Source: Cyanophora paradoxa CCMP329 (lineage: Eukaryota; Plantae; Glaucophyta). Taken from it: a DNA stretch of 64,000 nt. Below the pieces are notes generated by a model, which worked only from the letters and a program-made list of their open reading frames with translations, had not been told where the DNA came from and ran no database searches. Positions 1 through 64,000 of this stretch are shown in pieces. Position numbers and translations under genes: made by a program. The first letter of the stretch is position 1, and each line of letters opens with the position of its first letter. Where the stretch lies: NCBI GenBank assembly GCA_004431415.1, contig QPMI01000483.1:186001-250000 (forward strand). The letters run 5' to 3'.

Positions 1-225
1 CTTCTTCGCGAACTCTTTCGGTGCGCCGCGGGCGATCTGGAAGCAGAAACGTTAGCTAAAAGGCACGTACAGAGCGCCCGCACGCGCCTCGGCCGCCGGA
101 AAGCCGTGGCTGCCCTGCGCGACCTTCTTGGTCTTCGACGGCTGCGGCGCCGGCGCTGGGCTGTACCAGTCGATCGCCGACCCCACGTCGTCCGGCCACA
201 CCACTTCGAGCCTGAGATCGTCCAT
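1..225 (-). CDS. 5' end of an unknown protein gene (runs off the window)
   Basis: ATG at 225; exon 225-88 MDDLRLEVVWPDDVGSAIDWYSP...AAE; 51-nt GC-AG intron 87-37 with GCTAAC branch site; continues in frame IARGAPKEFAKK. Confidence 0.55.
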
Positions 226-363
226 TGAGCTAGCTGGTCAACGAGGCGCGCGTATATGGTACCCCTGGAAAACGAAAGGTCGTTTGCACAGCGGCCAGGC
301 AGGCCGCCGCAGCGGAGGCGGGGCCTGCTCGCAGCTGAGGTCCGCCCGAGCGGCAGGGACGAG

Positions 364-2024
364 ATGGGTCAGCATCTCCCGTTGCTCCTCGGCACGGCGA
401 TGCTCTTGTGCGCTTCCCTCTCTGCCGCGTACGCGTTGCCTGACCCGCCCAGGCCCTGGAATGCCATTATGGGATCGTTCGACTACCTTCAAACTGCGTT
501 CCCGGCTCGAAGACCTGCGTTCGACACCAGCTGGCTATACCAGGCGAGCACGCTAGGAGGGGCTCTGCTCTGCTTCAATCCGACCATCTCATTGGCGTGG
601 AGCGTGCGGTCTCGCATCGCGGTTCCGCTCGCGGCCTTCGTGCGCGGGCTGGCACGCGAGCGCGAAAGGTGCCTGCAGCTGAGAGTCTCATCGCGCAGGT
701 GGCCCTATTCATCGCCGTCCCAGCCCTGCCGCCGGGCTCGGACAGCTCGTATACCGCACTGCTCGTTCTTGTTGCCGCCTCTGGAGTCGCCACGGCTGTT
801 CTGCAGCAGTCCCTGCTGGCCTGGGCGGCCTCCGCGGGCCGCGAGCAGCTGGTGGCCGTCGTTCAGGGAAACGCGGTGTCGGGGATCTTGATCTGCGGGG
901 CTCGCGTGGCCTCGAAGCTCGCCCTCCCCGCTTCGCTGGATGGTCTCCGCCAATCTGTGGTCGTCTACTTCGCGCTGGCGGTGAGCATGTCTCGTATATT
1001 CTAAACCACGGCTAACCTGCCGCGCAGGCGGGGTTCTCTTGCCTGTGCCTGTGGGCCTTCCTGCGGGCTGCGCCTGGCGAGCAGCCCGTGGCGCACGTGC
1101 ACGCAGAGGAGGAGTCCACGCTTCTCGAAAAGGCCCCGCCGCCCACCACAGACCGTGTGTCCCAGCACCCCATTAGCCAGTGAGCCATAAGTTGCTTCTT
1201 GCGGCTAACGGTGCCCAGGCTCTCTCTCGGAGATCGCGTGGATCGTGCGGTATCCCTTGCTCAGCACGTTCTCGACTTTTCTCGTATCACTCGCCCTTTT
1301 CCCTGCGTTTGCACTCGCCGCCCCCTGCCCAAATGTGAGCTTTGCTGTGAGGCAGTCCACTTTCCACTTTCAAAGCTCTCGGATGAACCTGTGGTCCTGC
1401 TTCTGTGCATGCAGGGCATCTCGCCCGACTGGAATGTCCTTCTCATCATCAGTGATTTCTGCATCTTCGACTTGATCGGTCGCTTACTTGCAAAGCGGTC
1501 CTGTTTTCCCCATTACTGCCTCTTGCCGATATTGATCTTTGGGACAGGCTTCAGCCACCGGGACTGCTGAGCCTTGCCCTCTTCACCCTTGCCCGCTCCC
1601 TCCTCGCGCTGCCCCTTCTATTGGCCGCCTCCCCCGCCGGCCGCGCCCTCCTACCGTCAGTCCTCGAACCTACATCCTCTCCGCTGACTGTGCCCCTCCT
1701 AGTCGCCATCGTCGCCTCCACCTCTGGCTTTGCCATCAGTGCGCGCACGCGTGTGGAACTTGCATGCTGCTGCGTTCCAAGTCCTACTGTTTTTGCTTAC
1801 ATCTGCGTTGTGTGAGCAGCAGCAGCCCTGGCACAGGCGCCACCCCTTGTCAGCCTGTCTGAGCACAGTTGTGCCTCCACCCTGATGGTACGTTTCCCCA
1901 GTCTGCTTAAAATCCAACAGTTCTCTGACCTTGCAATTGGCAGGCTGTGGCACTCAACGGGGGGCTCACGGCTGGGGCCCTCGTCGCCAACGCCCTCCAG
2001 CCCCTTGTTCTTGACTCCGCGTGA
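364..2024 (+). CDS. Equilibrative nucleoside transporter (ENT/SLC29 family), multi-exon
   Basis: Spliced peptide has ENT motifs LLGTAMLL/PWNAIMGSFDY, QGNAVSG, TFLVSLALFPA, FCIFDLIGR, STSGF, GLTAGA; many hydrophobic helices; stop TGA 2022-2024. Confidence 0.85.
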
Positions 2025-2330
2025 TCAATTAATATTGCAATTGGCCGAGTGGATCTAAACCTCTCAGTTGCAAACCACGCATGTGCGTGTATCTGTGCAC
2101 ACCATCGCACATATCGGCCGGAATTATACGAACTCGATCGATATCGAATTTTCTTAAGCTTCGAATTCGAGTTCGAATGCGCCGAAATGTTGAACACAAC
2201 CGCTGCACCGAAAATATAGCTATAGCTACGACCGCGCCTTCCCGCCGTTCGGTCACACATACCGAAACTGTAGACAGCAGTTTGGTTTCAACGCCGCGTG
2301 GACTGTGGCCGGGCACAGTTGGCTTTCAGG

Positions 2331-4627
2331 ATGGATCGACTGCACGGGTTTCAGTTTTCACCGCCCGAGACAGATCCGTCCGACCTTCTAGCCTCGTTCC
2401 CGGCGTACGCACCTGACGAGCCCGGGTTCGGAAGCGGCTACGCGGGCCTGCCTTTGGAGAGTCTTGGCAGCGTATACAGCCAGCAGGGATTTCCCGGTGG
2501 CATTGGCGTCAATCCCCTCGGCGTTCCCAATGTCGTTGCTATGCCCACAAGCCCCGACGGGGCGGACCATCGGGCGGGTGCAGCTCCTACTGCTATCTCG
2601 CTCAGCGCCCGATTTCTCGAGAACTACGCGTACGGCATCTCGAAGAAGCACAACAACAGCGCGGTTTTCCTCGTTCAGGGCGGCGAGAGCCCGCATCGCG
2701 TGACCCTGGAACTCTCCCTATCCAGCCCGGTCCGTGGCTCTCGCACCACGCATCACTCACATCCGCTGAGCTCGCATACAGCCATCCTTTCCTGTCCGTG
2801 TGTCACTCCGCCTGGCATACTCGGACTCCGACCAGCCTGTGCTCCCGGAGACGGTCAGACGGCTCGCTGCGTCGGAACGCGACGCCAGTATGACAGTGCC
2901 TCGGCTGCAGGTGTCCGGCGTGACATTGCCACCGCTCACCGAATGGGAGACTGGCGCCTTGCCTTCCGTCATCTTTGAGCCGAACAGCAATCTGGTCAGG
3001 CGCCTCATCTTGGTACCAGAACAGCACCCACTTGTTGAGTAACTTGCTTTTGCTTACTGACACGTTCAAACAGAAATTCAACAGATTGAGTCGCAAGAAC
3101 TTGTTCTCGCTTATTGTCGAGTCTGGTAAATACTCTCCTGTATTCTGTCTGAATTAAATGTTGTTGATGCAGCACAGACTGCAAGACCTTTCAGTGCAAA
3201 CTGGGCCCCCTGATGGCCGGATCAAGATTTGATCAGAGCTTAGACACGTTCAGGTTCGTAGTATCACATCCGAGCAGAGCAATGCGATAGCTGACCTTGA
3301 GCAGCGACATCTGGGATGGAGCATTACAGGGTGCGAAAGGCCGGGAGGAAGGGAAGGCTTCCAGACGCATCCGGGAAGCTCGAGAAGCTCGACTTGCAGG
3401 ACAGGCGGGAGCAGCCTCCAGTATCTCATCGAGCTCTTCAGCAGGGCCCGGCCAACAAGCCCGGGAGCGAAAGCAGCCACGGCCAGTTCAGCACGTAGTG
3501 AAGCAAGAAGCCCCCATTGACATAGGCAGCCTTCAGATCATCAACAGCCCAGAGACCGCCCAGCCAACATTCGCAGATGACCAGGACGTAGTAGAGCCTC
3601 CTGAGCCACTTGAACCCGGTTTGAAGGCGATCGTTGAGCGTGCTCATTTCGCACGACTGGAGGGCAAGCTGTTGACAGCACTGCAAGAAGCGAACATGCT
3701 TCTGAAGCCACCCCAATGGATACCTTTTGCCACAGCCCTTTCTCAGATGTTACGTGAGGTGCGCCTTGTTGAGTTCGTGCACATTTCGCCGGTTGTGCTG
3801 ACTGTTACCATTCGAAGCCAAATTTGAAGCGCATAGTCATGATTGCCCCTGGCATATTGAGCTTTTGGGAGCAGTGGAAGTTTCTGTTCCGGACTCAGGG
3901 GCCCATCCTTTCGGCGGAGGTCGTACACGGTGTGCTGGTGGAGCTGTTCGCTGGAGTTCTGACTGTCAGCTTGTCCGACATCGACCTCGTCGCTTCTGTT
4001 GCCATTGGAGAAGGCAAGCGGCCAAGCCTGGGGTGGGCATCGAAGGGCTTCACGGAGGAGGAATGCCAGTTGATCGCCTTCTGGAGCTACCCTGCATCGC
4101 TTTGCTTACGTGTGCTTCTATGAGAGTCTGGGGCATGTATAGCCTCTGACGTGAAGCCCGCAGGATCTGCTCAAACATTGGTAGAGAAGAAGGATCCCAA
4201 GTGGTTCTATCCTTTGTTACCATCTGAGGCAGCACAGCGGCGATTGACTGGATCTCCTTCTGGTGCATTCTTGTTTCTCCCAAGCAGTTTTTTCATGTTC
4301 TTAATTGCGCCCAGGGAGCTTTCTTCTTCGCCTGTCCTCGCAGGCGTTTCCAGATGAGGGAGCTGGCCTTGTCACTGCAAGCTTTGTGAAGAACGATGGT
4401 GTGTCCTCCAGAGCCAATTTTTCTTCCCCATACTGACTGCATTTGCAGGAGTGTACCACCAGCGCATACCAGTGTTGTCAACATCACCGAACCTTTTTGC
4501 CTCGGCTGACGAGATCATCACCTACATTAAAAGTCATCCAAACAGGTTCAAAACGGTTTGGATGTCACCAGAAGAACTCGCCACCAAGCGAGTGCGTGGA
4601 ACTGAGGGAAAGTATTTCAACGATTAG
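2331..4627 (+). CDS. STAT-like transcription factor: putative beta-sandwich (CudA/STAT-type) DNA-binding domain, STAT-type linker, SH2 domain, C-terminal Tyr tail
   Basis: After removing GT-AG introns (e.g. 4263-4314, 4400-4448) the C-terminus reads KWFYPLLPSEAAQRRLTGSPSGSFLLRLSSQAFPDEGAGLVTASFVKNDGVYHQRIPVLSTSPNLFASADEIITYIKSHP...GTEGKYFND*, an SH2 pattern with the FLLR arginine. The preceding helical region resembles the linker of plant STAT-like SH2 proteins (from memory). Confidence 0.75.
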
Positions 4628-4699
4628 CCCAGCTGATAGCCGTACTAGTACTGCAGTATTTAGTCTAGCAAGGATAGGATTGTATCCCATACGCACTTT

Positions 4700-4760
4700 T
4701 TGGGGAAGGGTAAAACACTTCCCCTGTCCCTCTCCTTTGGTCACAGTACCCTGGGCCCTG
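4700..4760 (+). mobile_element. Isolated 5' end of a Helentron-like element
   Basis: TTTTT|GGGGAAGGGTAAAACACTTCCCCTGTCCCTCTCCTT, near-identical to the 5' end at 5303 and containing the GGGGAAG/CTTCCCC hairpin; no confident matching 3' end. Confidence 0.5.
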
Positions 4761-5300
4761 GACACTTCTCCCGCTCATGATCAGCGGCTCCCCGAAGGGG
4801 TACTCCCCCCGCTCAGTGGCTCCCAAAGGATGCGAGTGGCTCAGTTGAGTCTGATCGCTTGATCATTGAGTGAACTCCTGAGTCCCGGCGGGGCGGGGTC
4901 ACTGGGTCCAGCCCCTACTACTACTACTTCAATTTCTTGGAACCGTGAACTTCAAAACCTTGGACTTGGCAGTCGAATTTCCGACTCGCGATCGGCAAGG
5001 TTCAAATGCGCCCGGCGGCCAAACTGTCTCAGAGTCTGAGGCGCCCGGCGCAAATGCGCCGCGGGCCGCCCCGGCGGTACATTTGAGCTTTCAGGCTTTT
5101 AAATCATTGAATTTGCAAAATTGACAATAACTTCCGAAGTTCGCTATCGTATTTCGGGGGGTCTAACTGGCTGAACGGCTTAACTTAGTAAGCTTGGCCG
5201 TGCCGCAGTGCCCTGAATGGTGAAATGAATTCCGAAGTTCATGCAATTGATGATTAATCTTGAAACTTTTTGAAATACTTGCCAAGTTGAAACCTTATAA

Positions 5301-6725
5301 TTGGGGAAGGGAAAATCACTTCCCCTGTCCCTCTCCTTAGGGCCCAACCCTACCCCAAATCCTGTTTCCCCGACCTCCTCAAAACCCGGGCCGCGCGGTA
5401 TATCCTGAAAGCACATCCCAAGGGGACCCCGAAACCATGTCGCCCGGTCCCGTCCGACCAAAGGGTGATCCAGGAACGGGCACCAACTCCCGGGACAAAA
5501 ACGGGTCCAGCGACGCATAGGGAGCAGATATACGAGCCAAACCAGTTCGAGGTCGTTGCACGCATCATGAACAACATTCCGTACAGCAGGAGCAAGGCCG
5601 GATGCGAGCGCGGTTGCGTGGGAGGACGCCGCGCGCCCTAGCCAATCACATTAGAGAGTCAGTTAACTTACCCTGAGGAAAGTCTTTTCGCGGACCCCCC
5701 CGGCCGCTTTCTCCCTCCCGCCCTGGCCAGCGCTTTCTCCTAAGCTTCCCGACAGCCCGGCCGGCCGCGGCGCTCTCTGTCACGCGCGCCTCTCGCGCGC
5801 GCGGCAGTCTGCTGTAGCTAGCCGCGCCATGAACGCCACAGCCGCTCCAACCGCACGCACCCCGGTCGCAAGCCGGCCACAAGCCGGTCGCACTAGCTTG
5901 CGCCGTGGGGTCGCATCAGGTTTGCCCGCGGCGCGCCAGCTGCGCAGGAGCCCGAGGCCATGTCCGCGCCGCGCAATGCCCCGGGCCCGCGCGCGGCGCC
6001 GGCCGCGCGCCGGGCGCCCGGCCGGCGCGGCAGTACGAGCTCGCGCGCGACGGCCGCGGGGCAATTGCAAGCGCATGCGCAGGTTGCGAACGTCTAGATC
6101 TGGCCATGGCCAGCAGCGCGCCTCGAGCTCCGATCCGATCGATCCGATCATGCGCACTCGCAACACACGCACATGCCTACCTTCATGCACGGTGCGCTCG
6201 CAGCTACGCAGCGCCCTTGGTACCAGTCTTTGCCCGCTCAGTTGCATTATCTCGCCCTAGGCCCTCCGGTCCATTCGGCGTGTCCCGCAATCGCGCGCGT
6301 GACGTCGACGGCCTCGCGCTCGCGCGTGACGGGGCATGCGCAAGCGCAGGAGCAGACATGTACATCCACAAGGTTTGCGAGCCATCCCGGCCCACTGCGC
6401 CGCGTCCAACCTCTTCTAGCCTCCTCTTTCGAATTTTATATTTAGCCTCGAAAACAGCTCGCCTGCAGCTGGCGCCGGCCTGGCGTCGGATGGCCGCGGC
6501 TACCGCCTTCAAGGCTTCTGGACCGGAGCCTCGGAGCGCTAGCTCTGCTTTTCTTCCATTTGAATGGACGCAGCGGTCCTTCAAGTTTGCTCCTTTTCCT
6601 GCTCTCTAGATCTCCGGATTCAAGCCATCGCCCCAAATTCGCGAGTGACTTTCCCTTCCCCGGACCCCGCAGCGGCGTGCACGAGCACGACCCCTTCCGA
6701 GCGCGCGCCGCAGCGGGCCCTTTTT
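5301..6725 (+). mobile_element. Non-autonomous Helentron/Helitron2 (HINE/DINE-like) element
   Basis: 5' TT|GGGGAAGGGAAAATCACT (5303-5320) with self-hairpin; 3' subterminal inverted copy AGTGACTTTCCCTTCCCC (6644-6661, 17/18 match); then a GC-rich stem-loop (6662-6720) and TTTTT; no TSD. Confidence 0.7.
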
Positions 6726-7322
6726 AACAGACCGTCGGACCGTCGGACCTGGATTGATAAGCCTGGCCCAGCGGCAGTGACTCATGATCAGTGACTGGTG
6801 TGAGGCTCTGCACCCTTCTCGAAGCCCTTAAAGCCGCTCAACGGCTGAGCCTTCAAGGCTTAAACTTTTGAAAGCTTTCAGAGCCTGAGAGTCCAACGGT
6901 CTCACTGAGTCACTGAGTCACAGACTGAGAGTCTAACGCCGGGGCGCATGCGGAGCCTGGCAGGGTTTACGTTTATGTTCTCGCGCGATCGGACTCCGGG
7001 AAATGCCATGATGTCTTCAATGCAAGGCTTGAAGCCATGAAGCCACTGGGGGGGCCAGTCACTGAGTGAAGGTTGCATGAGCAGTCCATGGGGCTTCGCC
7101 GAGTCGAATCATGAATCCAAGGCGTACTGTATACGTAGCTATATAGCTACCGTAGTACTGCAACTGGTGATCGTATGTCACTTATTCATATCCATTCCAC
7201 GATGAATTGCAAATTCGAAAGCCTTGAAGCCTTGAAATTTCAAGAAGACGCAATAATGTACTTCGGTATACGTAATGGGTCAACCCGACTCGGCGAACCC
7301 GGCGTCGTTCTGGGGTACTAGT

Positions 7323-10300
7323 CTACACAAAAAGCTCGGAGGCGGCCTCCTCGATGGCCCGTGGGCTTGCCTCCTCGCCGTGCAGAGAGACCAGCCGCGC
7401 CGGTGACGCCGCCGCCCGCCCCGCCGCCCCTCCCCGCGCCGAGCTTGAAACCGAGCCGGCCCGGGGCGGGGTCGAACGACGCGAGCCGGCCGCCGCCGCC
7501 GCCGCCGCCGCCGCCTTGGCGCGGGAGGCGCCGCGGAGGAACTGGGCGGGGGCGTGAGCGGGCGCGGCGCAGGGGCGGAGGCGGCGCGCACGGCGAGGAG
7601 CTCGGCGAGGACGAGCGGCTTCAGCAGCGCCCCGGAGCCAGCCGGCAGCGCGGGCCCGTCGCCGCCCCGACCGCCGGCCCGCGGAGCAGGGCAACGGCGC
7701 GGGGCGGCTCGCGCGGGCCGCCGCCTCCGCCAGGCGCGTGCTCGCGGGGCCCTCAACGATGTCCCGGGGCGGGGGCGCCAGCGGGAGGGCCCCGGGCGGG
7801 GCGGGCGGGGCGGGCCCGACAGCGGCGCCCTCCGGGAGGCTCTCGTCGACGAGGAGGGCGTCGTAGGGGCCCGCCCCGCCCACCCCAGCAGCGCCCGCGC
7901 CCGCGCCGCCGACCCCGCCCACGTGCACGCGCACCCTGCGCCGCGCGAGTCAGCGCCGCCGCCGCGGGCCGTCGGGTGGGGAGCGGGGCGCGCCGGCGTC
8001 GTCGCAGTAGGCGTCCACCGCGTCGGCGAGCGGCCCGCTGCGAGGGGCGCGTCAAGCGCGCCTGGCGGCGGCGCTGGGACGGGGCGGGGCGCACCAGTCC
8101 GTGGCGACAAGGACGCGGACGGGGGGAAGATAGCGAGGGGCCGCACCGCGCGGGCCCCGGGGCGAGGCGCACGCCGAGGGCGGGCCCGGGCGGCGGGCCC
8201 GCGGGGGCGGGCCGCGCCCCGACGAGGAGCGGGAGGAGCAGCGCCAGGTGGGGCCCCCAGCGCCGGCGTCAGCCCCGCCCGAGGCGAGGCTGCCCTCGCG
8301 GCGCAGGAAGGGCGTCAGGGGCCCGAGGCGCTCTGCGGGAGGGCGGGAGGGCGGCGCAGGGGCGGGGGCGGGGCGGAGGAGAGGGTGGCCTGGGCGCCGC
8401 GGCCGGGCCCGTCGGAGGCGAGGCGGAGGGTGGCGCCGGCGGAGCGGAGGAGGCGGCGGGCGAGGGCGAGGGAGAGGCCGGAGACGTGCCCGTCGGGGCC
8501 TCCCACAGGAGCGCGTCGTCGTCGGGCCCGTTCAGGCGCGCCACCTCGCGCGCCCCGAGGCCGGCCCCCGTGTCCGCGACCGCCACCTCCACGCGCGGCG
8601 CCGGGCCGGCCCCCGGCTCGCACCAGATGGAGACCGAGCCGGCCGCCGTGAAGCGCACCGCGTTCTCCAGCAGCGCGTCCAGCGCCCGCCGCAGCGCCCC
8701 GGGCTCCGCCGCCACCCGCCCGGGGCACGCCGGCGAGACGTAGCAGACGAGCTCGAGGCCGCGGGCGGCGGCGGCGGGGCGTGGGCGCGGGCGGCGGCCT
8801 CGAGGGCGTCGCGGAGGGGCACTCGGCGGGGCCGCGGGGCGACTCGAGGCCGGCCTCGAGGCGCGCGTAGACGGCCGCCTCGTCGGGGGCGGCCGGCGGG
8901 AGGAGCGGGGCGAGGGCGCGGGCCTTGGCGCGCGCCGAGGCCCGCAGCGCGGCGAGCGCGGCCGCCTCGGCGGTCTCGCGCGAGACGCAGAGGAGGCCGG
9001 TGCGGGCCCCCGAGCCGGCGCAGCGCGCGGCCGCCTGCACGGTGAGCGCCGCCTCGGCGCCCGCCGCCGTCGCGAAGGCGAGCGGCACGTCCGCCGCCTC
9101 CTCCGCATCGCCCCGCGCCACGAGCCTGCGCCCCGCGCCGTCAGGAGGCGCCCTCCGCGCGGCGCCGGCGCCGGCGCGGCGGGGCGCACGCGTCGAAGAG
9201 GTCGGCCCAGGGGCCGGCGGCGGCGGGGCGAGGAGGGAGTGGAGCGGGGCGCCGAGGGCCTCCTCCGCGGGGCGCCCCGTGAGGGCCTCCATGGCGGGGC
9301 TCCACTCGGTGAGGCAGGCGGCGGCGTCGACGGCGAAGGCGGGGGAGGCGGAGCAGGCGAGGGCGTGCTCGAGGTCGCGCTGCAGCTGCGCGGCGCGCCC
9401 CTCCGCCGCGTCCACCGTCGTCAGCAGCGCCCGCCGCTCCGAGATGTCCCGCACGCAGACCACCAGCTGCGGCGCCCCCGAGAGCAGCGTGTGCCCCACC
9501 GAGAACTCCGCCGGGAAGAGGCGCGCCCCGTCCTGCGCGGCGGCGTGGGCGGGCGGGGCGGGGGAGCTGCGAGGGGGCGGCGGGGCGCGGACGCGGCGGC
9601 AGGCGAGGAACTCGGAGGCGCGGCCGGTGCGCTCGAGGACCTCGGCGGCGAGGAAGGCCTCGAAGACGGCGCGGTCCGCGGGGGCGATCAGCTCGGGGCC
9701 CAGCTGCGCCCCCTGCACCGCCTCGGGGCGCCCGATGCCGAAGAGCTCGAGGGCGCGCGAGTTGAGCATGGAGACGCGCCCGCGCTCGTCGCACACGATG
9801 ATCGCGTCCAGCATCCCGCTGATGATCGCCAGCAGCGACCGCATCTTCACCAGCCTGCCCCGCCCCCTCCCGTCAGGCTCTGCGGGGCGGGGCGGGGCGG
9901 GGCGGGCGGGGCGGGCGGGGCGAGGGCGCACTCGCGGGAGAAGGTGTCGAGCTCGACGAGGAAGGACCCCAGGAGCGGCGCCCGCCGCGGCGTCGCCTGC
10001 GCGCGCGCCCCGCCCCAGTCGCACGGAGCCCCAGAAGGCGAGGCGAAAGGGGGCGTACCTGGGGGAGGGTGAGGCCGGGCCCGCGGCCGGCGAGGATGTC
10101 GGCGACGCGGCGGGAGAGGCGGCGGACGCTGGAGGCGGGGCGGAGGCAGCGGAAGTTGTCGGAGGCGAGGCGGAGGGAGGTGACGGCGGCGACCTCGACG
10201 TGGAAGGCCCGCAGCTGCCGCCCGATCTCCCACGAGACCGCCCCCATCAGCGCCACCACGCACAGCATCGCCCCCGCCGCGATCCCCGCCGTCGTCCGCG

Positions 10301-12579
10301 CCGCCGTCGCCACCCGCCCGTGCACCGCCGCGTCCTCCAGCGCCACCCCCACCAGCAGCCGCAGCGGCCGCCCGCGCGCCTGGCCCGGCCCCGCCCCCAC
10401 GCTCGTCGCCAGGTAGCGCCCCGAGTAGGAGCGGCCGCCGCCGTCGTCGAAGCGCACGGCCGAGGCCGCCGCCTCGGACGCCGCCTCGGAGGCTGTGGCG
10501 CCGCCCGAGGAGGTGGGGTCCCACGCGGGGCCGCCCCAGGCGCCCGGCGGGAGGGCCGCCACAAAGGCCCGCAGCAGGGGGTCCCCCAGCTGCCCCGCGG
10601 AGACCATCTGCTCCCGCCCGCTGCCGAACTGCGCCTGCAGGAAGGCCTCCGGGCGGTGGTATGCCACCACGAACGTCTGCGCAGGGGCGGCGCGGGGCCG
10701 CGTTGGAGGGGTGCGCGGCGGGGCGAGCGCGAACCGCAGACCTCGTTGCGCTCGTCGCGGGCGAGGACGGCGGCGAAGCCCGAGGTGCCTTCGTGGCCCC
10801 CCACCCCGAGGTAGGCAAGGTAGGACGACAGCTGCAGGGCCGCCGGCCCGCGCGCGTCAGCACGGCACGAAAGAGAGCGGCGCGGGCCCAGCACCGGCCC
10901 CGGCGCACCAGGCGGAGGTCGAGGGTCGCGGCGACGACGCCCATAAGAGGCGCGCCCCCCGAGCCGTCAAGCGGGTCTCCCCCTCCAAAGAGCGGCTGCG
11001 GGGGCGTCGGAGGGGGCTACCGGGGCGAGGCTGGCGCTCGGCTTCGGGGGCGGACCAGCGAGAACGAGATTCCTGCGCTGCCCGCGGTGAGTGGGTACAC
11101 ATCCGTCCAGGATCCGGCCCGCGCCGAGACGCCGGCCCGCCAGAAGGGCCTCTGCGGCGCGGGCGCGGGGTCGCGCGGGGCGGGCGCTGGCAGGACGGGG
11201 CCGGGGGGCGGCGCGCCTCGCGGGGGTCGTAGGTGTCGGAGTATACGCGGGAGAGTTCGATGGGGCGCCGGTCCGCCGCGTAGTAGTAGCTCCACCTGCC
11301 GGGCACGCCGGCGCGCCGGGTGAGCCGCCGCGACGGGCGGGCGGGCGGGCGGGCGGGCGTGGCGCGGCACCGGTCGAGGGCGCCGGTGGTGGCATTGACG
11401 GCCGTCTCGGAGATCGTGTACGGCTCCAGCGGCGCCGGCTGCGCGTGCGGCCCCGTCGGCTCGGGCGGCCCGTGCGGGTGGCGAGGGGCCGGCCGCACGC
11501 CGGAGGGGCGGAAGATCGAGCCGGAGCTCTCGCGGCGGAGGATGAAGCCGGCGCCGCTGCCGGCAGTGAGCGAGGCGGGGGCGGGGCGCCGGGGCGCGGC
11601 GCGCGCACTCGGGGAGGATGAAGGCGATGGAGCGGAACCGGAAGGCGGATGCCATGGCCCGCGCCGCCCCAATCGCTGCGCGCGCGCCCCGGCCCCGTCG
11701 GCGGCCCCGGAGGGAGAGTGGGGGCCAGAGCCCGCTCGCACCGCGCGGCAGGTCGGCCGCGGAGACTGCGTGGGGCGCTACGGGGCCGCTGCCGGGGGGC
11801 GACGGGTGAGCGGGGGGCCCAGCGCGGGCGGGGAGGGCGTGGCGCTGCTCCGTGGCGAGGCCGCGGGCCATCTGCGCGGAGGCGAGGCTCCCCGAGTTGA
11901 AGAGCAGGAGCACGTTCTCCTGCACCCGCCGCCCCTGCGCCCCGCTCGTTCCCGGTACGGTACGCGGCACGCACGGACGCGGCGCCAGCAGCGGCGGCGG
12001 CGGCGGGGGGCCCGGGGAGCGCACGACGTGGAAGAGGATCTGGTCGCGCAGCTCGGTGGAATTCTTGTTCGCCGCGTCGCTGCTGAGCAGACCGATCGAC
12101 GTGCACGCCGCCGCCAGGATCAGGAAGATGAACGGAAGCACGACGCTCCGCAGCCCGATGCGGCAGAGGCGCTGCCGCGGCGCCGGCGGCGGCTCGAAGA
12201 TCGCCGCAGGGCGGGCGCACGTCCCCGCGAGGCTCGCCCTGCGGGGGCGCGACCGCTCCGCCCGCTCCGCCTTGAGCGAGTTACCGCGAACCGTGGTTAG
12301 CGAAGGCGGCTCTAGGGCGTCCCGGCCGAGCGACGGCGCTCGTCGGGAAGACGATCGCGGTTGCCCTAGGCTGTCCTCGTCCAAGTGCAATGCAAGATTC
12401 AATACAGGCGGGCCGTGCGGATGCATCTTCGGGAGGTCCGCGAAGTCCGCTGGAGCCGCAGGCCGCGGCGCCACCGTTTCCGGCAGCTCATCCGCTGGCG
12501 CATGCAAAGGACAGAAAGCCGGCGATGCGAGGTATCTTTCGCTGCGACCGCTGCTGCGGCCGCGTGCGGAGTCGGTCAT
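7323..12579 (-). CDS. Membrane hybrid histidine-kinase-like sensor: TM-dCache-TM-PAS-PAS-(degenerate HisKA)-HATPase-receiver
   Basis: TM VVLPFIFLILAAACTSIGLL; Cache motifs YDPR.RPFW and WTDVY; TM AGIAAGAMLCVVALMG; PAS MLDAIIVCDERGRVSMLNSRALELFG...FPAEFSV...VCVRDISER; N-box LDALLENAVRFT; G1 VADTGAG; G2 SGLSLALARRLL; receiver YDALLVDESLP...LLKPL; a few apparent 1-nt frameshifts in G/C runs. Confidence 0.75.
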
Positions 12580-13203
12580 CGATATCAGTGACAGTGTCGT
12601 CGCGGCTCCTAGTGGCTCCTGCGAATGTACGTAGAGAGCGCTCGCGCGCGGTATAACGCGGCGCTAAGATCTGGACTCTGGAGGCGCGCGGCTGCAAGAT
12701 CGAGCGAAGGAGCACATTTGTATGCATGCGCAATGCGCTGGATAGACGTCGACCTTATCTTCATCGAATTCGAAACAGACTCTGAACAGAGGCGGGCAAC
12801 TTCGAATTCCCTTCAGTGATCGAATGGCGGCTGTGTACCCAGCCTTGACTTTTACCCCGGGGCAGGAGAAGTCGGCGCTGCCGTGGGGTTTTTTTACGCT
12901 TGCGTAAAATTTACGTATACGTATACGTAACTTCCGTCATTGGCGAGATGAGCGCTTCGAGCGCGATCAGGAACGCATGCACACGCACGCGTACGCATGC
13001 GCACAGCGCGCAATCAGCGACGCTCAAAACCGCAGCGGGAGAACGCCAGCTCACATTCGCTACATCTTCGCAGATCGAAGAAGCACAGCTCAGCACGTGC
13101 ACCATTCGACCCCGCCGAGATCTAGACAGCTTCTCTTCTCGGCCGCCTTAGCTGCCTCTTCTCAGCTTTGTGTCGCGTGCACCCTCAGCGTTCAAAAACA
13201 ACC

Positions 13204-14120
13204 ATGACCGGCGCGAAGGTCCTCGTTGTCTTCTACTCCACTTACGGCCACCTGTGGAAGATGGCCGAGGTGCGCTGCTGCAGATCGAGGCGCGCGCGCG
13301 TCTGTGCGCGCGCGTAGCTAATCTGGCTATCGCGCAGGCCGTCGCGGACGGAGCGCGGAAGGCCGGCGCCACCGTGACCCTGAAGCGAGTGCCGGAGACC
13401 CTGCCTAAGGAGGTCCTGGACAAGATGGGCGCGACCGCCGCACAGCAGGCGTTCGCTCACATCCCCGTCGCCGATCCGAAGGAGCTCGACCAGTACGACG
13501 TGCGCATGCGCTTGTCGGCCAATCCCGGCCGCGTCGCTTTGCCCGACACGTGCAACCGCGCAGGCGATCATCGTCGGCACTCCGACCCGCTTCGGTGCGT
13601 TCGCTCTCACCAGAGACCAGCCCGGCTCCATTTCTGAATCTCTTCGCCTCGCAGGGAGCATGTGCGGGCAGATGCGCGCATTCTGGGATGCCACCGGCGG
13701 GCTGGTGTGCAATTCTTTCTGCCCGGTGCCCTCGCGTCTCACCCCCGTCTCGCAGTGGGCCTCGGGCGCTCTGGTCGGCAAGGTCGGCGGCGTGTTCGTT
13801 GGCACTGCGACCCAGCACGGCGGCCAGGTGCGGCTGCCCGCCGCCCCCTGCTGCCCCCGACCCGGCAAACGCCCCGGGCGCAGGAGTCGACGATTCTGTC
13901 GACGCACACGACGCTGCTGCACCACGGCATGGTCATCGTCGGCCTGCCGTACGCCTTCACCGGCCAGATGGGCGTCGAGGAGGTCAAGGGCTGCTCCCCC
14001 TACGGCGCCTCCACCATCGCCGGCGGGCAGGGCGAGCGCCAGCCGTCGGCGGTCGAGCTCGACGGCGCCCGCTTCCAGGGCAAGCACACCGCTGAGATCG
14101 CGGCCAAGCTGCGCAAGTAG
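13204..14120 (+). CDS. wrbA: NAD(P)H:quinone oxidoreductase, WrbA/flavodoxin-like (copy 1), 6 exons
   Basis: [22 protein letters not shown]...[38 protein letters not shown]...TQHGGQE...LLHHGM...[10 protein letters not shown]. Confidence 0.95.
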
Positions 14121-15078
14121 AGCGGAACACGGCCTTGCGAGCCTTAGCTTTATGTTCTTGAGTTATTAAGAAAACCCAACCCGGGCCCTTCCTGGCCCTG
14201 CTTTACCCCCTGTGATGTTCCGGATGTACTGCTTCGCACAGTGTCCGTTCGTATTATTGTAGTTAATAACATAAAACAACCACCAGTAAGCTTGGGGACG
14301 TGACCCGGCCCGCATGCACTTTACTTGCGCAGCTTGGCGGCGATCTCAGCGGTGTGCTTGCCCTGGAAGCGGGCGCCGTCGAGCTCGACCGCCGACGGCT
14401 GGCGCTCGCCCTGCGCGCCAGCGATGGTGGAGGCGCCGTAGGGGGAGCAGCCCTTGACCTCCTCGACGCCCATCTGGCCGGTGAAGGCGTACGGCAGGCC
14501 GACGATGACCATGCCGTGGTGCAGCAGCGTCGTGTGCGTCGACAGAATCGTCGACTCCTGCGCCCGGGGCGTTTGCCGGGTCGGGGGCAGCAGGGGGCGG
14601 CGGGAAGCCGCACCTGTCCGCCGTGCTGGGTCGCCGAGCAAGTGAAAGCGCCGCCGACCTTGCCGACCAGAGCGCCCGAGGCCCACTGCGAGACGGGGTG
14701 AGACGCGAGGGCACCGGGCAGAAAGAATTGCACACCAGCCCGCCGGTGGCATCCCAGAATGCGCGCATCTGCCCGCACATGCTCCCTGCGAGGCGAAGAG
14801 ATTCAGAAATGGAGCCGGGCTGGTCTCTGGTGAGAGCGAACGCACCGAAGCGGGTCGGAGTGCCGACGATGATCGCCTGCGCGGTTGCACGTGTCGGGCA
14901 AAGCGACGCGGCCGGGATTGGCCGACAAGCGCATGCGCACGTCGTACTGGTCGAGCTCCTTCGGATCGGCGACGGGGACGTGAGCGAACGCCTGCTGTGC
15001 GGCGGTCGCGCCCATCTTGTCCAGGACCTCCTTAGGCAGGGTCTCCGGCACTCGCTTCAGGGTCACGGTGGCGCCGGC
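13362..15078. repeat. Large near-perfect inverted repeat (about 760-bp arms, about 200-bp spacer) formed by the two wrbA genes
   Basis: 13362-14119 is the reverse complement of about 14322-15078, including introns. Confidence 0.9.
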
Positions 15079-15405
15079 GTTGCGGGCACCCTCCGCGACG
15101 GCCTGTAGGGCTCATTGAATGATCCAGCCGCGTGGAGTGGCTGAAGCTTAGCATTCGCGCATGTTCCTAGGGAAGCGGACAAGCGAACCTCGGCCATCTT
15201 CCAGATGTGGCCGTAGGTCGAGTAGAAGACGATGAGAACCTGCGCAAATCCAAGGGTGAGCGTCCGCCACAGCAGCCAGCGCCGGCCGCGAAACATCGTG
15301 CGCAGGTGCAAGGTGCAACACCGAGCGATCAAGGGAATGCTAGCTGCTAGACACACGCGCGGGGACGCTGCGGGAATGTAGGTATAAAACGCGAACCTTC
15401 GCCAT
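14321..15405 (-). CDS. wrbA: NAD(P)H:quinone oxidoreductase, WrbA/flavodoxin-like (copy 2), tail-to-tail with copy 1
   Basis: MAK|[17 protein letters not shown]|[22 protein letters not shown]...; same downstream exons; stop at 14321-14323. Confidence 0.95.
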
Positions 15406-15795
15406 CGCGTGTGTCTCGGTGAAGAAGAGGGTCACTGCACAAGCTAAACTGGGGCTCGGCCTTCAGAGACTACCGAACGCCTGTTTACAGACTGCTTGGC
15501 CTTGCAAGATTGCTCCGTGCGCCGGAATGTGGGGCGGCGAGGACCTCGTGACAGGCTCGTGTGTCGGGATGGGTACAAGTCAATTTCAGGGTTTTGAAAG
15601 TCCTCCGGGATCCCAGGTTTAATGCTCCCCTGGACGTGCGGCCTTTGAGGCGAGGCCCTCCTACTCGCGCGGGCTGGACGCAGCTAGCCGGGTCGAGTCC
15701 TGTAGCAGCCGGATCGCAGCCGCTGAGCTCGAGGAGCCGCACCGCAGCCTCGGAGCAGCTTACGCGCTTAACCTGAGCCTCGTATTACAGCAAAT

Positions 15796-18700
15796 ATGAT
15801 TCGCCGGACGACCAAGGTCAACCTGGTGCCTCAAGCTGCGTTCTCAACGGAGCGCGAGCGCCAGGAGCGTCGGAAACGGCAGCTGGAGGAGAGGAAGGAC
15901 CTTGTGAAGTTCATACACTTCAATGTGCTCATGCCGTGCATCGACTACGCCGTCGTGCGTGGTGAGAAGGTCTTGGAGGCCCGCCGCAGGCAGCAGGAGT
16001 ATCTTTTTGCGCCGCACGCTGCGCGGAGCGATCCTCGTTTGAATTTGCGCTAGCCTACAACCTTGATTAACGAGCAGATTCGAGCGGCGGCCCGTCCCGA
16101 AGCACATCTTCACGGCGACGCTCATCCACCGGATAGGGGTCGCGGAGCTCATCGGGGACGCCCTTGCTTCCTTCCCGATCATAGCCCGCGGCGTGTTCGC
16201 CGACGACCGCTCCCCGCTGCTTTTCGAGGTCACGAACGCGCGGCTGCTCGGGCCAGTGGGGGACGCTCGCCGCGCCAACGTGCACTCCGTGGCCGCGAAC
16301 CGGAGGGACCTGCGCCTGTGCGGGACCCGACGCTCCGCCCTCTCCTCTCCCCTCAGACAGAGCGCAGGTATGTGCTGTACGCGGACGGCTGGCTGGAGTC
16401 GTACGACGTGGCGCTCCAGCGACGGATCTGGGGCGTCCAGGCGCTCGCTCTGAAGGACCAGCAGCTCCCGCGGCACCGGTGCGCACGGCACTGCGCGCAG
16501 AGCTCCCCGGGCCGAGGCGGGCGCAGGGTGCTGGAGGCGGACGAGGCGACGGGCCTCATCGTCGTGAACACCTGCTTCATGGACGAGCACGTGCGCCCGG
16601 CCGGGGCCCGTCGGCGCCGGCGCCGATCTCACATAACCTCGGTGCGGCAGATCCGCTTCTACGAGCCGGTGGCGGGCCGCATGGCGTACCGCGTCGAACC
16701 GAAGCTCACACTTCCGCCGCCGCCCGCGGCGACGGCCACACCGCCAAGCACCGGCCGCGTTCGCCCAGCGGAAGCCAAGGCCAACCGCTACGCCTCCGCG
16801 ATCCAGGTCCGTGCCTCAAGCCTAGGAAACGTTATCCGAGCGGGCGCCGACGGGGGCGCAGCGGATGTTCCGTAAGCACCTGGCGCGGCGGGAGCTGGCG
16901 CAGGCAGACCCCTCGCTCCCCATCTCCATCACCAAGAAGCTCGTCATCCGCTCCGTCATGTGCGCCGGAGCCGCCCTGCCGTACCGCTCCCCGCTCCGGC
17001 CTCGTCTGACGGGGCGGGGCGCAGCTACGTGCGGCGGCTGGACATCCTGATCTGCACGGCGGCGGGGACCTCGCTGATCCTCTGCTTCAACCCCGTGTCG
17101 GGCTCCCTCGTGCTCGCGTGCGAGGGCCACACGGGCGGGACGCCGGTCATCCGCTGGGAGGAGCGCATGCGGTGCCTGCTGAGCGGGGGCGGGGGCGCGG
17201 CGGGGGCGGACGAGGGCCCGGACCGCGGCCTGGCGGACGCGACGGTGCGGGTGTGGGACATCGAGGGGGAGCTGCGGAAGCCGCTGGCGGCGGGGCAGCG
17301 GCGGACGACGCCGCGGTGCAAGGCGGCGCGCGTGCTCCAGGGCCACACGCGCGCCGTCACCGACGTCGCCTACCTCCCCCGGAGCGCCCTCCTCGTCTCC
17401 GCCTCCCTCGACCGCTCCATCCGCTTCTGGGACCCCATGGCCCGGCCCCACGCCCTCACCATTCCCGACGCCCCCCCGTGCGCCCCGCCGGCCCTCCAGC
17501 CATCTCCGCAGCTCTGATCCCCGCCCCAGGCACGTGCGCGTCTGGCCGGGCTACTACGAGCCCCTCAAGATGGAGTGGACGAGCAGCAACCAGGCGCGCC
17601 CGCCCCGCCGCGCCCGCCCCGCGCCGCGCCCGCCGATCGCCTCCGCAGCCCTTCAGCGAGTGCCTGAAGCTCGCCACGGCGCACGTCGCCCACGTGCGCA
17701 CCGCCGGGCCCTCCCTTTCCTTCTCGCAGCGCCGCTGAGGCGCGCGCAGCGGCTGGAGGCGGTGGCGTGCCCGCTGACGGCGGGCGAGGGGGACCCGTCG
17801 GCCCTCTTCGAGGTGCTGCTCGCGTCGACGCGGGACCCCGTGCTGGGCGCCAAGAAGAGCGCCGTGTGCGCCTGGATCGTGTCGCGCAACGAGGTGACCG
17901 TGGAGGCGCACCGCTTCGACGACCCGGCGCCGCAGGAGGTGCTGGACGAGTGCGAGGAGTTCGCGCTGCGCGACTGGCGCAAGGCGCTCGTGCGCTACTC
18001 GGGCGTCGCGACGCGGGCCCTGCAGGACGCCGGGGAGGCGGACCTCCGCCGCGAGGCCCGGCGCCAGCTCCTCGACGCGGCCTTCCGCAGCGCCTGGCTC
18101 GACCGCGCCGGCCCGCACGCCCCGCTCCGGCCCGACGCCCTCGAGCGCATCTTCTCGCTCGCGCAGGAGGACGCGGCGGGGGCCTACCGGCGCGCCCCCG
18201 AGCCGCACCTCTCGGCGGACGAGGCGTACCGCCTGCTCGTGGACCACGGCCGCTTCGCGGGCCGCAACCTCGTCTCCCCCAGCGCCTTCTGCCGCTTCCT
18301 CCACGCCCTCCTCGCCGCCGAGAGCCGCGCCGCCGCCGCCGCCGCCGCCGAGATCGCCGCCCGCCAGGGCCGCCTCCCCGCCAACGCCCCCGCCCGCTAC
18401 AAGACCTCCCTCATCCCCGCCACCGGTGCGGCGCAGCCGCTCTGCAACCCTCGCGCGGCGCCCCTCGCGAACCGAACCGCCGGGGCGCGCGCAGCGGAGG
18501 CCTCGGGGGCGCAGAAGACGTCGCTGGAGGCGGCGGTGGCCTCCCTCGGGATGTCCCTCGACGTCGCGCGCTGGGCGGCGGTGGCGAACGCGGCGGACCC
18601 CGTGCAGGAGCTCCGCCACGCCCTCCGCTCCCTCCGCCAGCACGCTGCCCTGGCCGCCGAGGCGGCGCGGCGGGACCGCGGGGCGCGCCTCCTTGCCGGC

Positions 18701-21700
18701 GTCGGGCAGATGTCGCTCTGGGGCCGCACCCTCACGGCCCTCGGGCAGCAGCTCGGCCTCCTCGCCGCCGAGCTGCAGAACCGCCTGCACGCCATCGCCG
18801 ACGCCAACCTCCGCTCCTTCATGGCCCCCGCTGCGCGCCTCGCCGAGGGGCCCCTCGGGCCGCCCCCCGAGGCCCTGCGCCGCGAGATGGTCACCAACTT
18901 CGTCTACGACAAGCGCCGGCTCGTGGCGCCGCAGCGCAGCGAGCCCGGCCGCGTCATCTGCGAGGGCGTCGACGAGGACGCCGACGAGGCACCCGCCCTG
19001 CGCGCCCCCGCGCCCCGCCGGTGCGCGCTCACGCGGCGGCCGCAGATCGTGGCGGTGACGATCCTGCCGGACCCGTACCTGGGGGCCCTCCAGCGCGACG
19101 GCCGCCGCCGCGTCTACTACGTCGATTTCGAGATGGAGGCGCGCCCCTCCCTCCTTTCCTTCCGGCCTGCCCCTCGCGGCTGAGCGGGCGCAGGCGTGGC
19201 GGCGCCTCGCGGGGGACCCCCGCTTCCTGCGCGTCTTCGGGTGGCGGGACGAGCGGGTGGACCCGCGCGAGCGCTGGCTCGCCCCCGCGCAGACGCCGGT
19301 GTGGCAGCGGCTCGTTGTCTCGGAGCGGCTGGAGGGGTGGCCCTCGCTGCGCTCGCTGCTGGGCCTGCACGGCTACCTGGGCGCCGAGGAGCTCCAGGGC
19401 GTCCTCCGCCTCTGGGCCCGCGAGGCGGCGCAGGCCCTCGCCTCCCTCCGCGCCTGCCGCGTCGCCGCCCGCAACTTCGCCCCGGAGGCCCTCGCCGTCT
19501 CCCCCGACGGCACCCGGCTCAAGGCCCGCCCCGCCCCGCCTGCGTGACTTCGCGGCGCCCGTCTCACGCCTCTCCGTCAGGTGGTCTCCCTCGCCGAGAT
19601 GGGCCTGCTTGACGACCGCGGCTGTGCGCCGTGCCCCCCGCTGCCCCCGCCTGGCCCCCCTCACGCCCCGCAGTCATCTTCGCGGCGGCGGACCGGGACG
19701 CCTCCTACCTGGACCCCGCCAACCCCTACCTGCCCCCGGAGCACTTCGTCAGCGTGCGTGCTCCCGCCCCGCCCTTCCTCTGCAGCCCCGGCGGCCGCCG
19801 ACGGGCGCCGCAGCGGCAGGGGGCGCAGACGGTGGCGTACGACGTCTGGTGCTTCGGCTGCCTCCTCTTCGAGATGGTCTTCGGGCGCCCGCCCCCGGCC
19901 TTCGGGCCCCTCCTCGCCAAGTCGGCCCCGCCCTCCTTCTCTGTCCTCCGCGCCCCGCTCACCCGCTGCAGGTTCAACGCCGCCAACGGGCTGCCGCCGC
20001 CCAGCCCGTACCACCCCGACATCCACCCCGCCTTCGCGTACGACCCGTTCGCCGACCTGCCGCGCGCCCGCCCCGGCACGGGCGTCCGCGTCGGGCCGGC
20101 GGGGGAGGCGCTCCTGCAGCCGCCGCCGCCCGGGGCGCGGGCGAGCGTGCGGGACATGGCGCCCTGGCTGGCGGTGGAGGCGCCGAGCCGGGCGCCGCCG
20201 GCGGAGTGGGGCATGGACGAGCGGGAGCGGAACCAGCCGCACGGCCCCGCCTTCTTCTCCCTCCTCGACCTCATCCGCGCCTGCCTCGCCGTCGACCCCA
20301 AGCGCCGCCCGCCCCCCGACCGCATCCTCGGCTGCCCCTACCTCCGCCTCGACACGACCGAGGCCCTCGCCGCCCGCACCGCCGCGGCACGCTACATGGC
20401 TTCCCGCAACCCCGCCCAGGCCGCCCTCGAGGCGCGCCGCCCCGCGCGACGCCGCCGCCCCGGCCCGCGGCGCCGCGCGCTGACGGCCGGGCAGGTGCTG
20501 GGGCGGGTGCTGGACGACCTCGACGCCGAGGCGGCCGCCTCGCCCGACGGCCGCGTCAACCCGACACCTTCGCCCGCGCCGGTGCCCCGCGGCTTCTGTC
20601 CCGGGCCCTCCAGCCCCGACTGAGGCGCCGGCGCGGCAGTGGGGGCGATGGCCGACCTGCTGACGGGCGCGGCGCCGGCCTCGGCGGACGGCTTCGGCCC
20701 CGGCGAGCGGGAGCAGTCCCGCGTCCTCCGCGCCGTCTTCGAGGGGTACCGCTCCCTCCCCGCTCGCGCGGCGCCGGCGCCGGCTGAGGGGCGGGCGGCA
20801 GGCGCATGCTGGACCGGCTGGTGGTCACGTTCCTGCGGCAGTGCGGCCCGGCCGCCTCCGCCGCCCCGCTCGCCCTCCTCGCCGGCAGCGCCCGCAAGCG
20901 CCGCCCCCCGCCGTCTCCACCGACTGGGGCTGGGGCCTCCGCCCCCGCGGCTACCCGGACCCCCACGACCTGGTGCACCCGCGGCCGCGGCGGCGGGCGG
21001 GGCGGGTGGCGCCCCCCGTGGACGAGGCGCGGCGGGGCTGGCTGCCCCCCGAGATGGACGCGGCGGCGGCCTACATGCTCGACTGGCTCCTCACCCTCTA
21101 CGACGACTTGTGCGACGGGCGCGCCGCCCCTCGCCGGCCCGCTCCGGCGCGCCCTGAGGCCGCGGGCGCAGGCTGCGGGAGATGTCGTCGCCGTGCGCGC
21201 CCTTCGTGGAGCCCGTCCTCCACAACCTCCTCCGCCTCTACTTCGGCCAGGTCCCCCGCCCCCCCCCCCGAGCCTCTCCCCCCGCCCGGGCCGACCCGCC
21301 CCGCAGGAGCACCTCTTCGAGGCGGCGACGAGCGACGCCAAGGCCGGCGACCCGCTCGCCGCCTACGCCCCGGGGCTCGCCCCGCCCCCGCGCCCCGCCC
21401 CGGGGGCCGCCCCGCCTCCCGCCAAGCCCTCCCTCGTCTTCGCGGCTGAGCCGGTGGACCGGTGGAGCATCGGGCTGCACCACGCGGTGGCCCCCATCGT
21501 GGAGGAGCTCATCACGGCAGCCGGCGGCGGCGGCCCGCCCTACGCCGCCGTCCGCGACTTCCTCCGCCCCGCCGCCGCCGGCTCGCCCTCGGCCCGCGTC
21601 TACGTCCCGACCGCGCCGCCGGGGATCGCGGTGCGGGTGCCGCGGGCGGGGAGCTTCTGGCGGGAGGTGGCGGAGGCGGGGGAGAGCATGGCGCGGGCCT

Positions 21701-24700
21701 TCCGCTTCGGGCAGCCGCGCACGCGCCTCTCGGGGCTCGACCACCTGCGCGCCGTCGCGACCGTCGCCGGCGGGAGCGGCCCGGGCGGGGCCCCCCACCC
21801 CTACGGCTACGACGAGGAGCTCGAGGGGCGGGCGGAGGTCTGCGTGGCGCTGCGCCTGGTGGAGCGGCTGGCGCCCCTGCTCGACGACCCCGACGCCGAG
21901 ATCCGCGCCGCCGTCCTCCGCATCTTCGTCGAGGTCGCCAAGGTGCCCCCTCCCTCCCCCCCCCTCCCCCCCCCCCCCCCCCCCCCGCCTTCCCGCCCCT
22001 CCTCGCCTCCCCCTCCTCACGGCTCTGCAGCGCGCGGAGGGGCCGGGGCGCGGCCGCAGGCGGCCGGCTCGCGGCTGGTGACGGCGTTGTGCACAGGCCC
22101 CGCGGTGGCGGCGGTGGTGCGGCGCTTCCGGGCGCAGGACGAGCAGCCGCGGGCGCAGCGGCTCGCCCTCGAGATCCTCGCCCTCCTCGCCCGCGGCGAC
22201 GAGCGTGCGCCCCGGCCCCTCCCTCCCGCCCCCCGCCCCTTGCCTCACGCGCCGGCGCAGCCGCGGTCGAGGCGCTGCGCTCGGCGGACGCCTTCGCGGT
22301 GCTCGCCCGCTCGACCGCCCCGGGCCGCGTGGACGGCCGGTGGTCCGCCTCGGCGGCGGCGGCGGCGACGCGGGGCAAGGACGGGAGCGACCTCTGCTCG
22401 GCGGTGAAGGCGGCGCTGAAGGGGCTGGTGGAGGCGGGGAGCCCCGCGTGCCTGGAGGCCCTTGAGCGCTCTCAGCGGCTGCGAGCGCTGCTGGAGGCGG
22501 CCGGGGTCGACCTGCGGGGCGCCCGCTCCCTCCCCGACATCGCCGCTTCCCTCGAGGGCCTCGCCGCCGCCATCGCCCGCCGCGACCGCGCCCTGCCCCG
22601 CGGCGAGCCCCTGCAGCGCGCCGCCGGCCTCCTCGGGCGGCTCGAGGCGCTCGTCGTGCGGCGCGCCTACGTGCGGGCCGCCACGGGGGCCGACCTCGCC
22701 TCGGACCCCGCGCCCTCGCCGCCTTCCGCGCCGCCGTGGCCCTCTTCGAGGCGTGCTGGCCGGGAGCGGGGACGGGCCCCGCGCCGACCCCGCCGCCGTC
22801 GCCGTCGCCGAGGCCGCCCTCCGCCTCTTCGCCGCCGCCCTCGCCGCCGCCTTCCCCGCCCTCCCCCACCCGCTCCCCGCCGCCTTCGCTCCCGCCCCTA
22901 CGTCGCCGCCGCCCCGCCCCCGTACCCCCGCTCCCCTCGCCGAGCGCGCCGCTGCCGGAGCCGGAGCCGGCGCTGGCTTCGCTGCTGGTGGCGTGCGGGG
23001 CCGTGGCGGCGGCGGCGCGCTGCCTGGACGACCCCTTCTGGGAGGCCGGCCCGGAGCCGGCGGGGCAGGATCGGGGCATCGCCCCGCGCCCCGCCGCCGG
23101 CGCCGTGCCGCCCTCGCGCGCCCTCGCCCTCGCCAACCACCCGCTCCTCCCCGCCCGCGCCGCCGTCCAGACCCTCCTCCTCCGCTGCCTCACCGCCGCG
23201 CCGGGGCCACCCGCCCCGCGCCGGCCCCGACGCTGCCGCCGGCGCAGGGCGGCCCCTCGGCGACGCCGGCGGCGGCGGGCCAGGCGGCGCCGGCGGCGGA
23301 GCTGCTGGGGGCGCTGGCGGAGGCGGAGTTCGGGCGGCGGCTGGCGGACCACGTGCACCAGCAGGTGGAGCTGCTGCGCTCGCTGGCCCGCGTCGGGGGC
23401 CTCGAGGCGCACGTGCCCCGCTACTTCCCCGACGAGGCCGCCTTCCGCGCCCACGCCACCTCCGCCCTCCTCGCCCTCCCTCCGAGCCGCCCCCGCCGCC
23501 CCCGCCCCGGCCGCGCGGCACCCGGCGGGGAGCCTGGCTGCGGCGCGGGCGGAGGCGAGCGGGGCGGGGCGGCGGCTGCAGCAGCAGCTGCTGGCGGCCG
23601 GCTTCGTGGAGGCCGTCCTCCTCGACTACCTCCCCGACACCACCTTCGTCGGTCCGCCCACGCCTCCTCCCCCGCCCCCCGCGCCCCTCAGCGCCGCACG
23701 CAGACGTCGGCCACCGCCTCGTCCCGCGCTCCTTCATCCCCTTCGACCGCACCTTCCTCATCCGCGAGGAGGCAACGCGCCTCGCCGCCGCCCTCGCCGC
23801 CGCCCGCCCCACCGCCCCCGACGTCTTCCACGCCCTTCTCGTCTCCGTGCGCCCTCCCGCCCGCCCGCCCGCCCGCCTGCCCCGTCGAGCCGGGGCTGAC
23901 GCGTGCGGGCGAGCAGCTGCGGAAGCACGGGGTGGTGGCGTCGGAGGTGGACGTGCTGCGGGAGGCGGAGCGGCGGCCGCTGCAGGCGACGGCCCCGGCC
24001 TTCCTCGCGGCGCTGCTGCCGGCCTCGCACTACGACCCCGCGATGCACGGCCTCCTTGTCGAGGCCGGCGTCGGGCTCGACGTCGAGCGCGCGCACGCCG
24101 CCGCCCTCGAGGCCCGCCTCCGCGCCGCCCCGCGGGAGGACCCCGCCGAGGACCCCCTCGTCGCCGCCTGCCAGGCCTTCTTCGCCGTCCGCCCCCCGCC
24201 CCGCCCCTCCTTGCGCTCCCCCCTGACCTCGCCCTCGCAGGCCGTCCGGGCCCACGAGCGGCGCACGAAGCGGCCCTCTCCTCTGCTCTCCGACCAGACC
24301 CGCCGCGAGTGCGCGCGCCGCGCTCCAGGCGCCGCCTTCCGCCTAACCTAACCCACGGGCCGGCCGCAGCCCGGCGGCGGGGACGAGGCCGGCGTCGCGT
24401 CGGCGCTCATCTCGGACCACCTGCGCGCGGGGTCCGCCCCGCAGGGCCCCGCCGGCCTCGCCCATCTCACGGCCGCCACAGGCTGATCGAGGCGGAGAAG
24501 GCGGGGGTGGCGCCGGCGCCGGGGCCCGCGGCGACGGACCCCGGCGAGAGCGACGCGGTGGCCGCCGAGGGCCCGCCCCGCACCCTCCACGACCCCGAGC
24601 GCCGCGCGCCCGCCTCCCGGCCCCAGCGCAAGCCCCAGGAGCCCGTCCGGTCCGGCCCACGCCGCTTTTCTCGCGCCGGGCCCCGCTGAGCCGCCCCGCA

Positions 24701-25104
24701 GGAGACCCCAGGCGGCGCCCCCGCGGGAGCGCTGGGCCGAGGCCGCCCCGCCCCCCGACGAGCCCGACATGCGGTCCGGCCCCCTCCGACCCCCGTCATA
24801 GGGGGTCGCTCACTCGAGGCGCAGGGACGAGGCGGCGCGCGGTCAGATCCGGACGCTGCTGCGCGCCTCGGCGGCGGCGGGGCGGGCGCCCATCGCGCAG
24901 CCGGCGGCGCGGGCCCCCTCGCGGGGCCGCGGCGGGGCGCGGGACCGCTACGCCGAAGTGGACGCGGAGGAGTACGAGGCGCAGCTGGAGAACCGCTTCT
25001 ACGACCCCAACCAGGCGCCCCACTACCCCGCCCGCTTCCAGCCCGACCCCCGCTCCGCCCACCCGCGCAAGGCCACGCCCAAGCGGCGCTACGTCGTTTC
25101 TTAG
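15796..25104 (+). CDS. Very large protein: beta-propeller/WD40 repeats, protein-kinase-fold (pseudokinase) domain and C-terminal ARM/HEAT-like helical region
   Basis: WD40: DATVRVWD, LQGHTRAVTDVAY...LVSASLDRSIRFWD; kinase C-lobe: YLPPEHF, YDVWCFGCLLFEMVFGRPP, LDLIRACLAVDPKRRP; HEAT-like LAPLLDDPDAEIRAAVLRIF; many short introns; the single-gene model is inferred. Confidence 0.65.
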
Positions 25105-25231
25105 TGGATAGGCTAGCACTGTACGTTGAATTTAGCAAATTTGATCCGGCGGGAGGGGTACAGTGCATTTTGGCTGCTGCTCGCCTGCCGCTTCCTGCGG
25201 GATCCGGAGCGCGCAGCGGACCCACAGAGAG

Positions 25232-26522
25232 ATGGGACCGCTTCAAGGCAGGGGCGGCGACGAAGGCATGCCGCAGCGGCGACGGCCGGCCGAGGAGAGC
25301 AAGCCCGTTCCGCGCTGCGGCGGCTCAGGTCTGGAGTGCGATTCGGAATTGCTGACGAGCCCGCGGAGCCGAACGCCCGAGCCGAAGTGTCCCTTGCCGG
25401 CCAAGGTGCGCCATGCGCATGGAACCTGGCCCGCCGGGCGTCATTCTTTGCACTTTGCTCTGTTTTCATCTCTTCTCGCTCTGAGACGCTCCGCAAGGAC
25501 GTGGACCCGAACGCGGCGGACGTGGCCAATCTACTCTCAGAACTGTGTGAACAGTTTCTGTATGAGGGAAATCAAGAAGAAGCGAATCTGTGTAGCCGCG
25601 TGCGTGGATCGCCGGCGCCGATCCGATGCGGGTGCGCTAACGGAGCTTTCGCAGCGCGCGACGCTGATCCGGAGCGGGCAACGCGCCGTGGATTACGAGG
25701 ACTTGATCTGCAGCATGAACAACTTGTCAACGTTGTACATTGCCCGGAAGGCGCACGACAAGGCCGTCGCCCTTCTGAAGGTCGGCCGGCCGCCTACCGT
25801 CCTCCCGCGGCCCCCTGAGCGCCCCGCACGCAGCAAGCGCTGGAGTATGGCTCGAAGCTGCGGCCCGGGCACCCCCACGTGGCGACTGTCCTCAACAACT
25901 TGGGTGCGGGTGCCCTGTCGGCCGCGCCCCCCGCGCGCTGCCGCTGAGGTGGCGCGGGCGCAGCGGGCCTGCACGAGATGGCCGGCAACAGTGCCGACGC
26001 GGAGCGCCTCATGCGGGTCCGGCGCCACCGGGGCGCGCGGGGCGGCGCGCGCTGACGCCGCCGCAGCAACTGCTGGCGATCAGCGAGGCGGCGTTCGGGC
26101 CGTCGCACCCCGACGTGGGGGGCACCCTCCACAACCTCGCCCTTATTCTCCAGCGCGGCGGCCGGCCCGCCGAGGCCGAGCCCCTCTTCCAGGCGCGCCG
26201 CCCCGCCGCGCCGGCCCGCCCGGGCCGCCCCGCGCCGGCCGCGCTGACGGGGGGCGTGCAGCGGTCGCTGGGGGTGCTGGAGGGGGCGCTGGGGCGGCGG
26301 CACCCGAGCGTGGCGACCCTCCTCGCGAACCTCGCGGAGCTCTACGCGCGCCAGGGCCGCCACGCGGAGGCCGCCCCGCTCCTCAAGGTCCCCGCCCCGC
26401 GCAGCCGAGCACACCCCCGCTCACGCCCTCGCCCCGCGCAGCAAATCGAGGACATACGCCTCGTCCAGTCGGGCGGCGTCCGCACCCCGCGCCGCTGCGC
26501 CGGCCGCTCCTCGCTCCGCTGA
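25232..26522 (+). CDS. TPR-repeat protein (kinesin-light-chain/NPHP3-like TPRs); start uncertain
   Basis: HPHVATVLNNL, FGPSHPDVGGTLHNLALILQRGGRPAEAEPLF, HPSVATLLANLAELYARQGRHAEAAPLL. Confidence 0.8.
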
Positions 26523-27639
26523 GGCCCCGCCGGCGCCCCTTTCTTCATTTCCTACTGTACTCTAGCTGACTTTTTGTACATCGGGTTTAGCTGTTTTTGC
26601 ACTCTAGCTGGCTTTTGTTTATCGGGTTTCTAACTGGAGGTTTCCTCCTTGTATTTCACCCATTTCTCCTCTTTCATAGAAGCACCTTTCCCCCTCATTG
26701 TATCGTGGTTTCCTCCCCTGGGCAGGGCCTGTGGGCTATGTCCATTTGTGTACAATTTTGCCGAGTTGCTTGTGTGTAGTCATAATCTGTGTGTAGCCTT
26801 GTCCAGTTTCGATTTAGCCCTAGTTAGCGTGCTTTCGAAGTTTGGTAGCAGACTCTGAGATATCGATACCTCATCGTGACACGTGATGTTCGCTAGCGAT
26901 TCAGCGGTGAGCCTGCTAGCAGCACATATCTTGTCATCGGATCTACGCCGGAATTCGATCCAAATTTCGAAGCTTGCATCGCCGAGTCGGCCCGGCGGAT
27001 CCGATGCTTTACAAATTTCCAATCTCGATCTCTACCGATCAGCCGTAGTACCGTAGTACCGATCAGCCGCTGAGCCCCGCGCGCGCGGGGGGCCGGGCCG
27101 GCGCTGATCATGAGTGCATCAAGCCTGGCATCGCCGACTCGCGGCGAGTCGGAGTCCGACGGCAACCAACCGTTGAACTGGACAACTGCAGCTGGGCCAC
27201 TCAGTGGGCCAGGGCTCGGGTGCCGCGCCGGCGGTTGCCGCGGAGCCGCCTCCGGCCGAGGCCGGGCCGCCGGGCCGATAATCTGATAATCAGGCCCGGC
27301 CAAGCCTCAGGGCCTGAAGGCCCGAGAGGCCCGAGCTCGAGGGGGGGAACATGGTGATTAGCCTAGTAGATCCGATGATCATCGAACTCGGGATCAGAGT
27401 CGCCGCGTAGTAGCCTCATGATCAGCTGCAGAGCCTCTCAGAGCCTCGGAGTCTAATCATGAATCCGATGATCATCGGATCGTTGAACATAGTGATCATG
27501 ATTCCCGGAGGACTCGGAGCTTCGTCAGTGGCCATGGAGAGCGGCCTCGGAGGGCCAAGTGCAAATTTACTCCGACTGACTTTCAAGGTTAGCCAAGTAG
27601 CGAAAATTTCAATTTGGCCCACGCCGTGACGAGGTCACG

Positions 27640-27656
27640 CACACACACACACACAC
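27640..27656. repeat. (CA)n microsatellite
   Basis: cacacacacacacacac. Confidence 0.8.
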
Positions 27657-28018
27657 TCCTACGGATGAAAACGAAAGGCTGCTCTACAGAAAGGTACACA
27701 CCATACCGGTCCCTGACACGAAGCGGCTGGGCGCTTCGGTATCTGTCTGCTTTACATAATGATAGAGAGATAAGGACTGAGCCCCCAGCGGCGACTGTTG
27801 GCGGTGATAGTGACGGAGACTTCAAAAAACGTGCCGATGCTCTGAGAGAAGCCTGAAATATGAAGTCCGACGAGAGGAGCTCGCTGAGAAACAATACCCA
27901 ATACTCCCCAGGGGAGGCCCGGGGGCGACGAGGAGGGTCCCTCCCGCCTCACATGAGCTGGACCTACCTCGCCGATCAGGGGCCTGGCGGCGGCGGCGGC
28001 GGCGGCGGCGGGGGGCTC

Positions 28019-31000
28019 TTAGAGGTCGAGACGCGCCTTGGTGAGGTCGAGCTCGAGGGCGCCCTTGTCGGCGGGGGCGAAGTACGAGGCCGGCACGCCG
28101 ACGCGCTCGAGGGCCTTGGCGTCCTCCTTGCCCGCCACAAGCTTCCGGTAGTTCTCCGACTGCGCCATCGCCAGCAGGTACCGCTGCATCGCCTGCTCCA
28201 CCACGCCCTGCGCCCCCCGCTGCCTTCAGCCGCGCCGGCGCGGCGACGGCGGGCGGGCGGGGCGGGGCGGGCGGGGCGCACGTCGAGGGCGACGAGGGCG
28301 TACTCGGCGGTGGAGTGGGCGGGGGCGGCCGAGACGCGGGAGAGGCGGGCGAGGGCGAGGAGGGCGCCGGTGGCGTCGTCGACGGCGACCGAGGCGATCT
28401 CGTGGACGTACTCGCCCATGCAGATGTGCACGAAGCGGGAGCGGAAGGCGGGGATGAGCGGCGCCCGCGGCGCGAAGCGCGCCTCGAAGGCGGCCTTGGC
28501 GCGCTCGTTCTGCGAGAGGGCCGCGATGTACGGCTCGTCCTCCATGCGCACCGGCCGCAGCGTCACCTGCCGCCAGCGTCAGCGCCGAGGGGCGGGGGTG
28601 GGCCGCCCGGCGGGGGCGGGGCGCGCCTTGCGGCCGTCGGGGAGGGCGGTGTGGCGGATGTACTCGACGGGGTAGGGGCGGAGGGCGGGCACGGGGAGGG
28701 ACTCGAGCTTGACCTCCTTCTCGTGGAGGACGACGCGCGCGTCGAGCGCGATGACCGTCTCCGCCGACACGAAGAGCGGGTTGATGTCCAGCTCCTTGAT
28801 GTACGGGTGGTCGCAGATCAGCTGCGAGAAGTTGAGCATCGCCTTCACGACCTGCGCCCGCCCGCCCACGCCCCGTCAGAGTGGCCCGCGCGGCCGCTGC
28901 GGGGGCGCCCGACGCCGCGCGCCTTGCTGGTGTCGATGGGGGCGCGCCCGCGGACGCCCTTGAAGACGTGGTAGATCTTCGTCTCCTCGAGCATGCGCAG
29001 CTGCGGACCGGCGGCTCGGCGCGGCCCCGGGGCGGGGGCGGGGGGAAGGGCGGGGCGGGGCGGGGCGGACCGCGGAGGCGGCGGTGAGGGGCGGGAGGGC
29101 GAGGGCCGAGTCCTTGTAGACCTCGACGAGGGTGCCGCCCGTGCCGAAGAGCAGCACGGGGCCCACCTGCCCGTCGATGTTCGCCCCCACGATCGTCTCG
29201 TAGCCCTCCCCCAGCTTGAGCATGCGCTGCACAGTCGCCCCTTCGAACGCCTGCCCCCGCCCCGCCGCTCAGCGCCGCGGAGACCTTCGGTACATCTTCC
29301 AGGAGGAAGGAGCGGGGCACCTCCTTGGGGATCTTGGGGTTGGTGGCCATCGACTTGAAGGCCGCCTTGACCATCTCGGCGTTGGTGAGGTTGAGGTGCA
29401 CGCCTCCCACGTCCGCCTTGTGCGTGATCACCGTCGAGTCGAGCTTCACCACCACGGGGTACCCGATCGCGTCCGCGTGCGCGGCGAGCGTGTCGGCGTC
29501 CGTCGCGCGGCGCATGTCCGTCACCGGGATGCGGTACAGCGCCAGCATGCGCTTCGACTCGTACTCCGGGAGGAAGACCTGCCCCGCCGCCGCTCAGGGG
29601 GGCCGAGGGCGCGGGAGCTGGGGGCGGGCCGCGGGCACCTGGCCGCGGGCGCGGGCAGACTCGATCATGGCGGCGACCTCCTGGCGGGCGGCGGCGGGGA
29701 TCTCGTCGGCGACGACGGAGACGGGCGCCGGGGGCGGCTGGTAGAGGCGCTCCAGGCGCGAGCTGTACTGCCACATGTAGTTGAAGGTCTTCGCCGCCAG
29801 GTCGGGCAGCTCGAAGACCGCGATGCCGGCCTGCTTCAGGATCTCCCGCCCCGCCTCCACCTCGTGCCCGCCCATCCACACCGCGAAGATCGGCTTGTCC
29901 TTGGCCCTGCCGCCCGCCCCGCTCAGCCCGAGCGCACGGAAAAGGAAGGGAAAGGAATGGAAGGGGAGGGGCGGACCCGCCGAGGTACTGGACGATGCGC
30001 TTGGCGCTCTCGGTGGACTCGGTCATGGCCTGGGGCGTCAGGATGACCACCACGCCGTCGATGTTCGGGTCCTTCGCGATCACCTGCCGCCCCGCTCGCC
30101 CCCGCGCCCCCGCCAGCGCGCGCGGCGGGCGGACCTCGGTCGTGCGGGCGTAGTGCTCGGCGTTGGCGTCGCCGATGATGTCGACGGGGTTGCTGTGCGA
30201 CCAGACGGACGGCAGGAACGTGTTGAGCGCGGCGTAGGTCTCCGCAGAGCTGTACGAGGGTCAGGGAGAGGCATAGGCGGCCAGCGGGCAGAGCCGGCTC
30301 GGCGCGCACAGCTCAGCCAGCGTGCCGCCACCAAGGGAGAGAGCGTCTGTGCAGAGAATGCCGGGGCCGCCGGCGTTCGTGATGATGGCCAGGCTGGCGT
30401 GCCGGGTCAGGTCGGGCAGCGGCATCGCGTGCGACAGGCCGCGCACCGGTTGCCCTTGGGGATGGGCTGCGTCGCCAGCACGTCGCAGAGCTCGTAAATG
30501 TCGCTAGAGTCCGGCACGCGGAGCGCGCCACAGCGGGCGAAGACAGCGTCCATGACCACGTCACCGCCCGTCATCTGAACGACCGTCAGGGCTGAGTGGC
30601 GTCATGCGCTGCTTGGTCGTGCGCACAGTGCCGGTGTGCGACGCAGCAGCCTTCGCGCCTGCTTCGGAGCGGCCGGCCTTGATAACGACGACGGGCTTGT
30701 GCAGCGAGACTGCGCTGAGCGATAAGAGAGGCTGCTGCACTTGCACTCCAGGCTGCGCGGGAACGCACCACGGCGAGCGGCCGCCATAGTCTCACGAGCC
30801 TTGCCAATGGTTTCCATGTAGATGACAATGCCGGAGCAGCGCGGATCGGCCGCGAGGTAGTCTGAGCCGCGCAGTGAGCTAAAGTTCTCACACGGATAAG
30901 CCAGCCATATCCTGCGCACCCAGCATATCGGACCATTCGATATCAGACATAGATCCAAGCGATACAACGTGCGAGAAACCGAAGTCCTGCGCGGCGCGTG

Positions 31001-32014
31001 TAAGATGCGGCCAAGGGGCAGGCGCGAGGAATCTTGGGCTAGTGGCGTCTCACTTCGAAGCGAGCCCAATCCAGAAGCGCGCAGATGAGTGCGCCAGACT
31101 GGCTGACAAGCGCTACGTTGCCGCGAATGCAAGGCGCGGTGGCGGGGCCAAAAGAGGCGTTGATACCTGGAGGACGGACCGCGTCAGCACGCGCGTACAA
31201 TTGTAAAGCATGCGTGCTACGAGTTCCGCAACGCACAGCTGAGGGAGGAAGAGACGCCGAGGCAGTTCGGGCCGATGATCCGGATGTTGTACTTGTGGGC
31301 AGTCTCCAACACTTGCCGCTACGCAAACGGCTCGCTAAGATGCCTAATGGCTGGAAACGCGACGGAAAAAACGCGCGCTCGCGCACCAGGAGCTCCTTGC
31401 CCGCATCGCCGACTTGCTCTTCTTGGAAACCCGCGGAGATGATGATCACGCCGCGGACGCCCTTCTTGCCGCATTCTTCAATGACGGGCGGAACATTCTT
31501 TGCCGGGATGCAGATCTGCGGGGCGTGGTCATGCCGCCGACGCATCGAATGCCCGGACACCCCGCGAACCACGACGAGGTCGACGTCGTCGGGGCAGCCC
31601 AGGACGCTGGTGTAGCACTTCACGCCGAGGACGTCGGGGCGCTTCGGGTTGATCCCGTAGACCTTGGCGCCGGAGGGGGAGACGACGAGGTTCTCGATGA
31701 CGGTGCGCCCCACGCTTCCCTCTTTTTCCGTGGCGCCGACGACGGCAATGCCGCGAGGGAAAAAGAAGCAGTCTAGCGGGTGCCCGGTGCCCGAGGCGGG
31801 CGTATTCGTGTTGATCACTTTGAGGTTGGCTGCAGCAGCGTGAGCAGGGCGCGCGGACGGCCGCGGGAGGCCGCCTCGAACCTTCAGCCATCTTGTAGAT
31901 GCCGCCGAAGCTGCTGCTGGTTTGCTGGTTGCGATAATGTCAATGTCCCTTGTCCTTTGTGAGGCAATGGCGCGGGGGGGATACAGCAAGGGACAAGTTG
32001 CACAAACGCGTCAT
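28019..32014 (-). CDS. ADP-forming acetate-CoA ligase (fused alpha+beta) with C-terminal GNAT-like domain
   Basis: PLDCFFFPRGIAVVGATEKEGSVG, IIGPNCLG, VALVSQSGA, VIKAGRSEAGAKAAASHTG, IITNAGGPGIL, YPVVVKLDSTVITHKADVGGVHLNL, GPVLLFGTGG, IKELDINPL, ALDARV, then RPYP...LPDG..VTLRPVRMEDEP; exon 1 32014-32004. Confidence 0.9.
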
Positions 32015-32468
32015 CGCGATCGCGTCCGCCGCCGCGTCATGCTTCCCGCCATTGGCAACTTAGCCAAAGCACGTGCATGCGTCTGGCCCGGGCCGCTCAG
32101 CCGCGGCTGACCATGAGCTGATCTGATCTGACGGCGCGACGGCACTGCGGCAAGGCCGCGCGCCCACGCGTACGTACGCGTACGCGTGCGCATGCGCGCG
32201 CTCAGTGAGTCAGCTGCAGCGACCCAGCTGGCCAGCGGCCGACCGCGGTATACGTAAGCTGCGAATGTGCATGTGCGCGCGCATGCGCAGGACTGATTAA
32301 TATTCAGCTGCCGCAGTGCAGCTAGCACGCGCGCAAGCGCGTGAGACAATTGCAAAGTAGAAGATTCAAGAAGCTTTGTGTACTGTACAAGCATATATGT
32401 GCACAGGCTAGCACTGCGCATGCGCACACGCACTCAAGCTTTATCTCAGAGTCTAGCGATCGCGAGCC

Positions 32469-33924
32469 TCACGCGGAGTTCCAGCAGCTCCGGCAGGCCG
32501 CGTCACGATCAGAAGCTGCCGATGCATCCCACCCCCTGAGCTTCGCGTTCGCCCTGATCTCCTGAGCTTCCTGCGCACCCGCGCGGCCGCGGTTAAAGGC
32601 TAGCAAGACGGAAGTCGAGGGGGCTCGAGCTCTGTCCACGTGCACGCGCCTGGAGGAGAGGGGCGGCATCGGCGTGGCGGCCCTGCCGGGAGTAGAGCTC
32701 GGAGAGATTCGCGAGAACGGTTGCGGCACTCTCGTCGTGCTGCCCCAGAGCTGGCGACGCCGACCGCTCCCGCTTGAGGATCTCCAGCGCCCGCTGCGGC
32801 GATGGGCCCGTCAAGAAAAGCAGACGCGCGCTGTAGACCAGACTCCAGATCGCAAGCACTCGCCTTGAAGCCGGCCTCGGCCTCGGCGGGGCGGCCGCGC
32901 GAGAGGTGGAGCCACGCGAGGTTGTTCAGCGAGCCGGCCACGTCCGGGTGGGACGGGCCCAGCGCCGCCTCGCAGACCTCCAGCGACCTCTGCGCGCAGC
33001 GCCCGACGCCGCTCGTGATCAGGCCGGGGTTCAAACAGCAGCGGACGAGGCCCGGCTGCAGGGCGCTCGAGCCGGCCGCGCGGGGCTTCCGGACCTGTGC
33101 GAGGGGCTCGGCAGCTTCGAGGTCGCCCCGGAGTTCGTGGATGCCCGCAAGATTGGAGAGCACGGTCGCCAGGTGTGCGTGCGGCCCCGGGCCGAGGGCC
33201 GTCTCCGCGAGCTTGAGGGCTTGCTGCAAGAAGAGTCAGCGGCCGGGCCGGGGCGCAGCAGAGCGCTACAGTAAACGCGGAGCGAACCTTCAGGAGGGTG
33301 AATGCGTCATCCAGGCGCCCGCCTTGGACGTGGTGGCAGCAGAGATTGTTTATGCACGAAATCAGGTCCTCGGGCGGCGGCGCTCGAGCCCGTCCATGTC
33401 GCAACAGGACCGCTTGCTGCGCAGCAGCTGCAAGTTCAACGCTTAAAGGCCAAGCCTATAGCTAAGTATGCGATTCAGGCTCACAGAAGAACAGTTCTTT
33501 GCGGCGGCGAAGTCTCCCTCGTTCCGGTAGTGCTTCGCGAGATTGCATAGGATCGCCGGTACGTCCGGCTCCCGCAGCTGCAATCGAGGCAACAATCAAT
33601 TTCCGGTGCGGGCGGACGACGCATGCAAGCTACCTCTCCAGGCAATTGTTTGATCTCCTTGCAGGCATCCGCAACGGTGCCGGCATCCGGCGCCGGCGGC
33701 GCAGCGCCGTGCGCCGGCGTCGGCGGCTCTCCCGGTCGAACACGGACCGATACTGGGGAGACGGGCGCTGATGTCGACACTTCCTTTAGGGGCGTTCCGC
33801 TCTCGAAGGGAAGGGCTGGAGAATTCGAAGGGGCTTTTCCAGGCCAAACGGCTTCAGACTTCCTCTCCTTGCTCGAGGAAGGCGAGCCCCGCACGCCAGC
33901 AGCTGCGCTTGACCCGCAACCCAT
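32469..33924 (-). CDS. TPR-repeat protein with N-terminal MGCGSS acylation motif (paralogue of 25232-26522)
   Basis: MGCGSSAAAG; EDLISCINNL; HLATVLSNLAGIHELRGDLEAAEPL; LGPSHPDVAGSLNNLAWL; ATVLANLSELYSRQGRHADAAPLL. Confidence 0.85.
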
Positions 33925-34972
33925 CACTTGCGCGCGCGGGGATGAGGCGGTGGTGGATAGGTGCGCCGCCGTGCGCCGCGCCCTAGCGCTTCGAGGCTCG
34001 CTGCAATTGCAAGTGGCGCGGAAGCTGTCGCGCGGTCGCGGAAATCTTGAAGAGTCGCTTGCGCGCGCGTGCGAGCCCGCGATGAGCGGATGCGCGATTT
34101 CGATGGCCCTGCGGGGTACAGTATCTCACTCATGACGCAGTTGACGGCGTCGACGTCGATGTTCGCCCGCCCGGCGCCCGCAACATATCGATATCGCGAT
34201 CGTATACGCGCACGTACGCGCTGCAATCACGCCGTTGACATCAAGCGCGCCCGGCGGCGGCTGCCGCCCGGCCGCCGGGCGCGCGCCGCGGCGCCGCGCG
34301 CGCGCGGCGCTTTCAAGTTTAAGGCGCCCCGGCCCCCGGCCCGGCTTGCAATTGCCGACCGTCGGACGTCGACGTCGACGCGGCGGCTGTGACGCGTACG
34401 TCCCTTCGCTAAAGCTCGAGCTCAGGGCCTCACTGATCATGAGTCAGGGCCTCTCTATCAGGGATCTTTTCTAATTATATAATTAAACGTTACATATGCT
34501 AAACTGTCACAGTGTGACATCGAACGTAAGCTACGTACCTAGCTTTGAAAACGCTTCAAGCTCAAATTCCGATCTTAAAATCGATCATCGGATCATATGA
34601 AGATCATACTGAACTGATAGGTATGAACGGAACAGGGACACTGCTGTCGCAGTGGCCCTGTTGGAGGGGAAGGACCTCTAAATTCCGAGCAGGAACGGGC
34701 AGGTTTAGCTATGTAGTTGACAATTACGAATTAGAGTCTGGATCAAAGCAGACTGCGCCTGGCCCTGTGCAAGTGCGCCAAGTGCGGGCCGCGGGTGCAA
34801 GGGGGGTACTTGTACACATTGCAGGGTACTGGGGTGGGGGGGTGAGGGGGGGGGGGGCCAGAAAGGCGAGGCGGGCGGGCGGGCGAGGCGGGCGGGGTGG
34901 CGAGGCGGGCGGGTGCACGTGGGGTGGCGAGGCGGACGGCGGCGGCGGCGGGCGGGAAAGCAGCGGCGGGAG

Positions 34973-35570
34973 GAGAGGTAGGTGGCGCCGGGCCCTGCGC
35001 ATAGCCTGCACATACGCAGAGCCGAGGCGTCAGCTCGCCCCGGACAGAGGCCGTGAGGGGGCGGGACCCGGCGGGGACGGCCGGGCCAGGTGCGCAGCAG
35101 CAGCGGCGGGGCAAACCTGGAGTCGACGTAGCTGAAGCATTCGGCGGGCGGCGGGCGGGAAAGCAGGGGGAGAGGTAGGTGGCGCCGGGCCCTGCGCATA
35201 GCCTGCACATACGCAGAGCCGAGGCGTCAGCTCGCCCCGGACAGAGGCCGTGAGGGGACGGGACCCGGCGGGGGCGGCCGGGCCAGGTGCGCAGCAGCAG
35301 CGGCGGGGCGAACCTGGAGTCGACGAAGCTGAAGCATCCGGCGGGCGGGGAATTCGAAGCTGAAGTAGCCTGCGGGGGGGCGGGCGAGGAAGCGGGAGGG
35401 GCGGCAGGTGGCGCCGGGCCCTGCACATAGCCTGCGCAAGGCCGAGCCATCAGCTCGCGCCAGACATGCTGTACAGCGGCGGCGCGGGGGCGGGGCCCAG
35501 CGCCAGCAGCCGGGTGAGATGCGTAGCATGCGCAGCAGCGGCGGGGCGAACCTGGAGTCGACGAACCTGA
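34973..35570. repeat. Tandem repeat, ~197-bp unit, 2 near-identical copies plus 1 degenerate
   Basis: GAGAGGTAGGTGGCGCCGGGCCCTGCGCATAGCC at 34973 and 35170; degenerate copy near 35405; AACCTGGAGTCGACG recurs three times. Confidence 0.85.
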
Positions 35571-35811
35571 CGGGGAATTCGATCGAAGCGGGTGGATCGG
35601 CAGAGCCGAGGCGTCAGCGCGCTCTGGAGAGCGGCGCGCGGCGCGGGCCCTGGAGGCGCGGCGTGCTAGGAGCAGCTGCGAATACTGCGACGCCGCCTCC
35701 ATCTGCTACGGCGCGGGTCGCTGGCCGCGCGCGCGCGAGTCAAGACACGCGTGCGTGCGCGCGCGTGCGTGCTCGAGGCGCTTGAAGGGCTAGACAACGC
35801 CGAGCAGGAGT

Positions 35812-36150
35812 CTAGATCTGCTTGAACCGGAGTCCATCAGAAACCGAGCAAGAGAGCGACATGTTTGAAGACATCGCAATCGCCGAGCTCGGATCTGCGG
35901 GCGGCAGGCGCGGGGCAGTCAGAACCATCGGCGCACACTCGGCCAAGCGGCGCGCACCGGAACGCGGCGTCGCAGGCGCCTTCTTCCGACACTCTCGCAC
36001 GTGCCGATACACGTTGTCCGGACGAGCGAAGTGCTTCCCGCATCGAACGCATCTGCAGCCCGGATGGCAGCCGCGCGGGTCGTGACAGGGCTCCAGACAG
36101 AGCTCATACTCCGTCGCGGCTACTGCCGCCGAGCCGGTCGGCGGAGGCAT
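35812..36150 (-). CDS. C2H2/C2HC zinc-finger ORF inside the element (possible RepHel N-terminal remnant)
   Basis: CVRCGKHFARPDNVYRHVREC fits C-x2-C-x3-F-x8-H-x3-C. Confidence 0.5.
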   Translation of the reverse strand: MPPPTGSAAVAATEYELCLEPCHDPRGCHPGCRCVRCGKHFARPDNVYRHVRECRKKAPATPRSGARRLAECAPMVLTAPRLPPADPSSAIAMSSNMSLSCSVSDGLRFKQI

Positions 36151-36688
36151 TGCTCAACTGCGTCGCACAGGCCCTAGTTTCTAGGGTACGGCCACGGATC
36201 CGGAGCGTTCGAGACTCGATCTCCTCAAACTCGCAGGAGCGCTTTTTTTCGGCGCCCGGTACAACAGGTACTTGAGGCGGCCTAGCGGGCCACCCTCTGC
36301 CCCTCCGGTCTCGGCATGTATGACATGAATCATCGGGCGTATCAGGCGCATTCAGGCGCACTCGGTCCGGCAGATATACCGCCACTTGGTGAGGCGCTAG
36401 ATTGCATTTTTTGAAAATGTGTTATTGCCCATTCCTGGTCGACCCGACGGGACCCGGATCTCCCAAGACATGTTCCCGGTCTCCTAGGGGCATGCCTTGC
36501 TAGGATCCGGCGAGAAAACCGGGCTTTTGGGAGGTCGGGACATTTCATTTTGGCCTAGGGTGGGCACCCGAACACCCCCAAGTGGGGGAAGGGGAAGGAG
36601 GTCCTTCCCCAATAATGCTGAACTCGAGTCGTGCAAATTTTAATGGCTCCGCGGCCGGCGGCTGCAGAGCGATCGCGAAGGCCGAGGC

Positions 36689-39600
36689 CTATGGGCAGGC
36701 ACCCATGCAGATCTTGACGTTGCCGCTCATGACGATGCTGGCGCCCGCCGTGAAGTCGGCGCGCACAGTGCGGCCGGACCAGGAGCCGAGGGTGGGGACG
36801 CCCGGGAAGCTGAGCCTGGCGCCCGAAGGGAGGGCGAGGGCCCCCGTCGTCTTCCTGGCCGTCTGGTCCGGGACGCTCCGCGCCTCCGCGAAGCCCTGCG
36901 CCCCCGGCCGCCGGCGCTCAGATTAGACCTCTGCGGGCGCGAGGGGGCGCGAGGGGGTACGGGCGCGCCTCGTCGAACGTGTAGTACGCGATGAGACCCT
37001 GCGGCGCGCGTCAGTGCGGCTTCGAGGGGCGGGGTGAACGTGGGATGGCCATGGGTCCGGGGCCGGTGCCATCGATCCGGATCCGGGCTCACCATCGCGT
37101 CCGGGGGCATGGTGGCGTACATGTTGGAAACGATCTGCGCTGTCGTCCGCAGCCTGTCCCACACTCGCACCTCGCTGCCCCCGAGCGTCCACTTGTCAAG
37201 GGCGGCCGCAAGTGTGCACACACTGCAACTCGGAGGCCTAGGCCCGGAGAGCGTCGCACGCGGGCGGGGCGCACTCGACGAAGCCGCGGAAGGAGTTGGC
37301 GCTGTTGGCGGCCCCGCCGACCACCAGGCCCGTGTTGATGTTCGGGAAGTCCCCCGCCCCGAAGGAGAGGCCGCCCCCTCCCGAGTACACGGCCCCGTTG
37401 AGCTGCGCCGGCCGCGCACGCGAAGCTCGGCCGAGCGCGAGCCGGACAGGGCGCGCGGGCCAGGCGGCTCGAGGGGCATCGCAGCGCACCCACAGGGGCA
37501 ACGCGGTCGAGCCGTCGTGCCCGGCTGCGAGGTGGACCCACGTGTTGCTGCGGCGCCGGCACGCGGGCGGCCCGGCGTCACGATCGGCAGGCCAACGCGC
37601 GCATGCGGGTGCGGTGCGCGCGCACAGGGGCCAGGTGGACGAAGTGAAGACTGTGTTGGAGCCCCAGCCGTTGGCGCCCGTCCAGAGCTGGTTCCGCAGC
37701 CCCGTGCTCGTCAGGGAGACCCGCAGCCGGTACGAACCCCCGTTGTAGGTCCCTGCGGGGGCACGCGTACGGGTCACGCGGCGCGGGGTCGGAGCCTGCA
37801 GCTGGAGCGCCAGCGCAGCGCGAGCCGGGGGTCTCGGGCCGGCGGCGAACCCGAGAGGAAGAAGAACTCGGTGCAGACGTCGGTGGAGGAGCCGGCGCAG
37901 GTGACGGGCGCGCGCTGCCGGCGGGAGCCGCGGTCAGCAACCGGCGCGGGCAGAGGGCCTGGACGCAGGGCGGGGCGGGGGCAGGGGCACCGTCATGTAG
38001 AACCAGGCTGCGGAGGCGGGAGGGGTCAGGGGCGGGAAGGCCCGCCGGGGGGCCGGGGCGGGATGGGCGCACCCTCGACGGTGAAGGTCTTGTTGAAGCG
38101 GATCGGGGGCGTCACGAGCGCCGACGTCGCCGAGCCGTCCAGCGCCACGCCCCAGCCTGCCCCCCGCGCCCCGCCCCTCAGAGCCCCGCGCGCGCAGGGG
38201 GAGGCTGCCGGGGCCGCGCAGCGGACCCTGGCCGCCCTGCGGTCCCTGCGCCGCGGCGGTGGCCAGCGTGGGGGCGCCCCCGGCCCTGATGCTCGCCCCC
38301 GCCGGCAGGGTCAGGGCGCCCGTCGTCCTCGCGGCCGTCCTGTCGGCGATGCTCCGCGCGTCGGCGCTCCCCTGCAGGCCCGGCTGCTCAGCGGCGCGAG
38401 GCGGCGCTCGCGATCGGGGCCCGGGCACAGGCGCGCGCGCCTCGTCGAACGTGTAGTACGCGATGAGGCCCTGCGGCGCGCGTCAGTGGGGCTTCGAGGG
38501 GCAGGGGCGGGGCGTCGGGAGGGGCCGCGGGCTCGCCATCGCGCCCGGGGGCATTGTGGTGTACATGTTGGCGACGACCTCCGCCGTCGTCCGCAGCGTC
38601 TCCCACGCCCGCACCTCGCTGCCCCCGGCCCCCGTCAGCGCTCCGGTGCGCCCCAGGCGGCAGCGTGCCGGGCCGGGCGCACTCGACGAAGCCGCGGAAG
38701 GAGTTGGCGCTGCCGGACGCCCCGCCGACCACCAGGCCCGTGTTGATGTTCGAGGCGTTCCCGGCCCCAAACGTGATGGCCCCATCGGAGGCCACGGGCA
38801 TCCCGTTGATCTGCGTTGACGTTGAGGTCGGAGGGGGCGCCGCGCTGCTGCCGGACGCCGGCGGGCCCGGCCGGGCGCGACGGGTGCGCACCCAGATGGG
38901 GAGCTTGGCCGCGCCGTCGTGCCCTACCGCAACATGCACCCACGTGTTGCTGCGCCGGTGATGAGATCTCAGTCGGCGAGGGCCGCCTCGCGCCGCGCGG
39001 GGGCCGCGGGCCGGGGGCGCTCACAGGGGCCACGTCGAGGCTGTGAAGACGGTGGCGGAGCCCCAGCCGCTGTTCGCGGGACTCGTGATGTAAAGCTGGT
39101 TCCGCATCCCCGTGCTCGTCAGGAAGACCCGCAGCGTGAACCCGACGCCATCGTACGTCCCTGCGCGCCCCGGCCCGGCCGGCGCGTCAGACCAGCGCCT
39201 GCGGCAGCTGCTCCGATATCGATGGCGATCGCCCGCGGCCTACCGGTCATGTAGAAGAACTCGGTGCACGAGTCGCTGACCGTGCCGGCTCCGGCGACGG
39301 GGGCGCGCTGCCGCGGCCGGTGCATGGTCAGCGATCCCCCAAGCAAAGGGCGCCCCGCGCGCGCAGAGCGGGGAGCAAGCACAGTCATGTAGAACCAGCC
39401 TGCGAGGGCGTCAGCGTGTCCGAGACATCCACGGACCGCTAAGAGGGGCCCACCCTCGAAAGTGAACGTCTTGTTGAATTTGATCGGGGGCGTTACGAGC
39501 GCGGAGGCCGTCGAGCCGTCGAGGGTGGCGCTCCAACCTGCCCCCCGCGCCATGAACCGGATTGCTTCAAGCGGCTTAATGAAGGCGCAGGGGCCGCACC

Positions 39601-39786
39601 TCGGTTGTTTTGCGCGCCACCCAGCGGCACGAGGCAAGTAACGGATGCAAGGAGCAGGATAAGATGTGGATAAGGGACGCAGCGCCATCTCCGATTGCTC
39701 CAGAAAGCACATTGTGCGTGTTTGGCTTCGGCAGGACAGCTAACTGCCTCGCGGCCGTGCCGGCCGCGGCATTCGCCGAGCGACAT
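36689..39786 (-). CDS. Secreted protein with two tandem LamG/concanavalin-A/pentraxin-like domains
   Basis: Signal-like HLILLLASVTCLVPLGGA; two copies of FNKTFT.E.WFY, NTWVH.A.GHDG, NTGLVVGG, FRGFV.EVR.W...RT, GLIAYYTFDE; ends KICMGACP*; start uncertain. Confidence 0.75.
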
Positions 39787-40384
39787 GTGCAGCCTCCGAG
39801 GCCTCGCAAGTGCACCTGAATCGTCGCGCCCGCGCCGCACCCCGTGAGTGGCTGGGCACTGCCTCGGGCCGCGGGCGAGCGCAGGGCTTTTTGCGCGCAG
39901 CGCCGCGGCCGCGGCCGGCCGGCCCAGGCCAAGGCTCCTCGAAGGTCCCACTCCCGCGCGGGGGGCAATCTCCGGGCGCACGGGCTGTGGTCAAAGAGCG
40001 GCTGAGCTCAGATGACTCAAGTTGCTGGAATGCAGGGAAGCTAGCGCTAGCTATCGGTGGTGGTGAACTCAATGCAGGGAAGAACTCAATGCGCAATGGT
40101 GCGGCGGCTATCGGCGAAAGCGCCCTGACCTCTTCAAAGCTGCGCGTCGCTGGGAGCGGCCCGCGGCGGCAGTCACTGATCGGAGGGTTTCGCCGCAATC
40201 GACGGGTACTGGCAGTTACTCTTGCGAGCTCTCAAGTCGATCCAAGGCTTCTCCCAGGCAACCCGACGAGCGAGCGCACTGTATTGAAGCCAACGGCATC
40301 GAGATTTCCTCGCTTTTGTGGCTGCACCGCAAGCGCCGGGAACTTTGAGGGCGGGCTCCCGTGGCCGCTACAGATCCCGCAAAC

Positions 40385-41711
40385 ATGACGCGGGCAGCAA
40401 CTTCCGGCATGCGGGCGGTGGCGCTCGCTGCCCTGGCCCTCGTCCTTTCCTCCGCCACGTTGCAGCTAGCGAGCGCGCAGGGTGCGAGAACAGCTTCTGA
40501 TGCATGCTGTTGGTTTAGCTTCGAACACGTTGCTGACGACCTTGCACAGGCTGGGCTGCGCACCTCGACGGCACAAGCTCAGCATTCCTGGCGACGCCGC
40601 CCGTGCAGTTTGGGACCACCTTCACGCTCGAGGCCTGGTTCTATGTAAGCGCGCAGCCTTCCGACGGCTTGACGGAGTTCTTCCGCGTTGAAGGCACGAG
40701 CGGTGGCAGCCAGTACACGGTGCGACGATCCCTTGGAGAGGCGCGGCTCGCTGCTCACTCGCTCGCTGCTCGGCGCAGTTCAAGCTGCACTTCGCGGGCG
40801 GGCAGATGCGGTTCACGCTCAGCGTCAACAACGGCGGCGCCAGCGGCTGGAGCGTGCCGCCGTACGACGCCACAACCTGGCCTCTGTGCGCCTCCCGCGG
40901 CACCCCTGCCCGGCCCCGCCCGCCGTCTCTGACTTGCGTCCGCCCCCAGGAACACCTGGATGCACGTCGCGATCTCCCACGACGGCAGCAACAACCTCAA
41001 CGTCTACGTGCGCCCCTCGCACGGCCGTCGCCGCTCCGACTGAGCGCCCCCGCGCAGGTCAACGGCGCCTCCGTGGCCTCCGGCGGCGGCCTCACCATCT
41101 CGCCCGGCGTGAACGTCAACACGGGCATCGTAATCGGGGCGAGCTCCGTCCCCGGCTCGGGCACCCTGCAGGGCTACGTCGAGTGCGCCGCGCGGGGCGC
41201 CCGCCTCCCGCGCGCCGCGTCCGACCGTCCCCCCGCCGCGCAGCGAGGTGCGCTTCTGGAACTTCGAGCGCAGCGCGGGGGACATCGCAGCCGCCTACGG
41301 CTCCACCGTCCCCGCGACCGCCTCCGGCCTCGTCGCGTACTACCCCTTCGACGAGGCGCGCCCGCACCCCCCCCCCCCCCCCCTGCGCCCCCGCCGCCCC
41401 CGAGCGCGCCGCCGGCAGGGCCGGGCGACGACGCGGGTGCGGGACCTGACGGGCCTCGCCGGCGCCTTCGACCTGCCCCCGGGCGTCTCCCTCTACTACC
41501 CCGGCGCCCCCGGCATCGGTGCGCGGGCCGCGCCGCCTCGCGCCGGCCTTTGGCTGCGGGGGGCCGACGCGGGGGCGGGCGGGGGCCAGGGAGCTACTCG
41601 GGCCCGAACGCCTTCGCCGAGTTCGGCGGCGGCTCCTCCCTCCTCATCGAGGGCGGCGCCCACGTCTGCCTCGGCGTCTGCCCCGCCCCCGCCCCCGCCC
41701 CCCTCGCCTAG
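40385..41711 (+). CDS. Secreted single-domain LamG/pentraxin-like protein (divergent paralogue)
   Basis: Signal peptide AVALAALALVLSSATLQLASA; FTLEAWFY; NTWMHVAISHDG; GYV.EVRFWNFERS; GLVAYYPFDE; ends HVCLGVCP. Confidence 0.8.
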
Positions 41712-42276
41712 CCGCCCACCGTCCCGCACCCGCCCCGCGCCCCGCCCCGCCCCCCGCCCCCTTCCCTCCGACCGGTCACTGAGCACGACACGTCTGTCGT
41801 TCTCTGCGCTCCGGATGTCCAGCAGCTTTTCAATAGGGCCAAATTCGCACGCTGACGGCGTGCGATTATCGATCGATATCCATCCCCGTATCTTTGTATC
41901 CAACGCACAAGCTTGGAGGATCAAGGTGTTAGCCTAGCGTGTTGATATTGATAGGTTAAGATCGATATCAGTTTGTATCTTAGTAAAGTATGTCATTATT
42001 GAGTGCATGCGCAATATCAATTCTGCTGTCACAGTGTGCCGCTTGCCGCTGTACGAACCAGGCCGCTGAGGTCAATTTGCAAGCTCTCAATCAAAGACTT
42101 TAGATCTGATCATCGGATATCATCATCGGATACTGTGATATCCGAATAAGGATCACTGGTACTGAACTTAGTAAAAGCATACAATTTGTAATGCGTGTAC
42201 TTGAAGATAGGACGGATCGCGCAACGCTCCACCACCGTGGCACCGCGCGCGGGGTGCCGAGCGGATGCAGCCGCGC

Positions 42277-44653
42277 TCACGCGTAGGGGGCGGAGGCAGC
42301 GACGGGGACCGATGCGGCGAGGTCGAGCGGGGCGGACAGCGTAGCGGGGAAGGCGGACTGGGGCGAGGGCGGGTCCGGAGAGCGCGAGGGGGAGGGGGCG
42401 CCTCTGCGGGGCGCGGCGGCGGCGGGGAGCAGGCCGCGGACTGCGAGGTCCACGCAGTCGCGCCCGATCTGGAAGCGCTCCTGCGGGGCGCGCCGGGAAA
42501 ATCACTCTTTGAATTCGGAAGAAGCGGCTGCGTCGCCGCAGCAGAGCAACGGGCGCACGCGGCGGACGATGATGTGGCCGTGGACGGTCGGGACGCCCGT
42601 CGGCAGCCCGCACACCGCCTGCGCCGAGCGCGTCGGCGGGGCCGGGGTTCGTTTCGGGCTGTGGGCGGGCGGGCGGGCGCGTGCGGACGCGGTACCAGCC
42701 GAGGGCGTCGAGGTTCTCTGCCATGAACTCCTGCGGGGGGGTGAGGGCGGGGCGGGGGGCGGGGCGCGGGGCGGGCCTGCATGGCGCGGGTGCCGGCGGA
42801 GCGGACGCGGGCGACCTCGCGGCGCTCCGCCTCCCCGATCAGGTCCCCGGCAGGTACGACGCCGGCGGCGCGCGCCCCCGCGGCGGGCACGCCGCCGCCT
42901 CCCGCCGCTCGGTGCGGCCGTGCAGCAGGTGCATGACGGCCGACGAGGCGGCGAGGAGGGGCGGCACGATGCACACCCACACCAGCGCCAGCGGCAGCAC
43001 CAGCAGCATCAGCCACTGCCCCGCGTCAGCCCGCCCGTGCGAGTTGTGGCGCGCGGCTACAGGGGCGCGCACCCCGGCGCGGTTGTACTTGCGATCGAGC
43101 TCCTCCATCAGCTGCAGCACGCTCTCGCGGCCACGCCGCCCCGACTGCGCCGCGGCTCGTTTGCGACGGTAGCGCGGGGGCGCGGGTCCGCGCGTGCGCG
43201 AGGCGGGCGCCCACGGCCACCTTGTCGGCGGGGCGGGGGAGGAACGGGTGGCGGGCCTCCAAGGCGGCGGCGCGCGAGGCGCCGGCCTCGCCCTTCTCCT
43301 CGCCGCCCTGCGCCGCCTCCGGGAGCGAGACGTGCCTGCCCCGCGGTCAGCGCCGCGCGGGGGCCGCACGAGGAGGGGGCGAGGCCGGGGCGGTCGGCTC
43401 GCCACACGTGCGGGTGCTCCGCGGAGGGGAAGTCGCCCTCGGGGGGGTACGCGAAGCGCGGGTCGAGCCGGTGCTCGGGGATCGCCACCGCCTGCGCCGC
43501 GACGGGGCGTGAGGCTCGGCGGCGGCGGGCCGGCGCGCGCCGGGCGGCTCGCCGTGTGCGTCGGGACGGGCCGGTCGCCTCTGGCGTTGCCGAACATGAC
43601 CCTTGGGGGTACTGGACGTGAGAAGAGGGGAGGGGATGGAGGGCGGGGCGAGGGGCGCGCCTGCGGGCGAAGCGGGCGAGGCCGCGCGCGAAGATGGACC
43701 CCGGCATCGTGGTCCAGAGGAGCAGGCCCTGCGCCCCGTGCCTCGGCCCCGCCCCGCGCCCAAGGGGGCGCCGCGCATTGGGCACCTCGTCGTCGCGGCA
43801 GACCATCTGGCGCCCGGAGTCGCCCGTGATAAGCGCCGTCAGCGTGTCGAACCACCCGCTCCGCATCACGCCGAGGTCTGCCGCGCCGGGGGGCCGCTCG
43901 GGGCGGGCGGCAGGCTGCGGGAGCGCGAGACGGGCGGGCGGACGGGGCGTGGCCATGGTGAGGAAGTTGACGGGGACGAGGCCGAGAAAGTCCTCCAGCA
44001 GCAGCAGCCCCGCGAGGTACCTGCGGCCCCGTGAGGCCCCACCGCCGCCGCGGGACTCGGGTGCGGGGCGCGCCGGCATACGAGCCCTCCGAAGCTGTAC
44101 CCCACCAGCGAGACGTGCGTGACGCCGCGGCCCTCGGGGCCCTTCAGGAAGTCCCGCATCTGGCGGAGCGTGCGCATCGCGCAGACGTGCGCCCCTGGGG
44201 GACTGTCGCGCGCGGGACACGGGAGCAGGAAGCTCAGATTTGTGGGCACCGTCGTAGGTCCGGAGGAGCGGATAGTTGTCGGGAATGAGCGTCACGGCCT
44301 GGGCAGGGTCGGCTCGTCAGAAGGCGCTCAGACGCGAGATCTAGAATTGATCCGATGGGACCGGGGCTGGCGAGTGTTGCGCGCAGGCGCCGGCACTCGC
44401 CTCTGGCTTTTGACGCTTGATCTCCTTGGCGAGGTAGCCCATGTGAGAACCGAATCCCTGCTCGCACCGTCTTTATGATTAGCTTTCACGTGCGCAAGCG
44501 CTGCGCATGCAGCCGCAGGGGCCTGAGGGGGCGCACCCAGAGCCCGTGGCATAGGACGAACAAGTGCTTGCATTCTCGCTCTCCGGACTCTGCGAAGTCG
44601 AGGTGCACGGCATCGTCCAGCCCGTCCGGGACCATCTCGACAGGCTGGACCAT
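42277..44653 (-). CDS. DUF676-type putative serine esterase/lipase
   Basis: HLFVLCHGLWG, TYDG, VSLVGYSFGG nucleophile elbow, NFLTMATP, NARGDRPVP, TM segment, HGHIIVRR. Confidence 0.85.
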
Positions 44654-45169
44654 CGCCTGGTCCTCGCCGGACGACCGAGCCGCGTTTAGCCGAGCCAGAG
44701 TGCACCTATCACACCGACTGCAATCGGCCTCGCCGTCCGCAGTCCGGCCAGATCAAGGGACGTGCGACGCGCAGCCGGCGCCAGCAGAGGCGGGCGAGCC
44801 GCTGCGGGCTCGGAATCTAACTGAGCTCAGCTAAGATCTCCCGCGCCGGCGTCACAGCCTCCAGCACTGGAGGCGAATCTCGCAGACGGGCAGCGGTGCG
44901 CTCGACGCGGCTCGAGCACCCTCGGGCCGCTTAGCCCGGTAGCTGACCTACAGCGGCGGCAGAGCAGCGGATTTGTGGTCTGGCGCCGGCTGAGCCTCGG
45001 ATCGAGCTCGACGCGAAATGACGTCGGAGCGGGTTCGATCCCTTGCGGGAGCGTTCTTCCGGGACGAGTCCCCAAGCCCTGGCCGCCCCGCGCATTCGAG
45101 AAATCACTAGCATCCGTAGCGGGTACATTGTACAGGCTCTGGTGGGCGAGCGGGGGCGGTGGGCCTACC

Positions 45170-48100
45170 CTAGGAGGAGCCCTGGACGTGGGCGACGGCG
45201 GGGCGGCCGCCGCGCCCGATTTTCGTCTGCCCGTCCATGTACTTCGCGCGGTGGCTCTTGCCCGCCTTCTCGGGCTTGCCCTCCGCGGCCGGCACGGCCG
45301 GCGCCTCATTCTCGGAGGCTGCGGCCGGGGCCGGCGCAGCGGCGCCCCTCTCGAGGCCCTCCTTCGCGCTCCCGCTGGAGGACTGGGCAGGGGCGTCGGG
45401 CGGGGCGGCGGGAGGGGGGCCGGGGGCGTGGCGGGGGCGCACGGAGGAGGAGAGGGCTGGCGCGATGCGGGCGTTGAGGGGCAGCTCGTGGAGGGGCTCC
45501 CGGGGCGGGGGCGAGGCCGCCACGGGGGAGCCGTCCAGCGCCGGCACCCGGTCCGGGCTCGGCACCGTCCCGTTGCTCCGGAAGCGCTCCAGGATCTGCC
45601 CGGCGGTGAGGGGCGCCCGGCCGGGGCACGGGCTCGGCCGGGGCGGGGGCGCACGAAGTCGTGGGGCTTGGTGCGGGCGAGGGCCGTTGGGAACTCGAAC
45701 TCGCGCTTCGTCGGGGTCTCCCCCGTGGGCGGCTCCTCCCGCGCCGCCTCCGCCGCGTAGTCCCGCGCCGCCGCCTGGCCGGCCGCCGCCTGCTCGTGGT
45801 GCCGCCGCCACGCCGCCGCCTGCTCCCGCGCCCCTCCTCGAAGCGCCGCGCCACGTCGGCCCCGGCCTCCTCCGCCGCCCCGCTCAGCTCCTCCACCGCC
45901 CCGCGCGCCTCCGCCTTGCGGGCCGCGCAGTCCGACGAGAGGGCCCGCGAGGCCTCCGCGGCGCCCGCCACGTGCTCCCCCGCCCGCGCCGCCGCTGCGG
46001 GGCCCGCTCGTTTGCGGAGGTTCGCTGCGCGAGGGGCAGAGGGGGCGCACCGCGCTCGCAGATGCCGGCGGCGGCCTGTGCGCGGGACTCGGACTCGTGC
46101 CGCAGCGCCGCGACCGCCTCGCCGAGCCGCACGGGGAGCGCCTCGAGGCCCGCCCCCAGCGCCGCGCTCGCCTCCGCCGCCCGCCGCGCGTGCGCCGCCC
46201 GCCTCTCCTCCGCCCCACGCGCCGCCTCCGCCGCCGCCGCCGCCGCCGTCGCGATGGCGCCGCGGGCCGACTCGGCCTCCCGGTGCACGCCGCCCGCCAT
46301 CCCGCTCACGTCTGCTCGGCGCGGGGTCAGCGGGGGCCCGGGGCCGGGGCTGGCGGGGCGCGGGCGCGCCGGCGAGCATGGAGTCGTAGGAGGCGCAGGC
46401 GCCGGAGGCGACGCCGTCCAGGGCCGCGCACTCCTGCTCCCGGTACTCCCGCAGCAGGCCCTCGATCGCCCCTAGCAGCGCCCGCTGCCGCCCGCGCTCG
46501 CCTCCCGCGCCGCCGCCGCCGCCGCCTCGGTGGCCCGCCGGTGCTCCGCGGCGCGGTCGGCGTGCTCGGCGGCGAACGACGCGACGGCGCCGGCGATGCC
46601 GCTGACGAGGCGCGCCGCCTCGTCGGCGAAGCGGCGATCCCGCTCCGCCCGCTCCTCGATGTCGCCCCGGACCGCCTCTGCGTACCCGGCCGCCTCGCCC
46701 GCCGCCGCCGCCACCTGCTCCCGCGCCGCACACAGCGCCGCGCCGGCCTCCCGAAGGAGCGCCTCGGCCGAGGCGCCGACGGCGGCGGCGTGCGCGCGGG
46801 CCGCCGCGGCGCCCTCGCCGAGCTCCTCGGCGGCGGCGCGCCCGAAGGCGCCCGAGGCGGTCGCCATCGCCTCGCAGCGGCCGGCGACGCCCGAGGCGAG
46901 GGCGTCGAGCTGCGCCGCCACGCCGGCGAGGGCCCGCACGCTGCGCTCGCAGAAGGCGGCGGCGGCGGCGCGGGCGCCGGCGGCCCAGCGGGCGTCGGCG
47001 CCCTCGTGGTCGCGGAAGGCGCGCTGGAGGGCGTCGAGGCGGGCCTCGGCGGCGCGGGCGAACTCGAGGGCGCGCTCGCGCGTCGCCGCCTCCGCCTCCT
47101 GCTTCCGCTCGATCTTGCGGTGCAGCGAGTCCACGTCGCTCGTCGCCGCCACCGCCACCCCCACCAGCCGCCGCCCCTGCCGGCTCAGCTCCTCCTCCGC
47201 CGCCGCCCGCGCGCTGATGATCGCCTCGCGCTCCTCGATGGCGACCTTGGCGCGGGCGAGCTCCTCGCGCACGTCCCGCAGCTCGGCGCTCGTCCGCTCG
47301 AGCAGCTCCTTCGTGCTGCGCAGCGCCTCCTTCGTCTCGTCCAGCTCCGCCGTCGTGCTGTCCAGCAGCTCGTTCGCCCGCGTCAGCTCCGCCATCTGCC
47401 CGCCCCCGCCCCCGTCAGGCATCCGCCCGCCCCGCCCCGCCCCGCCCCGCCCCGGAGCACCTTGGCCTCGAGCTGGGCCTGGACGTACTCCAGGGCCTCC
47501 GCCTGCTCCCGCAGCTGCGTCTCCATCTTCTCGTACTGCCCCGCGGGGAGGTACACGCCGTTCTTGTCCCGCGCCGCCTTCAGCTGCTCCTTCAGCGTCT
47601 CGATCTCCGCGTTGTACTCCTTCATGAGCACACGCCGCGTCATCTTCATGTTCACCTCCGGCCGGTTCCGGATGTTCTTCGCCCGGTGCGCGTAGTCGAG
47701 CGTGCTCAGGCTCTCCTCCATGCACGAGGCGCTCGGCGAGACGGTCGCGATGATGCACGTCTTCGTGCGCCCGCCGAGCGAGTCTTGGAGCAGGCGCGTG
47801 AGCTTGCTGTCGCGGTACGGCACGTGCGGCTGGTGCTCGACGAGCGCCGTGATCACGCGCCCCAGCGTCAGCAGGCTCTGGTTGATCATCCCCGCCTCCT
47901 TCGCCCGCTGGCTCTGCGCCCCCGACCGCCCCACGCTCTCCGAGCCGGCCAGGTCCACCAGGTTCAGCTTCCCGATCTGGCCGCCGCGCGTTGGTCGGAT
48001 CGCGCGGGAGCGGGGGCGGGGGGGGCGGCACCTTGAGGATGTCCTCGCCCTCTGGCGTGCACTCCTTCATGTGGATGGTGATCGTGAAGATCGAGTGCGA

Positions 48101-49009
48101 CCGGCTGCCGCGGTGCGTCGGCCAGGCGCCGGGCCCGGGGATCCCGGCGGCCGCACCTCGAGTACTTGTTGAGGAGGGTCTCCGCGGTGCGCCGCTTGAT
48201 CGTCGTCTTCTCGAGGATGTCGAAGATCTCGCTCGCGCTCGTCACGATGATCTCCTCCAGGTTCATCACGGTCGTCCCCTTGCGCGGGTCCTCGAGGATG
48301 CGCAGCGCGCGCTTCTCCGCCGACTCCCCGTCCAGCAGATCCTGCAGCTCCTCGTTGTAGAGCTCCAGGAAGGACACCCGCACCGAGTTCTCCACCTGCG
48401 GCCCCGAGCTAAGCGCGTCTTTCGCGAACGAGGGCGCGGCGAGCTCGCCTGGTTCTTCTCCAAGCTGTCGAATATGTGCTGCACCGCGCGGGGGATCACA
48501 CCCGCGCCCTCGTTGTTCCGGCCGTCGCGCTTCCCGTTGCTCACTTTGCCCTCCATCGTGTGAGTTTTGCCTGCAATGTACGTTAGCTAGCGCGCGCGGC
48601 TGCGAGCCCCCAGCGACAGAGCGCGCCCGTTCCGGTCTGGCCGTAGGCGAAGATTGTGCAGTTGAAGCCTTTGAGCACTTCCTCGACGATCGGGGAGATG
48701 GCCTGAGCGTAGAGATGCGCCTGTGTGCAGTCGTGGCCGAACACCTGGTCGTAGGTGAAGCGCTTGGCCGAGTACTTCCCGAGGACCGACGGGATGTTGA
48801 CGTTGACCTCGCGCCGCGCCTCATCGCACTTAACAGCAGGAAACTTCTCAACAGCTAGCTCATCTGCGGTGAGGGGGCTGCGCGGCACGGCTCGCCACGG
48901 CCCGCGGGGTGCGCGGCGGATGCGGGCGCGGGGCGGCCGCGCACCGGCAGCGCACGATGACCTGCACGTTCACCTCGTCTCCCTCGCTGCGATCCTTGCC
49001 CGGCGGCAT
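45170..49009 (-). CDS. Kinesin-5 (BimC/Eg5) mitotic motor
   Basis: [94 protein letters not shown], tail BimC box PTGETPTKR. Confidence 0.95.
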
Positions 49010-49326
49010 CCTGGGCTGCGTGCCAGCTGGTTCTCTCGCTCAACGGTACTCAGCCCCCCCCTCTTCCAAAGCCCGTACCCCCAGAAGCTGAATCCGGTCG
49101 AGCCAGCCGAGCGAGCAGGAAGGCCGCACGAGCCACGAGCAGGAAGCCTAGATCTAGGTGGTGAACCCTGCTGAGAGCCGCACCTCTCGGGCGCACAGCG
49201 GAGGAGTTTACGGCAGCTGCAGCGGCCGCGCACCCGGAAGGCTCGCAGGTGCTGGGGCAGGTCCCAAACCTTTAGCTATCTCAGCCGCAGGACTGGAGGG
49301 TCGGTCCTAGCGCAGCCGCCACAGCG

Positions 49327-50924
49327 ATGAACAAGCTGTCGAATGTGGAGGCACAGCGCATCATGATGGTGCTGGAGGAGGCCATCGTGAAGCTGCAGGT
49401 ACGATGAGCACCAACTAGCGCCGCCGCACGCGCTGAGCGGGGCGTGTCAGATGCTCTCCGTCGTCACCCCCGAGCTGCTCTCGCGGGTCGACGAGCTGCA
49501 GGACGTGATTGAGGAGGACATGACCGAGACGCTGCGGGAACACAGGGCACTGCAAGGGAAATACGAAGCTATATACACATCAACACAGCGCAACTTCGAC
49601 GACCCCAGCGCGCCCCAACCACAGGATTCGGAGGAGGCCACGGAGCTAGCGGACTCGACGCGGCTCATCAGCAGGCTGCTTAGGGTGCGGAGCCGCTCTG
49701 TCGCGTCGGGCCCTTGGCGCCCCGCCGAGCCGCCGCGCCGCAGAACCAGCCGGCGACGCTGGAGAAGCTGAAGCTGATGAGCGGGGAGCGATCGATGGAC
49801 CTCGTCAGCTTCATCAACACGCTGACGGAGTTGAAGTCGGTCACGTATGCGAAGCTGCTGACGTCGGCGGAGGAGGAGAAGCAGAAGCAGGACATGCTCG
49901 CGGACATGATCGCCCGCGAGAAGAAGGTGCGCCCCGCCGCCCGCGCGCGGGCGTTCCTTTTCCTGACGGCGGGCGGGCGCGCAGGCGACGGCGGAGATGA
50001 AGCAGCTGCAGAAGGAGCTCGCGTACGAGAAGCGGGAAAGGGAGCGGGCCGTGCGGGCGCGCGACGAGCAGATCAACAAGCTCAACGGTGCGCGCGGCGG
50101 CCGGCGCCGAGCCCGCGCCCCCGCCCCCGCCGCCGCTCACCTCCGCCGCGCGCAGACGAGCGGCGGGACATCGAGCTGACGAAGGAGCGGGAGACGCGGA
50201 AGCTCGAGTCGGAGACGAAGGCGCGGAACGACGCGGCGCTGAACGCCTTCCGGGACAAGCAGAAGGCGATGTCGGAGGAGATCGCGGCGATGACCGCCAA
50301 GCTGCACGCCGACCTCGCCGAGCACCGGGACAACGAGGACGGCCTGCGGAAGCGCAAGTTCAAGGCGGAGCAGGAGGTCGTGGAGTGGATCTCGAAGTTC
50401 GACTCGGACATGACGGACCTTCAGAACAAGATCGACAGCCTGACGGAGCAGTACGAGCACGAGAAGAAGGAGCTGGCGTTCTACGAGGAGTACCACGAGA
50501 AGAAGCTCGCCGAGGAGGCCGCCCGTGAGGCCATCCGCAGGAAGCTCGAGGAGGAGGAGCGGGTGCGCCCGCCCCGGGGGCCGCCCCCGCCCCCCGCCCC
50601 CCGCCCCTGGCCCCGGGCCTGACGCGGGGCCGGCGCAGCTGAAGATGCGGGTCTTCGAGTTCCTGAACCTCTCCTCGTCGAGGATACAGGCCGCCTGGAA
50701 GGCCCACAAGCAGCACCGGCTCTACAAGGAGCGCAAGGCCGCCGGCGTGCGCCCCGCCCCCGCCCCCGCCCCCGCCCCGCCCCGCCCCGCCCCGCCCCGC
50801 CCCGCCCCGCCCCCCCGCCCCCCGGCTCCGCGCCCCACGCTCACGCACGTGCACGCAGGGCGGCGGCAAGAAAGGAAAGGGCAAGGGGAAGTCGAAAGGC
50901 AAGGGCAAGGGGAAGAAGAAGTGA
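49327..50924 (+). CDS. DRC10: Dynein regulatory complex subunit 10 (IQCD-like)
   Basis: KLSNVEAQRIMMVLEEAI N-terminus; coiled coil; LRKRKFKAEQEVVEWISKFDSDM; IQ motif IQAAWKAHK; Lys/Gly-rich tail. Confidence 0.85.
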
Positions 50925-51071
50925 AGCTTTGTACACATTTACCAGAGCCTCGCACATTCACTGGAGCCTCGCCCGCCGCAACGCGGGCGCCCGGGGGGGC
51001 GGGGACTCGTGGCGGCCCGTGGCCGCGTGCAGGCTGTGCTCCCCGTCGACCGGGCTCGTCGGCGAGCCGAG

Positions 51072-52224
51072 TCAGTGCTCGGCGTTGCGGAACTGCGCGC
51101 CGCGGGCTCGAGTTCAGGCGCGGGGATGTGGGGCAGGCCCCGGCCGAAGCGGCGCGCGGCGCACCTGCCCCTCGGCGAAGGTCCAGTTGCACAGGTTGTC
51201 GAGGAAAGCCTGGACGAAGTCGCCCCGCCGGTTCTGGTCTGCGGTCGATGTCCAGTGCACGTGAGAGCTGGCGATCGCGAGCTGGGCCATATATGCATGG
51301 CCAAGAGCGAGCCAGATCTAGAGACGCACAGTCGAGGTAGTAGGCGTGCTGCGAGGGGGCAAAAAGTATGCCTCAGGCTTTTGATCAATCGAGGCCTGGG
51401 CGGAGTTCAAGAAAGGGATTTTCGCGCCTCCCAGACGTCGACGGTGAGGAGAGGCACGGCCCCCGGCGTGGTGAGGGGGGTCTCAGCGTTGGCGGTCTTG
51501 GCGATGGCGAGGGAGGCGTCCGAGTTGCGGACGAGCCAGGCCCAGCCGGAGCCGAACTGCGCGATGCCGGCCGACTTGAATTCTTCCTTGAAGCGGTCGA
51601 AAGAGCCCCACGTCGCGACGATCTTCTCCTTCAGCTGCCCGCCGGGCTCGCCCCCGCCGTCTTTTTTCATGCACTTCCTGCGCGAGATTTTGAACGAGAT
51701 TTTGAACGATCGCGAGGCCGTCGGGCCGCGCGGCGGGGCGCCTCGCCGACGCGCGGGCCCGATGAGCAAAAAAACTTCAGCTTAAGCTTCGCCGAGTCGA
51801 AGCGAATCCCGAAGTTCGAGTTCATTAATCTGAGCGCACCAGAAGAACGTGTGGTTCCAGGCCTGGGCGGCGTTGTTGAAGACCTGCGGGTTCTTGCCCG
51901 CCGAAGTGATGATCACGTCCTCGAGCGACTTCTTCTCATCCGGCGTCCCCTTGACCAGGTCGTTCAGCTTGTTCTGCCCGGCCGGGCGCGCGGCCGCGGC
52001 GCGCGTCAGCGAATTTTGCGGCCCGCAAAAATTGGCCCGGCGCGCGCGAAAACTTCCGGATCCGGCGAAATCGGGGCAGTGCGCGCGCTCGGCGCGCGCG
52101 CGCGCGCGCGGCGCACCACGTAAGTGGCGTGATGCTTGTTGTAGTGGAAGTCGACCGTACGTGCGCTCGTGTACGGCTCGAGGTCCGTCGGCGCAAACGG
52201 GAGAGGGTCGAGCTTGAAAGCCAT
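51072..52224 (-). CDS. sodB: Fe-superoxide dismutase without targeting peptide
   Basis: FHYNKHHATYV, FNNAAQAWNHTFFW (Fe-type AAQ), FGSGWAWLV, DVWE|HAYYLDY (19-nt micro-exon 51348-51330). Confidence 0.93.
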
Positions 52225-53211
52225 TGCGATCGCTGCAGTAAGCTTAAGTCGATGTCGACGTCGGTACCGGTGCCAGCCGCAGTGCCAAAATCTAATCAAG
52301 CGAGCCCCGGCTCTCGGTCCAGTAACTAGTATACGTACAGCTCGCAGTTGCGGTTGACGGCGAGCCTATAGATCGGATCCGGAGGGATCAAATTACTACG
52401 AAGTTAAATGCCAGGAGGGGGGATCATGATCCGATGATCATCGGATTGATCATGAATTCAACCCGGTGACCGTTGAACTTCCTAGCCTCGTAGGCTAGCC
52501 TATAGTAGCTGGTGGGGCCTAATGATCGCTTCTCATGATCAGGCCTGAGAGACTCCGAGGCTCGAGCTCCGGGATCATGAGCCTTATGAGCCATCATGGC
52601 ATCATGAGTCCCGGCGCGGGCGGGCCCCTCCAGATCTGTCTCCGATGCTCCCGGTCCGCCGGGGAGTCCGGGACTCGGATGCTATGATGCGGCGGCCGGG
52701 CGCCAGGCCGGCCTTCAAGAAGCCTTGGAATTGGCGGCCGCCGGGCGGGATGCATATGCACGCAAGCCTTGAAGATCTAGATCTATAGCTAGAGCTTCTG
52801 GCACGGGCCGGGGCAACTTGGCAAGCTAATGTCATTGAAATTGAATAAGCTCAGCAATGTAGCCAATTATTGAATATATATAGGACTGTTACGAATACAG
52901 TACCACAACCCAAATCTGGATTTCGACCAAGAGGTTCATGATCAGGCTGCTCGGTGACTCGACGACCGTAGGACGCCTGCACTTCGGCATGCAGACCGGC
53001 GTCGTCCGGCAATCGGCCCGGCGGTGCAGCGATGGTGACCTGGCTCCGCACGGCTCGTTCCCCCATCCGGGGTCTGGCGGCATGCGATGTAGCGGGCCGC
53101 GGCTGGCGGGGAGAGTCCAGGGTCCCTCTCGGCGGCCGGGGGCGGGGAGGGGCCGGCGCTCCGGCACTGCGGCAGCTGCGGGCTTGACTCGGCGGCGGGG
53201 CGCGCCGGGCG

Positions 53212-56200
53212 TCACGTCCCCGCCGTCCCTGGCCCCAGGTAGAGGTGCCTGCGGGGGATCAGGGGCGGGGGGCGGGGGCGGGGTGCGGGGCGCGGGGGGC
53301 GGGGCGGACGGGAGGCGGAGGACGAGGAGGGAGTTGCGGGGGACGAGGAGCTCGTGGGGCCCCAGGACGGTGATGCCGTAGGGCCCCGCGGAGAGCTCCC
53401 GCCCCGCCTCCGGCATCGCGGCCCCCGCGAGGCCGGCCGCCAGCAACGCCCCCGGCCGCAGGCCCTCCTCGTCGAAAGCCGCGCCCCGCAGCGCCACCCG
53501 CAGCGTCGCCGGCGCCTCCGCCGGCACCGCCACGTACCTGCCGCGACCGTGAGGGGGGCACGGGCGGGCGAGGGTGTGGCGGAGGGGCCGCACAGCCGCA
53601 CGAGCTGGGCGACGGGGCCCGGGGGCGCGAGGGCGGCGGGGGCGGTGCCGAGCGGGGGCGGGGCGCCGGGCGGGGCGCCCTCGGCCACGCAGGCCGGGCA
53701 CCGCGTGAGGCGCGGCAGCGCCTGCGAGGCCGCCTGCGGCGCGTCAGCCGCGGGGAAGGGCCGCGCGGCCGCGGAGCCGGCGCGCACCGCGCGGTCGAGG
53801 GCGGCGATGAAGCGGTGCCCGGCGTCGCACTCGTACTCCAGCCCGTAGTAGGCCCTGCGCGGGGGTACGCGTCACTCGATGCGGGGGTACACGGCACCCG
53901 AGGTCGGCGCACCCGACGAAGGGCTCCGAGGGGGCTGCGGCGAGGGAGGGGGCGGCTGCGGGGCGGCGTGAGGGGAGCGGGCAGGGGCGGGGCGGGGGCG
54001 GGGCCACCGGCGGTGCGGTAGCCGAGGGCGGCGGCGTAGGAGGGCCGGTGGGCGGAGGGGGCGGCCGGCGGGGAGGCGGCGCGGGCGCGGGCGGGCCCCT
54101 GGGCGGCGGCGAGGGCCGGCGTGGGCCACGCGGCGTCCACGGCGGCCTCCGCGGGGGCGCCCGCCGGCTCCTCCTCGGGCAGCGCGTCCGTCTCCGGGTC
54201 CACGAGCCACGGCAGCAGCGCCGAGGCGCCCCGCAGGAAGCCCGGGCCGGCGAGGCCCCGCCCCGCGTCGTACAGGCGGAAGAGGCCGAGGCGGTAGGCG
54301 CGGGAGGCGGGGCCGGCGGGGGGCGCGAGGGCGGCGCGGGGGAGCTCGGGGCAGCAGCCGGGGAGCTCCCAGCGCTCGGCGTCGGCCTCGGGCGGGCCGG
54401 CGGCCTCCGGGAAGAAGTCGTCGAAGGCCGCGGCGGTGCGGCCGCAGGCGCAGGCGCGCCGCACGGCGTGCCCGCTCGCGTGCGCCCGGCTCCCGTCCCC
54501 GGGCTCGTCCTCCTCGCTCCGCCACGCCCCGCGGGCGAGGCGGCGGGGCGCGGCGGCCGCGGCGCCGGCAGGCGGTGCGCGGGGAGGAGGCAGGGGCGCC
54601 CCGAGAGGGAGAGGGCGGCGCAGCGCTGCCGCCCCGCCGACCAGGCCCGCGCGCACTCCTCGCGGAGGCGGGCGAGGGCGGCGGGGCGGCCGGCCCGCGG
54701 CACTGCGCGGCGAGCTGCGCGGCGGCGGCGGCGAGGCGCGCCTCGTGCTCCTCGCGCCCGTACAGGGGCGGCAGGTCCTTCAGGTACGCCTCCTTGGCGC
54801 GCGGCAGCGCCAGCGCCGCCCGCCCGACGAGAAGGCCTGCTCCGGCTCCGACGCGGGGCCCAGGCGCGCCTCGAGGATGCGCGCCGGGCGGGCAGGGCCG
54901 CTGCGGCCCCCGCCGTGCCCCGCCTCCGCCTCCGTCTCCATCAGCAGGCCGAAGAGCGCCGCGCTGCGCCCCCGGCCCGGTGCGCGCTGAGCGCCGGCGC
55001 GGGCCGGCGGAGGGGCGCGGGCTCACCACGCGGGCACCCAGTCGCGCATGGCGAGCATCTCGGGGGGCGGCGGGCAGCCGGGCCGGGGCCTCCCGCGGGG
55101 CCGGCCGCGCCGGCGGCGGCGCGCGAGGCGCCGGTGAGGCGGTGGACCTGACTCAGCACGAAGGCCCGCAAGGCGCTGTACCCCGCCGCCTCGTCCTCCC
55201 CGGGGCCGGCCCGGGGCGCGGGCGCAGGCTCGGCGGCCGGCGGCGGAGGTGAGGGCCCCAGGCGCTCCTCTTCCTCCTCGTACGGGTCGTCCATGTACCC
55301 CCCCGCCCCGCCCGCGTCCCCGGCCGGCCCCGCGGCGGGCGCTGCGAGGCCGTCAAAAGCGCACTGGGCGGGGGCGAAGGGGAGATGGCCGCACTGGCGG
55401 CGAGGATGTCGGCGAGGAGCCAGGAGACGAGGGCCGAGCCGCCCTGCACCCCGTGCGTCGCCGGTGGCGCCCCTGCGCGGAAATGAGCGCCGGGCCGGCG
55501 AGGGGGGGCGGGCGGGCGGGCGGGGCGGACGGGGCGGGCGGGGCGAGGGCGCGGGGCGGGCCGCGGACGACGAAGACAGCGCTAGGCACGTCCACCGTAA
55601 AGAGGCTGCGCCCCCGCGTCGGACGGGGCGCGCGGGGCAGGCGCGGGGCGCTCGCCTGTACTGCGAGGAGGCGCCGATGCCGGCGCCCGGGCGATGCCGG
55701 GCCCCTCGGGGAGCGTCGAGCCGAGCCGCAGCCGCCGCAGCAGCGGCACCACCTGCGCCAGCAGCGCCCGCCGCGTCCGTTCCGCCGCCGCCCGCTCCCG
55801 CTCCGACGCGCCCTCCGCCCCCGGCGCCCCCGCCGGCGCCCCGCCGCCCGCGGGGCGGCCCCCGGTGCCCGCGGAACGGCGGACCGCCGGCGCCGCGGCC
55901 GGAAGGCGCGCTGCCACCGCCGGAGCCGCCGGGCGGCGTCGGGTCGACTCCCGCGGGGAGCGGCTCCGTCTGCGCGTGGGGGTCGCGCGGGGTGCGCGGC
56001 CGGTGGGCGGGCGGGGCGGGGCACCATCTCGAACACGAAGGCGAGGAGGGGCATGCAGGCGCCCGGGGCGACGGAGGAGGAGGCGGCGGGGGAGGCGTGG
56101 GGCCCCGCGCGGGGCGAGGCCGGCCCGTGGGCGGCGAGGGGCGCGGCGAGGGCCTGCTTCAGGGACTGCAGCTGCCGCAGCTGCCGCAGCACGTGCAGCG

Positions 56201-56881
56201 ACAGGTGCCGGCCCCGTTGCACGAACTGCAGCGCGCAAGCGCCGCGTGAGGCGGGGAGGGCGCGGGGCGCGCGGGGCGCGCGGGGCGGGGCAGGGGCGGG
56301 GGGCGGGCGGACGAGGACGATGTGACAGACGTGGAAGAGCGCGAGCATGCAGCGCGCGTGGCCCGCCTCCTGCTTCAGTAGCCACGCGTGCATCTCCTGC
56401 CGCGCCGCGTCGCGCCACGCCCCGCAAGCGCGGGGCGGGGCGGGGCGGGGCGCGTGGGCGGAGCGCACCGAGGGACCCACGCCAGGCGGCGGCGAGGCGT
56501 AGGCGTCGACGAGGGAGGAGCCGTCGCCAAGCCATGCGAGGCACATGTACAGGATGCGGTGCACCGGGTCGAACAGCGGCTGGAGCGACCACTGCACAGC
56601 AAGTCGGACCCCTAAAAGTGCGGCCGGCGCTCGGCGGGCGGACCTTTTCTCCTGGAGCCGAATGCTTGATCTCCTGCGCGAATGTGCTGGCTCAGCGGCC
56701 GCGTTCGGGCGTGCGTGCTTGTTTGGGTCGCGCGCTGTACCGTGAGCGGCTTGAGCGTGAGCCCGCGCAGGAACCCGGCTTTGCTCTCCGTCGCCGATCC
56801 GATCACGCCAATCACCGCCGGTCGCACGTTCGCGAACTGTGCGGCCAGGTGGGCGAGCGCCTGCGCCGCGCTCGGATCCAT
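53212..56881 (-). CDS. SMG8: Nonsense-mediated decay factor SMG8
   Basis: VIGVIG, LALFHVCHIVL, PG.C.PLLAFVF, LFTV, AKEAYLKDLPPLY...EH, EC...W..GRQRC.A.SLSGRPC, HASG....ACACGR, GLEYECDAGHRF, AQL.RL, LVLRLP; some apparent homopolymer frameshifts. Confidence 0.85.
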
Positions 56882-57110
56882 GCTGTGCTAAGCGGCTAGC
56901 CCCGTCGGGTCAGCGTGTCATCCGTGAATTCTCATGTCGCTCTGCGGGCGATCGGGGCCCAGCTGCGAGCCTGCGACCCGCCGGCTGCTCATGCAGTTGA
57001 ACGTGTGTACCCCCCCGACAAAGCCTGCTTTGTTAAGCAGGCTCCTGCCCTCTCTGCATGTACTGCATCGAGCTGCCTGCAATACCCCAGCGCGCTACTC
57101 TCCTGCGCGG

Positions 57111-60100
57111 CTACTGCGCCAGGGGCGACCCAGGCGCGAAGAAGTCGGAGCCGACGCCGACGGAGCCCGAGGCGAGGACGGCCATGCCGCTGGCGGCCTC
57201 CTCGGCCTCCTGCTCCTCGAGGGCGAAGGCCTGCCCGGCGGCGCGCGCGGCGCGCGTCCGCTCCGCCGCCTCGGCGAACTCGTGGAACTGCATGCAGCCG
57301 GCCGTCCGGATCGCGCTCGTCTCCCTGCGCCCGGCCTCGGCGGGGCGCTGTGGGCGCGCGGCCGGGGCACGCACACGGCCTCCAGGCGGGGGTACTGCTG
57401 CCTGAGTATGCGCACGACCTCGGAGATCCAGGGTGCGTAGGGCGAGTAGTCGCCGTCCTTGCGGAGGCAGCCGCGCGGGTCCTCGGGGTGGTCCATCTAC
57501 GCCGTGGGGCCGGCGTCAGCGCGCAAGGGCCCAGCCGAGAAGCCGCGCGGGAGGGCCGCCGGCGCACCGCGTACTGGCTGGCGGCCTCCGCGAAGAAGGC
57601 GGCGACGATGCGGCGGCCCTCCTCGCTCAGGCCCTCCTCGCCCGGGGCGCCGGCCCGCGCCTGGCGCTCGCCGCGGGCGGAGGCGGGGCCGTCGGGGGGC
57701 GGGGGATGGGGCGCGAGGGCGGCGAGGGTCGCCTCGGGGAGGGGCTCGGGCTCGCCCTCGGCGAGCTCCTCCCAGTCCTCGGGCCCCAGGCCCCCGTCGC
57801 CCCGCCGGCCCCGCGCCCGCCCGATCACCGCCTGCATCGCCTCCCGGTACTCTCTGCCCTCCCGCCCCGCCCTCAGCCCTGCCCGCCCCTGGCCGTCCCC
57901 GGGGCGCAACGCACGGGAACTGCTGGCAGCCGGTCGACTTGATGGTGCCCGGGTGGCTGCCAGGCCCCCTCAGCGAGGCGCAGGGGCGGGCGAGCGAGAG
58001 TGTGGCGGCAGCCTTGCGCACAGGTCCTGGACGCTAGAGCAGCGGGCCTTGAACTGCTTTGCGGTGTCGTAGGCCCAGAGCGTGTAGGCCGACAACTGGC
58101 CCGTTTGCGGGTCCCGCATGAACCCCCGCGGGTCCTCCGGGTGCTCCTCCTGCGCCGCGTCGGCCGGCGCGGCGGGCGGGGGAGGGGGCGGCCCGGGGCT
58201 CCCTCGCGCACCGCGTACTGCGCTGCGGCCTGCGCGAAGAAGGCGACGCATGCGTCCCGCTCCTCCGGCGTCACCTCCCGCTGCTTCCGCTTCGGCACGC
58301 ACCCGCCCTCCCACGCCCGGCCCCGCTTCCGCCTCGGCTGCGGCCCCGTGAGCGCCGCGGGCGGGCCGGCGGGCGGCGGCCGCGCCGCGCACCTCGGGGG
58401 TGGCGGTGAGGTCCTCGAGCAGGACGGAGGGCCCCGGCAGCGACTCGATGGGCGCCTGCCGGGAGGCCCCGAGTGGCGAGGGCACCGGCCCCGACTCCGC
58501 GAGGGACACGGGGAACTGGACGCTGCTCGGCAGCGCAGCGGCGCTGGGGAGCGGCAGCGCGCTCGGGAGCGGGATGGAGGACGGCAGCGGGGCGGCGCCG
58601 TGCATGGGGACGGCGCCGGGCATCGGGAGGGAGGCGACGCCGAGGGCTTGCGTGGGCTCCAAGGGGAGGGTTGGGGGCAGGCCGGCCGGCATCGACGGGT
58701 CGTACTGCGAGAGGTGTTGCAGGTGCTGGTGCTGCTGGTGGTGCTCCGAGGGGCCCGCGAGGGGCGACAGCCTCGACTCGCCCCCCGAGGTGAGGCCCTC
58801 CCCGTCGCTCGCCCCCCCCGTCGGCCGCCTCCGCTTCCGCTGCACTTCTTGCATCGCCTCCCTGTACTCACCGAACTGCGCGCACCCGACCCCCTTCAGC
58901 GTCCCCGGGTGCCTGCGCCCCACCGACGTCAGCGCCCCCCGCGGCCCGCCGCCCGCTCCGCGCTCACACGTCCTGCAGGTCGGGGTGATGGCTCTTGAGG
59001 GACTTGATTGTCTCGAATACCCACTGGGCGCGGCGCGTCGGGCGCGCGAGGGCCGGCTCCCGCGGGGAATGCGGCGCACGGGGGAAAAGGCCGAGAGCTC
59101 GCCCCCCTTTTTCATGAAGCCGCGCGGGTCCTCGGGGTGCGTCATCTGCGTCCTGCGCTCAGCACCCCGGGGCGGCAAGCAAGCGAGGGAGCGCCAGAGG
59201 CGCGCCTCATACTCCGCTGCCTTCTGCGCGAAGAAGTGGACAACCGTCTGAAACTCCGACTCAGTGAGCTCCCTCGCCCGCAGCTTGATACCGCCTTCGC
59301 TTCTCCCGGCAGGGCCCGAAGGCCGACCGCGGCGCGCCTTCGCCTGCGATGCCACGTCGGCTGCGCGGGGCGAGGAGCGGGCGCACACGCTCGCCTGATT
59401 CATGTCTTCGTGCTGGTCCGGTGACGGGACTGCACCAGGCTGCAGGTCCGGAAGCGTGACCGGCAGTCCCACCTGTGCGACGCAGGTCATGTCTGCGCCA
59501 TGTGCGGGCGGAGGCTCGCCGGACGCACGTCGCTTGAGGAGGACCCGAGCGCCGCAGCCTGGGCTTGCTGCAGCTGCGCTGTCTTTTGATCCAAGCTCTG
59601 CTGATCACCAGGGTGGCCATTGAAAGTCGGAGCCTCCGCTGGGTAAGAGATCGGCGGAAAGGCCGTCTGCATTTGCGCGGCGTAACTATCCGCCGCGTAG
59701 TACTGGGCAGAGAAGTCCTGCGCGCGCTCGAATTCAATGACAGTGGCGGCAGGGACTCTCACTGACGCACCCGCGCCGCGTTGGGGTCGACCTGAAGCGC
59801 GTGTGGCTCGGGAAGCGGAGCTCCATTGGGAGGGTGATGCGAGAGGGTTAGAGGCTGAGAGCTGCTGCTGCTACTGTTGCCACCCTCCCGCTCCTGCTTC
59901 TTCTTCTCGCGGCGCTGCCTCATGCTCTCCATGTTGCGGCGACTGCCCTCCTCGTTACGCCTTCGCTTCCCAGTGGGGTCCAGCCATGTCGAGGGGTTGG
60001 CCTCGGGCGGCAGACGCCGGCGGCCTGTAGCCGGGTCAACGGAGCTGCGTTTCTTCCCGAAGCCGCCGCGCGTCGTGCCACGACCACCAGCTCGCAAGCA

Positions 60101-60166
60101 CGCATCCGGATGCGTATCGAGCCTGCAGGGGTTCCCACAGTGCGGGCAGGGTCCTCTCCGCGGCAT
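57111..60166 (-). CDS. Unknown, probably nuclear protein with N-terminal Cys/His cluster and three copies of an unrecognised ~85-aa domain
   Basis: MPRRGPCPHCGNPCRLDTHPDAC; basic NLS-like runs; RRGRP; 3x FFA..A..Y|..HPEDPRG...G..S.[FY]..W...|...GC.QF.E[YF].EA. Confidence 0.7.
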
Positions 60167-60599
60167 CCGCCCGAAAAGCGGCGATTCGGTGCCCTGGTGT
60201 GCTCTTGCGACGTCTCTGCGCTACGCGGCGGCCGACAGCGACGGTTCTCCGGCCGCTAGCTAGCTAGCGCTGTCGCGTTGCACCTGGCCCGGGGGTACGT
60301 CAACTTGGCAAATCCGAATTCGCCGAAGACTGCGGGCCGGCTCGGCCCGGCCCGGCCCGGCCCTGCCGCAGCGCGCATGCGCACTGTGGCGCCCGGCGGC
60401 CGGCTCACATTGCCAAGTTGTGCCCGGCGGCCACGCGTACGTATTAAAGTCGCAGTGTGCCAAACTCGAGAATCCCGTGTGCAGAGTCAAGATTGCCGAC
60501 CCAATGCCTTGCGCAGATATATCGATATAGGTCCAATGATCCAATGCGCAACCTGTACAAAACTAGAGCTATAGCCTGCCTATGCAAATGCTGGGACAA

Positions 60600-63351
60600 C
60601 TATGTGATGACCTTTTCCAGCTTTTCCAGTTCCAATTGCTCAGGTGTCTTCTGGACCTCAGCCGCTTTCTTTGGATCGTTTTTCTGCACTGCTGTGAGCT
60701 CGGAAAATCATGGAGTAATAATGCCGATCATGCACCTTCTTCTTGACTGTCTGACCCTCACCATCAGCTGGTGGCTCTTCCTCCTTGGGCTTCGTAGGTT
60801 TCCTGAGAAAAATGAGAACGAAGTCAAGCCAGAGGAATGAAGGAAAACATGCCTGAGGTTGGGTGACAACTTCAGCGAGGTTACACATCCTCGGTCATCG
60901 CCAACAAGGATAATTGGATCGCGAGGGTTGAAGCAGACGTGTGTGAGCTTCGCTTTCCTCACGACCTTCTGCTCACACATGGCCTCGTGTTTGTTCTCGT
61001 TGATGTCGAACACGTGGACCTGTGACGGTTGTGAGCAAAAAGAAGCCAATGATGGAGAGGGGGAGAGAAAGAGCCAACCTTGCCATCACTTGTCACAGCA
61101 GCAAAAACAGTGGATGAGTACGGTGCCCATGCAACATCGTTGACCGAGTTGTTGAGGTCGAAGGACATTATCGGAATCTTCGAATCGTGATTCCAGAGTT
61201 TCACGGTCCAGTCCGCGCTGCAGGAGAGGTACACTCGAGGGTGGTAGTGGTTCCAGCGCGTGCTGTAGACAGCCATGTGGTGACCCTGCCAATCCGAGAA
61301 TAAAAAAGGGCTTGCGAGAGGAGCAACACACTTCATACCTCGTATGTTTCAAGATACTGGGAGTTGTAAGCCTTGGAGCACTTGTGGATCTTACCCTCCT
61401 CAGTGCCCACGATGAACAGATGGTCCGAGTGCTTGTTGAAGTCGAAGCACATGCCTCCTGCCAGGCCTGAAAGTGATGTGTCCTCCTCGCCTGCCAATTC
61501 ACCGCCCTCACGAGTCATGCCGACAAGTTTCAGTTCCATCACATCTGTGTGCTGAAGCTCGTTCTTGCTCATCGTCCACAAAGTGACACGACCATCGGTG
61601 GAGATCGAGAAGAAGTTAAGGTTCTTCGAGAGGTCCTCGTCTTGCCAGCGAACCTGCCAGGAATATATGGGCAACAGCCATAGATGGTGCAAAGTTCAAA
61701 CTGTACCTCCCACACGGGATCAGTGTGCTTGCCAGTCTTGACTGTTGACTGGAATATGGGCCTGTTGACCTTGTTTCGCACGTCAAAGACCATGACCGTG
61801 CCATCGTAGCACCCTACTGCCAAGAGGGAAGAATGCTGCCAGATTCCATTGAAATGAGAAGAGAAATCTTGCTTATGCAGTCAAGATGCGAGTCGCACCT
61901 GCTTGTGCCAGTCGAGGCACATAACGCCAGACTCTGTGGTGAACATGTACTCGGGGTGCGAGGGGTTCTTCAGCGAGAAGCAGCAGATGAGCCCAGAGCC
62001 CTGCTTCATGAAGTCGTACGAGCCATAGCCCACAGCAAACAGGTCGTTGTACTCCGTGTTCCAGCATATGGAGGTAACCTGCTTCTTCTTGATCTTCTCG
62101 TTGTAGAACTTCCAGAGGGGCAGCAATGTGCCTGGAAGAACCTTCAGCATTTAAGGCACACGCAAGACCAACCTCAGAGCGTACCCTCCCCCTCACGGTA
62201 CGCGTCAGACGCGTCCTCCCAGTACTTGTAGTCCTGAGCAATGTCGTCGTAGGCGTTCTGATTGACCATGCGCTCCACAATCTTCAGTGCCTTGCTCATG
62301 GCCGCGCTGTGGATCGGGTCTGTACTCTTCTCCGGCTTATCGACTACCACTGTCTCCTTTGAATCTTTAGGCGTGTGCTCCGCGCCATCCTCTGCAGCCA
62401 CTTGCTTTGCCTACAGCAAACAAAAAGGGTGAGCAGAAAAGAAATCAAAACGCACGGAGCGACGAACCTTCACACGCTCCTTTGCCTCCTTCTTCTCCTC
62501 CTGATCATGAATATAAGAGTCAAAGATTTCCCACTGCGTGCACAGGCCCGTGAAGTTGACGCTCGGGGGTGGATCCGTCGCCGTCCAGCGGTCCTGTTCG
62601 AGTGCTCAGCAGCGCCGTGGAAGCCGACCAAGCTACCGAACCTTCATTGGATTGTTGAAGGTTTGTGAGGCGCGCTCGCTGAAGTTGAACTGGTTGCGCA
62701 GGACCTTGCCACCCGGGCCTTCATCAGCAAGCTCGGCATCCTCAGACTGGCCCAGCACTTCCTTCACATGCGCAGCCTCCAGCTGCTTCTCCGTCTCCGC
62801 CATTTGGCGCTTCGCCTCGTCCGTCTCTTTGTGGATCATGTAGCTGCGCCGTCCCTCGGGCCACGACGGCAAAACCTGAGCGGCACCTCGCGCACCCGTC
62901 GAACGCGAAGTGCACAGCCGTGTGCTCAATCTGAGGGTCGATCTTGAACGCCCGATCCTTCACATTGAACCGAATCACGTTCTGCGGTGCTTGCGGGTCG
63001 TCTGCTTTCAGCATCTTCGTGACCTCCTCGTTCAGCTCCTTTTCCGTCAGCTGTAGCTGATCGGTGGGCTTGATGTACTCTTTCGGCTGCGCTCCCAGTC
63101 AGCCTGGGCCGGGCCTGGGCAGCCAGGGCGCTGACCGGCTCCCAGTCATAGCTCTGTCCTTCCTGCTGTTGCTCCTGCTGAGGAACGGGCGCAGATGCAA
63201 CGGGCTTGTCATCGGCGTCCTTTCCGCCCTTGCCGCCCTTGCCCGCGCCCTTGCTCGTCGCCGCCTGCGCGGTATGAGCTACGGCGTCCCACGCACGCAC
63301 GGGGGAGTCCGGAAACGACAACAGCGCTGATCGGACCTTCTTCGGCGGCAT
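60600..63351 (-). CDS. DNAI1: Axonemal outer-arm dynein intermediate chain 1 (IC78/IC1)
   Basis: MPPKK; [14 protein letters not shown]; VERMVNQN; YKYWEDASD; LLPLWKF; [12 protein letters not shown]; [10 protein letters not shown]; KHTDPVW; [15 protein letters not shown]; [12 protein letters not shown]; SLKLSPNLR. Confidence 0.95.
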
Positions 63352-63530
63352 CTTTCCGGCTGGTGGCTGCTGGCGGCAGCCGCAGAAGTCGGGCGCCGAA
63401 ACAGGATACCGGTGTACCCCGGCAACGCCCTGCCCGTATCCCCCGGCGGCGCCAGGCAGCTTCGCGAGGTCCGTCGCTCTGTGTGCAGGACTGCAGCACA
63501 GGGCATAGGGTAGCAGCGCGAGGCCTCAGC

Positions 63531-64000
63531 ATGGCGGACATCGATGAGCAGCAGCTGCTCGATGAGGTGCAGCCGGAGGCGGGCTTCGATTCCATCATTG
63601 TAGTGGTGCGCGGGCCGTCGAAAATCGTTGGCGCTCGGCTGCTTGGTTCTCACGCGGGGCGCCGCGCTCTGATCGCGACAGGATGGCCTGCCGGTCGTCG
63701 ACCAGGACAAGTACGAGAAGCTCGTGAATGTCGTTCGCAAGGCGAGCGCACGCCATCGCAAACGCAGCTGGCATTCCCTGAGTCGCGCGTCGTGCCGCGT
63801 CGAGCAGATCTTCAGCCAGATTGGCGCGATCCGCGAGAATGGCCTGTACATGCCCAAGGACGCCAAGGGCGCAACTAAGGGGTGCGCGAGGATGCGAGCG
63901 CTTTGCCTGCGCCAGCTGCCGCCAACTGCGTTGGCAGTTTCGCGTTCATCGAGTTCTCCACGCCGGAGGAGGCAAGCATGGCCGTGCAGCAGACGAATGG
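63531..64000 (+). CDS. EIF3B: Translation initiation factor eIF3 subunit B, 5' part
   Basis: FDSIIVV|DGLPVVDQDKYEKLVNVVRK|IFSQIG....GLYMP....TKG|FAFIEFSTPEEA..AV..TNG (RRM). Confidence 0.93.

Follow-up and report, generated by a model that had tools for sequence, protein, structure and literature searches.

A ten-exon gene of the glaucophyte Cyanophora paradoxa combines a divergent SH2 domain with a C-terminal tyrosine in a predicted phosphotyrosine-reader protein

Introduction

Does a glaucophyte alga encode an SH2 protein, and if so, is it a transcription factor of the STAT type? The question is raised by a locus at positions 2331–4627 of a 64,000-nucleotide stretch of the Cyanophora paradoxa genome (contig QPMI01000483.1; hereafter, the window), for which a prediction made from the sequence alone had proposed a hidden STAT-like SH2 transcription factor with a tyrosine in its C-terminal tail. 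In the plant lineage, SH2-based reading of phosphotyrosine (pTyr) is thought to be nearly absent, the only examples credited to it being SPT6L and a small number of orphan STAT-like proteins whose pTyr function is doubtful (PMC8331091). In Arabidopsis, the proteins SHA and SHB are listed as plant STAT-like SH2 proteins, or STATL (Gao et al., 2004, as cited in PMC8331091). Here, we report the transcript and exon structure of the Cyanophora gene, the assignment of its C-terminal domain, and a comparison of the complete protein with plant STATL, animal and Dictyostelium STATs, and SH2 proteins of the Src type.

Gene structure and transcription

In each of three RNA-like sequencing runs (X1, X3, and X8), which come from three different studies, a single assembled contig of 2002–2080 nt covers approximately 2209–4728 on the forward strand when aligned to the region 1800–5300. 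The three independent assemblies agree closely in their ends, with contig starts at 2209–2219 and contig ends at 4708–4729, and the X1 contig is terminated by sequencing adapter both at 2209 and at 4728. Nine GT..AG stretches are exactly absent from every one of these contigs, whereas the DNA run X15 covers the region contiguously, unspliced, and with zero joints. The RNA label of the runs is in itself a guess, but the nine exact GT-AG excisions, set against the unspliced DNA contig, make their RNA nature clear. Approximately 0.65 of the region's words, about the share of the exons, occur in fourteen RNA-like runs from nine studies, and some runs of 2012 contain 0.98–0.99 of them. All nine introns are short (50–61 nt), and more than one-half of them (5/9) carry the pentanucleotide CTGAC 10–20 nt before the AG.

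The joined exons form an open frame of 1809 nt, i.e., 602 codons followed by a TAG stop, with the coding region extending over 2331–4627 on the forward strand. The start codon at 2331 is the first ATG of the transcript, the 122-nt 5' leader being free of ATG triplets. The locus is best explained as a single native gene of the glaucophyte C. paradoxa, with 10 exons and constitutive transcription. Its exons, introns, and protein regions are listed in Table 1.

The original prediction of a hidden multi-exon gene with a continuous frame produced by GT-AG splicing is borne out by the spliced contigs from three studies and the 602-codon frame, with two corrections in detail. Of the two introns proposed within the SH2 region, 4263–4314 is exact, while the other, given as 4400–4448, was placed one base off, the actual intron being 4399–4448. 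In the beta-rich part, an in-frame 57-nt intron (2854–2910) had been overlooked, and its excision removes 19 codons. Alternative splicing that leads to a stop near 4357, envisaged at the time as evidence to the contrary, is used in none of the assemblies (0/3).

Table 1. Positions of the transcript, its exons and introns, and the regions of the encoded protein (window positions; all on the forward strand)
Feature	Position	Strand	Residues	Basis and remarks
Transcript	2209–4728 (approximate ends)	+		Three RNA-like assemblies
Introns 1–5	2730–2781, 2854–2910, 3013–3073, 3126–3177, 3254–3304	+		Gaps in RNA contigs
Introns 6–9	3759–3817, 4110–4163, 4263–4314, 4399–4448	+		Gaps in RNA contigs
Coding exon 1	2331–2729	+	1–133	RNA contigs; no Pfam match
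Coding exon 2	2782–2853	+	134–157	RNA contigs
Coding exon 3	2911–3012	+	158–191	RNA contigs; preceding intron spliced likewise in public model g14570
Coding exon 4	3074–3125	+	192–209	RNA contigs; last codon split
Coding exon 5	3178–3253	+	209–234	RNA contigs, g14570; end of beta-rich domain
Coding exon 6	3305–3758	+	234–385	Contiguous in RNA contigs; no Pfam match
Coding exon 7	3818–4109	+	386–483	RNA contigs; helical region before SH2
Coding exon 8	4164–4262	+	483–516	RNA contigs; SH2 start, W496 at 4202–4204
Coding exon 9	4315–4398	+	516–544	RNA contigs; SH2 strands with GSFLLRLS, R521 at 4329–4331
Coding exon 10	4449–4627	+	544–602 and TAG	RNA contigs; remainder of SH2 and tail
H547 (exon 10)	4457–4459	+	547	
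SH2 end (exon 10)	4538–4540	+	~574 (Pro)	From alignment with PLC-gamma1 C-SH2
Y599 (exon 10)	4613–4615	+	599	
Head			1–90	Gly/Pro/Ala/Ser-rich, acidic, low complexity
Beta-rich domain			~90–242	Fold not assigned from sequence
Spacer			~243–338	Low complexity, Ala/Gln/Ser/Gly/Arg/Glu-rich; basic clusters KASRRIREAR and RERKQPR
Helical region			~339–490	No relatives in exhaustive HMMER search with linker exon
SH2 domain			~495–574	W496, R521, S523, H547, helix FASADEIITY
Tail			575–602	28 residues; sole tyrosine Y599

Public annotation

The public annotation wrongly cuts this gene into two halves. The model tig00020848_g14571.t1 (P0001; EukProt EP00741_Cyanophora_paradoxa_P015100; hereafter, g14571) comprises 221 residues that correspond to residues 382–602 of the complete protein with 100% identity. 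The model tig00020848_g14570.t1 (P0005; g14570) has 197 residues, the first 172 of which correspond to residues 71–242, again with 100% identity, and then diverges via a 91-nt GT-AG intron (3331–3421) that shifts the frame and leads to a stop. This joint is present in none of the three RNA assemblies, all of which contain exon 6 (3305–3758) unbroken, and both half-models map to one and the same RNA contig.

The linker exon (97 residues) led us to g14571 in an exhaustive HMMER search, and exon 1 led us to g14570 in a word-based one. As annotated, the gene appears as two unrelated-looking halves, and domain surveys would miss its architecture. The searches described below were conducted piecewise; taken together, g14570, g14571, and exons 1 and 6 cover all 602 residues.

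The SH2 domain

The assignment of the C-terminus as a real and complete, albeit divergent, SH2 domain that extends over three exons is well supported by profile and sequence comparisons. The Pfam SH2 profile (PF00017) matches g14571 with E = 4.1e-4 (whole library) and 20.8 bits, slightly short of the curated cut-off of 21; the alignment relates residues 115–175 of this half-model to profile positions 1–57 of 77. At E<=10, no other Pfam family was found in g14571, and the SPT6-type SH2 family was not matched. Single exon pieces yielded no Pfam match, as expected for a domain split over three exons. In a phmmer search of the PDB with g14571, SH2 domains account for almost all of the weak matches at E<=10 (15/16), including those of HSH2D (E 0.07), PLC-gamma1, GRAP2, p85-beta, Fyn, and PTK6, whereas exon 10 alone or exon 7 alone produced none or chance matches. 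Considered together, the Pfam E-value of 4.1e-4 and the predominance of SH2 domains among the PDB matches indicate that the pattern is more than chance.

The motifs noticed originally (KWF, GSFLLRLS, VYHQRI, and FASADEIITY, with the ending KYFND) are all present in the spliced protein. The alignment with the C-terminal SH2 domain of PLC-gamma1 spans the region from W496 to an SHP motif past the second helix, and within it the FLxR arginine, the betaD histidine, and the F-S-x-x-E/D-I-x-x-Y helix are in register. R521 (Arg betaB5, in GSFLLRLS) and H547 (betaD4, in VYHQRI) align to the equivalent positions of both HSH2D and PLC-gamma1, and Ser523 occupies the Ser betaB7 position of the pocket. 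The claim of a complete three-exon SH2 domain that retains the arginine of the pTyr pocket, R521, is therefore upheld. According to the PLC-gamma1 alignment, the second phosphate-binding position, alphaA2, is Ser. In most pTyr-binding SH2 domains, this position is Arg or Lys.

Comparison by the Atlas language model placed g14571 closest to a cluster of Streptophyta SH2 proteins (0.90, 190 shared features), the second-nearest cluster being STAT_linker+SH2 (0.79), and SH2 is the family common to all ten best matches. Single-sequence AlphaFold2 models of g14571 and of its residues 104–221 had pLDDT values of 36 and 42, respectively, which is unusably low. A helix-strand-strand-strand-helix succession over the SH2 part appears in both of these low-confidence models, and fold searches with them (Foldseek, VIA) returned nothing significant.

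Taken as a whole, the protein is a known reader domain, SH2, joined to orphan domains and followed by a tyrosine tail. The presence of a terminal tyrosine about 25 residues past the SH2 domain, also part of the original prediction, is confirmed in the complete frame, where Y599 lies at this distance and four residues from the C-terminus. The 602-residue protein lacks kinase, ankyrin, RING, F-box, and TIR parts.

Search for relatives

Conducted against 1.84 billion representatives, the exhaustive HMMER search that started from the linker exon revealed no relatives, the gene's own half-model g14571 being the only genuine match; three repeat proteins that also appeared were rejected, as they match by composition. 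Word-based searches with g14571 as a whole and with its residues 100–221, limited to targets of at most 387 residues, returned only g14571 itself, and a similarly word-based and length-limited search with exon 1 returned only g14570. The cluster to which g14571 belongs has one member, and an exact look-up of its encoding contigs found nothing on record. No relative was detected in a metagenome scan, and no paralog within the window by tblastn. For the helical/linker part alone, the Atlas language model offered no usable neighbor. Cyanophora SH2 or STAT proteins are not mentioned in the literature that we searched.

Comparison with STATs and other SH2 proteins

One element of the original prediction gained no support from these comparisons, namely, the STAT-type layout of a DNA-binding domain followed by a linker. 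The beta-rich domain (g14570:1–172, residues 71–242) has no Pfam match at E<=10, hence neither STAT_bind (PF02864) nor another family of DNA-binding domains, and its PDB matches are chance ones (RNA ligase 2, cyclodipeptide synthase, HA33). The helical region likewise has no Pfam match, STAT_linker (PF21354) included, and its helices appear in the low-confidence model only (pLDDT 36). More generally, none of the families STAT_int, STAT_alpha, STAT_bind, and STAT_linker was found at E<=10 in g14570, g14571, or the single exons, and no STAT chain occurs among the PDB sequence matches. A coiled-coil four-helix domain in front of the beta-rich part is absent: residues 1–90 are of low complexity, and no Pfam family matches exon 1. 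Finally, about 100 low-complexity residues are inserted between the beta-rich and the helical parts, whereas in STATs the DNA-binding domain and the linker are contiguous. A homodimer prediction for residues 100–221 of g14571 had a score of 0.01, which speaks neither for nor against binding.

The features that may still be called STAT-like, judging from sequence, are the order in which the parts follow each other, a strand of the GxFLLRxS type, and a tyrosine some 25 residues past the SH2 domain. To these can presumably be added the distance from the betaD strand to the second helix, which we take to match STAT1 rather than Src. With the STATs of animals and Dictyostelium, the Cyanophora protein shares this strand, the tyrosine 20–25 residues past SH2, helices before SH2, and a beta-rich domain further upstream. 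It differs from them in having no STAT Pfam domains, no STAT match in the PDB, no N-terminal coiled coil, and a beta domain that is set apart from the helices by about 100 disordered residues.

The best PDB sequence matches are to SH2 domains of the Src type (HSH2D, PLC-gamma1, GRAP2, Fyn, p85). The common features comprise the tryptophan, the FLxR arginine, the betaD histidine, and the F-S-x-x-E/D-I/L-x-x-Y helix. However, the E-values of these matches are only 0.07–2, the domain context is unrelated, the stretch from betaD to alphaB is shorter in Cyanophora, and alphaA2 is Ser instead of Arg.

The likeness to plant STATL is of a different kind. Both occur in Archaeplastida, both have an SH2 domain of the PF00017 type at the C-terminal end of a protein of about 600 residues, and Streptophyta SH2 proteins form the cluster nearest to g14571 in the language model. 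We also take the motif that follows the FLLR strand to resemble the corresponding motif of plant STATL. On the other hand, the linker and the N-terminal domain of the Cyanophora protein have no detectable similarity to anything, and the protein ends with a tyrosine, whereas the plant proteins show poor conservation at the STAT tyrosine sites (PMC8331091). Our best guess is that the Cyanophora protein is related to plant STATL, since its nearest Atlas cluster consists of land plants and the SH2-like domains of plants, SPT6L aside, are found only in STAT-like proteins.

Proposed function and alternative explanations

The most likely reading, to which we assign a probability of about 60%, is that the gene encodes a lineage-specific phosphotyrosine-reader protein. 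Its role in signaling of the phosphotyrosine type would be that of a reader or effector. The phosphotyrosine bound by its SH2 domain would be located on a partner or be Y599 itself, either of the same molecule or of another copy of the protein, and the tail would serve either reciprocal dimerization or self-inhibition. A glaucophyte SH2 domain with an intact pocket arginine, accompanied by a terminal tyrosine, would help to open the question of an ancestral pTyr writer–reader system in Archaeplastida to direct tests in an alga that can be cultured.

A true STAT-type transcription factor, as originally proposed, appears unlikely. According to this explanation, the beta-rich part would be a DNA-binding domain of the STAT/CudA type, the helices would be a STAT linker, and reciprocal dimers driven by pY599 would bind DNA. 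The succession of beta domain, helices, SH2, and tail tyrosine does resemble the STAT core, down to the distance of about 25 residues between SH2 and the tyrosine. The ranking of the Atlas clusters, with plant SH2 best and STAT_linker+SH2 second, speaks for this explanation, as does the restriction of plant SH2-like domains, SPT6L aside, to STAT-like proteins (PMC8331091), and the two basic clusters of the spacer could be nuclear localization signals. Against this explanation stand the absence of STAT_bind, STAT_alpha, and STAT_linker at E<=10 and of any STAT chain among the PDB matches, a helical part that has no language-model neighbor, and a layout without the coiled coil and with about 100 disordered residues inserted between beta domain and helices. 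We are equally doubtful of a minimal STAT-like switch, in which transcription would be regulated by way of a very divergent STAT/CudA-type barrel, phosphorylation of Y599, and reciprocal SH2-pTyr dimers. If this is true, phosphotyrosine-controlled transcription would reach back to the base of Archaeplastida, and a former role for the orphan plant STAT-like proteins would suggest itself.

It is rather improbable that we are dealing with a proto-SH2 domain that does not read pTyr and, like that of SPT6, binds phospho-Ser/Thr or unphosphorylated partners, the terminal tyrosine being incidental. The domain matches PF00017 and not the SPT6-type SH2 family, and GSFLLRLS with Arg betaB5, Ser betaB7, and His betaD4 constitutes a pTyr-pocket signature; these observations have to be weighed against the Ser that replaces Arg or Lys at alphaA2, the strong divergence of the domain, and the precedent of plant STAT-like proteins, whose pTyr-dependent function has been questioned and which do not conserve the STAT tyrosine (PMC8331091). 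It seems highly improbable that the gene is functionless, a young orphan or a decaying one that is transcribed but not under selection and whose SH2 domain is a mere relic. The linker exon indeed has no relatives among 1.84 billion representatives, and the GC3 of 0.62 is low in comparison with the window GC of 0.70, but the 602-codon frame is intact over nine introns, the same spliced form was assembled across many runs and studies, and the hallmark residues of SH2 are retained. A phosphotyrosine reader specific to this lineage is the explanation that we prefer.

Genomic context

The gene resides in a low-GC stretch (about 0.55 GC) that extends from about 1800 to 7400. GC content of the exons ranges from 0.40 to 0.64, with GC3 of 0.62 overall, in a window whose mean GC is 0.70. 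A foreign or viral origin, considered because of the low GC, was rejected, as the nine short introns are of the host type and similar to that of the neighboring transcript.

This neighbor is a separate transcript located upstream on the same strand (approximately 1820–2079), with a 56-nt GT-AG intron at 1887–1942. Its end, near 2079, is separated from the start of the SH2 gene by only about 130 nt. Upstream of 1820, its contigs are non-collinear with the window, probably due to another intron. At the 3' end of the SH2 transcript, the depth of the DNA run rises from about 6 to 47–157 over approximately 45 nt (4693–4740), and several short contigs stop within the same interval with unrelated flanks, so that we are probably dealing with a short dispersed repeat, of which a weak second copy (39/48 bases) is found at 5294.

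Elsewhere in the window, three blocks (7400–12000, 18000–24000, and 54000–56500) have 0.80–0.85 GC and no three-base periodicity, with about 0.8 GC at every codon position. Long ORFs abound on either strand of these blocks, and those tested had no Pfam match (0/8); the blocks resemble GC-rich repeat or non-coding DNA more than genes. Finally, an ORF at 28226–29548 on the reverse strand clearly matches ATP-grasp_5 (E = 1e-18) within residues 1–71 and probably represents one exon of an ATP-grasp enzyme gene.
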